A DNA stretch of 63,776 nt, the filler included, from Reticulomyxa filosa (taxonomy: Eukaryota > Protista > Foraminifera), in assembly GCA_000512085.1 (NCBI GenBank). It is 20 parts of 20 records of this genome, joined end to end, with 100 filler letters (N's around TTAATTAATTAA, not from the genome) between each part and the next. Parts side by side here need not be neighbours in the genome. Positions count along the whole stretch, not along the records: positions 21,232 to 25,983 come from ASPP01003265.1; 19 more parts are not named here. One strand, 5' to 3'. The position numbers and the translations under genes were made by a program. Below the pieces are notes generated by a model. That model ran no database searches and was not told where the DNA came from. It saw nothing but the letters and a program-made list of their open reading frames with translations. Below, piece after piece: positions 1-63,776 of the stretch. The first letter of the stretch is position 1; the number at the start of each line of letters is the position of its first letter.

Positions 1-419
1 TTTTTTTTTTCTGTATGAAAAATAGTTATTTTGGATTTTTTTGTTGTGTTCTTTTTTTTTACTTAAGTAAGTATTCATTTTTTGCTTGTATATTTGATTG
101 GAAATGACCACATTGAGACCAGGGGAAAACTTTTCAGTACACGTAAGACGGGCAATAGCTTTGTTTTTTTTTTTATGCTGTCAATTGGTAATTCTGTCAC
201 TTTTTTAAAACTAAACTATAAACGGTTTTCTCACACAAGAAAAATAAAAATTGTTATTTTTTATGTTTTGGAAATATTTGCTTTCAATTTGATGTCTATC
301 AATGTAAACTATAAGCAATGAGTAATCAAAACGAAAGAAATTCTCTAAATATCTAAATAATTCTTTGAATTTACTTTTTTTGTGGTGTTGTTATATTTCA
401 CCAATTACACAAATGTTAT

Positions 420-880
420 TTTTATTGCTGTTGTTACTTTACAATGGTGAAATATCAACACATCAAACATTATCTTTATGTCCATTGAAAATATGTAATA
501 ATTTGGATGTTTCAATATCCCATAAATGAATCATTTTGTCCCATAATCCAGAACACAATATCTACCACAATTAAATAATGAAAATTCGATCGAATATTGC
601 AATTGTTAATTATGTTTGCAATCCCAAAAACGAATGGTTTGTCAAGTGATGACGAACAAATGACATTACAATGATGATTATGATAATAATATCGTGAAAA
701 TTTTACACAATACTGTGTTAAATTGTGATTATAGACAAACTTTTGAATTTTATGTTTAGCATAAAAAAAAAATGAATCAACACAATATAATTGAGATAGG
801 TTTATCAAAACCATTTATCCATACAAATTGAATATACAATATTCAAATCCAATGTTGAATAATTGATGGAATTTCTTCTT
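420..880 (-). pseudogene. Degenerate WD40-family paralog, head-to-head with the intact copy
   Basis: Minus-strand fragments YCVKFSRYYYHNHHCNVICSSSLDK and EEIPSIIQHWI* match the intact gene at 1345-2436 but are broken by stops and frameshifts. Confidence 0.7.
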
Positions 881-1066
881 TTTTTGAATAATTCAATATT
901 TATTGAAGCAAGAACTGCATAAGTGACTCTACTTCACTCTTTTGATTTAAAAAAAAGACAGAAATGTTCAATTCTATTTTTCATGATAATCCCCTTACTG
1001 ATTGATGTCGAGATAAAAAGAAAGCTGAAAGATGTTTACTTTTTTTAAAAAAAACAACGGATTAAA

Positions 1067-2436
1067 ACGACAACAACATATAACAATGAGAAACAAACTT
1101 TAGTAAGTTTTCTTTTAATCTTTCGGAAAGAGATCTTTTACTACATCTATTGTATGTGTGATTTATAATTGAATCAGTCAGAAGAAGATATTGAATTAAT
1201 TATTCAACATTGGATTCGAACATTAGACATTAAATTGGGCTGGATCAATAATTTTAACAAAATTATTATCAATTATGTTATGTTATTTTTTTATTTTTTG
1301 TTCAAATATTTATTATTATTTAACATTATTACTGTTTAACACAGACAGCTATTGCTTTCATGCTTGATACGTTTCGTGTATCATCTAAATTACTCAAGAC
1401 TTTCATTGGACACGTTTCTTGTGTGTATAGTATTGATTATTCAATATTTAATGATAAACAATTCATTTGCTCCGGATCAACTGATTGTGCAGTTGTTGTA
1501 TGGAATATTGATAGTGAACAAATTCAAGTATCCAAAGTATATTCAGATTATGTTTATTGTGTAAGATTTTCACAATATCATTATCATAATCATCATTGTA
1601 ATGTTATTTGTTCTGCATCAAATAATAAAATAATTCATTTTTGGGATTTCAAAAATGACCAACAACTCAAAACATTCAATGAGCACACCGATCGTGTTTG
1701 TGGAATTGAATTTTCATCATTTAATGGTGGTAGATATTTGTGTTCTGCATCTGGTGACAAAACTGTTCGTTTATGGGATATTGAAACATCTAAATCATTA
1801 CATATTTTTAATGGACATAAAGATTGTGTTAATTGTGTTGATTTTTCGCCATTGCAAAACAATAATAATGAAAATAATGGTGTTAATTTAATTGGTGGTA
1901 ATGGATACACCATTTGTTCTGGATCAGATGATAATACAATTCGAATATGGGATGTTGAAACAACCAAACAATTGATTGAATTTAAAAAACATGAAAAAGC
2001 AGTTTTCAGTGTAAAATATGGATCAAATAAATTAGGAATTAATGGTGGTTCAAATATAATATTATCTGGTTCAATTGATAAAAGTGTTCGTTTATGGGAT
2101 GTTCGATCTGGTCAACAAATTCAAATATTCAATGGACATACACATGACGTATATGCTGTTGAATATTCACCACTTGTAGTAAAAAATATTGAAGTTGGTG
2201 GTAGTTCAGGTGTAATATGTTCTGGATCATTAGATAATACAATTCGTTTTTGGGATATCCGATCGAATAAGAATGAATTGTATTTGATTAAAGGAGATGA
2301 CGATGATGCTGGAATATTATGTCTCAAATTTTTAGCTTTAAAAAAGAAAGAAAAAGACAATAAAAAAACAAATGATAATTATGATCTTAGTTTATATTAT
2401 GGCTCAGCAATTGGTCCCATTCGTGTTTGGGGATAA
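1067..2436 (+). CDS. WD40-repeat protein with N-terminal IIQHWIR...GWI motif (exons ~1067-1102, 1178-1276, 1345-2436)
   Basis: Multiple GH...WD repeats in the 358-aa ORF. GT-AG introns 1103-1177 and 1277-1344 keep the frame. Exon 1 begins with ACG where the paralog has ATG; the first in-frame ATG is 1360. Confidence 0.85.
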
Positions 2437-2887
2437 ACACATATCAATCAATTTTTATTATAATTTTTGTCAATGAAAAAATATAAATAAAAGTTTGTTT
2501 TGCTTATTATTTTTCAATTATTTCTTTTATAAATTGGAGGAGCAATGGTCTAATTGGTATTTATCATTTTATTAAATACTTTGTATTCTCTATTAGGTGC
2601 ATCTTTTGTGCCTTTTTAAAAACTTCAATATGTGCACATTAACAATTGAAAAAATGTATATATTGTGAGTACGCTTTTAATATTTATTTCTCCAAAATAA
2701 TAAAGTATCTAACAAATTGAAATCGCTCCACTGTTAAATAAAAATCTTGTCAAGATTGAATGATCCAAATTTCTTTTGGAGTAAAAGATTTGACAGAATG
2801 ACCTTGTCTTTGTAGCGACAGTATTGATCCACTTTCTTGTTGCTCATGGAGTTTGTACTGTTATTATATTCGAATATTGCGAATGTT

Positions 2888-2987
2888 NNNNNNNNNNNNN
2901 NNNNNNNNNNNNNNNNNNNNNNNNNNNNNNNTTAATTAATTAANNNNNNNNNNNNNNNNNNNNNNNNNNNNNNNNNNNNNNNNNNNN
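2888..2987. other. Artificial contig spacer (first of 19; others start at 4316, 5416, 7148, 13084, 17063, 21132, 25984, 35295, 36598, 41054, 43324, 44501, 46663, 51052, 54946, 56133, 59954, 62183)
   Basis: Identical 44N-TTAATTAATTAA-44N blocks; the core gives stop codons in all six frames. Confidence 0.98.
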
Positions 2988-3150
2988 ACTTGGCCGCGCC
3001 GTGCTTGGCCTCGGCCAGGCGCGCCATCCCCATGAACAGACCGATCAGCGTCCCCAGCACTACGGCTACCAGGGTAATCCCCACGGTCATCTTGGCACCC
3101 TCGACAAACAAGGGTGCGTATTCGGCAATCATGCCCCAACGGAAATCCAT
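2988..3150 (-). CDS. Bacterial polar amino-acid ABC transporter permease (HisM/GlnP family), 3'-truncated
   Basis: MDFRWGMIAEYAPLFVEGAKMTVGITLVAVVLGTLIGL is a typical permease N-terminus, directly downstream of the binding-protein gene; high GC. Confidence 0.9.
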
Positions 3151-3216
3151 GCTCTGCTCCCGGCTTTAAAATAGAAAGCGGCGGATCTGCCCGCAGACCC
3201 GCCGCTGATCTTGTTG

Positions 3217-4041
3217 TTATTTGGCGCCGAAGTATTTATTGAAAATCTGGTCGTACGTGCCGTCAGCCTTGATGGCTTTCAGGCCGGCATTCACCTTGCC
3301 TTGCAGTTCGGCATTGCCTTTTTTCACGACAAAGCCGTAGTACTCGGGGGCGAAGCTCTTGGTGTCTTCCACGGTGGTCATACCGTGTTGCGGGTTGTTC
3401 TTCACGTAGTTGATGACCACACCGTTGTCACCCACTGCCGCATCCACACCACCGGTTTCCAGCTCTTTGAGTGCCAAAGGCATGTTCTCGAAGCGCTTGA
3501 TATTGGGGTTGGTCTTGCCCAGCAGTTTCTGCACCACTTCGTCGCCGGTGGTGCCGGTCTGCACGGCCACTTTCTTGTTTTTCAGATCCTGGAACGACTT
3601 CACGTCGGACACACCCTTGGCTACCGCAATCAGCTGGCGCGCCTCGAAGTACGGATCGGAAAAGTCCATGCTTTGCTTGCGCTCGTCGGTAATGGTAATG
3701 GCCGACGCCAGAATATCGCGGTCACCCTGCTCCACGGTGGCGAACATGCCTTCCCACGGCGTGTTGACGAACTTCACCTTGAAACCGCCCTTGGCCGCTA
3801 CCGCGCTCAGCACCTCGATATCGAAACCGACGATATCGCCCTTGTCGGTCTGGAATTCGAACGGCGCGTAGCTGGCGTCAGTACCAACGACGTATTCCTT
3901 GCCCTCACCCCCCGCTGCGGATGCCTCGGCTTTGGGCGCAGAGGATTCAGCCGCCGCTTCCGGGGCTTTCTGGCCGCAGCCAACCAGTGCAAAAGCAGAC
4001 AACAGCATACCCGCCAGCAATGTTCTTCTCGTTTGTTTCAT
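3217..4041 (-). CDS. Bacterial basic/polar amino-acid ABC transporter substrate-binding lipoprotein (SBP_bac_3 family)
   Basis: Lipobox LVGC and motifs VGTDASYAPFEF, GFDIE, ITITDERKQSMDFSDPYF, VAVQTGTTG, DGTYDQIFNKYF; GGAG Shine-Dalgarno upstream. Confidence 0.95.
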   Translation of the reverse strand: MKQTRRTLLAGMLLSAFALVGCGQKAPEAAAESSAPKAEASAAGGEGKEYVVGTDASYAPFEFQTDKGDIVGFDIEVLSAVAAKGGFKVKFVNTPWEGMFATVEQGDRDILASAITITDERKQSMDFSDPYFEARQLIAVAKGVSDVKSFQDLKNKKVAVQTGTTGDEVVQKLLGKTNPNIKRFENMPLALKELETGGVDAAVGDNGVVINYVKNNPQHGMTTVEDTKSFAPEYYGFVVKKGNAELQGKVNAGLKAIKADGTYDQIFNKYFGAK

Positions 4042-4168
4042 CCCTAATCTCCTTGATTTTCGGCGCTGAACCCTTTTCCTGTGGGAACGGGCTGCGTGCT
4101 AATATAGCAACCTCGTTCAGGGGCCACAATGCGAAAAACCCCGAGGCCAAACCAGCAGAATCATTCAC

Positions 4169-4315
4169 ATGCAATTTTACCCGCACCATTGCGTCCATCG
4201 TGGCGCTTAGCCTGGCACTTTCTGCCACGCCAGCCGCCGCCGAAGGCGAAGACGCACCCCTGCCGGGCGATTTCCAGTTGGCACCGGCGGCACGCCCGCC
4301 CAAGGCAAACCACTG
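4169..4315 (+). CDS. Bacterial secreted protein, 5' fragment with probable homopolymer frameshift
   Basis: Removing one T from the TTTT after ATG CAA gives MQFTRTIASIVALSLALSATPAAAEGEDAP, a classic signal peptide. Confidence 0.5.
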
Positions 4316-4708
4316 NNNNNNNNNNNNNNNNNNNNNNNNNNNNNNNNNNNNNNNNNNNNTTAATTAATTAANNNNNNNNNNNNNNNNNNNNNNNNNNNNN
4401 NNNNNNNNNNNNNNNGGGACCAACCACAGGAGCATTGAACGCTGCTAAAGAATCGAAAGATACCAAAATCAATGACGAATGGATTGACCCGAAGAAATGC
4501 GACAATAAAAGTCGGCGATCGTGTTGACGTACAGGCACAGTGAAATGTATTGACGTACCCGAATTTAGTTGAGAAGACATGTTAGGAATTGAGTTAGATG
4601 ATTGTGGCCATATAATATAAGCAAAGATGGAAAAAAAATACTTTGAGGTTTCTACTATTAATCCCAATATTTGTGTACTTTTCTTTACACATTCAACATC
4701 AATTTGTA

Positions 4709-5395
4709 ATGAATTTGTTGATATGTGGTGTTGTGATATGTGTGTTCAAGTGTGCTGAGAACTACGGATACTTTGCTCGACGACGCTATGTGGCAAATAT
4801 ACTCACTGATGAAGTGAAAGAAGACCAAGTCATCAATGAACTGCGAAGACGTAAAAAAAGAGAACAGAAAGACTTAAAAAAACATTTGAAAGATATCGAG
4901 AAATACGAAAAAGTAATTGATGGAAAACAAGCCATTGCACAAAAATCAAATCGATAAAATTAAACGAAAAGATCAATACAAAGAAGAGATTTACCAATTG
5001 GAGACAGCTCCTCCACTAACTTTAGAAGACTTGACACACGAAAAGCAGTACAAAAATGATGCTCTCGGCGTCCATGGAAGCGATGGTGAGTTACCACAGT
5101 AGACGTAGAAAATAAAGTGGATGACATTGAAAGCGATCGATGAACCGTTGATGAAGATGAAGACAATGCAAGTGAAACCAAACGAAACGCTGGCCACATA
5201 TAGAGTATAATCGAAAATATAATCAATGTATCTGTTGGAAACCTAGTGAGAGTTTTGGGAACAAAAACTGGTATCGTTGCGATTTATTAAAAATGTCAAC
5301 TTTTCCAATGAAAGACTTGTTAGAATTAAATTAGAAAACTGGCATCCCAATGCAATCAATTGAATAATGAAGTGAAACATTTATTTTAAAGTTTA
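4709..5395 (+). pseudogene. Disrupted gene: hydrophobic segment, coiled-coil and CAP-Gly-like remnant
   Basis: Fragments VSVGNLVRVLGTKTGIV / NVNFSNERLVRIKLENWHPNAIN resemble the CAP-Gly consensus but are split across frames with stops. Confidence 0.45.
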
Positions 5396-6181
5396 AAGAA
5401 TCTCTTTCTCTTTCANNNNNNNNNNNNNNNNNNNNNNNNNNNNNNNNNNNNNNNNNNNNTTAATTAATTAANNNNNNNNNNNNNNNNNNNNNNNNNNNNN
5501 NNNNNNNNNNNNNNNTTTTTTTTTTTTTTTTATTGTTTTTGCAAAACAAAGTTGCTATTAAGTCATGAATGTTGTTATTTTTTTAAAAAAATTGTGTTTC
5601 ATTTTATCAAACATTTACACCAACAAATAATAGCGTATGAACGAATGGTGCATAAAATTTAAATAACGCATTTCGCAACGTAAATGTCAGTTAAAATATG
5701 TTGATTTCGATAATGTTTTGTTGGATATTATTTGAAAACAGGAACGCTATTGCTTAAGGGTGTAATTATGACATTGATTTTTAAATAACTTTTTTTCAGT
5801 TTGGATATGACTTTTAAAAACCTTGTAATTGTGCGTATAATTTGTACTATGGCATTCTATAATTTTTTTTAGAATTTGTGGATAGCGTAGATATTCTTAA
5901 AAAAAATTATTTTTTTATATTGCCGTTTATTGCAGTTTGAACCAATACAATAAATTGCATGAAATACTACCTTATGAATTATTTGTAAACAAAAATATTT
6001 TAAAATATAATAGTGCCAATACAAGCGCAAATTATACGAAGCCTTGCAAAAATATAGAATGAAAAAAATAAGAGACAAGATACTATATAAAAATGCTAAA
6101 ACAAGGTTTTTTTCTTTTAGAAATACAAAATCCAACTACAGTTTTTAAAAGCTGTAATACTTAGACTTATTTTTGCTAGAA

Positions 6182-6217
6182 TGATAATTAATGATAATTA
6201 ATTATCATTAATTATCA
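6182..6217. repeat. Perfect 36-bp palindrome
   Basis: TGATAATTAATGATAATTAATTATCATTAATTATCA equals its own reverse complement. Confidence 0.9.
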
Positions 6218-7402
6218 GCTGAATGCGGACATGGTAAGTTTTTAGAATGTGATTGTGGTAAATCACATATCATTTGTTGGAAATATCACAATAAAAAAAT
6301 GCACGTCTGCGTCGTAACACCAACGAACAAGAAAAACGTAAGTTTTGGGAATATATAGATATTAAATACCAATATGGTGGACACATTCATGAAGCTGTTG
6401 AACAATTTTGCGGCAAAAGTAGTCGTACATTTTCAAACAAATATTAATTACATTGTTGCTACAACTCTAATTGGTATTTATACGCATATAACCTTGAGCT
6501 TCCTTTAATCTCGATTTTGGAAAATGTTTGACCATTGATTGTAACGACAGTACCTGAATCATTATAGTAATTCAAAAAACTCTTTAATGATACATCCACA
6601 TCACTGGCCTTGCTCATATTGTACCACGTTTTGTCCTCCTTGTTAAGTCTCTTTCTATGCAATCTAAATAAAGAAAATATTCTATTTTGAACAAAAGTTG
6701 TACTATAAATGATCATTCACTTGATATTTGAAGTTAAAATTTTGTGTATAATAGCTTGTAAACGTACTAAATTAGTTCTTTCTGTTGTGTAGAAGAAAAC
6801 TTTATGTGTTGGAACAGTGTTTTTATTTTTTAGAGTTGCGCATTCGAGAATAGGTTAAAATTGTAATAATTGATAAAGTGGAAGTTGTTTGCGTTAATAC
6901 TTTGGTATTTTTTTGTGATGAATGATAATCCGAAAAAATACATGTTGTAAGTAATTGACGAAAAAAAAAATTATTTGACAAAACGTTTAGTCCTTTTTTT
7001 CTCAACTTAAAAAAAGTTCAAACGAACTTTAAGATATTTTATGTAAGGGTTACACGACAAAAAAACAAGACATCCAAAAAAAGCAAAAATGACTTTCTCA
7101 ATTTTACTCTCGCGTAATGTGCTCCCTTTTCGTTGATTATCTTGGACNNNNNNNNNNNNNNNNNNNNNNNNNNNNNNNNNNNNNNNNNNNNTTAATTAAT
7201 TAANNNNNNNNNNNNNNNNNNNNNNNNNNNNNNNNNNNNNNNNNNNNAAAAAAAAAAATCCCCTCCTCTTCCTACCCTTCTTCCAAATTATGTGTCCATA
7301 TTTTTCCCCCTCTGTTCTGTCAAGTCTGGAGGCATTAAAAAAAAGAAAGAGGGGGAAAAAAAAAACAAAAAAACAAAAAAACACAATGGCAAACTACAAA
7401 AG

Positions 7403-9034
7403 GATAGTGGGGTCCAACTGTTTAGTTATTACATTTTCAACATAACGAATCCACATGACGTGCTGACAGGATCAATCCCGCAATTGAAGGAAATTGGCCC
7501 ATTTGTGTATCGACGTTACGAGTTTAAGGACGACGTAATGTTTTCCAACGACTCGTGTTCGGTGAGTTATCGCTACGATTACGACTACGTGTTTGACGAA
7601 GACACGACCTATTCGCAAAGTGAGTACACTCTGAACGACACCGTCACCGTACTGAACCCGGCCATGCTCACCTTTTTTCACACCTTGAACCAAGTTGGTT
7701 ACGTGCTAAAGGAGTGGGCCGATTACTTTCAGTCGTTGCCTGGAATGAAGCTGTTCTACCAAGTCCCTGCGAGAGACGTCATCCAAGGCGTCTACGATCC
7801 AGAGCTCGTGGCCATCAGTGGTAAAAGTACTGTTAAGAATGTACATGCAAAAAAAAAAAAAATGTATACGTACATTGCAAATCTTCCCTCCTCCTCCTTT
7901 CTACTTTACATACACACACACGTATACAAAGATTGTATTGTGCTTTTGCAAAGTTGAAATGTTAACAAAAAAAAAATAAATAAATAAAAATAAAAATGTT
8001 TGCAATAATATGTGTGTTGTTTTTTTTTCTTGCGGATAGACAGAAATGACATATTCATTAAGGGACAATAGCTCAATAGATGTGATTGAGCACACAGGGT
8101 ATTGTGAGAAACAAGACATTGGCGTGCTGAACATGATTTGGAACACCACCAACATTTCGTTCTGGCTGGTCGATGAGCCCGTTCATCCGGCGCGCGAGCC
8201 CAGAAATTGGCCGTGGAAGAGTCTGTCCAAAGACGACACTTTGTTGGTTTGGCACTTGGCATTCTTTCGCCAAGTCGATTATGTGTTTGACAAAACTATT
8301 GAAGTGGATGGATTAAAGTTGTGGAGATTTAAACGTTTGTTTTTGTGTGTGTGTGTATGTATGTGTACGTACTTTTTCTATACGTACCTTTTTTTTTTTT
8401 TTTAAAAAAAAAAAAAGTTTCAGAGGACACATTAAAAAATGCAACAAACAATCCGTATAATGTTCGCTATTACTCGTTCGGCTACGACGGCGTGTTGAAT
8501 CTGACGGCACGTAAACACGTGCCAAAACAGACAGTGGCGTTTTTGTCGTACCCCCATTTTTGCGAAGGTGACTATTATGTCGACCATGTTGGCCAACCCA
8601 CAGGCATGGACGTGCCCGATTCGGACGTGGACTTGACGTACCTGGAATTGGAACCACAGACCGGTATCGTCTTAAAAAATTGGCTGGCCTTTCAAACCAA
8701 TTTCCAAGTCTTCCCTTTATCTCGAAATGTGTCCTACGTAAATGCTTCCGATCAAGTCCAATCCTTGGTCACTAACTTTTCCAATCTTCCTAATTTTTTA
8801 GTTCCCATGGGCTATGAAGCCGTCGATGCGTTTGCTCCTTCGCACGTTACCAAGTCACTCGCAACGTCCCTGAATCTTATTGCCCAGCTCAAACATGCCT
8901 CCCTCTTTGGAGGACTGACTGTTGCTGTTGCTTCTATTGCTATGGCTGTGTGGCTAATGTGTCGTAGATATCAAAAGACTGTTGTTGAAAAATGTTTCGT
9001 TTCTATTTTTTTTGAAAAATTTCAGTTTTCTTGA
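7403..9034 (+). CDS. CD36 / scavenger receptor class B (LIMP-2-like) protein, multi-exon, 5' part off contig, 3' end uncertain
   Basis: YIFNITNPHDVLTGSIPQLKEIGPFVYR, FLSYPHFCEGD, TYLELEPQTGIVL are CD36-family motifs; C-terminal TM GGLTVAVASIAMAVWL. Exons ~7403-7820, ~8040-8334, 8418-~8960. Confidence 0.85.
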
Positions 9035-9759
9035 AGTTGCATCATAAAAGTATTTTTTCGATTTTAAAAAAAAACATAGCGACTTGGTTTTTGATGGACG
9101 AAGAAACCTACAACTAAACCGACGAAGGACGCCCCTTTCTTATTTTTTTTTATTTTTATTGAATATCATTGTCATTTCTTGGTGTTGCTGCTGGTCCAGT
9201 AGAACAGCCAAAAAAAAATACTTTGTATAATTAGGTTTTAATTGTATTGCTTTTATTTTACGTGTGTTCTTTCCCTCTCTCCTCTTACTGTGTCTTGAAG
9301 AGTTTGCCTCTTTTGGGGGAAGAAACAATTCGCTTTTCGTTGCTCTGTTGTCATGTTGTTGTCTAGTCTTTATTTTTATTTTTACTTTTGGATTTATTGT
9401 AGTGCTCAACCTCAAAAAACTCTATTTTTAGTCTTCTTTCAGTGCGTTAATACAGTGATCATAACTTCAACAAAAAAAAAAGGGGGGCATAAAGAAATGT
9501 AATGATTTTTGTGCAACAAAGAGAGGGGGGGGAATGTATATTCACAGTGGCCCAGACAATTGTTACAAAATAGATAAAACAGCAGGAACTTTTAAAAAAA
9601 AAAAGGGTCTGTTTAAATGCAAGAAATGTCGTTTTTAACATAATCCTTTCCCCCACTCACGTTTTGGCAAAAGATTTTTTTTTAAAAAAAAAGAGGAAGA
9701 AAATAAGTGTGTGAAAGGGTCCATCCCCCCCCTCTTTCTCCCTCTAAGATAGCATTGGT

Positions 9760-11320
9760 TTAAGAAGCCTCTTCTCCAATTTTTCTAAGTCTCTCGACCT
9801 CCTTTTGCTGCCATTCCTCGTTTTCTTTGAGGGCTTTTTGGTGTCTCTTTTTGGCGAGTTCGTAGTCAGGATGAAGGCCGAGAGACAGTTCCATGACATC
9901 GTAGATATCGGGAAGGATGTCTTTGGGATCATCGATGATGCCAGCAGCGATGAAGGCATTGTTGACGAGTTGTCGAGCGACAGCAAGAGCCTTGTGTTCG
10001 TCCTCTTCAATGAGACGATAGAGACCACGCACGATATTGTGTGAAGGATTGATCTGCATGCGTTGCGGAGAAGGACGCACGTCCTCGCCAAGACGCGTCA
10101 AGTAGTCGCGATAGGATTGAGCCTGATGATCGACGAGTACGGCAGGATGAGTTTTCAAGCGGAGAGTCATTTCGGCTTTTTCGATGCGATGTGGGAACTG
10201 TTTGCGAAGCCATTTGCCGAGACGTCTGCATTCGTCCTCGGTCAAAGCATGATCGTCGGGACGCGACGCCTGAACGGAGGTACTTTTTTCGATATCGACG
10301 AGGTCTTTACCTCGATAGCCCCCTAGACCCTTCATGCAAAAGTCGTCGATCTGCGCGTAGCAGAATAGCACTTCAATGTCGCTATCTGCAAAGGCTTCCA
10401 TGTACGGCGACTTGAGTGCAGCGTCGCGATTTCGCGCAGACAGATAATAGATCTCAGTCTTTTGACTTTGCTTCATGCGATCGATATAGTCGTCCAAAGA
10501 GACCTTTTCATTGGCATGTGTCTTGTTAGTCTCGTAACGCAGCAGCTTGGCAATGCGCGAGCGATTCTTGTAGTCGTTGCATACACCCTCTTTGATAAAG
10601 CCACAGAACTCGTCGTACCATTTCAAATATCGCGACGGGTCTTTGGTGGACTGCCGCTTTAGAAAGTCGACAATTTTCATCACCAACGACTCCTGCAGCT
10701 GCTTGATCAACTCCGAGTCTTGCATGTTCTCGCGACTGATATGAATGGGTATGTTCTCACTATCCACCGCGCCCTTCACGAAACGCAACCAATCCGGAAT
10801 AATCTCCGGCGCGTTCTTCTTCACCAACACTTTGCGACAATAAATCGACACTCCTGGCTTCAGACGCGCCCCTCCGAAACGCTCCTGATGTGTCGTCGGA
10901 AAGTAAATCAATGCCTGCGCCGTAAACTTGGTCGCGTCAAAGTGCGAGTGATACGTATAAAACGGACTGTCGTAATGATTGCTGATCAACTGGTAAAACT
11001 CCTTGTGCTCCCACTCCTTCACTTCGCTCGGATTCTTTGTCCACACTGCTCCGCTGCTCGTTATCTTCGACCCGTTCAGTCGGATTGGAAACATCAGGTA
11101 TGCCGAGTACTTCTTTATCACCGCCTCTACGCGGTTCTTGTCCGTAAACTCGTCTTTCACCGAGTCCTTCAAGTGGATCACAAGTTTCGTCCCACGTTCG
11201 ATATTGTCGCATGGTGCTATGGAGTACGTACCGGTTCTATACAATTATATATACATATATATATGTATATGTATACGTATACATATACATATATATATAT
11301 GTGTACGTATATGTATACGT

Positions 11321-11355
<35 letters not shown>

Positions 11356-12415
11356 TATTTACATTTATACGTTCATGTATAACACAAACCCGTCTGAAGT
11401 CCAGTAATATCCTTGTCCGCCATTACACGACTTTGAATATACGTCCACCTTATCACACACCATAAACACTGAATAAAAACCCACTCCAAATTGTCCGATG
11501 ATCGACTCGCGCACTGACGCCTCATTCAAATCCACGCCGGTCGCCTCCTTGTACTTTTGCCGCTTTTCTTGCACTTGTCGGACAAATGCCTTGCTCCCTG
11601 ATCGCGCTATTGTTCCGAGGTTTTCTATCAACTCTTTTTCACTCATACCTATGCCGGTATCCTATATTTATGTGTTTTGAACCCATTTACAACATATATA
11701 AATATATGTAGGAGTTTTCTTTTTTTTTTTTTTAAAAATAAAAAAAAATAAAAAAAAATAAAAAAAAAATAATAATAACTTGAATAATCAATTGCCCCTT
11801 GGCTTTGTCCGTGTAAATATTAATTTCCAAAGGCAACTGTTTGTCAATTATGTCATTTGTCTCCTCATTATTTGTTAAAGCAAATCGTAACTTTTCTAAT
11901 GCGTCGCTTGCATTCGACAATAACTCTCGGATAAACACCTCGCGTTCTGTGTACAACGAGTGTGCTACGATATTCAAAAGTTCACGTGTTTCCGTTTGAA
12001 ACTCGTGCTTTTGTAAATCACCTTTTTTTTTTTTTTTTTTTTTTTTGATTTCAATTTTTTTTTTTTAAAAAAAAAAAAAACATTTCCAAAAAAAATTCAT
12101 GCCCCCTTTTTACTAATTTCGAAATTCAATTGTCTCCCCGAAAGTGTCGGAAATTTCCTTACCTAATATTTTCTCATTGCTTTTCAAATTCGGGCCTTCA
12201 GTCTCTTCAACTTCTGTGCTATCCTCCTTTTTTTCTTCCTTCGAAGCCTTTGTGGATTCATCCGTCGTCGACGAGACAGAAAACTGACGTCCAACGCGCA
12301 CATGTTGAACGCTGTACATTTTAGAAAAACTGTTCCTGATCACATTCAGCCTTCGGATTGGTTGAACGGAATGGCGTACACAAGCCCTAATTAAAGAGGA
12401 GGCTACAAGGGACAT
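9760..12415 (-). CDS. TRAP1: Mitochondrial HSP90 (TRAP1/HSP75), 4 exons
   Basis: Arg/Ser-rich presequence; [41 protein letters not shown]; [13 protein letters not shown]; [11 protein letters not shown]; [21 protein letters not shown]; no charged linker or MEEVD tail. Confidence 0.92.
11245..11352. repeat. TA/TG-rich intronic microsatellite (similar tracts at ~21310-21365, 21630-21690, 21920-21970, 30310-30470, 63695-63760)
   Basis: Degenerate (TA)n/(TATG)n arrays inside GT-AG introns. Confidence 0.85.
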
Positions 12416-12718
12416 GATTATATGCCCAAGAACTTTAGTATTGAATCAATTATTATGCACTTATGAACAAAAAAAAAACTTTTAATTTTTGCCTTACTTT
12501 CAATGGACGAAAAAAATGAAAGTTTTAAAACTACTTTTAAGCCTTGTGTCTACCTACAAATGGTTCAGCTTTTTTCCAGAGGTGTATTGAGAGAACAATT
12601 TGCTACAAACATAAAAAGATGTAACTTATTTTAATTAAGTTGCAAGCAAAGCAAATGTAAAACAAAGCAACAAATAAAGAGAATGGGACGGAACTTTGAG
12701 GGGAAAAAAAAGAGGCCA

Positions 12719-13083
12719 ATGAGACGAACATTACAATTAAGAAGCGGAATATTTAGGAACAGATGGTCACATCAGAGGCTCTATCGGTTCACTTCATCAT
12801 CGAAAGACGAGGTATCATCAACATCATCATCGTCATCTCCTCCGTCGACCCCGCTAGCAGGCAGTCCAGCAACGGCGGACGCTAAAAAAGAAGAGGCCGA
12901 GAAAAAGACAAGCGTGGAAGAAAAGAAAAAGGAAGAACCGGAGAAGAAGGAGAGTGCACCAGAGCCATGGATCCGAGTTGTGGACGAGCAAAAGCCAACA
13001 CTTCAAATAAGATTGCCAAGAATATTTTTTTGGAGGTTGGCCCGCAAAGTTGAAAAACGAAAGAAGGGTTTTTTTTTTTTTTT
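12719..13083 (+). CDS. 5' exon of an unknown, probably mitochondrion-targeted protein, divergent from TRAP1
   Basis: MRRTLQLRSGIFRNRWSHQRLYRFTSS is Arg-rich and acid-free like a presequence; runs into a poly-T intron at the contig end. Confidence 0.5.
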
Positions 13084-13183
13084 NNNNNNNNNNNNNNNNN
13101 NNNNNNNNNNNNNNNNNNNNNNNNNNNTTAATTAATTAANNNNNNNNNNNNNNNNNNNNNNNNNNNNNNNNNNNNNNNNNNNN

Positions 13184-13885
13184 ACACAAATATCTACCAC
13201 CATTAAATTGTGAAAATTCAATTCCATCAACACCATCAGTGTGTCCAATGAATGTTTGTAATTGTTTATTATGTTTGAAATCCAAAAAACTAATGGTACT
13301 CTTATTTGATGAAGAACAAATGACATTTTGACGGTGATTATGATAATGATATGCTGAAAATTTCACACAAGTGACTCCATGTCCATCGAATGATCGAATT
13401 TGTTCGTTATCAACATCCCATACAAGAGTTGTGTTATCATCTGATGAAGAACAAATGAATTGACAATTATTAAATGTTGAATAATCAATATTATTCACCC
13501 TACTAGTATGTCCAGTGAATGTATTGACCAATTTGGATGATGAACAAAATGTGTCAAACATAAAGAAGGTAGTTGCCTGTGTTAACAGCAAACAAATTTA
13601 TATTTGTTTATTTTTATTTCAATTAAATGAAAGACAAAATTTAAAAAACGCAACATAATTGGCAATTAGTTTATCGAAATCATTTATCCATCCAGATTTA
13701 ACGTGTAATATTCGCTTCCAATACTGGATAATAATTTGGATCTCGTTTTCCTCTAGCTAATCCAACAACAAGCACACAATAAATACAATAAAAACTTGAA
13801 GACAATCAACTTTTTATAAATTTGGAATAAAACTTACAACTATTAGTTGAGTTAAAGTTTGTTCATCATTGATAAGAGTTGTCAT
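13184..13885 (-). CDS. WD40-repeat protein, 3'-truncated (exons 13885-~13838, 13756-13655, ~13576-13184)
   Basis: MTTLINDEQTLTQLIV / LEENEIQIIIQYWKRILHVKSGWINDFDKLIANY / ATTFFMFDTF...FTGHTSRV...VWDV; paralog of 1067-2436. Confidence 0.85.
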
Positions 13886-15679
13886 TTTGAACTGCATTTT
13901 TTTTTTGCTTGAATCTTTTTCAATGATGTAAAATGTTTAACTTTTTTTTTTCAAGTTCAATGAAGGGACTTTGTTTTTGTGATCCGTTATAAAACTTTAC
14001 TCAAACCAATACTCAAATAATTGTTCAAAATTGAGTTTAAATGCATCATTAGTTTGTATATATTTGTCATCATATATTAAGTACATTCTGGTGTACAACA
14101 ATTCAAATTTGACATAGTAAAGCACAACTAATTATTGGAAATGGAACATTGAGCAAAAAGCCTATCTGGAACCTCGTTCCTTGTGTTTCATTACACAACA
14201 CATATCAAATTAAGTTGGATGAACTGTATCAAAATATCCAAAACAGGAAAAAGCTAAATAAATAAATAAAGGTGCATATTACTTAGATATATAAAATAAA
14301 TTTGATTTACAAAAACATTATTTATACAATGATTTAAGAAACAAGTTCAATGTGATGAACAAGTAATTGTTCCTTCAAAAAAACATTGTAAAATGGAATT
14401 ATATTCACTTTACTTTCTTCAATTTTTCTTACATTAAATAAATTTTTTGAGCAAAATATGATATACCATCTAAGAGACTTGAACAAAAAAATTATTTAAC
14501 AGCTTTAGATTGAAAACAAATAATCTTTATCAATAATCAAATTGTTTTTGAATTCAATTCACTTTTATGTTATTGATCAAAGAAATAGATACTTAATTAC
14601 TCTTCGGTGAAGAATGAATATATTAAATTTCTTTCATATTTTAGTTGTATTGTTATAATGACAGTAATTAAAAATATCTTTATTTGAATAAATTTCCAAA
14701 TAACAACTATCAATTTGAAATGATTTCAAATTATCTTTTATTTGATTTATCAACTATGAGATTAAACCATCTTTCTCTCGCAAATTTTATTTACGATGTT
14801 TAATAAACAAAAAGGGTTGATTATAATTTATACATAACGCAAGTATAAACTATTATCAATTATTGGTAATGTATTCTTCATTTTCACCAACTTGTAACTG
14901 CTTCACTTTCACGTTTAAGTTATTGCTTTGCTTAATTTGAGAAAATGACAGATATTCAAATTAAATATTCATAAGTATTTCCTTTACACTTATTTCCAAC
15001 AATTGACGCAAGATTGAATGTATTGATAGTAATAATTTGTGGACTTGAAAGAAAGAAAATATGCTATTTGCAAGCAATGAAAGTTCTTTATCGATTGACA
15101 AAATACGCATAACATTTAATTGCCGTGAAATGGAATCTTTCAAAGATTTTCAAACTATTATTGTTGATGTTTGTTGTGGTAAAAATAATCCATATTCTCA
15201 TCAAACAACAACGAAAAGAATAAATATAAACAAACATATGCCATTTGGTCAACTACTCAAGGACATTAAATTGCTGACTTTTCATTGTGAGTAATTGCAT
15301 GACAAAGCTGTCAAGTCCAAATGATTCATTTAAGACTTTTGTTGTTTTTTATTTTGTGTTGAGTATTTCTGTTTCTAAGCCTCAGATATTTGGAATATCC
15401 AATGAATTCAATTAATTACTTTGATCACAAGGAAGACAAATTGTAATATCTGACAGCTATTTTCAATCAAATATGAAAATGAATACTTATCTTACAATTT
15501 ATTCTGTTTTTGAACAATTGATTGATCAAAGAAAAGCATTTCTACCAATAAAAAATTCACAGAATAAGTAAAATTATATTACCTTTCTATAAAGACTTTT
15601 GCATTGTAGAATTGTTGTGATGCACAAAATGTAATATTTATCTTCCATTTCAAAATGTTTATTGTTCAAATAATATTAG

Positions 15680-15867
15680 TGCCCAATTTAAATACATTTC
15701 AATTTATTAAACACGATACTTTACCAACTGACGATGATATATTTTACCACTGCTTTGCATCAAATTTAGAAAATGAACAAGGACAAGAAATAACTAAAAC
15801 AATAAAGGAAAAAAAAAATTATCAAATGCTGTTGTTTTGTAAAAAGACATTATCAAAATTATTATGA
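15680..15867 (+). pseudogene. Isolated fragment of the Kelch-like family
   Basis: NLNTFQFIKHDTLPTDDDIFYHCF...MLLFCKKT matches the interior of the Kelch-like gene at 37749; flanks are not coding. Confidence 0.6.
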
Positions 15868-16142
15868 AGTACAGTAGATGAACAATTAAAATTTCTGTTA
15901 ATATGCTAATCTTTAAATATGATTTTTATTTTTATTTCATAATTGTGGAATTTACCATTTTTTTTAAGTATTTTCAAAATTAAAAAAAGGTTAACAATCA
16001 AAACAAATAAATTATAAATAAATTTTCTTTCGAATAATAAATTTTTAACCAAGACAAAAAAAACTTCGCTTTGTTACTTACCCTTCTGTGTTAACTTCAA
16101 AAAAAAGGGATAATCTGCCCCTTTAGTGGAACTTCAAGAATA

Positions 16143-17062
16143 ATGCGTGAAATCATAACAATAGAAGTCGGTCAAGCGGGCATTCAGGTCGGAAATGCAG
16201 CGTGGGAGCAGTACTGTGGGGAGCACAACATCAGTAATGAAGGCAGACAGCATAGAGTAACAAAAGATAACTCGCTTAAAGTATTTTTCGAAGAAGCGAG
16301 TGATGGTCAGTTTGTTCCAAGAAACCTTGCGGTTAAGACTTTGATTTTTTTTTTTTTTTTTTTCAAAATAAACTTTTGAAACTTAACTAAAAAAAAAAGA
16401 GTATATGTGTATGTACATATACACGTATCTAACTTTTGCAGGTAGATTTAGAGCCAAGTGTGATTGATAAGGTGAAATCTGGACCACTTGGATCACTGTT
16501 TAACAGCAATTTTTTGTTATCAGGAAACGAAGACGCATGCACACATGCACGGGGTTTTTACTCGACCGGGAGGCAAATAATAGACGAAGTGACTGACAAA
16601 TTGCGAAAATTGGTGGATAATTGTGACAATGTGATGGGGTTTATAATAACGAACAGTATTGGAGGAGGAACAGGCTCTGGCATGTGCATGTTGATCTTGG
16701 AGCGGCTGTACGTAGATTACAAAAAGAAGGCAAAAGTGGGATGTGTGATATACCCATCAAAGACGTTATCGACCTTGATAGTTGAGCCATACAATGCGAT
16801 GCTTGCAATGCATTGGCTGGTGGATCACGTCGACATTGCACTGGCATTTGACAATGAGAGTCTGTACAATATTTGCCAAAGGAATCTACATATTGCAAAA
16901 CCTGATATGAGCAATGTGAATCGATTGATTGCAAAAGTGATATCATCAATGACCGCATCTATACGGTTCAGTGGAGAATTGAATGCAAATTTGGATGAGT
17001 TGCGAATGAATCTGGTCTCTTTCCCGAGATTGCATTTCATGACTACAGGCATGAGTCCAATT
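16143..17062 (+). CDS. Highly divergent alpha-tubulin (exons 16143-16331, 16442->17062), 3'-truncated
   Basis: MREI...GQAGIQVGNAAWE, VPRNLAVDLEP, signature GGGTGSG, VEPYN, DNE, SSMTASIRF; alpha-type Glu at the 254-equivalent position. Confidence 0.9.
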
Positions 17063-17162
17063 NNNNNNNNNNNNNNNNNNNNNNNNNNNNNNNNNNNNNN
17101 NNNNNNTTAATTAATTAANNNNNNNNNNNNNNNNNNNNNNNNNNNNNNNNNNNNNNNNNNNN

Positions 17163-17711
17163 AAAAAAAAAAACTTTTTTTTTTTTTTTTACAGATTATC
17201 GAAAAATTATTCCCCCCCCCCCCCCTTGCGCTAGCAAAAAATTTCTGGAAATTTCTGCTCCATTAGACGCTCTTCTCCACTCCTCCCCCTTTGAACACAT
17301 GTTTTTTTGTTTGTTTTTATTGCTCTCGAAACGTTCAAAGTTTCGTCGTCTTTCAAATTGACCACGTGGCCTTTCATCCCAATCGCCTCGGGCTTGCCTT
17401 TCACCTCGTGGTGGTCTGTCGCCCCAATTATTTCGTGGTGCTCTTTCGCCGCGATCTGCACGGGATGGTCGCTCATTCCAGTCGTCGCCCTCTTCCGTTC
17501 GTCTATTGCCGCGGCGTCTGTTATCGGTTTGCTCTTCATCTCCAAAATCGTGGTCCTCGTCCACAATATCATCGGAATTTCTTTTTCCTCCTACAAAACG
17601 CTGTTGTTGCGAAAACAGTGGTTGAACATTCACTGCCCGTTTTGACAAGGCTTTAAAATTATAGGAAAAAGATTTAGGAATTATCGACACTGCTCGGACT
17701 AATTTAGACAT
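17163..17711 (-). CDS. 5' exon of a probable mitochondrial protein with R/G/D-rich repeats
   Basis: Presequence-like MSKLVRAVSIIPKSFSYNFKALSKR followed by DWNERP/NWGDRPPRGE/DWDERPRG repeats; function unknown. Confidence 0.5.
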
Positions 17712-18232
17712 GGCAAGCAAAAAAGTGTTGATGGACTTTGTTCAAAAAAATCTGCGAATAAACAAAAAAAAAAGTAAAGCTTGTTCAATCATTCAGGCGA
17801 TCTTGCTATTTGCTGTCCATTTTCAACACACAACGTCTATCATCGATCACGTAGAAATCATATTTTTAACTGTATTGTAACTTATCTTTTGATGCCAAAG
17901 AAAGCTTGTATTTCTTCAAAAGATCATCAAACAATTTTCTGTTGCACTACTATTTAATCAGTGTTGTACCCAACTTGTTCTAAATCAATTAACAAAGTGT
18001 TACTTTAATACTTAAATATGATTGCTCAAATATTGTAACACAATACAAATGATATATGCACAAAAAGACAGAGAAACGACAAAACAGAGAGAAGGTTTTT
18101 GATTTTTTAGAGGGGAGGGTATCTTGGAGATAAATATTTATTGCTCCACATCTCAATTGGATTGTTACATTTTGTGTGGAATTATTCCTCTTTTTTTTTT
18201 TTGTTTGTGTGATTGTATTCTTGTTTCATATC

Positions 18233-20614
18233 GATGAAACAAAGCACAACTGTAAACTTACGTCTTCAAAGCCCGGTGGCCGAGGGCCTTTTATCGTGTC
18301 ACTCTCCTCCAAGCCCTTGTAGTAGTGTCGGTCCACAATCAGGAGGTGACCTTATCCAAGATGAGCCAAAGGGCCCTCAAAACATGATCTTCAAGAAGGC
18401 AATTAACCAACTGTATGTAAAAACGAAAGCGCACGAAACGAACGAGGAGGAAGAGGGCAAGGTGAGGGATGTTTCAAAGCCGATTAAAAAAAAAAGTCGA
18501 TTGGCAGGAATGGACACCATTTGTCAAGCATCATCAGGAGACATTTGCCAAAGTTCGTGGATGGACATTACCACCTCAACCAAGGTGACATCCCATTGTT
18601 GCGACTGGGGGAGTACCAAACACGCCGACGACGAGCATTTGTTGTCTCCGCAGCAGCAGCAGCAGCATCAGCATCAGCAAGAGGGTTATCCAAACCATTG
18701 CAGCCTCTCACCAATTACGCCCCCTTCACCAGCTCAACTGAATACCCCCATTACTCCATTACACGTCCACAAAGGATTGGAAGCCTCACAGGTTCTCACT
18801 TCGCCTGCAGTCGTCCATTCATCTATTCATTATCCATACCAGGCGATCTCTTCCAAGTACTTGTATTTTTATTTTCCTCTCTTTCTCTCCCCCCCCTCCC
18901 CTTCTTTCAGACTTTCAAAAAAAATTTGAAAGCAGCAAACACGATTATGTACCCCTCATTTTTTTTTTTTTTAAAAACTCATACGTATACTCAAACGACA
19001 AATAAACAATTGCAAATTAAAAAAAAAAAAAAAAAAGTTTATTTGAAGAGGAGGAAGAAGAGGAGAGCAAAGATGACACAAGCGAAGATAACGACAATTG
19101 GTTTCATCCATTAGAGAAATTGCATAATGAAAAGTTTTGGAGTGAAGAGAATGTGAGCGAAGCGTCAGCAACGATCTTTGAATTGGATGAAATCCGTGGG
19201 GAAATGTTTGAGTTGCATAACTACAAAAAAGTGAACGACTTGGGACATGGCACTGACTCGTTTGTGTACGAAGTGGTGGATCGTAGACACGCCACGAAGG
19301 AAATGCGCAATTCCCATGTGGCCATGAAGTTGACCAAATCCAAGTATGGACGCGTTCGCACGGAGATCAATTTGTTGTACCAGTTGCGACAATGTCCGCA
19401 TGTGGTGCAGCTTATCGACGTGCTTGAAAACATGTCCTTGTACGTACTGATCTTAGAACAAGCCTTTTGTTCGTTGGAAGAACTGCTCACACAAAAGTTT
19501 GCGATTGTTCCCATGAGTGAACATGTTGCCAAGTCTTTCATTTCGGACACTTTGAAAGGGATCATGGCCGTTCATAACTTGGGATTTGTTCACAAAGGTC
19601 AACTTTTTTCTTTTTTTTCAAAATTTGTTTGTATTTGTAAAGACCTTTTTTTTATTATTATTATTATTATTCCGATTTATTTCTTTTTTTTTTAAAAAAT
19701 GTATACGTACAATCTTACAACCAAAAAAAAAAACATATCCAAACAATTGTGAAAAAAAAAAATAAAAAATAAAATTGTAATATGTGTATAGATGTATATG
19801 ATGTATCATACATATTGAATGAATGTGTAAACACATACAACAAAAAGATATCAAACCGGATAATGTCCTCGTGTTTGTTGACTTGTCCACTCGGCGGTTG
19901 CATTGCAAAATTAGTGATTTTGGCTTTGCCACAAGGGTCAACGTATACACAGCGTCAGGTGTACAACTACTGCAGCAGTTGCCACCCAATACTTTGGCAG
20001 AACTGAAAAAAGGTGCCAACGATCGTGCCGGTAGTCCAGGATATTGGGCACCAGAATTGTGTAACACTTGCGTGGAATTGACACAAAGTTTCAAATTGGA
20101 CGTATTCAGTGCTGGTGTTACGCTTTATCGGGTAATGTAATGACAGACAATAATAAAAAAAATTATACATTTATGTATTTATTATTGTTACTATTATTGT
20201 ATTTATTTATTTATTTATTTATCTTGGGTTCGATTACATTTTTCATGCTAACACCATTCATATCTTACGTAATACCACCAACAAAAAAAGATGTTGTGCA
20301 ACGAATTGCCGTTTGATGCATTTGAAAGCTGGCCCTTTTCAAACGTCACAAAAACCAAATTGTTAAAAGCAAAGCCTTGGTTCATTGTGGTTCAGTGGGT
20401 GAATACTGACCGCCCATTTGATAGCAGCTTGAATGGTGGTGCTGACAAACAAAAAGCGAGCTATATTCGCAGAGTTTGCAATCGCACCTTGTCAGAACAT
20501 TCCATCGATTTGATGAGAAATATGTTAAAAATTCGTTCGAAGGACAGGTTTACATTGCGTCAATGTTTAGAACATGAGTGGTTTTCTGAAGAAGTGAGCA
20601 TGAAGAGAGGATAG
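18233..20614 (+). CDS. Ser/Thr protein kinase with low-complexity N-terminus, multi-exon
   Basis: LGHGTDSFV, VAMK, HKDIKPDN (across intron 19598-19847), DFG, GSPGYWAPE, DVFSAG, RFTLRQCLEHEWF. Confidence 0.9.
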
Positions 20615-21234
20615 GTGCATTAAATAGCTTTTTCTTTTATTTGTTTCTTGGTTTGTTTATTGTTTGTTGTTTGTGCTGGTATGTACGGTTTCGGAAAAGA
20701 ACAGACTTTTTTCTCTTTGTTTGTTGCTTTAAAAATCGTATGGCACTTGTTTGTGTTTGGTGTTATGTATATACATGTTTTTTTCCACTCTGCCATTGCT
20801 GTTTAACTCATTGCTTTTGGATGCTAACAAAATAGCCTATATTTCATTTTTTTTTTTATGTATTCACTCCCTATGGGAAAAAAAATTAGGGCTACGTCAA
20901 TTTAAAGTTTATTCATGCAGATGATTGTCACAATAGGCCAAATCTCCTTTCTTGCAACGCGCATATTTTTGCACTTTAAGAATATGCATTTTTGTTGAAA
21001 GAAAACTTTTCCGGTTTCGTTTTTTGCTAACTTTACATAGTGCAAAAGAATAATTGCTGAAAAAAGTAGGGAAAAAAATGACAGTTACAAGTCTTGCATT
21101 CATTTTTAAAATTGAAATAGAATGTTGTTGTNNNNNNNNNNNNNNNNNNNNNNNNNNNNNNNNNNNNNNNNNNNNTTAATTAATTAANNNNNNNNNNNNN
21201 NNNNNNNNNNNNNNNNNNNNNNNNNNNNNNNTTT

Positions 21235-21275
<41 letters not shown>

Positions 21276-21387
21276 ACAGATAATTTCCTACTATTATATC
21301 CAATATAAAAATATGTGCACATATATATAAACATATATATATATATATGTATATGTATACGTATACGTAATGGAAAAAAAAAAAAAG

Positions 21388-21917
21388 AATTATTTCGTAT
21401 ACCGCGGAGACCACACTAGAATAACGGACATGCTGCGCTGTGCATTTGTGTTTGACTCGTTTTCGGATTTGTATCGTGGGTTTTCAATATTGGAAGAGAT
21501 TGTGTCGGATAACAAGAAAAACATCAAAGGTGGCATTTTATATGTGAAGGACCGCTTTGTTCCTCAGTCCGTTCCATTCGGATATCGTGATTTGCTTATC
21601 CACTTCTTTTGTCCAGGTTTTGCACGTTATATGTATATACATATATGTATACATACACACATATATACATATATATATATGTATATGTAAATATGATCCC
21701 ATGTGCAAGCAAACAATGAAATAACAAAACAACATAAAAAGAGTCGGAAGTGATATGCGAAATCCAATTCCACCACAAAGCATTGTATCGACACCACCAA
21801 CTCAGTCACGACTTGTATAAAAAGGCACGCTTGTTCAAGACTGTCCAACAGCAAAATCTACTCTATGATTATGTCAGCACTTTTGTCAAGCCTAAGTGCT
21901 CTGTTCAAACAACTCTG
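21388..21917 (+). CDS. RelA/SpoT-like (alarmone-synthetase-type) nucleotidyltransferase region, exons 21388-21616 and 21742-21917; N-terminus off contig
   Basis: Ordered motifs ITDMLRCAFVF, VKDRF, GYRDLLIH, CEIQFHH, SHDLYKKAR; the phase-1 GT-AG intron joins the exons in frame (CP-E-SEVICEIQF). Confidence 0.7.
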
Positions 21918-21919
21918 GT

Positions 21920-21961
<42 letters not shown>

Positions 21962-22004
21962 TATATAATTATATTGAGAGATGTATTTATGTTGGATGCA
22001 ATAG

Positions 22005-22968
22005 ACAACAACGGCCGAACAAGGCAAAGAGGAGAAACAGTAACAGGGGAAGAAGAGGAGAAAAGCAGGACAGAAAGAAGAAGTGAAAAAGGGGAAGAGA
22101 ATAATACAAGCTCAATGGAAAAACTAGTTGCAGAGTGGCTGCCTCGTTGCGATGTGAAACAGTACATTATAAAACTGCGGGAAAATGGCTACGATAGCGT
22201 AGAGCTGTTGCAATATGTCGGAGATAAGGACAGCGAGTTGATTGAGATGGGATTTAAGCCTGATGACGCTGTCACTTTTTTACGTAAAAAAATGAGCATT
22301 TTAAATTGCCGCATGCGAAAACTGCTAATGTGTTGGATGACAAGCATCCCCATTTGATCGCGAAAGCGTTTGCAAATGTAAAAAACGATTCCAATTCAAT
22401 CCCTTGGCAGTGTGTTTGGTTTGGTAAAAATCCTTTTCGATGGATTAATACTGATTGGGAGGCCGCCACGTTAAGTAACGAGGGAGTTGGAGTCCCTCAT
22501 CGCTTAGAATGGAACAACGATCAAACACACGATGATACTATCGACAATGGAGTCCCGCGCTCTTTTTCCGTTGTCTTTCGATTTCGAGTGTCCAAGTGCA
22601 AGGAGGGGGTACATCACTCCACTCTTGTCGGGTTGGAAGATCTCACTTTTATTCGAGGAGATGACTTGTACGAGTGGGACCTGGTTGATAATGCATTCCA
22701 TTCCGTCGCTTTAGTTGTCAATTTTCAAACCAAGTCCTTTTCTGTTATGATTGACGGTCGTGACGAACAAAAAACTGTACCTTTTCCAAACAACTTTCAA
22801 CCCGTTCATTGTAATGTCCTTTACTTTGGATGCCATATTCATCGTGGCTACAACAATGTTTACAAACGTATGGATGGAGAGATTTCTCAGATTCGCGTTT
22901 TTTCCATTCCTTTTAATTCACTCGCAATGCAAGAAGCCATTCATTCATATCGGCGTATTGCCTCATAA
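22005..22968 (+). CDS. SAM domain (~22115-22290) followed by LamG/concanavalin-A-like domain (~22555-22945); probably continues the upstream NTase gene; frameshift at A7 run 22286-22292
   Basis: VAEWLPRCDVKQYIIKLRENGYDSVELL...ELIEMGF fits the SAM consensus; SFSVVFRFR, FHSVALV, VMIDG, LYFG, MDGEISQIRVF fit LamG. Confidence 0.65.
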
Positions 22969-25394
22969 ACAAACAATGACATATACACACACGCATTTTG
23001 GATTTATGATCTAGATTTTTGTAATATGTCCAAGACTTATTTGTTGGTCACACATTTTGCCCACTTTTACTTGAAACTTTTCTTGATGATTTGTTCAAGT
23101 GAACATATAACAAATTCAATTTCATGTTGCAAATTTTTTTAAATGATGATACCAATGGATTCTGTAAAAAGTTGTTTCAATTAAAATTGCCAACAAAAAA
23201 ATGTGTAACAATTACTTTTTATTTTTTATTTTTACCAATGAAAAAAAAAGAACATCAGCATATGTCAATTCAAAGCCACACAAGTCCCCCTAACCCCCGT
23301 TTTAGGCCAGCCCAGGTGCAGATAAGAATCAATATTGAATTATTTTTCCAAGGGGAACTTGTAATAATTTTTTTTGTCAAATACGAAATTATTTGCAATT
23401 TTACTTTTGAAAAATAACTATCAACATATGTTGTATGTTGTAAATGACAGAACTTTTTTGTTCTTTCAACTAAAAGAATTTTTTTTGCGACATGGCCACC
23501 AAGGAAATAAAGTTTATTTTATTTTTTTCTACAACTTATTGGAAACGTAGGATCTTAGTTTTAATATATTTCAATAAAAGTCGCAATTTGTTTGCTTTCC
23601 AACTGGTTCCAGCTTTCGTCCATCCATTTTTGTTCTACCGTCAATATTTTCATTTGTGCTGTAGATTTGTTTCTCTTTCGTCAATTTTTATTCACAGGCT
23701 GCTTTCTGATATAGATCTTGTATCTTCCAAGCAAATGCGTCGTTGTTGGAGTATTATTCAAGAAGTTGGTCCACTTTTTTTGGGTTGTACGCAAAATTCG
23801 ACTTTTTTTCGATTTCCAAAAGTTGTTTTAATTGTTTTGAACTATTTGCGACTGCTTCATATCTTATTTGTGTCAATAAAAAATAAACATCAAAGAATTT
23901 TCTTTTTATTAAGGAAAATAGCTTTACAAAAATATCGAAAAAGTGATAATTATTTGGATAAAATGTTTATTTTTGACTTGTTCAATGCTGTCACAACAAC
24001 TACATATTTCCTCCTACGGAAGCTGGCTCCATTCTACAGGCTCTTCGTTTTTCCATTCATTTAATTCAGCAATTTTTTTTTTCATTTCTTCGCAAGCATT
24101 CGCAACTGCAAAGAAATCTCTATTTGTTCATTGCAATTATTACTCTGTTGCACATTTGAACCGAACTGTGTGCCCATTTGGCTTGGGAGAATAAACTGCC
24201 GATCTTGTGTGAATTGATCAATTTTCAATTGTAATTGCCCAATCTGTTTCCCTTTTTATTAGATCATGCTAAATACATCACCGTTTTCCAACATTTCACT
24301 TATTCTTATACTTCAATCGCAGGCTTCGTGTTTGCAAGTGCGTGTTGTTGTTTTCTCTTGGTTCAATATGGCTACAAATGTCTTAATATCAATGAAACAA
24401 GAAATTGAAGATTATCCTTTTCATATGCTCTTGTAGGTACGCAAAAACCACTGCTTTTCTTGATCTTCACCTTGACCACCAAACGATAACAACTGCACTT
24501 CGTCTTCATTTGCTTCAATCTTTTTCCATTGCACCACGCAATGCCCGTTCATTGCGCATCCTCGGGATACGAATAATCAATTGCACCATGCATGATATTC
24601 AAAACAACTTTAAATTTTGTGTGAAAATAAACTCAAGTTTTTTCATAAGAAAATCGAATATTTTGTTTGAACAATATTGTGTTGACTATTCGAAGAATAA
24701 ACCAAAAAAGACTACAATAATTCATTTGCTCTTTATGGTTTTATCCATTTCCAAAGTCTTTGTCAAATAATCTTTTATTTCTTTTTAGTTTGCTAAAACA
24801 CAAACATTACAGAGAAAAAAAAAAAAAATATTGAAGTAGCCCCTTTTTGGTGGTCTTTCCATTTTGTAATTTTTCTAAAAACACTTGCTTTTGGAAACAA
24901 TGATGAAATAAAGTTGAACAATACAATGTAAGCGTTTCTTATTTGGAAAAAAATTGTGTTGAATAAAAGGGTTCTAAAACGAGTTCAGTTCCATTTTTTT
25001 TATTTTTTTATCTTTCATGTTTGATATCTTTTTATTTAGTCCAAAGCACAGACATGAAATTACTCAAAATCTGAAAGCAGTATGGTCGTACGTAATTTCA
25101 GATTGTTGTTTCATACTGAAATTACAATATAACCGTAGTTTTTTTGTTGATAATTATTAACAAAGTATTGTTACTTTTGTATCGGAAAATATCTTCGTGA
25201 AGAAAAATGTGTTACAAAAGCAATGAAATCAACGATAAAATTGAAATTAAAATAAGCAACCAAACAACAAGAATGAATTTAGTTCAAAATGCAGCAAAAA
25301 AACGAATGCAAACTCACAACATATTTTTTTCTAATATATATTATTTAAAAGAAAGGATTTACAAAAAAAGGACAGAAAAAATGAATATTAAAGG

Positions 25395-25983
25395 TTAAAC
25401 TGTGTCATAATAGCAGCCAATGCCATCTATTGATATCTGAGATTGTTTCAAAGTTTTCTGATAATATTTTGTTGATTCTCTGAGAGTTTGAAAATGATAG
25501 AAGGTCCAATCAGGAGTACGAACCAAACGATTGAGGGAATCATTGATTAGATGCAATACTTGAATATATGCACATTCAATCATAGGTACCGCTTCCAACC
25601 CTATCTCTTGTACAAAGGAAGTAAGAATGTGAATCAACTCAGTTGGCATGCATTTGTAACGAGTAATCTTTGCCAGCTCAAATTCGGTATCTACAAAAAA
25701 CTTAATTCGATTAAAATTCCACAAGCCTTCGCAAGGTAGATGTAAATCAACTTTGGAGTCTTCTTCCAGGAACTTTTTGACAAAATCTTGGATGAGAATT
25801 TGATCAAAGTGAGATAAGTTGACTTGCATTCGTGAATTTGGATCAATGTAATGATAATACATCCTCCTTATCGCAATCTTTAGACTGCAATTTGTGATAT
25901 CAATCATATCACTAGTGACTAAGTTGCCATTGGTTAGATTCAGTCCCTTTCTTAGCAAACAAGATAGATCCACATCCACATTC
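25395..25983 (-). CDS. C-terminal exon of an RGS-domain protein
   Basis: MYYHYIDPNSRMQVNLS and AYIQVLHLINDSLNRL correspond to the RGS YI...xNIS and late helix (LMxxDSxxRF) motifs, separated by an insert. Confidence 0.65.
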
Positions 25984-26083
25984 NNNNNNNNNNNNNNNNN
26001 NNNNNNNNNNNNNNNNNNNNNNNNNNNTTAATTAATTAANNNNNNNNNNNNNNNNNNNNNNNNNNNNNNNNNNNNNNNNNNNN

Positions 26084-29000
26084 GAAGAAGAAGAAGAAGA
26101 AGAAGAAGAAGAGGAAAAATAATGCAAACGAAGAGATAAATGTCAGAGCTGAGAAACGTGATGTCGCAGTCGAAAATGAAAACAATGCCAATGACCAAAA
26201 CCAACCCAGTGTCAAAAACAAAAGCAAAGACGACAATGTCGAGGATGAACCAAATCAAGAGTCGGGGTCGCCATGGACGGAAGTCAACTTCCAACAAGAG
26301 GTTGGCAAAAATAAAAAAGCAGAAACTGACCATGCACAGATTGGGCCCCATGACAGTGACAATGAAATCATTGTGAGTGCCAATAAGCCTCGAGACAAAT
26401 CCGAAAGTGGAAAACGTGTTGTGCCGCGAAAATACAATGCAAATAACACCAAAAGCAGTAACAAAAATAAAGCGGCCAAAAGTGACAACTTTGCCAGTGG
26501 AGGAGTTGCAAGAGGAAGAGAAAGAGGAAGAGGAAGGAGTGAACATAAAAAAGACGCATTCAAAAACTGGTTAGAAAAGATTGTAAACGGATTGAAAGAC
26601 GAAAAAGTGGTGGTGCTGTTTAGTGGCAGCTTACGCCATTGCTACGAATTAGCCTCGATGCTCTCTGAAAAGGGTGGCATTGTTTACATTGAAAAGTCCA
26701 AAGACATTGCCGATCGCAACAAAAATCTGGTGTCTCTCAACAAGGCGTCCAGCGATCGATTCAGTGGCCCCGTGGCTCCACGTTTGGCGTGCAACTTGCA
26801 ATGGAAGTACTACTTTATGCACTCCATTTTGAAAGTGGTCATGTTGCACTGGCGTGACTCGGTCGAGCGTGTAATGCTCGAAATTTGTGAGCATTGGCAT
26901 CAAGCATTGCGTACTATTATTCCTTTTGCTATTGGTAATGGTACTAGTGGTAGTAGTGGAAATGAGATCAATGAGGAGATCAACACAGCTACGCAGCCTG
27001 GAATCATAAACAATAAACAAACACAGGCTTTATTTGCTCATTTGAGACAACCTTCGAATAATGAAATGTTGAAAGAGTTCATTGGTGTTTTGAGCATCTG
27101 CTTGTATTGTGTGAATCCACCCCGACATTTCCAATGGATTAATAGCACGCGAGATCATCAAAAGCTGTTTCGAGGCTGTCGTGTCCGAGTATCTCATTTG
27201 GGGAAAATGTCCTTCGAAGGCATTGTCACCAATGTGCATAAGAGTCGAAGTGAGGTGACCATCCTGCTTGATCACTACTTCCACGATCGTCATCGCCATA
27301 TGAACCAGGGCGTGCATCTGAAACCCGTCGAAATTGTCAAACTCGAAAAGGAAACTCAAATCGATCTTATCGGATTTATGGAGGTGCGAGACACGCGCGC
27401 AGTCGCTCTTTCGCCACCAGTCGTCGCCATCATGGACACCTTACTATCCCACTGGATTCCGTTTTTGCCGCATTTGTCGCAGATCATCAAAGTATGGCAT
27501 CCGAATGTGGTCTTTGCGTTTGCAAATAACCTTTCTCCGCCAAAACGATCAGCCACGACGGCCATGGCTACAACAACAACAACAATGACAACGGCAGCGA
27601 CAGCGACAACAACGACAATGACAATGACAACAACGACGATGACGACAATGACGACGGAAAAGAAAGACTCAAGTACAGACAATGTCATGACAACGATAAA
27701 ATCAAACTCTCATTTCGAGGACGAGCCATCGATGAAGGAATTGATTGTGCCGCAAGGCCAAGACTTGAAGGCAAGACGTGAAGATGATCATGGCGGCGAT
27801 GTGGATGGAGATATTGACATAAGCGGTGGAGGATCGGACGCCGAGTTGGACGACGATCTGAGACAAGCAATTGCTCTGTCGATGAGTACGTTGGAACCAG
27901 AGAACAGCAACAAGGACGGCAATACGCTAACGATCGATGATCCATTGCCGCAGTTGCCTTTGAGTGATTCTTCCGACAATGAACACGAAAAGGAAAAGGA
28001 AAAAGAAAAGGAAGAGGATAAAGAGAAGGAAAAAGAAAAAGAAAATAAAAATGAAAAGGAAAACGAAAAAGAAAACGAAAAAGAAAATGAAAATGAAAAT
28101 GAAAACGACAAATATTCAGACAACAAAGAAGAAAAAGAACCAATACAAATGGATGGCGAAGAAGACGACAACGACACAAAGTGGATGAAAGTGCAATACC
28201 AAATCCTGCTCAAATATTTGGAGGGTCTGTCCATGGTGTTTGTATGCGAAGGTTTGGACCAGTACTGTCGCAATCCGCAAGCCATGCTCAAGTCCTTGTC
28301 CCAGTCCACGTGCGTGTCCACATTGGCCGACGTGATGGCCACCATGGGCAAGAAATCGTCGAGTTCGGCAGTCTGGGAGCAGTGGTATTCCTCCAGCGGA
28401 CGTCTGTTTGACAAGTTATTGGACCACACGAGACTGGCGCACGAATTCCAAAGACACATTCCAACGCTAATGTCTCGCGAAGACGACCAGCAAAAGCAAA
28501 CGAAAAAAGAGACAATGATAACAACGACAACGACAACGATAACGACAACGACGACGACGACAACGGATGAAAAACACGAAAACGAAAAGGAAAACGAAGA
28601 TAGCAAAGAAGAAAAGGTGGCAGACAAAAAAACAGACATTTCGATGGACCAACTCGCCAATGTCATTTATCAACCCAGATTTGACAAGGAAAGCAAAAAG
28701 ATCATTGGCATGGATGGCAGTGTGGCCGACACTCCGACATATTGGGACTTGAGGCATCGCAAGCATGTGATCATCCATCCCAATCCCTTACAACTGGAAT
28801 TCCGCAGACACGAGCCGGACACGGTTGTGTTCGTCGCGGACGCAAAGGTGCCATTGATTTGGGACTACTACTTTGAAGTCAAGATTGTGCAAATGAAGCC
28901 ATTGAATGAGGCGAATAACCTGGGTTCCATTAGCATTGGTTTGCGTTCGAATTGGACAGATCTGTTCATCAATGACAATTCGACCAAGTGGACAAGCAAT

Positions 29001-32000
29001 CGACGCTATATGTCATTCCAAAACCCTAGCGTGACTTCCAAACAGCAATCATCATCATCATCATCATCATCATCCTCATCCGCATCCGCATCCTCGTCTT
29101 CGACGACCAATCAATCATTCCAAGAGTACTACCAGGGCTCGAAGAAAAAGGAGACGGAGACGCAGAAGAAAGAAGAGGTGTCTGTGTTTGATATGTTGGA
29201 AAAGGGTGACTACGTGGACTATCACGACAGCGACTCGAACCTGTGGAGATCGGGCGTAGTCTTGTCCAAGGAGCGGCCTTCGTCTGACGCGGAGCCAACA
29301 ATGAAGATTCAGATGCTCGACAACGCAAAAGATGTGAAATCGATTTCAATGAGTTCCAAGAGCAGTCGCAACAAGATCAGCGTATTTGGTACAAAGTGCA
29401 TGTACACGCCCACACTGCGAAGCGACCGCACGGTCACGAGCGTGAATGATTACGACACGATCATATTTGGCGAAGGCGATATTATCGGCTGCGGAATCGA
29501 CCATCTGAAAGGCGAAGTGTTCTTCACCAAAAACGGAGAGCGATTTATCGGCCGTCCTACGTTTATCGATGTGAGGCCTGAAAACTATTACCCTTGTGTG
29601 GAAATCCGTCATCACAATGTGGTCATCGAAACCAACTTTGGACAGCACCCGTTCGTATGGGATGATTATACCAAAAAACCGAGAGTCGGAGATAACGCCG
29701 ACTCCCAATGGGCCGTTCGCGTGGATCTGTACGAAAAACAATTGGACGACGAAAAGCGACAAGCGATCATGGCCGTTCGCACCAAACGCGAATTGCGTGA
29801 GGCGCAATACATTCGTCGACTCGACATGGCCGCGAATTTGGAAGGGAGTGGAATGCTGCCCACGGTCAATCGCGAACAACTTATGCGAGGAATCGAGTTC
29901 AATGGGGACGACCCCAATCGCGTCGTCAACTGGGCGTTCAGTCAGGAAGACTTCTTCGCCGCTTTCAACGAGTTGGGCCCTTCCAAGTCCGAGCGCGAAC
30001 GCGAAGAAGAAGAGCGCGAAGATATGAAAAAAAGAGAGCGTCTCACCATTGTCCAGTCGCGCTTGCAGGCTGTCGTCGATGGAAAGATGTCCATTCGAAT
30101 GGCCAATGAAACCAAAAAGACCAACACCTCTGACACCAGTGCCTCCACTAGCGCCATTTCATCGCCCACCAAGGGAGTTACGTCTCCCCGCAAAGACATG
30201 GCACATTTCACCACAAAGCACAAGATGCTCATGCCTAGTTATCGAACTTTGGCGCATAAATCGGTTCATACGGTATGTGTTGTTTTTTTTTTTTTTTGAA
30301 TACAACAAATTAAATATATACATATATGTATATATGTATATATTTAATTTGTTTACTTTGCCATATACGTATACATATACATATACATGTATGTATATTT
30401 GTACATATATTTGTACATATATTTGTATACATATTTGTAATTATATATATATATATATATGTACATATATAGTTCCCAGTCACGAAAGCAGAACCATTGG
30501 AAAACAAGTTTTCGAAAATCAACAAAGCACACGGCTATGAATTGCACACATCGAATGTGGCAGACTTGCCAATCTATTACAAGCAGAGTATCAGTGATCC
30601 GCGACTGGACGCGTGGATTGCGACAGTGGAGCGACGTTTGCGCCTCGCCGGCGCGGAGCCATTCACGCTATTCGAGGTAGTGACGCGCCTGCGGGCCAAT
30701 CCTCGGGACGTAGTGGCGCTAATGCAAGCGCGAGAAATGTATCCGGAGCTGGAAGACTGTCCAGTGTCGGCACGTCGCTTTGCGAATGAGACCACGACGC
30801 AGTCGCCCAACGTGAAGCTGGACTTGGTAACGATCGACGCGTCGGCGCAAAACCTGCACTTTGGCACAAGCGTGAAAGTGAAGGCAGACAGTAAGGCCAC
30901 GGTGCTGATGGTGCGCGCAAAAGTGTGGGTAGAGCAAATGTTTGAAATCTTGGGCAGAGAGGGTCGTGTAATTGTGATCGACAACGAATCGAAGCCGAAG
31001 CTGGCATTGGTATTGTTTGCGGACACACCATTTCGCTATGAGTGTCGATGGTGGTTGCCTTTGGACGTGTTGGAATTGTCTCCACTGAAGGTGAACGAGT
31101 CATCACATATCCATCCGGTCAAGTTGTCCCATCACTTTATACACAATATGGACTCGGCCATTGCTGGCTGTGCCAAACAATGTTTGCAATATTTGCATCG
31201 ATCCAACAAGTTCCAAGCCTTGAAACCGCCTTTGACCAGTCAGTTGCTATCGCAGCCTCAACATTACGAATTTTATGCCTCGTCGCTACCCTTCTCTTTC
31301 GCAAGTGTTCCCATGGCATTTGAGACGTCGCGACAAAAGTGTGAATCTATCTCCTCCAGCTTGTCCTGGGTCGAGGAACATGCGCTCAATGATCCACAGC
31401 TCATGTCCATGACCATCAACTATTGCATCGAACAGTGGGAGAGACTATCGCATGAAATCGTCTTGGAAGGATGCAAGGACGCCAGTCAATTGCACGCATT
31501 GACCGTCCATTGTCGCTTTGACAATTGCTGCGGCATTTTATTCGAAGTCCCGAAGCTCGATGAAAAATACTCGTGCAACGACTTCTTCACCATCTATGGA
31601 GACATGTTTTGCCAAGAGATCTTGTTTCGACGATGCGTCGCCGAGGTCACACACATGGTTGTTCCGTCCAACGAAATCTGGCTGTCCGTCACGGGCTCCA
31701 AGCCACTCAATGTCAAGGTCTATCCCTTGCCCGAAATCATCACCTTTGTCCTTGCCTCGTCTCTCCAGAAATTGTGGAATTGGAATAATGATTTGCTTAT
31801 TGCCATTATGAAAGTTACACCTACTCTATATTTGAGCCTTTTATATATTTACCATATATGTATTATGTATTTATTTATGTATACATTTGTATATGATTGC
31901 AACCAAACATAAACGAATTAGAATCTATTCAATGACAATGTCCCGTTGCCAGTGTGTTCGGAATGGCTATTGGGACTTGCGTCTGTGTTTGAGTCCTTTC

Positions 32001-35000
32001 CACAAAGCGAAAAAGCTCATTTGTCCAATGACTTGGTGGAGTTGCTCAAGCTGCTTGTGCACAACCTCGATCACTGCTACAAAGTGGAGCTGGCTGAAAA
32101 AATCAACAACGACGGGTCCAAACTGGCTGTACACTCCTCGTTTGTGAAGAATGGCTTTGCATGTTTGCTGCAAGCACAACAATGCTTCAATTTGTCCTCC
32201 AAGGGTATCGTTTTACCAGAGTGGTTTGCTCAGTGTTGTGTCGCACTTGATATGGCACAGGTAAAATAAAAAAAAAAAAAGAAACATTTATTTCTGACAA
32301 AACCAACATATAACATAACGTATTCCGTTGTTTAAAAAAGCGTCCGTTTAAACAAGAATTCATCCAAGAGCAATGCATAAAGTACTTGGAAGAGGTTGAT
32401 GAAAAAGAGCAAGCACCTGTCCAAATCCAATCTCCAGCAGTGGCAACGGCGACAGTGACAAAAGAGGATGCACAACAAGAGAAAGAAAACATGCCCGAAA
32501 AAGCGGGAAACATTTGCAAAAAAGAAGCAAGCAATGCGACAACAGCATCATGCGATGGCGATGGAAAAAAAGAGCCCACGTCGGCAGTGACGTCGGAGAC
32601 GACAAAGGTAACTCGAGAAATGAAAATGAAATGGCTGCTCGACTGGAACAGACACGATGATATCACATTGGTGTCGTCCTGTTCTCACTCCACAAAGATG
32701 GCCGAATATATCAAGCAGCGACCCATACCCCCGTTAGACTTGACAAATGCGACAAAGGATGCCGAAAATACCACTCCTCCGAGCGAAGAGAAAGTGAACG
32801 AAAATGAGAACCGCAGTGGCGACAATCCGCCACCGAACGAGGAAGATGCAAGAAGGCAAGAGGAGGTAGAAGAAGAAGAAGAAGAGGAAGAAGAGGCCAA
32901 CGACGTATACGACGTTACCGCTTCCTCGGAAAAAGAACAAGGCAACGAAGCAGCGAGTGACGATGACAAATATATGAATGCAAATGAAAGTAAAATGAGT
33001 GAGCCAACAACGAATGCTAGCAACGCCATCGATGCAACGACAGACAATCGTGAACAATCACATGTGAAATTTGGGGATATATTGGAAGACCTTATCAAAT
33101 CGGAAAAACTCTTGCAATTACGATCCCAACCCAAATGGGATGCCGTGGGTGTCAAGCATTGGAAGAAATTGATTCATTGCAGACTTGTCCTTTTACAAGC
33201 ATTGAATGCTGCCATTGGCAATGTAATCCCACTTCTCGATTGCAACGGACAACTTTCCTTGAATCATGCAATTGCACACATATTCCCGCTGCTATTCCAA
33301 CATATCCGTGACAGCTTTTTGCACAAGATTTTGGACATTACTGCCACGCCGACAGAATTGAGACCTCCCTTTGATTTGCCCATCAATCGACTCCGTGCCA
33401 CCGCCTCCAACTCCTTCTACGACTCAGTCCTGTTCCAAGCCCATCAATTCCTGTTCCGTCTTCAACCCATCCGTCTACGGACACCATGGACTTTGGGTCG
33501 TGGCTTGAGAGCTGAAACCGCCTTCGTTGTGAAACTGCAAGAGAACATGTTTTCGGAGATGACGGACCCTATCGAGCCTTCTTTGCTCATTTAATCGATG
33601 AGTTGCAACACGACCTCGAGAGGCTCCAATCTGGAAACGACAACCATCGCAATCGAAATGACGGTAATGCTGATGAGACCATGAGAGGCAATAACAGTGC
33701 TGCTGCTGCTGCTGCTGCTACCGCCGAATCAAAGACAGAGGCACAAGGCAGCGCCGCTGGCACTGAAACGGAAACCGAAAATGAAACCGAAAGTGAAAAA
33801 GACAAAGAAGTGGATTATTATTCCATTCGTGATATCCCTGTCACTTTGGCTTTATTTGTACCCACATCCAATCGGGCAGGAAGATTGGGCCGTCATTTGG
33901 AATATTATATGCTCAATCCAAATATGGCGTATTACTTGCAATCGCAGGCGTATTTCACCTTGGGACGGATCATGGGCATTGCCATTCGCTCCAGTGTCCC
34001 CTTGCACTTTGATTTGCCAATGTGGTTCTGGATTTGCTTGCACAATTACATTACTTCTGGAAACATCCGGGGAACTGTGCGTACCTCGAATCGTCCGTTT
34101 GACATTGATATTGAAAAACACTTGGAGTGGTTGGAAGAAATGGATGTTTCCACTACTCACACGCTCCAAGAATTATTACAGTTTTGATTCAATTCCCAAA
34201 CACAGGACAATAATAAAATATATATATATATATATTGTGTATGTGTATATGTACACATATATGACAACAGGAGGATCTGTGTGAAATTTGTTTGAAATAT
34301 TATAATTGATGTTTTTTAAAAAAATCTCTTCTTTTCTCACAGATCTGATGACCGAGAGAAATTTGAAGTATTTTTAGAAATGATCAATTTTAATCACACG
34401 CCGAAAACATTTGAAGATGAATGCAGACAATACAAAGTAGAAGACAAAAATCAATTGGTGAAACGACTTTTAGAATATTTGATGTACGATCGATGGGAAG
34501 CACAACTTGACAGCTTCGTTTGCGGGTTCTCTGAAGTCGTACCGATTAACATATTGCTAATGTACTCGCCTCGTGAAATTCGAGGTCACATTTGTGGAGT
34601 GAAAGATATTGATCTGACGTTGCTGCGTGATCATACTGCATATCGTGCCGATTTGACTGCTAACGATGTTTTGATCCAAAACTTTTGGGACGTGGTATTG
34701 TCCTTGGACAATGAATTAAAATCCAGTTTTGTCGATTTTGTTTACGCCCAAAAGAGACTTCCAAGTGCCGAAGAGTTTCGTCGACGCAATTTGCGTTTGA
34801 TGATTTCCGTTTTGGAATGTGGAAATCCCGATCAAACATTGCCACAATCTCAAACTTGCTTTCTCAATTTACAAATCCCCAGATATTCCTCGTATGTCTT
34901 TTTCTGTTTATTTTTTGTTGTGGATATTTTTAAATTAAAAATATGTTCGTGATTATAGCAAAGAAATATTAAAGCGCAACTTGCTAGTCGCCCTGAAATC

Positions 35001-35043
35001 GTCCTCTGGTTTCGCTGAAGAACAACAAGACGTAGCAGAGTGA
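26084..35043 (+). CDS. Very large HECT E3 ubiquitin ligase (UIM, SPRY, Mind-bomb-SH3-like, HECT), multi-exon, 5' end off contig
   Basis: UIM DDDLRQAIALSMS (~27849); SPRY YYFEVKI...FGEGDIIGCG...VFFTKNGE...YPCV...NFGQHPF; HECT GDDGPYRAFF, LGRIMGIAIRS, IQNFWDVV, LPQSQTCFLNLQIPRYSS (catalytic Cys ~34857); last exon ends at TGA 35043; frameshifts near 26370 and 33540. Confidence 0.88.
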
Positions 35044-35395
35044 TGCTTTACGTTTGGACGTTGTTTGAGTTTGCGTTTATAAATCGTTTTTAATTTACAA
35101 TTAAACTCGTCCAACATTGTCAAAGCAGGACTTTCACTTAAAATGTGCTGTCCAATCTAAACAAACAAAAAGAATTTTGTTTTTTTTGTTTTTTATTGCT
35201 CTTCTTTTTCAAACATCAATCTCTTGCTTTAAAAAAAAATTGATTATGACAACTTTAATTCAATTACCAAGATTCGATCAACCTTACGCTATAANNNNNN
35301 NNNNNNNNNNNNNNNNNNNNNNNNNNNNNNNNNNNNNNTTAATTAATTAANNNNNNNNNNNNNNNNNNNNNNNNNNNNNNNNNNNNNNNNNNNNC

Positions 35396-35587
35396 GACGG
35401 CTTCTTCCTCGAATATTTCGGCATCGTCCTGCACGACGCCACGCATCACGCCGGGCCCGACTACATCCAGAAGGCGTCGCTGTACAACATCGAGAGCTTC
35501 TTCGGCTGGGTGTCGTCGGTCGACGCGTTCCGCAACGCCTTGCAGGCCAATGCGCATCCTGCGCTCAACACGGAAGGACAAGGTTGA
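35396..35587 (+). CDS. rutB: Ureidoacrylate amidohydrolase RutB, 3' fragment (bacterial)
   Basis: [21 protein letters not shown]...[11 protein letters not shown]; stop overlaps rutC start (TGATG). Confidence 0.88.
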
Positions 35588-35976
35588 TGCCCATGAAGCC
35601 CGTGATCCCGCCCGGCACCGGCAAGACGCTGGCGCCCTACTCGCCCGGCGTCGTCGCCGACGGTATCGTCTACGTGTCCGGCACCCTGCCGCTTGATGCC
35701 GACACCAACGTGGTGCATGTCGGCGACCCGACCGCGCAGACGCATCATGTGCTGAAGACCATCCAGTCGGTGATCGAGGCGGCCGGCGGCACGATGGCCG
35801 ACGTCACCTTCAATTCGATCTTCCTCACCGACTGGGCGCACTATGCCGCGATCAACGCGGTCTATGCGCAGTACTTCCCGGGCGACAAGCCGGCGCGCTA
35901 CTGCATCCAGTGCGGCCTGGTGAAGAAGGACGCGCTGATCGAGATCGCGACTGTCGCGCATATCGGCAAGACATGA
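35587..35976 (+). CDS. rutC: Pyrimidine utilisation protein C (RidA/YjgF family)
   Basis: [55 protein letters not shown]; operonic between rutB and rutD. Confidence 0.95.
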
Positions 35977-36597
35977 CCTTCGACGTCCACGCGTGCGAAC
36001 GGCCGGACGCCGAGACGGTATTGTTGTCGGCCGGCCTTGGTGGCGCGGCCGGTTACTGGACGCCGCAGCTTGCCGCGCTCAAGGCTCGTTATCGTGTGAT
36101 CACCTACGATCAAAGCGGCACCGGGCGCGCTCGCGCGACGCAACTGCCGATGGGCTACGCCATCTCCGATATGGCAGACGAGGTTCAGGCGATCCTCGAT
36201 GCGACCGGAACGACGGCGTGCCACTTCGTCGGCCATGCGCTGGGCGGCCTCGCGGGCGTCGACCTTGCGCTTCGCCATCCAGACCGCGTGCGTTCCCTCA
36301 CCATCGTCAACGGCTGGGCAACGGCCGATGCCCATACGAGACGCTGCTTCGAGATCCGCGTCGCGCTTCTCGAGGGTGCCGGACCCGAAGCCTATGTCCG
36401 CGCCCAGCCGATCTTCCTCTATCCCGCAACCTGGCTGGCGGCGAACGCCGAGCGCATGGAAGCGGAGGACGCCCACGCGCTGTCGGGCTTCCAGGGCAGC
36501 AACAACCTGCTGCGCCGCATCGAGGCGCTGTTGCGCTTCGACGCCACGCCGCACCTCGACACGCTACGATTGCCCGTGCTGCTGTCGGCCGCGCGCG
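35973..36597 (+). CDS. rutD: Pyrimidine utilisation protein D (alpha/beta hydrolase), 3'-truncated
   Basis: [49 protein letters not shown]; ATGA overlap with rutC. Confidence 0.92.
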
Positions 36598-36697
36598 NNN
36601 NNNNNNNNNNNNNNNNNNNNNNNNNNNNNNNNNNNNNNNNNTTAATTAATTAANNNNNNNNNNNNNNNNNNNNNNNNNNNNNNNNNNNNNNNNNNNN

Positions 36698-37442
36698 TTT
36701 TTTTTTTTTTTTAAAGGATAAAAAAAGATGACATGTATGATTGCCTATTCGAAAGGAAGAAAAAATACCCATGTACTTCGCGCCCTTAATGGAGCCAGTT
36801 CCAATTACATGCAACCCAATTACATGCACAACAACAATCACAAAAATGGAGTCAGATTTCAACAATTGCAATGCACAGATAAAAACACAAGCAAATGTTA
36901 CCAAAATAATTTTAAAAATAGCTTTTTTATTAAAAGAGTCTATAAAATCGGCATCCCATTTTATTGACACGTTTCGTGACATTTCTATTGATCGAACTGG
37001 ATGAGGCAATGGAGGGGGTTCTTCACCTTTGTGCTCGTTTAAATACTTGACAATGTTTTCTAGGGTCTCACTATCAACTTCACGCACTTCAATTTCCTTT
37101 GCAGTTGGATCATCTATACGTTCGGCACACGTTATAATGTTTGCTTTTGTTTTATCTTTGGCAATCGTTTTCTTTGGGGATATTTCCTTTATGGTTACAG
37201 TTTCCTTTTTTTTTTTTTCTCTCTCCCGTGCTACCTTTCAAAAATATCATCACAAGGGTGGAAAGCATGCAATATTTTTTTTTGATTGGGAAAGACTTCC
37301 TCTCTTTGTTGTCTTGCTCCACTCCTTTCAGTACAATCTCGTCATCTCCACCGTCATTGTCATCATCATTATCAATCAGTTTCTCTTCTTCTGTTTTTGT
37401 TTCAGTGGATTCTGATTCTTCTTTCTTATCTTCTATAAACAT
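36698..37442 (-). CDS. Skp1-family protein (divergent), multi-exon, 3' end off contig
   Basis: IVLKG...SFPIKKKYCMLSTLV; EIEVREVDSETLENIVKYLNEHKG; WDADFID; IFKIIL-GAKYMGI (cf. Skp1 WDxEFL, LFELILAANYLDI). Confidence 0.8.
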
Positions 37443-37748
37443 TATTGAATTTTAGGATTGGAGGAACGCGGAAAGAAAAACTTGGCTCCAGTGAGCCAAC
37501 TTAAAGATTTATTTAAAGTGTTTCTGTGATCATCTAGAATCTAAAGCAACAATTTTAAGTTTCTTGCTTAAACAGTTTACAGTCATAACAAAAGTCCTTT
37601 TTAAAAGCGATTGCAATAATGTCATGATATTACAGATTACAACAAACCATGTTTTTTTCCTTGCGCAATAGTGAGTTTTCTCGAAAGAGACAACTTTTTT
37701 TCACGTCATCCCTTTTTTATAAAAGCCTAAACCACATAATACTTCAAT

Positions 37749-39908
37749 ATGAGCAATCAAAATTCAACACAAAAACCCACTCTGATCCAAAATTTGAAGG
37801 ATTTACCCACTCAACTTTCTCGACCTCAATGTGTGCTACATAAACACGAAATCCTCGTTTGTGGAGGTGCATATAAAAGAGAATGTTATTCTTATCATAC
37901 AATCAAAAACGAATACAAGTTTATCTGTGAGTATCCAAATAACGTTATTTTGAGTGGACATTGTGTAGTGAAACTGATAGATAACAACAATAAAGACAAC
38001 AATGAAATTATTTTGTTATCTTTTGGTGGAAATCAATTTATATCAAGACATACATTAGTGATGAAATATATAAGTGTTTGGAGTGATGACAGTAGTGAAA
38101 ATGAAATGAATAAATCAACAAAATTAAAAAATTACAATCAATGGATTCCTTTCACAGGCAATCACAATAACTCAATTAACATTGGAAATGACAATGATAA
38201 TTATTCCGGAGTACGTGCAGTGATTGGTGGAAAAAATAATAATTTATTATTTATTACTTCTTATTATAATAATATTAGTGTATTTGATTTAAATATATTT
38301 AAATTTATTAAACACGACAAATTACCATGTGTAGTAATGTATCATTGCTTTGTATTGAAACAAGAAAAACAAAATAATAATAAAATGATACTATTTTATA
38401 AAAAGACAGGTTTATCAATTAAATATAATGAAGATCATAATTCTTTTCAATTTAATAAATTATCTGTTTGTAAGAATTTTGAATCATTATATGACTATTC
38501 GTATGTGTGTATTAATGATATTATATTATTTTTTGGTGGATATAGTTTGAAAGGCAATAAACATATTATTTCAAAAGCAGTATACAAATATTCAATACAA
38601 AGCAATACATGGACCACATTTGAATTTACTTTACCTATTATATTATACAATTCATTTGGAATATTGAACGAAGATAACACTTATATACATATTATTGGAG
38701 GAAGTGATGATAAAGAAAATGCAGCGTTAACACACGTGAAAACAAAAGTATGCACATGGGATCCTATAAATCTGGTAATTTTACTTTTACCACCTTTTAG
38801 AAATGTTTTTTTTTTTTTTTTTTTTGTAATCAAACATATAAATGAATTTTAATAACAATAAAAGTCAAAAAATGAAGTAAAAATTATTATTGAACATTGG
38901 ATTCGAATTTTAACGATAAAACTAGGATGGATTAATGATTTTAATAAAATTATTATTAAATATGTTAAGTAATACTTTTTTCTATATATAAATAATTATT
39001 ATTACATAATTTACTTTTTTAAATAGGTAAGCGGTTTTCAATTGTTGATGGTCTTACAAGCACACAATACAGTGAAAAGTGTAAGCTTTTCTGCAGATAA
39101 TCGCAATATTGTTTCGGCATCATATGACAATACTGTTCGAATATGGGATGTTATATCGGGAAAACAACTTCAAGTATTAAGAGGACATACTGATAGAGTA
39201 TTTACTGCAAAATTTTCACCAGATGGACATAATGTTGTTTCATGTTCAAAAGATGGAACAATTCGATTATGGGATATTAACACAGAAACTGAAATAATGA
39301 AATTTGGAGGATATTTTGATAAAATATTCGATGTAAACTTTTCTCCTAATGGAAAATATATTGTATCAGGTTTGCAAGATAATATAATACGATTATGGGA
39401 TGTACATTCTGGAATAGAGATAAAGCAATTGTTAGGACATTCAAAATCAGTATTGAGTACACAATTTTCACCAGATGGTAAAATGATTGTATCATCATCA
39501 ATAGATAAAACAATTAATATATGGGATGTAAAATCTGGTGAAATATTGAAACAATTTAAAAGATATTCTGATTCTATAGCAAATGTAAAATTTTCTCCAG
39601 ATGGTAAATTTATTATTTTCTGCTTATCAGATAATACAATTCAAATATGGAACATTGAAACAGGAATAGAATGGAAAATATTGAAAGGACATACAAGTCA
39701 TGTAAATGATGTAAAATATTTTCCAGATGGTGAAACAATTTTATCATGTTCAAGTGACAATACAATTCAATTATGGAACGTAAAATCAGGAAAGAGAATA
39801 CAAATGTTGGAAGGACATTCTCAAACTGTGAAATCTGTAGATGTTTCTCCAAATGGTAATGCGATTGTATCGGGTTCTACTGATTGTACAATTCGAATTT
39901 GGGGATGA
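37749..39908 (+). CDS. Kelch-like propeller + 33-aa motif + WD40 propeller fusion (exons 37749-38774, 38865-38963, 39027-39908)
   Basis: Kelch GG-Y/W repeats (EILVCGG, LLSFGG, ILFFGG, IHIIGG); phase-0 introns join all exons in frame; about 7 regular GH...FSPDG...WD repeats. Confidence 0.88.
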
Positions 39909-40092
39909 TAAAAACACAAGCAATAAAATCCTTTTTATAATTAATAAAATAAATTAATCGATTCAGATCATAAATATAGATCAAATAATATCTTGCAAAA
40001 TATTTTATTTTTCATAAAGGCTTTGCAGTTATATTTTTTTAAAAGTTGATAAAAAAATATAATGAACAATAATTAAAAGGCAAGCAAAGTAA

Positions 40093-40868
40093 TTATCCCC
40101 AAATACGAATGAAACCTTTATGCGAACCATAACACAAATTCAAATCATATGTAGTATTCTCTTTCTTTTTCAATCCAACAAATTTAACACAATATATTAC
40201 ATCATCTTCTTTCTCATTTCCTTTGATAATATGCAATTGACTTTTATTTGATCGAATATCCCAAAAACAAATTGTATTATCATTTGATCCAGAACATATC
40301 ACATTAAAATTACCAATACTATCCTTTATTACAAATGGTGAATATTCAACAGAAAATACAGTGCTTGTATGTCCATTGAACACTTGAATTTGTTGATTAG
40401 ATCGAATATCCCACAGACGAACACTTTTATCATCTGATCCAGATAATATTGTATTAAATAATTCATTTGATCCATATTTACAATGACCACACAATCTTCA
40501 TGTCCTTTGAATATATTCAATTGTTTGGTTGTCTCAATATCCCATATTCGAATGGTTTTATCCCATGATCCAGAACAAATTATATATCCATTTCCACCAA
40601 TCATACCAGTATTATTCATTTTATCATTTTTGTTATTGCTTTGTAATGGTGAAATATTAACACACCAAACAATATTTTCATGTCCATTGAAAATATGTAA
40701 TGATTTTGATGCTTCAACATCCCATAAACGAATTGTATTATCAGCAGATCCAGAACACAAATATCTACTATCATTAAATGGTAAAAATTCAATACCACAA
40801 ACACACTTAGTGTGTCCATTGAATATTTGTAATTCCTTATTATGTTTGAAATCCCAAAAGTATCTCAA
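40093..40868 (-). pseudogene. 5'-truncated, frameshifted WD40 paralog
   Basis: Two overlapping ORFs (40329-40868, 40093-40494) reconstitute the 3' part of the 1345-2436 family; no upstream exons visible. Confidence 0.7.
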
Positions 40869-43162
40869 ATAAAAAGATTATACTCAATTATGCCAACATT
40901 GTGTCAGTGCTAGACTAATATTTAAACAATCACGTTTTGCGTGAGAAAAAAGATTAGTTTGTGAGCAGTCATTTTATTTAAAAAAAATAGTTAATAATGC
41001 TTTTTTGTGAAGACAATTCGATTTCTTCTTACAGGTCGAAATTGTTTGCTGAANNNNNNNNNNNNNNNNNNNNNNNNNNNNNNNNNNNNNNNNNNNNTTA
41101 ATTAATTAANNNNNNNNNNNNNNNNNNNNNNNNNNNNNNNNNNNNNNNNNNNNGTGATGTTCTGTATTTAACAAAAACTTTAAAATGAAATTACAACTGT
41201 GAAACAACAAAACTGAAAAAAAAGTATGTCTTAGAAGTCCATTACAAGATGTACTACAATGAAAATGTAATCTTTGATTTTAATATTGAAGAACATTTCC
41301 CTAGCAATGCATCCCAACAGATTATTTTCGCAAAAAAATTACGAGGAAATGTACAACTACATAGGCTTAGTTGGTAATTTTGTTTCCACTTCTTCAACAA
41401 TCTTACAACAAAATCCAAACAGTGAAACGAGAACCAAATCATACAAAAAATAACGAAGGGACACAAGTGACTTGAGCTCAAAAGGAGGGGGAATTGCACT
41501 ACAGACAATTAATTCCCTCTTCTTTTAATTTCTGTAAGCGCACGCAAAAAAAAAAGAAGAGAGAATTTGAAAAGTGACAAGAGGACATTGAAGTTTGTAT
41601 GATAATGCAACACAACAAACAAATAGAGCAATTTCACAAACAAACACTAAAAAGATCTTAAAAGAAGGAGCATTCTGGATATCAAAAGTGGTAACATCGA
41701 TTTTTAGTAGAACACAAACGTTCTTGAGCTTCAATGGACACAGTAAAAAATTGTTATGCAAATTGAAATTGAGTGATCATTATTTGCAATTGTGGTGACT
41801 ATTTCTCATTTGCAAGCTTTAGCTGTGCTCTTGCTTCAAAAAAATTATCAAAACCAATGAACTGGTGGACCTCTTGTGTTAACTATAGTAAAGATGTATT
41901 TCAACAGTAAAGTCGGAATAGCAATGGAAAACATTGTACTCCACATAGATAAATTATTTCGTCTAAAATGTGAAAATATTTTTAAAATTGCAACTTCGCA
42001 TCTTTTTTATAAACATTTATTCGTTGTAGATTCGTCTTGCTGAAGAGTTTTTTTTTTGTTGTCTCTTCTGTGCTAGCTTGTATTTTGGTTGATATTACAC
42101 TCTGTATGTTTTTTGATATTTTTTTTTAGCTTAAAAAAAGTTGTTTTGTGTTTTTGTTCAACAGATGTCCACTTTGATAATAAAAAAAAAATGAATTTTC
42201 TGTTTGTAAGCTTTGCATCATTCAACAAAAGGAAAAAAATAAAAAAATAAAATGTGCAATGCCACAGTCTCCGCAAGGAGTCAAAACAGGTTTGTCATAT
42301 ATGTATATTTTTTCATAATAAAATGTTTGTTATTTGATAGCATCTTCGGCATGTCTAAAAAAAAAAATATATATATTTGATTGAGAAAAAAAAATATTTT
42401 GTTGATATTTGCATGAACACAAACAAAACAAATATTTCATAATAAAACAAAAACATAATAAAAAATAAAGATACAAACTATTTTTTTTCTTTCATGTAAA
42501 GTGGTTTCAACAAAAATGTTTTCTTTGAATGTATTTTAACGTTGTTTTTTAATTAATTACATCATGTTCAAATGAATATTTAATTGGAATTTGATAATAG
42601 CTGATTATTATCATGATGATGTGCGCAAACTACGTTACAAGTTAATGTTTTCTTATAATGTGATTGGAAAATATTTTAAATATTTATGTTCAATACACAT
42701 TTATAACATAGATCTCCAAAGAATCCAACACTTGTTCATCGAGAAATCGGAAAGTTGTTGCGGTGCCAGCGGCTAAAAGCGAAGTTAGTTCAAACAAAGC
42801 AAAAGTTGGTTGCACATATTCAGTTCGCAAGGTTGTCATATTTGACACTGTCTCAGATATTTTGTGTGCAAATGTTTTGCAAACTGAAAGATTTCATTTT
42901 TATTTGAAGTTTGGCTTTTTGCAAATTTTTTTTTGCAGCAATAATTTTTTAAAAAATTTAACAATTGAATTCTTTTCAGCAAATCTCAAAAAATCTTGTT
43001 CTTCTTTTTTAGGACTTACAAGGCGAGTAGTTCAACTTGTGTCACCAGTCATTAACAAAACGTACAAATTACTGAATATAAAAAAACAGTGCGAGCGTAA
43101 TTACTAAGATACTAATTAAAACCAACAAAAAACATAAACACCTTTTATTTGAATTACCCCTC

Positions 43163-43308
43163 CTATTGACTAGGTACTCCCTGAGTGTTCAATGGAGCAT
43201 CTTCAGCAAATTGGACCGGATGTTGATTATCTTCATGAACAAAAACTCCTTGCTGTTGATTTGGGTCCGCATTAAGTGGTGATGCCAGTGCTTGCTTGTC
43301 TCTCAAGC
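43163..43308 (-). CDS. Probable terminal exon of an unknown gene
   Basis: After a poly-A/AG acceptor reads ...LRDKQALASPLNADPNQQQGVFVHEDNQHPVQFAEDAPLNTQGVPSQ*. Confidence 0.4.
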
Positions 43309-43423
43309 CTTTTTTTTTTTTTTNNNNNNNNNNNNNNNNNNNNNNNNNNNNNNNNNNNNNNNNNNNNTTAATTAATTAANNNNNNNNNNNNNNNNNNNNN
43401 NNNNNNNNNNNNNNNNNNNNNNN

Positions 43424-44500
43424 ATGCATGAAGTGCAATTAATTTTTCGCATTCACCAACGAACATTGGATTACCTGCATCTCCTTGAATGGAACTGTTT
43501 CGATTTTTAGACGGTTTAGATTTAATATTCAATGATTCAGTAAATTTTTCACAATCTTTATTTGCCAAAAATGGCAATGAGCAACGATAAGTAGTATCTC
43601 CAACAATTGGAAACTTTTCATAGGATAATTGAGCACGTATTTGATGTTTTCGACCACTGAAAGTTTGAATCTTTAATATACTGTAATTTTGTCCAGAGTA
43701 CTCAAATGTGTCCAATACTTCATATTTCAATTTGGCATATTTGAAACATAAAGAATGTTTTTTCGTGGTACCATCGGTTGAATTGTTTTGAGAAATCGAT
43801 AAAACACGAGCAGCGCTAATTTTCGTGGATTTGTTTGTTTCTGACGTTTGATTTTCCGTTTCATTGTCATCTTCTTCTTCGTCGTCATTTCTAACATCAT
43901 ATTTCACACCAGATAATTTCCCCATTTTATCCAAATATACCACTGTTCGTGAGCCATCTGTCGCTGCATAAACGACAAAAATAATGTGCAAACATCACAC
44001 ATAGACATTCATATTCAAAGAAGTTCCAAAAATTTTCATATTCATTGTCAACCTGTATAATTCAATGAAATTGATTCAATGTCCCCCCCCAGCCCAATTT
44101 ATTCATTCAAAAAAAAAAAAAAGGGGTTGAATCTCAATAAAATGATCTTTACATATGCTTCAACACAAAATTTCGATAACCAACACTGAATTTTCCTTAT
44201 CTCTCACAAATCAAGTCCTCCTCCTTCTTTGCCCTAAAATAATTTATAGAAAATTAAAGGACGAAGATTAAAAGTATATATACAATCGAAAGAAAAAAAA
44301 AAGCTTTAACCATGTGTTGTCGAATGAACCATATCAGAAGCAGCCGAAGACGACTTTTCATTTTGAACGGATGACGGATTAGCCTGGTGCAACAGGTCAT
44401 CAACAAACTTTTTGGACAAAACCTTGACTTTAAGGAGATGATCAGATTTGGAGATGTAATGCTCCAACACGCCATGTCGAACCGAGCATTGTTGCGACTT
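43424..44500 (-). CDS. RluA-family RNA pseudouridine synthase, internal fragment
   Basis: TFSGRKHQIRAQLSYEKFPIVGDTTY and IALHA are RluA motifs. Confidence 0.8.
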
Positions 44501-44686
44501 NNNNNNNNNNNNNNNNNNNNNNNNNNNNNNNNNNNNNNNNNNNNTTAATTAATTAANNNNNNNNNNNNNNNNNNNNNNNNNNNNNNNNNNNNNNNNNNNN
44601 ATATATATGTATATATTTATTTGTTTATAATAATAAATGACTCGCTATATAACATCAACATTTAACTTTAAAAAAAAAAAAAAAAG

Positions 44687-45626
44687 CTGAGAGAAAAAGC
44701 TTCGCAAGAAGGAAAACAATTGGAAGAGATAATCCCACCAGAAGTCAAACAAAAAATGTCAGTCAGCGACTATTTGATGGCGCCGTGCGTGCGTATAATA
44801 GGAAACGTTGTGAGTGGGACGGACGAACAAACGGCCGAAGTGGTCAAAGCTGGGTTCTTCAAGATCATTGAAGCATGCGTGGATCATCCTATCAAAAACA
44901 TTAAGAAAGAGGCTTGCTGGGCTTTGTCCAATGTCATCGCCGGCACAAAAGAACAATTAGAACTCTTTTATGAGAATACAACTCTTGTCAAGTTGAGATT
45001 AAATATATACATATATTTTATTTTTTATTTTTTATTTTTTTTTTTAAATTTGAGTTCTCTGTTAAAATATATGCATATACAGAAAAATAATAGATTTATG
45101 TATGGCACAAGGAGACATTAACATTCGCAAAGAGGCGGGCTGGTGCTTGTCCAATGCAATTTGTCATGCTTCCATTCATCAATTGAAAATATTGGTCGAA
45201 TATGGCTTTATTGAGGCGATGGTAAGGCTAATGGAATGCAGAAGCGAAAAAGTGGTCGTCATTGCCATGGATGCATTGCAAGCGTGCTTTGAGCTGTATC
45301 AAAAGAACTTCAATATCGAAAATATGGACATGCACCCTCTGGTGGCCAAAATGGAGGGATTGGGAGGCTTGAATCTCTTGGAAGAAATTCAAGGCATTGA
45401 AGAGTTCAGTGCCAAGTGCTGTAACGATGCCGCCGACTTTGTCACTAAATATTGGCCTGTCAATGATGCCTTCACCGAAGACAATGGCAACCGTGACAAC
45501 AATGACAACCATGATGGCAACCATGATGGCAACAATGATGGCATTGATAGTAACAATAACGACCGTAATGATGACATCTTTTTGGACTCAACAGACAAAA
45601 ATAACAATGAAATTTATCAATTTTAG
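44687..45626 (+). CDS. Importin-alpha-like ARM-repeat protein, C-terminal exons
   Basis: PCVRIIGNVVSGTDEQT, IKKEACWALSNVIAG, IRKEAGWCLSNA, GGLNLLEEIQ. Confidence 0.88.
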
Positions 45627-46257
45627 AGCTTAGACTTTTTTTTTTTTGGCACAACTCGACCACGTAAAAAAAAAAAAATCAGTCAAAACACTGTTATACA
45701 TGACAACCCAATTACTAAGGAAACAAAAATGTCATTTCTTTTAGCGTGGTCGAAAGAAAGAATAATCAAGAGAGCAAACGATTTCTTGTTCGATTATTAA
45801 ATGCTGAAATTTCCTCAACAAAAACCAATTATAGAAAATGAGAAACTCAAATTTTTATTTTTTGTTTTTTTTAATCAAACTAACATCTACTCCAACTTTC
45901 TATCACAATGCTAAAAAATATTTTAAAATGCACACCACGAGCTTTAAAAGTGATTCCAGAACATGTTTAGAAGACAACTGCTGTTGATAATTGGACATGA
46001 ACGTGACCATAATAAAAAAAATTGATATAATCATCAAGATAGCCATATATATCTATAACTAAATAAAGATCGGAGATTGCATAAAATGAGTGACAAATCT
46101 CTAACAGAAACGGTAGGCATGAGACATTGAGCTCATAATCTGTTTTCGTGAGAAGTGTAGGACAACACACTAGTGACAGTGGGATCGATAACTAAGCATT
46201 GAAATATACGCACACATATATATTTTAAAAAATGATATACAAAAGAGGTGGGCGTCA

Positions 46258-46538
46258 TTGCAAGAGAGTTTGAAGAACGATCCATATGCAAATTACGGTG
46301 ACGAAAGAGAAATAGGACAGAGAGGCATGTACCCCCAAAAAAGGGACGTGTTGAACTGGTCTAGTATATTTAAGCGGAAGCTGAAGTTGATCGGACGTTC
46401 ATTGATAACGCAAGATTTCGCAATTGGCATATTCGCCGCGTCTGGAGTAGTGTACGGCATAGCAGTGGCCGAGGCGATGACCTTATCGACGAAGCCTTAC
46501 CATTGGAAATTTATCCGTAAATACGCTCGCGAACAAGT
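46258..46538 (+). CDS. Exon of an unknown protein with a hydrophobic segment
   Basis: Coding-like GC; FAIGIFAASGVVYGIAVAEAM; ends at a GT before poly-T. Confidence 0.35.
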
Positions 46539-47332
46539 CATGTTTGTTTTTGTTTTTTTTTTTTTTTATAATAAAAAAATTTAAATTTACTTTGATTGTT
46601 GCGAATATGCGTAAGAGTGCAACAAGTCAAAAAAAAAAAAAAAATTATATATATATATATATNNNNNNNNNNNNNNNNNNNNNNNNNNNNNNNNNNNNNN
46701 NNNNNNTTAATTAATTAANNNNNNNNNNNNNNNNNNNNNNNNNNNNNNNNNNNNNNNNNNNNTTTTTTTGTGGTTTTTGTTTGGGGATCGTCCAGTTCAC
46801 ACCGTTTGAAAAATACACACACGTTTCCAATATAACACTTTGTTGACGAGATCTAGCAGTTGTCCATTTCTATAGAAAAATTACTCACCATTCTTTTCTT
46901 TTTTTCCTCCTGAGAATCAAAGGAAAAAAAAAAATTGTTCAGATATGAAGAATTGCTCTCGCTGATGATAAATGCTGAGAAATTTCTCTGCCTAGTTTTT
47001 TTTCTTCTCATTGCACGTTCGAAATACTTATCGTCCAATTTTTTTTTTTTTTTTGTGTATTTGCAGCGCTTTCGAGTGTAATTTGCACATACTTTTTGAC
47101 GAAGATAAAAGAGATGGATGTGTCGTGGTTTTTTTTTTGAGGTAGTTGGTCTATTATCACTGATAAGTAGTATTGCTAATTTGCTGAACTGAGTTTTAGT
47201 CTTTTGTTTGCATATCAGAATAGATCTGTAAACTGTAGAAACCCTTCGGGTTTAACACTTTGCACGGTTTGAACTTTTTATCCCCTTTCAATGTTTGCTT
47301 AAGGGACACAATTCACTACCAATTTGTGAAAA

Positions 47333-49379
47333 ATGTCATTCAAAATCCTGGAATATGCATTGAAATTGAGACCAATATGCGAGCGTAATATGGCAGATAC
47401 AGACCGATGCCTCAGGTCGGCAGGAAAAGTTGTGTGTGGCAGCGAAGTGAAAAGAAGTGTCAAGCCATTTGGTGATGTACGTATGGGCATTGAGTCAAAG
47501 CACCCTTGTTTCGGTTATTTGTCCAAAAGGTACTACGCATCGATGTCAGTGGCAACTCGATGTGCGCAAGTGTCACAAATTTGCACCACCTCCACCACTA
47601 CCTCTACTTCTACTACTGCCTCTACTTCTACTACGACTACCACGAAGACGTCGACAACATTAGAGTCTGCGTTGACCTCAACGATGGCCATAAAAGCAAC
47701 GATAGAGCAAGTCCAAATGCTGCCCTCATCTCCAGCACCTCTCGACACGGACGGCGGCCTTGTTGCATCCTCTTTCTCATATTCATCGTCGAACACGACC
47801 ACGAAAAAAAAGGAAGAAAAAGTGAAAAAAAGATCAGTCACCGCAAAAAAGCAGCAATGGTATAATCAATACAAAATGATTCAAGGTACCAATATCATTG
47901 TGGATGGGTTCACAAGTTTTGTTTTGCCGTTATCATACGATACTAATAATAAATATATATATATATATATAATATATTTATTATTATTTTATTAATTCCC
48001 TCTCTTTTTTTTTTTTTTTTTTTTAAAAAAAAAAGATTGCTCGAAACTGGCTCCAAAGAATGCCATCTACTTTTTGTCGCATTTCCATAGCGATCACTAC
48101 GCGGGATTGAACAAGGGATTTAACCAGGGTCTGATTTATGCGAGCGCGACGACCTGCCGCTTGGCGGAACGCATATTGGGAGTGTCCCGAAAGTACTTAA
48201 TGCCGTTGCCTCCGTTTGAGAGACACAAATTGGAAGAGAGCACGCCCAGAACTTGGGTGACTTTGTTGGAGGCAAATCATTGTCCAGGGGCGGTTATGTT
48301 TTTGTTTGAGGTGGAAGTTGAACAGGATTCCCAGCGAAGAGAGTATTATCTTCATTGCGGAGATTTTCGATGTGATTTCGATCCCTGTTCATGGTTTCAA
48401 CAGTGCAATTCGTTACTCTTAAGACCTTTTTCATCTAGACAGATGACGCTACACAGAATTTATTTAGATACAACGTACTGTTTGAAGCAAGTCAATTTGC
48501 CAAAGCAATCGGATTCCATTCGATATGTTTCAGGTTGAATGTATGTGTATGTGATTATACATGAGAGTGTACATCTTTAGATGTACGTATACGTATGTAC
48601 GTTTGTTTTTGTTTTTTTTTTGGATGCTGGGATGGGGGGGGGGTTTCAAAGATTGCTGCAAATACTTATGGGAAAAGCATGGCAATGATGTGCGCATTTT
48701 CCTTGGTGCATACAATATTGGAAAAGAGCGCTTACTGCAAACCGTATGTGGGGAGTGTGGTTATGATGGAGCCATTTTTATGACTCCAAGCAAACGAGAA
48801 GTAATGAGTCTGGTGTCAGACGAGTTGAATGGCATGTATCCTAGGTCTTGGCCACTCAAGTTTGCGACAAATGCCTGGGAAAGCAATTTTCATGTTGTGA
48901 ATATGTGCGATCTCTCATTGCAATATATGCGAACATGGATGCCCTCACCAGATGCGATTAATGGTTTGCATTCGGAACAGCTTTGTCATGCAAGTCTGGA
49001 CCACAATTGTGCGAATGGGTATGTCGCTTATCATGACTATCGCCATGGAAACAAATTTAGTCTTACGGTTGGACTTAAACCTACCGGGCAGATTGGCTCA
49101 CAGGTAAAAAATTTCAACTCCCTAGATGGCAAACAGATCATCGTTACCATACCCTATAGTGAACACTCCAGCTTTCATGAGCTTTGCAAGTTTGTCCATG
49201 ATCTGGCTCCAAAAGAGATTTTACCCACCGTTGCGAACACAACCGAAGACAGTGTACGCAAACAAGTGGACTTGCTTAGGTTTTACAGTAAAGCGGAAAA
49301 TTTAGAGTTAAACTATATCCCACTTGTCTTTGATAGTAGTGTGTTCCTCAAACTTGGTGCAACCAGAGGTTGCGTGTAG
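47333..49379 (+). CDS. SNM1: DNA cross-link repair nuclease SNM1/PSO2 (DCLRE1 family, MBL/beta-CASP), 3 exons
   Basis: IIVDGF, FLSHFHSDHYAGL, EANHCPGAVMFLF, LHCGDFR, YLDTTYC, IPYSEHSSFHEL. Confidence 0.9.
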
Positions 49380-51151
49380 TGTCTAATACTGAAAACTGCT
49401 TCATTAAAATGTTAAACATAATTTGTTCATTTGCTATAGTTTGTTTTCTTTATTTAAAAGATACTTTTCTTTTCGGAAAATAAAAAAAAATTGTACTTGC
49501 AGCAAAAAATTCTTCGTCCAGATTGCCACAGTGGTAGTAAATATTTTTGGAAACAAATAGAAGAGGTCAATAATTGGTACAAAATTGGAATTAACAAATC
49601 CTCTTACCTTTCTTTTTGTTTGCGGCATTTTGTGAAGATTTTCAGTGACTTCGCGACAACGATTGATATTTAAAATTTTTCTTCCAATATATCCATAGTT
49701 TATGATGGAATCTTTGTATTGGATATTTCTTTCCTTGAAAAGATGAAAGAACAAAAAATAAAATTGTTTGAAAAACAAATAAAAACAACTCTTCAAAATA
49801 AATTAAAAAACATAAGTTTTTTATTTAATATTGTGATTTAGTTCACTTTTTTTTCATCCAGCATATCTTGAAAGCTTGCGACTTTTAAAAATTATTATCA
49901 TTGTTGTTTGAATAGTTGGAAAAGTCAGAAGGGTTGGAAAAGCATGAGCTGAAAGAACAGGAATTGGAAGAGCAGGAGTTGGAAGAGTTGATAATACGAT
50001 TTTCACGGACCAAAATGGTCCTTCCTAAAAAAAAACAAAAAAACCAATTAAATATTTAAATAAGAAAAAAAAAATATATAGTTAACTCATTAATGGAGCC
50101 ACTAACACAATTAAATCAAAAAAGATTGATAACAAAGTGATATAAATAATCGCAGGCATTTGATCTTTAACAAAATTAGCAGAATATAACAGACTAGCAA
50201 TGCTTACACTTTGGACAAGTAGCATATTCATCAATTAAAAAAAGAATTTTTGGATTGTTTTTCCTTGATTTTTTTAACTTTAAAAAATTTTTATTTGATA
50301 TCATTATATACATTTATGATAAAAATATTGAGAAAAATCAGTATTTATTTAAAATTCTTTTGAAAATATATACATTACATTAATTTTATCATCAGATGTA
50401 TGAATTCCAATTTATTGTTATTTTATTTTTTCAAATATTACTTTTAATAAATTGATTTTTGAGAAAAATTAACGAAGAATACATTTTCACAAAGCGAAAT
50501 TTTGTTTTGATTTTTCCACGAAGATGTAAAAAATATATGTCTTTTTAAAATTTTCTTAACAAATCGGTGAATAAAAATAAAAATTTTTTTGAAGAAATAA
50601 ACACAATACAAAGATTTCCATATATCATACCAAAAAAAAAAAGACAAACAGTGAAATCTGTAAAGAATATTATTGATTGCAAAAGAAAATCTATTACAAA
50701 TAATATCCAATTGAAATTTTCGAAAATTAAAAAGTTTTTGATAATATGCAATGTTTAACATTTCATAAAATACATTTGATGTAACTTATTGACATTAGTC
50801 AAGCACTTTTTGTCTAGAAATTTTAATTTGCAACAAAACAATTCAAAAGAGCATGAGCAAAAACAAATAAGCGATGGAGATTTCACAAATAATAGCATTA
50901 CTGTGGTTCTATTTTTTTGATCAAATATATTTCAAAATGATTTATTGATGAACAAAGTCAATCTTACTGGACGTCAAAATGGCAGCATGTCATATCTTTT
51001 TTTTAAAGATACAAGAATAACAGCACTTTCTTCACCAAAAAAAAAAAAAAANNNNNNNNNNNNNNNNNNNNNNNNNNNNNNNNNNNNNNNNNNNNTTAAT
51101 TAATTAANNNNNNNNNNNNNNNNNNNNNNNNNNNNNNNNNNNNNNNNNNNN

Positions 51152-51838
51152 GCCACAATCACAGCTACAGTCACAACCACAAGATGAAAATGATTCATTT
51201 CAATATCCTTTTGACGATCCACAGGATTACAACAATCTTAAAGATTTTAATGATTTTAGTGACTTTAACAGTATCAATGATTTTGAAAATAGCAATAATA
51301 TTAATAAATTAGAAGTTATTTAATATATTTACATATTTTATTTTTATACATTACATTATGTTATATTTTTTAAAAAATAAAGACTGAAGGTAATGATCGA
51401 AAAGAAGATGAATGCTCGTCATCATTGTCAAAGGTGGTGTTACATAGATATTAATATATCTTTTGTTTTATGTTTATATTTTGTCAGATATAATAACACA
51501 ACAAAATTACATAATAATAGCAATATGACGAAAGCAATACAAGTATGAATGAAACTAATGGTGCAAATGGAATAAATTTATCACAAAAAGAATTTGAAAA
51601 AATTAGAGAAGGAATTTGGAAAAAAATGGTTGATTCAATGGCAACAAATGATTATTTATGTAATAAATTGAACAAAGAATGGAAAGATATGAAATCATTT
51701 CTCAAACAACATTTATTAACACATGATGAATGGGTCACTGTTAAATATCATCCCACTATGCTCAAGCATCTTAAAGCACGATTTCGCAGGGACTTACAAA
51801 ATCAGTCTGTTTCTGCTATTTTATTGAGTCAGTGTTGA
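51152..51838 (+). CDS. 3' exons of an unknown protein
   Basis: Short exons separated by AT-rich introns, ending in the 97-aa ORF 51545-51838; no recognisable motif. Confidence 0.35.
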
Positions 51839-52189
51839 TCTTTTTTTTGTTTGGTTGGGGAAGGGATTGCTTCGAATTGGTTTATACAACATTATTTAAT
51901 TGGCAAAATAGCGAAAAAATAGCAGTATTTCTTTGAAAATTCTCTGTAATTATAATGTCGAGATTTTTTTTCATTATACTGTATCACTATTTAATTTTTT
52001 TTTGTTACTTTTCAATGCTCATTCGCAACTCAAAGTAAGTACATCTCTGCTTTTTCATAGCTTTGAATAAATTAGATCGATTTTGGCGATAACAAAAAAA
52101 CGAAGCAAAGACATGTACGTACTAAAATAAACTACAAAACCAGCACAAAAAATTTTGCTTTTATTTTCTACTTTGCGAACATCGGGCAG

Positions 52190-54212
52190 TTAAACATGCT
52201 GATTGCACAATTTTTCATACATTTCTGTTCCCATGAAGCGATGAAAGGAATCTCCCATAAGAAACATTAGTTTGCTGATAACAGGACGAAACATAGTGGT
52301 TTTTTGTGCAACGCTCAGGCTATTCAATGCATTATCACTGAGCATCTTTTCAAAGTGAATCCGAAGGGGATAAGAAATATTCACTAAAAATGGAGCTCCA
52401 GATGACAAATACTTTTGAATAAGCAGATGGATCTTCTCGTTCATAGTTTTTCACTGTAAACAATTTCCGATTTTACCATTTCATCAGGCAAATTCACAAT
52501 GAGACTTTTTTCATCCTCCAACATACTACTTAAGAAATTAATATTAATATTTACAACATATATGCATTTATATTTGTATCTGTGTACTTATACATATTTT
52601 TTTTTCCACGTAATGAAACACAATCAACTTCTGACTGGAACCACGAGAAAGTAATGCAAATTGTAGTTGAGAGAGCTCATAGGTTGGAGTGGTAGTCATA
52701 GTGGGAAGTGAGGCTTGTTGTAATTCTTTGTCACGTTCAGATGATTGGCCCATGTGATAAGCTTCGAATTGAGTGAGTTCAATAACAGCTTTCAAATTTA
52801 TTTTTTTTTAGCACCTTGTATGAAATGAAAGGATAAAGAAGAAAGAAACAAAGTTTAAAATTGAAACAACAGGAAAACAACCTAACAAATTTTCATGAGC
52901 AAACTCGTGAAGCAAAAAATCCATAAATATTTCCAATCGAAACATGACAGCCAACATATCCTTCAATGATAAACAAGGAAGCGAATGAGAATGACTTGTG
53001 CAAGTATTACTACTGGGGAATACATTGGGAGCCCAATTCCATCGCTTGTTCCACCAACGTAGGTTATTTTGGGCAGGTTTAACTTTCTTTCCTTTGCTTT
53101 GTTCTGTTTGCGTTCTTTGCTGCTGCTTTTGTTTTCGCCACGACTCATATTCAATTGTCAACTCTCTTGCCACTTGCGAATCTCTTTTCCCATTCTTTTG
53201 CCTTTTGTCCATACATTCACAGACGTACAAATACAATATACGTACACATCAGTGTATCCGTACATATATATGCCTACGCATGTAGTAACTTATATTGCTT
53301 GTAAAAATCATTTAAACTTGCCCATTCGAGCACCACGTATGTGCTACAGAAACATACTCCTGCGATAAGTAGAGCGTAGAGAGGATTAAAGATAGCCAAG
53401 AGACAGAACTGGAACCGGGCTTCATCGGGGCCAAGAAAATCCAAAAGAGCGTAGATCGCATAGCTAGCTACAACAACCATTGAAATATATGAGATCCATT
53501 TCATCTCAGCACGTAAAAAAATGTAGTCGTGGTAAGAAGGCAAATGATATTTCCATAAGTAAAAGTACAAAATGGTGCAAAAAAGAAATGCTGTAAATTG
53601 AATGGTTCGGATTATCATTATGTTCTTAAGTATAAATTTCAGTGTATTAACAACTCCACATAAACATATGATTCCAGGCAAAAGTACGTATAAAAACAAA
53701 AATCGATCGTTTCCTAATGTATTTTTATGCTTTACGTACCATTGATGATTTCCTTTCACCTTAACACTTCCTTCGTTTGAATTTATGTGAATAATCCATT
53801 TTTTTTCACTATTTGCTAATGATAAATGAACATCGTATGAGAGCAACCATGCTCTCGCTATCACGAAGGATATCAATCCGTATACACCCAGCCAAAACCC
53901 AACAGTCTCCAATACGGCCACTGGCCAATACTCGGCATTATACGTTTTTATAAAAGACAAGTACATATACGCCGGTTTTTCTACCACTAGGAACAATATT
54001 CCGCTAATATTTTGAAACACTACTAACAAGGTGTGACGCTTATTCACTGTCGGAAAGTGTCGAAATGACCAAAAGCGAAATAAATAAAACAGATTTATTA
54101 TACCTAAAGACCATTCCAATAATGTCTCTCCCCAGAATATATATATGTAAGTATTTGACATTGTTCTGCCTTTTTTTTTTTTGGCTGTTACACACCTTGA
54201 CAAGGACCACAC
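52190..54212 (-). CDS. Multi-TM (7TM-like)-RGS fusion protein, multi-exon, exact start uncertain
   Basis: Several hydrophobic helices with KRHTLL, RAWLLSYD, DYIFLRAEMK; then RGS motifs FMDFLLHEFAHENLL, KYLSSGAPFLVNISY, LMGDSFHRF. Confidence 0.8.
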
Positions 54213-54432
54213 CAGTAATGTTTTTTTCTGTAAAAAAATACTATGTGTTTTTGTTACTGGTATATTCTCGTTCTGTCAAATCTCATCGAAACAATATTTA
54301 TGAAAAACCTTAAACATTCATATGGTGCTTTTTATAAAACTTTTGCTTCAAAAAAAACAAGAAAAAGGAAACAAAGCCGTCAGTTTTTTTTAAGTGAATC
54401 AATACGTTACCCCTTTTTGGTAAGACTGAACA

Positions 54433-54869
54433 ATGTATCTTCGAACTATAGCAGACGAGAATTTGCTCCCAGGAGACGGTGAAAAAAAATAAAAAAACAA
54501 GAAATTTTACTTTTTTCCTTTTTATTTTTACTGTAAATGGCCTTACTTTTCTAACGAACTGCGAAATTAATGTTTTAATTGATTACTACAAAAGAACTAT
54601 ATGTGCTGAAGAATGCTCCAAAGTCGACAGCACAACCTCTGGCCGATGCGATGATAAACTATCTGGCTCAAAAAGCACACGAAAAAGCAACACTAGTGTC
54701 CAAAGAACATGTGGAATGGGTGATGCAAATCACGGGAAATGCATTTAATTTGAGTATCGACGAGGAGGTGTGTCGAATTTTAGAAAATGCGTTGCAAATT
54801 TATGAGCGATGGTTAAACCCTGACACTCAACCCAAAGCGATTGCCGATCATTCTGAGCATTTTGCAAAA
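54433..54869 (+). CDS. N-terminus of a RalGAP/Rap-GAP-like protein (exons 54433-54478, 54594-~54869)
   Basis: Spliced MYLRTIADENLLPGDELYVLKNAP...HVEWVMQITGNAFNLSID...ALQIYERWL resembles the RALGAPB-type N-terminal motif (VxWxMExxxxxxxLP...xYxxW). Confidence 0.5.
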
Positions 54870-56799
54870 GTCTGACAAAAAAAAAAACTGTGATTTTTGT
54901 GTATGATATATACATATATATGTGCAGCAATCTTTCCCTTCTCTGNNNNNNNNNNNNNNNNNNNNNNNNNNNNNNNNNNNNNNNNNNNNTTAATTAATTA
55001 ANNNNNNNNNNNNNNNNNNNNNNNNNNNNNNNNNNNNNNNNNNNNAAAAAGTACACGATTTGTAGATATTTTTTAAAAAAAAAAATTAGTTGTGACTGTT
55101 GTTTTTTCATGTAGAAAATCAATCATGAATGTATGTTCCATAGATGTTTAGCTCGTTGTAATAATTTGGATAACTTTTTGTGCTTTCGTCTGTATTTTAA
55201 GATAAAATTGGCTGATCCATAGCTGTAATATTGCTGCTTTTTCAACTTTATTTTTTGTTCCAAACCTTTTTTGTATTCAATTATTTATTAAAGACGCTAC
55301 AATAATATTTACGTTTATATTTGCAAAGAATTCTTGGCAATGTGTTTTCTGCAATCAACATTAAAATAGCATTTGTCTCGTCAGCGTTTTCATCAAATAA
55401 ATTCTATAGTCTGAAACAACTTGTTGTCGGAATTTTGTTAGAATAGAAATTATTAAAAAAGAAAACAAATGCATTTCAACTTTGAAAAATTAATTTGACA
55501 AACAAATATGCTTGTTGAATATTGTAACTATTTTCTTTGGAGCGATAAAAACAGTATTAATTTGATGTATGTTTTTGCTTTGCGGACAAGAGAAAAAAAG
55601 GCTAGCAGCTGTAATTTTTCTGAATATTTTAACAAACTGTTGCAAATGGACTCATTAGATCTTTTTTCCTCCTATGAATTGATGGAACTTGTAAGTCGAA
55701 ATTTGCTTCGTCTGACAAACAAAATTCTTCTTGCTGACGTTGTTCGCTTGTTGTTTACGTACAAGTTGTTTATTATTCAAAATAATGTATTACCATTTTA
55801 ATGCTTTTGAAAAAACTTTTATCGGAAATACGCTTGCAATTTGTCCGTATCAGCAGGCATGTTGACCACCTTTCATGTCTGGTACAAACACGAAGGTATA
55901 GTTAACATAATGAAAAATCAAATTGCAAAGCAACACATACACGTTTAATATTTTAAAAATGGGGAATATTACATTGCGAAGTACAAACACATTTAGTAAA
56001 GTTATATTTGCACATCTTACAATGTGCAATTAATGCATTAAAGCTGTCCATATTTCTCTTGAGTTTGTCCGAGGAACGTACATAAAAACATTTTAAAAAA
56101 AAAGCAAAGGAAGGGAAAAGCGAAAAAGAAAANNNNNNNNNNNNNNNNNNNNNNNNNNNNNNNNNNNNNNNNNNNNTTAATTAATTAANNNNNNNNNNNN
56201 NNNNNNNNNNNNNNNNNNNNNNNNNNNNNNNNTATTAAAAATGCAACCAAATTGAGAGAAAGTGATAGTAAAGAAAACATGAAACATTTGTATTGCATGT
56301 TTTCTATTCAATAAAAGAAACTACAATAAGGCCATTAATAAAGAACAGAAATACAATGAAGATACAATGTGTGGAAGCACAAACAAAGTAAAAGGCGATA
56401 ATAAATCAAATGCATTGAATGAATCATCACCACAAAATCCCAGTCACTCAGAATTGATGAAATTGCTCTCGAAACAATTGAAAGTTCCATATGAAGAAGT
56501 GTACAATGAAATATCAGTGGAGCAAGCACTTGTTGCAAAAGCACATATTCACACCATTCAAACAGGGGCATTTTATCGTCGTGGTGCATCCACTAATCAA
56601 ACATATTTTCAATTTTGTCTTAATTCAACAGAATGAGTCCATTTATTTCCGATTTTATAAGTCGAAATTTTCAAAGATTGGATCTTCGAGAGGTGGAAGA
56701 GAAAGGATTAAGTCGCAGAACTGAAGCCAAAGGCGAAGCAGGTTGAAGGAAGGAAGTTTAAGGAAAGAAGACTTTATCATGGAGTTATGTATGGATGGT

Positions 56800-59700
56800 A
56801 CATATGATGAAAATATGAAAATAATACATCAACAATCATATTACAGAGTATTAACAAGTTAGATGAAACCAAGTAATGTGATTTGTATGATAATTGATAG
56901 CACACAAGAACGTGCAATTAAGTTAAACAAGTACGCATCGGATTTTATAAGTACGGCGATCTTTGATGAAATATTTATGGTTGTAATATTTGCATCCGAT
57001 TGATAGAATTAATGCATTGCACGTGGATAGTGCATGGCATGATATGTAAAATGTAGTGTATGTTTTCTAAAATTTACTTTATGCAATACTACTGATTGAG
57101 GACCTGAATGCAAGAATCAAATATACGGTGTGCACAGTGAATAACTAGAGCGAGAATCGGCTAATGTGTGGTGTCAAAAAAATGTGATCCGAATATTAAA
57201 TATAGAGAAATGTAAAGGGCAAAGAACATTCCATGCGAACAAGACATAGACAAAGATATTTTCGATTGTCGATTACGCCATAGTGAATAATCATTAATTT
57301 CAGGAATAAGAATAGATGTGTTAAAACAGTATATGGCATCAGATCATTATCCAATAAAGTGCACATTCGAACAAAGGAAAAATGAAAAGATAAAAGCAGT
57401 TAGATTGCACGTTCCATATCAATGTAAAGTAAACAATGATATGGATCGGATCCAGAATGCGGTAAAAGCATTTGTAGATATGAGTAATAAAAATACTGAT
57501 GATGAGACGGTAAAAGAAAGATACAATACAATAATTGAAGAGCTATACAAAACACTAACTGATAACAAGATAATAACATTCAAAAAGAATTCTATAGACT
57601 TGGCAGTGATTGGAAGACCAGATGCAGAATAGCTACATAACATTTTGGAAGAAATCAATATAATTTATTTCGTTTTCAAAATTATCAACTACGTATAATA
57701 CACTTTTTCTAAAAACATTACTAAGAAATTACTTTAAAAAATAAAAAACTACTATTTTGTATAACCTCCTTTTTTTCTTCAGTTCTAAAACAATCTCCGG
57801 CATATTGCTAATTAATTTCTGACAAAATTCTACTGTTATTTTTTCCCATTCATCTCGGACAATCTCACACAAGCTTTAGATTGATGTCTGTGATTTTATA
57901 CGCTGTTTTAATTCATTCAACAAATGTTCTATCTAATCCATATCTGCCGACTGTGAAGGCCACTAAAGAACATTAATATTACTTTTTGCAGTCATTGTTA
58001 TGTTGAAAAATGATATCAAGTTTTTCCATTTGATACCATTCAATGTTTTCCCTAGAATTGTTTGATACAATGCAATATATAGAGTATTCTCTACTATGCT
58101 TTATTGTTGGAGTTCTCCAGCAATACTGCCTACCATTTGAGTCAAAAACACTTACATTACTTTCGCCTGACCACAATACTTTCTTCCATTCTTCAATTGT
58201 CCAATTATATAATTGATAGCAAATGTTAAATGTTTTTGACGATGTATTTTCTTAAGATATTGTTTTTTTATTTTTTATTTTCCACGATATAGAGTTAGTA
58301 AAGTAATATCATTTTCAATTTCTTTCTTCATTCTAGTGGCTGTAGAATATTTTTCCAGATACTAGTAAACGTATCAACTTTCTTTCTATTTTGTGTTTTT
58401 GGAAGGTTCACATTACTTCGAATTAATGTTTTTCTTTTAATTTGGCTTATTTTCTCAATACTAATTCCAGTTTCTTGCTTTATTTTTCGATAAGACAATC
58501 CTTTTTTTAATCAAACTTCTACAAGCTTAATTTTTCTGGATTAGAGCTAGCACTACTCGAGGAACAGTACGGGTTTTGAAAAGGAAGAGTAATGATAAAC
58601 CACCTGATCATGCTCAAAAGGATATTATATCACGCAAAACATATATCCAAGAGACAAACATATATAATAAAGTGGACTTTAAGAAAGCATTCGACTAGGT
58701 GTGGCATGAAGGCTCATAGTCAAACTGGAAAAGATATTAGTAAGAGAAAAAATACTGTGCTTGATAAACTGAATATTAAGGGAATGTATTGTGATACCAG
58801 ATATAGATTGGTATTATGGTAGACCAATACCGGTCAGGAAGTGAAATAGACAATGATATTCAACAAATAGACAGTTGTTTAATGTGTATATTGATGATTT
58901 GATCAAGGGAATAAATATTGAAAAAAGAAAAGACATTACGTGTGACATGAAAAGTAGAACGAAGGGAATTCAAATACATAGGGGTGCTAATAGACTTGAA
59001 AACTGAAAGCTGGAACAATCAAGTAAACCAATTAATTAAGAAGCTCAAAGAAATATATACATATATCATCGTGTAACAAATGTATCATATGAGGGTTTAT
59101 GAAATACTACAAAATGGTGGTTAGACCCATGATGGAATACGGACTGCAGACAACCACTCAAATGAAGCGATTGGAGTCAATCCAATATAGATATCTGACA
59201 AAAATAATTGGAACATATAACCACGAGACATTCGAAGATAAGGGTACTTCTGGGAGTTATGGCAGTAAATGCAATGATAGACCTGCTTCGCCTAAAGACA
59301 TAGTATGACATCTTACAAAGTGATAACAGGCAAAAAAGGTACGTAATGCTATAGAGGCAACGGACCATAGAAAACATGGAAAAAATACATAGCCAAAGAG
59401 AACAAAGCTACACCAAAGAGATATATGAGACTCTAAACGAGTATGGTTTATATGAATATTGGACTGGAAGAATATATAACTAAGGACCAGTGGGATAAAC
59501 TGATACATGAAAAAATACTAGCGAAGAAGACATTGACTAAATCAAAATATCATCGTAATATATATTCCTGATAGAATTGTCCATAAGTATATGCTCAAAG
59601 CAAACATATTACAAAAAAATACAAAACATTGATAAGAGGAAAACACAACGTCATTCGCACCATTCGCAAGAATAATAACGGTGAATCCAAACTTTAACTG
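56800..59700 (+). mobile_element. Decayed non-LTR retrotransposon (APE endonuclease + reverse transcriptase remnants), boundaries approximate
   Basis: EDLNAR (~57100), VDYAI, SDHYPI (~57340); EEQYGF, VDFKKAFD*VWH (~58670), LFNVYIDDL (~58875), KYIGV, YKMVVRPMMEYG, LESIQ; many stops. Confidence 0.8.
57780..58530 (-). mobile_element. Decayed Tc1/mariner transposase nested in the LINE
   Basis: GLSYRKI (HTH), WTIEEWKKVLWSGES (cf. WSDES), IIFQHNND (cf. FQQDND), WPSQSADMD*IEN (cf. WPSQSPDLNPIEN), EWEKI...CQKLISNMP. Confidence 0.85.
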
Positions 59701-59778
59701 GAAAAGAACAATCAATAAAAAAGTATAGATACAAACAAAAGTGTGCATGTGCTTGGATGAATGGCAATGTCCGATAAT

Positions 59779-59880
59779 TCGCCGCAAATTCGTCTTGTCC
59801 CGCCGTGTACAATATATACAATTTTGCTTCTATCCAATCAATTTGCACGGTCTTGTGGTAAGAGTTTTCAATTTTTTCGT
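59779..59880 (-). pseudogene. Ras-family GTPase fragment
   Basis: IENSYHKTVQIDWIEAKLYILYTAGQDEF aligns with Ras switch I/II (IEDSYRK...LDILDTAGQEEY); the G3 Asp is lost and no P-loop is nearby. Confidence 0.6.
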
Positions 59881-60189
59881 TTTGTAAAAAATCTTCTGTT
59901 AATTAGTTGTTTTTAAATATACTAAATTGTAAGGAAATAATATTATGAAAATTNNNNNNNNNNNNNNNNNNNNNNNNNNNNNNNNNNNNNNNNNNNNTTA
60001 ATTAATTAANNNNNNNNNNNNNNNNNNNNNNNNNNNNNNNNNNNNNNNNNNNNCTTTTGAAACGTCACAAACAGTATTATTATTTTACGTGCTATTTTTA
60101 ATGATAACATAAGCATTTGTGCGCACATCCTTGCGCCACTAACTTTTTGGAAAAATTTGCCAAAGAAAGCCTCCTCACATGTATTCCCT

Positions 60190-60373
60190 TCAACAAAGAT
60201 AGAAAGCGACAATATCATTAAATTCTTTAATCCACCCAACGTGTTGCAATCGGACCACACGCACCCAATAATTGATGATACTTTTAATTTCGACTTGCGT
60301 CCACTTTTAAGAAGAAGAGAGGGAGGAGAAGAGAATTAAAAAAAAAAAAAAAAAGAAGCGAGCTTTTAAAATC

Positions 60374-60408
<35 letters not shown>

Positions 60409-61428
60409 TAATTATTTTTTTTAAATCGTAGTTGTGTAACTCCACACAATTTTTTTGATTGGAATGAAAAAATGAGTGGATTGGTTTTCTCGATCATCAT
60501 TTTTCCCTCCGATGAGATGAACGGCAAACTGAAAAGGATTGAAAACAGCAGCAGAGCCATTGATTGGAAAAGGCAGTGTAAAGTTGCATTGCGACCAAGA
60601 TTTTTTTTTGACATGAAAGATATGAATGGAGTCCGTACATTGGGATTTGTTAAAGTCCCAGCCTCCAAACAAGATGATTTGGTGGTTGAAGTATACGTAG
60701 GCAAAACTCCGACAAAACTTTAGAGTGGGGCATGTCGGTAAAATATGATATTCAAAAGCATGTGTGGATTGATGAAACTGAATGAGTATGATTTCATTTT
60801 CGGAAATTAATATGAAATGATGAGTGGACAATGGAATAAAACAGTGATAAAACACATCATTATCTTTGGATATTGGCAATATGTTGTTTTTCAAATTGTC
60901 GATGTATTTGTAGGTTTTCAAATCGACAATTTCAATATATCGGGGCGATCGTGTTATAAATAATAATGCATTGTCTGTCCCTCCGACCAATGCGCGAGCG
61001 CCTCCAAAGTCGTAATTTTCACCAAAAAACGTCCCATTGCCAAATGCAACCCATTTGTTTTTATGCTTGCTCTTCTGCTTGCTCCACACACTTTTGTAGT
61101 CCATTAGCATTGTGTGATATGGCACTGACCATCCGTAAGGACCCCCTCCAAATGATAACAGAGTTACTCGGTCCTTTTCTTTGCTTTCACTTCTTGCACA
61201 AATTATCACTGTGTGGCCGTACAGTGTCACTTCCTTTGGGTAGCTGCAAATCTCTTTGTATTGCCGCTTCGACACATGGTACGAATAACACTGGTTGTTG
61301 TGTGACCCTCCACATATCAACAACTCCTCTCCAAACCAAACACATTGTGCTCGATAAAAGTCTGCGGGCAAATCCGGTAACTGCTCAAAATTTAGCAAAG
61401 AGTTATCCTCATTTCGATGATGATCCAT
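60190..61428 (-). CDS. Kelch-like protein with the family motif as its C-terminal exon (exons 61428-60448, 60303-60190)
   Basis: ELLICGG, LLSFGG, IILFGGW, VHLIGG repeats; phase-0 intron leads to WTQVEIKSIINYWVRVVRLQHVGWIKEFNDIVAFYLC*. Confidence 0.85.
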
Positions 61429-61884
61429 TGGGAAAGTTCTCCATAAAGGGAGAATACTTTTACTTTTTTTTCTCAAACAACAAATTTTTTTAAAGGTTTC
61501 ATTTTGTTTTATTTAAACATTAGAACTCGTCACATCAACCTATTTTTGAAAATAAAGTAAGTACTTTTCTTTCAAAACAAATTACAAGCAGGTTTTGGAA
61601 TTGTTAAAATGAGAACGGTGCTTTTTCATTCGTCTATTTCAAGATAATTATGCATACGCTGCAATATCATGTAAAAAGAACCTAGCTGTGGTATGTAGAT
61701 ATACAAAGGCAAATCATCAAAAAAGATAGAACTGAAATTTTAAATTAAAATTTAAAAAATGTTTCAAAATCTTTCTGTTGTGGCACGAAGTAAATGTACA
61801 AATAAAAAAAATATATTAAATAAAATATTTTGACGGAAGGGGGGGATGGTCGTGGTTTTGTTGTGAGGGCATTGATTGTGTAAA

Positions 61885-62138
61885 ATGCTTCCGATGAATG
61901 AATCCGAAGAGCCATTTTTGGTGTTTTCTCGTTATTTTGAAGAGTTGTGTAAAAAATTAGATGAACGTCCATGTAAGAACAGTGACGATATATCAGAAAA
62001 AGCAAACGAAGAGGGCAGCGAATTATCGAACGAGTTATTACTAACTTGTGCCAAATTAGCAGAATGGGTCTACGACGCCCAAGCGACGAACCTGCCAGAC
62101 AAAGAGAAATTTTATGCGCCCAACATCTGTCAAAGCGG
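61885..62138 (+). CDS. 5' exon of an unknown protein (possibly class-3 lipase-like N-terminus)
   Basis: Coding-like ORF ending at GT + poly-A; CAKLAEWVYD weakly recalls lipase-3 N-terminal helices. Confidence 0.3.
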
Positions 62139-62282
62139 TAAAAAAAAAAAAAAAAAAAAAAAATAAAAAAAAAAAAAAAAAANNNNNNNNNNNNNNNNNN
62201 NNNNNNNNNNNNNNNNNNNNNNNNNNTTAATTAATTAANNNNNNNNNNNNNNNNNNNNNNNNNNNNNNNNNNNNNNNNNNNN

Positions 62283-62315
<33 letters not shown>

Positions 62316-63680
62316 GTTATCATTGCCATTGTTCTTTTTCTTTCCTTTGCTCTTTCGTCTGCGTCTTCTCTTTTGCTTCTTTGTTTTGTGGTCGTCATCG
62401 CCATCATTGTTGTCATCACCGTCTTTCATGTCCAGCGACAGTTCATTGCGCTTTCCATACTCCAGTTTTTCACGCATTGCTCGAATCTTCTCCGAGTGTT
62501 TTTCCACTCTGTTCATACACACACACACACACACATGCACAAAATAAATTTTAAATAATTCCTACTTTTTTTTTTAAATGAAATGAAATGAAATGAAATT
62601 AAAGTATATATATATATGTATACATATACATATGTCTATATGTACATAAACCAAACAGAAAGTCAATGCCTTGATCGTGCAAGCGATTGGGTAAGGACCG
62701 TTCGAGACAATACATCCACGACAAGTACAAGACGAAAGACAGGCCGGCGACGACGAGGACGAGTCCGACTTCATAGAGCCTTGGGCCAGATGTGGCGTGC
62801 ACGACCCAGCGACCGTCGTGTGTTGGATAGAGCGGGAGCAGCTGGTTTTCGAGGAGGAGGAAGGCGATCCAGACCATGACGGCGACGGCGAGCATGTGTG
62901 CGAGAATCAGCAGGATGCGTTCGAAGAAGTGGATATTGGTGCCATGAGCCCGTCCATAGATTGACGCGATCAAGTGGTAGTTGTTCCAATAGATTATTAC
63001 CAATCGCTTCCATTTCTCAAACCACTGTAAGTTTCTTGAGCGTAAGATTTGGTGAATTGCGCCTTCTTTCGTTTGAATAAATAGCCCATAGCGCCAAAAA
63101 CTATAAAAACCGTTCTTTTTTTTTTATTTATTTTTATTTTTTCGGTGTTCCTTTTTTTTTTTTTTTTTTTTACATCCCTCTCTCTCTCTTCCTTTCTTCC
63201 TTCCTTTTATTCCTTTATTCTCTTCCCTCCCTTTGTGAAAAATCTAAACGAAGAAATATGAGAATGTCTACTAATAAGTGGAATGTCATGGATGGCATAT
63301 TGGTTGGCGTGATTGCAATGATAGAAGCAACAACCCAAGCACCACACAACGACCACGACAATGGTGGCGACGACGGAAACTGAACCTGAGTATCCTTGCC
63401 ATCCTTGCTTCCACAGTCCTGTCACCACGTACGACACGCTGGACGTATTGCTCTCCGACCCCGTCGTCGTCGTCGTCGTCGTCGCTACCACCACAGGGGA
63501 GAGTGTATACACCTGTCTGTCCACACCCACCGTCACGTATGTCAACGACACTACATCCTCGCCGCTGCCATTCCACGTCCGTCCTTTGCTCGAAAAGTTG
63601 TAACATCCGCACGTCACCGTGTGCGATTCCGCGTCGTGGTTCACTGCCACGCAGCTTTCATTATCCCATTGGTTAATTCT
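62283..63680 (-). CDS. GPS/GAIN-motif, polycystin-1-like multi-pass membrane protein, internal fragment
   Basis: QWDNESCVAVNHDAESHTVTCGCYNFSS = GPS motif; then TM helix; YHLIASIYGRAHGTNIHFFERILLIL resembles the PKD1-family H-x-W-x-S...R...F...R loop; further TM helices. Confidence 0.6.
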
Positions 63681-63776
63681 CTAAATTATTATTATTATAT
63701 ATGCATATATACATATATGTATATATATATGTACATATGTGTATATGTATATATATATTTTTTTTTTGTTTTAAAA

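Follow-up and report, generated by a model that had tools for sequence, protein, structure and literature searches.

Toxin domains of the RelA/SpoT type are known (PMC3482391), and the active-site residues and substrates of toxSAS enzymes are treated in PMC11782079. Judged by motifs, the closest described relatives of the protein considered here form the Tas1/Apk1-RelV/EAS branch. The members of this branch that have been tested are toxic pyrophosphokinases, with Apk1 and SaEAS being very fast; VpEAS makes (p)ppGpp only, Apk1 and Apk2 make (p)ppApp, and SaEAS makes both (PMC12691689). The Apk1 survey in the same paper covered bacteria only. Among eukaryotes, fungal NLRs carry RelA_SpoT effector domains (PMC4986451), and divRel RSH domains occur in Dictyostelium, fungi and diatoms (PMC3153485); for both groups an immune or signalling effector role has been proposed as a predicted function. 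A precedent for non-plastid eukaryotic RSH domains exists in fungi and Dictyostelium. Animals retain the hydrolase Mesh1, with no obvious synthetase known (PMC10107265).

Alarmone synthesis beyond bacteria and plastids is an open question. The locus described below, from the foraminiferan Reticulomyxa filosa, belongs to a real and, it seems, previously undescribed family that varies a known kind of enzyme. In the open-access literature we found no publication on a foraminiferan synthetase family, nor any joining ppGpp with foraminifera.

The gene at the start of the contig

The window, i.e. the whole stretch of 63,776 nt that was analysed, consists of 20 small contigs of the R. filosa assembly with N44-TTAATTAATTAA-N44 spacers between them. 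The genuine context of the gene is 21232-25983 only, because the rest of the window represents other contigs joined by artificial spacers. The gene sits at the 5' end of its contig on the + strand; the kinase located upstream in the window is on a different contig and is no true neighbour. A protein search with the first exon produced one match, the public R. filosa model RFI_03488 (P0001, 421 aa), which maps back to this locus. The gene is a nuclear gene of R. filosa cut off by the contig start (Table 1). The sequence-only reading had argued for a host gene as opposed to a bacterial contaminant; this is supported by the confirmed GT-AG introns and their low GC with TA repeats. The two introns, the TAA codon and the A7 run were all found where that reading had placed them.

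Table 1. Features of the synthetase locus, in positions of the window.
Feature	Position	Strand	Evidence
3' portion of an intron reaching the contig start	21232..21387	+	GC 0.14, TA repeats, acceptor AG 21386-21387
Exon for the synthetase core, containing D-x-x-R with the catalytic Asp, KDRF and the GYRD loop	21388..21616	+	Motifs; 58% identity to P0002 over the exon
GT-AG intron, phase 1	21617..21741	+	GC 0.24; splice identical to public model P0001
Exon, E-x-Q-x-H and H-x-x-Y-x-x-x-R, end of synthetase	21742..21917	+	Motifs, alignment
GT-AG intron with TA repeats, phase 0	21918..22004	+	GC 0.15
Acidic linker with break 1 (one base short within 22005-22040)	22005..22111	+	TAA 22041-22043 as assembled
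SAM domain	22112..22288	+	Pfam SAM_1 E 6e-4; family SAM profile E 3e-16
Frame switch (break 2) at an A7 run	22286..22292	+	Longest homopolymer of the coding region
Predicted LamG/concanavalin-A-like beta-sandwich	22396..22968	+	ESM Atlas PF13385 matches; stop TAA 22966-22968

Since an intron fills everything from the contig start to 21387, no 5' exon is present on the contig. The first visible exon begins behind the acceptor AG, so that the annotated start codon at 21370 falls within the intron and is an artefact of the public model. Judged by the relatives, the absent exons would encode about 175 aa, comprising a predicted helical extension and the part of the synthetase that bears KxxxRxxxK; the family profile of the N-terminal extension had no match anywhere in the window. 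The N-terminal motif does lie off the contig, as proposed earlier. The proposed RxKxxxS identity, on the other hand, did not hold: the motif is most likely KxxxRxxxK, seen in 52/54 close relatives, with RxKxxxSxxxK in 0/54.

The five motifs reported earlier for the synthetase were confirmed in place, with TDMLRCAFVF at 21424, VKDRF at 21544, GYRDLLIH at 21580, EIQFH at 21759 and HDLYKK at 21807. Pfam did not detect RelA_SpoT in this copy, and PDB sequence searches with single exons gave no matches. Despite the Pfam miss, structural matches were obtained for the proposed RSH-type synthetase fold. For P0001 the ESM Atlas offers a model with a mean pLDDT of 0.56, in which residues 7-134 matched PF04607 models with TM 0.61-0.68. 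An AF2 model of the relative P0030 (54-row alignment, pLDDT 93.7) matched SAS2 (6fgk) with Z 12.4 and rmsd 3.5 over 155 aligned residues, while AF2 gave no usable model for P0001 as a single sequence (pLDDT 33.5). The catalytic Asp, ExQ and loop GY of the RSH SYNTH superfamily are all present, as is the DxxR motif, and this copy is among the 43/56 close rows with an intact 10-residue catalytic core. Conservation in the family is 100% for D91, 98% for E159, 100% for Q161 and 98% for the Arg of DxxR.

The SAM domain expected downstream on the same strand is weak in Pfam (20.6 bits vs the cut-off of 23) and reaches E 3e-16 with the family profile. In the AF2 model of P0030 the SAM domain gave Z 10.9 and rmsd 1.1 with 62 residues aligned. 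In polymerising SAM domains, a GH at the start of helix 5 contributes to the end-helix surface. Of the 31 other SAMs in the family, 27 have His at this place, mostly as GH; 22 of these fitted the pattern and 5 were identified by visual inspection. This copy has DD instead. Its SAM may therefore have ceased to polymerise, and the SAM-driven switching suggested in the sequence-only reading becomes doubtful here.

Pfam did not detect LamG in this copy. The LamG/ConA-like beta-sandwich proposed earlier gained support from predicted structures, as residues 232-421 of P0001 in the ESM Atlas matched PF13385 (Laminin_G_3) models with TM 0.61-0.69 and a feature score of 0.97. This region is 43% identical to that of the paralog P0008, and a two-sequence LamG profile run among 152 proteins matched P0001 and P0008 and no others. 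The tail of P0009 looks LamG/SPRY-like by eye only; its alignment was uninformative.

A 195-aa open frame at the opposite end of this contig (25398-25982, - strand), convergent with the synthetase gene, had no Pfam match; by eye it may be RGS-like. Genes on other contigs code for a CD36 family protein (7280-9001), Hsp90 (9793-11214), tubulin (16463-17032), a protein kinase (19051-20614), a DRMBL nuclease (48585-49346) and a Kelch protein (60454-61482). Two GC-rich, intron-less, bacterial-looking contigs (2988-4315 and 35395-36597), likely contaminants or prey DNA, encode a solute-binding protein SBP_bac_3 and an overlapping operon with an alpha/beta hydrolase.

The foraminiferan family and its relatives

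A profile search revealed an expanded protist family, mostly foraminiferan among the members with a named taxon. With a profile of seven sequences, the number of representatives was 64 at a threshold of E<=1e-30, rising to 188 at 1e-10 and to 1821 at 1e-3. Taxa were looked up for 30 representatives: 16 were foraminiferan, one was a cryptophyte and 13 had no named taxon (16/17 of those named). The foraminiferan genera with matches were Ammonia, Nonionella, Elphidium, Bolivina and Reticulomyxa, with at least five paralogs in R. filosa; P0009 and P0023 derive from transcriptome sets.

Close members share a core in which a helical extension of roughly 120 residues (51 profile hits; all-helical in the model) precedes the synthetase, most have a SAM domain, and extra domains are shuffled around this core. 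Among the matches listed, the fusions include ubiquitin, Ub+Hint, UBA, Kelch, WW, C1/ZZ, SPRY, TLDc, galectin, AbfB, C-lectin-like repeats, kinesin/EF-hand, 14-3-3 and choline-transporter domains, and more distant matches come with TPR, LRR, ankyrin or an eCIS-core effector domain. The family is predicted to be mostly cytosolic, with most members having no membrane segments: a hydrophobic 19-mer is absent in 29/33 SAM-type members. Two members have a hydrophobic N-terminus with one or two predicted membrane segments and are receptor-like. We observed no NACHT/NB-ARC domain in the visible part of this copy or among the families listed for 136 relatives (for part of them, the best five per protein). 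In exact-motif scans, a weak test, relatives made up 0/43 candidates from viral contigs, 0/23 from prokaryote genomes and 1/225 from metagenomes.

Two further arrangements were seen. P0013 (Nonionella) carries two ubiquitin domains and a Hint (intein-like) domain ahead of the synthetase-SAM core, where self-processing could free the enzyme. In P0053, P0056, P0058, P0061 and P0064, one of them from Nonionella, the synthetase stands behind a choline-transporter-like membrane domain.

The motifs of the family are K-x3-R-x3-K, D-x-x-R, GYRD and E-x-Q-x-H...H-x-x-Y-x3-R. Canonical RxKxxxS, DxxG/AxR, GYxSxH and EIQIR are absent, with DxxRxS/A, GYRDxL and EIQxH in their place. Judged by these motifs, the family belongs with the Tas1/Apk1-RelV/EAS branch and not with canonical RSH; the earlier assignment to RSH synthetases therefore stands for the fold, and fails for the canonical class. 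A 47-row profile aligned with Tas1 through K-x3-R-x3-K-x4-Y-x-G-D...D-x-x-R (E 4.4e-6) and with SaEAS through E-x-Q-x-H...H-x-x-Y. The best E-value of this profile was for YwaC (1.7e-7), ahead of Tas1, and whole-domain scores put canonical SAS2 above Tas1/SaEAS. With the P0030 model, Tas1 ranked 36 in Foldseek and was not among the 50 VIA-align matches listed. Fold scores do not separate the RSH subgroups; motifs do.

A tree was built from 31 rows and 129 columns, with 10/66 close and 10/86 distant proteins picked by hand and 11 reference loci; Tas1, SaEAS and VpEAS were not included. The 10 close rows, not all with a named taxon, grouped together (100/95). A 100/99 branch split the seven canonical RSH rows from the GYRD rows, the latter including a Photobacterium RelV-like enzyme. 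Placing the foraminiferan rows beside the canonical rows was not rejected in the AU test (p 0.071). We therefore claim no donor.

The GYRD loop is found 329 times among the 1,369 Apk1 homologs in the supplement of PMC12691689, and a Vibrio parahaemolyticus entry there, not equated with VpEAS, has nearly the whole foraminiferan signature. The idea that GYRD marks a substrate other than GTP/GDP is not supported: GYRD does not show a changed substrate, because VpEAS, a Vibrio relative of a GYRD-bearing cluster, makes (p)ppGpp only. The residue five after the loop Gly is Leu in 78% and Met in 15% of the family, and is also variable among other bacterial GYRD proteins. A conserved family Asn stands two residues beyond it, where this copy has His.

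Some bacterial and phage neighbourhoods of GYRD synthetases are worth recording. In Bordetella phage PHB04 (L005, 571-2836) the synthetase gene lies behind the portal gene and is followed by a 69-aa ORF, which precedes a gene annotated as (p)ppGpp synthetase/hydrolase, an arrangement like Apk2-Tis1-Aph1. On Deinococcus plasmids (L004, 1118-2366; L015, 115-957) a divergent GYRD synthetase is followed by a small overlapping ORF, a toxin-antitoxin-like layout, with an HTH gene upstream in L004.

Frame breaks and the state of this copy

The evidence favours one fused synthetase-SAM-LamG protein interrupted by two 1-base breaks over the rescue introns of the annotators. It had been argued that one extra base at each break restores a single frame, which makes the fusion likely; homolog scores, linker length and the paralog P0008 (RFI_23754) all agree with this. 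P0008 has the synthetase end, the SAM and the same LamG within one protein model. Its match to the last frame begins at 22354, within both candidate rescue introns, and the frameshift model scored 187 vs 162 and 144 for the intron models. The distance from ARLF to the SAM is 88 residues in the frameshift model, 88 in P0008 and 89 in P0002, compared to 59 in the public model. The GC of 22005-22068 is exon-like (0.48), and an independent codon model trained on other contigs placed the frame switch at 22288. A SAM stands behind the synthetase in 24/37 close relatives with at least 80 residues there, this copy excluded (25/38 with it, from 66 close proteins).

We judge it about equally likely that this copy is an intact gene misread twice in sequencing and that it is a duplicate in recent decay. 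The duplicate would be a pseudogene of an active family in which both breaks are real, a reading that is compatible with the family-level mechanism and comes very close to an even chance. It would account for the loss of single bases at two places not more than about 250 nt apart and for the lack of any run above A3 at break 1, whereas break 2 falls within the longest homopolymer. Two breaks in about 1.4 kb here compare to about two in 23 kb of other eukaryotic coding sequence in the window (P about 0.007 under a uniform rate), with the background rate undercounted, because the detector caught only one of the two breaks of this gene.

The substitutions point in the same direction. This copy shows S96A, R128Y, N148H, F167L and K171H (P0002 numbering), the GH to DD change in SAM helix 5, and departures from the consensus at 5/33 conserved columns (family median 1; at least 5 in 11/57 rows); still, the close relatives P0002, P0003 and P0046 likewise depart at 4-5 conserved columns. 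Faster evolution than in the paralog P0043 appeared in 3/45 relative-rate tests (p 0.013-0.02, uncorrected), with no excess against the other four relatives. Against decay, in-frame stops are absent from both synthetase exons, the SAM and the 226-codon last frame, and the splice sites and all 10 core residues are retained.

The assembly also bears on the question. Pyrosequencing miscounts homopolymers, and we take the R. filosa assembly to be pyrosequencing-based. In its SPRY + HECT E3 ligase gene (window 26115-34919, + strand) we saw a comparable frame switch near 33546-33561, just before the HECT and with no long homopolymer; therefore, 1-base breaks occur elsewhere in the assembly. The locus L001 (2-1715) has the same architecture: a SPRY-helical extension-synthetase ORF is followed by a SAM in another frame, and the frame changes at an A7 run that lies behind the synthetase and ahead of the SAM. 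This also speaks against decay. A further frame switch was noticed at about 4918-4960 of the window (+ strand), where short A runs lie close by in a eukaryotic ORF of charged composition. When 4 of the 24 listed sequencing runs (shares 0.04-0.06) were compared with 21990-22970, three had no match and one had short low-complexity matches.

It is very improbable that the public gene model is correct and the sequence free of error, with extra introns (21896-22068, 22332-22366) or alternative acceptors bypassing both breaks: frame-restoring GT-AG pairs do exist at the locus, but the skipped stretches have an exon-like GC of 0.40-0.49 vs 0.14-0.24 in the true introns and encode residues homologous to P0008, and the intron models cut the linker to 56-70 residues vs 88-89 in homologs. 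Programmed frameshifting was rejected on inspection, the slippery heptamer being absent in the correct register.

Being truncated and broken twice, this copy is a poor test object; the intact relatives P0030, P0022 and P0023 are better ones.

Possible function and comparison with known systems

We give an even chance to the reading in which the locus holds the 3' portion of a spliced synthetase-SAM-LamG gene of the Tas1/RelV branch, from a family of likely cytosolic, sensor-gated pyrophosphokinases. Such enzymes would likely serve in defence or signalling. Family members would transfer pyrophosphate from ATP onto a 3'-OH acceptor. Because the branch is lethal when unregulated in the bacterial cytoplasm, the enzyme would have to be gated in a eukaryotic cytosol; the constant helical extension and the SAM are the candidate gate and the swapped domains the candidate trigger. 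A cue may be bound by the variable domain (lectin-like, ubiquitin, WW, EF-hand), and the enzyme may be switched on by SAM clustering or by release of the helical extension. The product would be an alarm signal or a local drain of GTP/ATP. The most likely setting would be defence against ingested or invading microbes, where cytosolic lectin-type and ubiquitin-type sensors could detect breached food vacuoles or invaders. Kinesin, EF-hand, 14-3-3 and transporter-like fusions fit general signalling equally well.

As acceptor we slightly favour GDP/GTP, short of an even chance; ADP/ATP appears less probable, another acceptor or none somewhat less so again, and an RNA 3' end the least probable. Against the reading as sensor-gated pyrophosphokinases stands the acceptor-contacting residue, His in Rel and Asn in Apk1/SaEAS, which is Leu/Met in the family.

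Tentatively, and with rather less than even confidence, we envisage that foraminifera run a cytosolic (p)ppNpp alarm in which dozens of synthetase-SAM enzymes of toxin-type bacterial origin act in pattern recognition. If true, interchangeable lectin, ubiquitin, calcium and membrane sensors would make up an analog of cGAS-like receptors with stringent-response chemistry, in a plastid-free eukaryote.

The same fusions could be read as parts of a housekeeping second-messenger system, in which many sensor-coupled synthetases feed one nucleotide signal in the manner of adenylate cyclases. We consider this unlikely. The presence of the family in all five foraminiferan genera with named matches would suit it, as would the EF-hand/kinesin, 14-3-3, WW, C1 and membrane-domain fusions and the two members with membrane segments; the apparent ancestry from toxins or exported enzymes, the lineage-specific expansion, the free domain shuffling and the several lectin-type domains argue otherwise. 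Less probable again is that the domain no longer makes alarmones, and modifies RNA or protein or acts as a nucleotide-binding scaffold only. In its favour, the family has other residues in place of canonical R-x-K-x3-S, of the Arg five positions behind the catalytic Asp, of the loop His and of the Arg in EIQIR, and other RSH toxins pyrophosphorylate tRNA (PMC11782079). However, most of these differences recur in Vibrio RelV-type sequences, VpEAS yields (p)ppGpp only, and the catalytic residues Asp, Glu and Gln hardly vary.

With the sensor-gated pyrophosphokinase as the preferred reading, regulated sensors would seem to have arisen in a protist lineage from a bacterial enzyme of the toxin type. 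The family is large and modular, its catalytic residues are intact and some of its members derive from transcriptomes; it therefore offers cloneable candidates for a cytosolic eukaryotic synthetase.

Compared with canonical RSH/SAS enzymes (RelA, Rel, RelP, RelQ, plant RSH), the family agrees in the SYNTH fold (Z 10-12.4) and in having the catalytic Asp, the ExQ and the GY of the loop; unlike them, it has no hydrolase, TGS or ACT domain and falls on a separate branch in the tree. SARM1 is a SAM-gated NADase. As in SARM1, a SAM adjoins a nucleotide-consuming enzyme; here, however, the SAM is single, there is no TIR/ARM and the chemistry is different, so the likeness is an analogy only.

With Tas1/Apk1, Apk2 and SaEAS (6ox6, 8vx3; PMC10083569, PMC12691689) the family shares the N-terminal K-x3-R-x3-K-x4-Y-x-G-D, the D-x-x-R and the C-terminal H-x-x-Y. 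Those enzymes are interbacterial or exported, Tas1/Apk1 and Apk2 come with immunity proteins, and their loop is GYSGxN or GYKGxN vs GYRD in foraminifera; where SaEAS has N169 and Apk1 N370, five residues beyond the Gly of the loop, the family has Leu/Met. Vibrio RelV/VpEAS (PMC12691689) share K-x3-R-x3-K, ITDxxR, VKxRF, GYRD and ExQxH...K...H with the foraminiferan family. They are Sec-exported single-domain bacterial enzymes, whereas the foraminiferan proteins are predicted to be mostly cytosolic and carry SAM and sensor domains; the Asn five after the loop Gly in Vibrio is replaced by Leu, with an Asn two further on. Like the RelA_SpoT-NACHT fungal NLRs (PMC4986451) and divRel (PMC3153485), the family represents eukaryotic synthetase domains beyond the plastid RSH groups. 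Unlike the fungal NLRs, it combines a SAM with a shuffled sensor, and has no NACHT/NB-ARC among the families listed.
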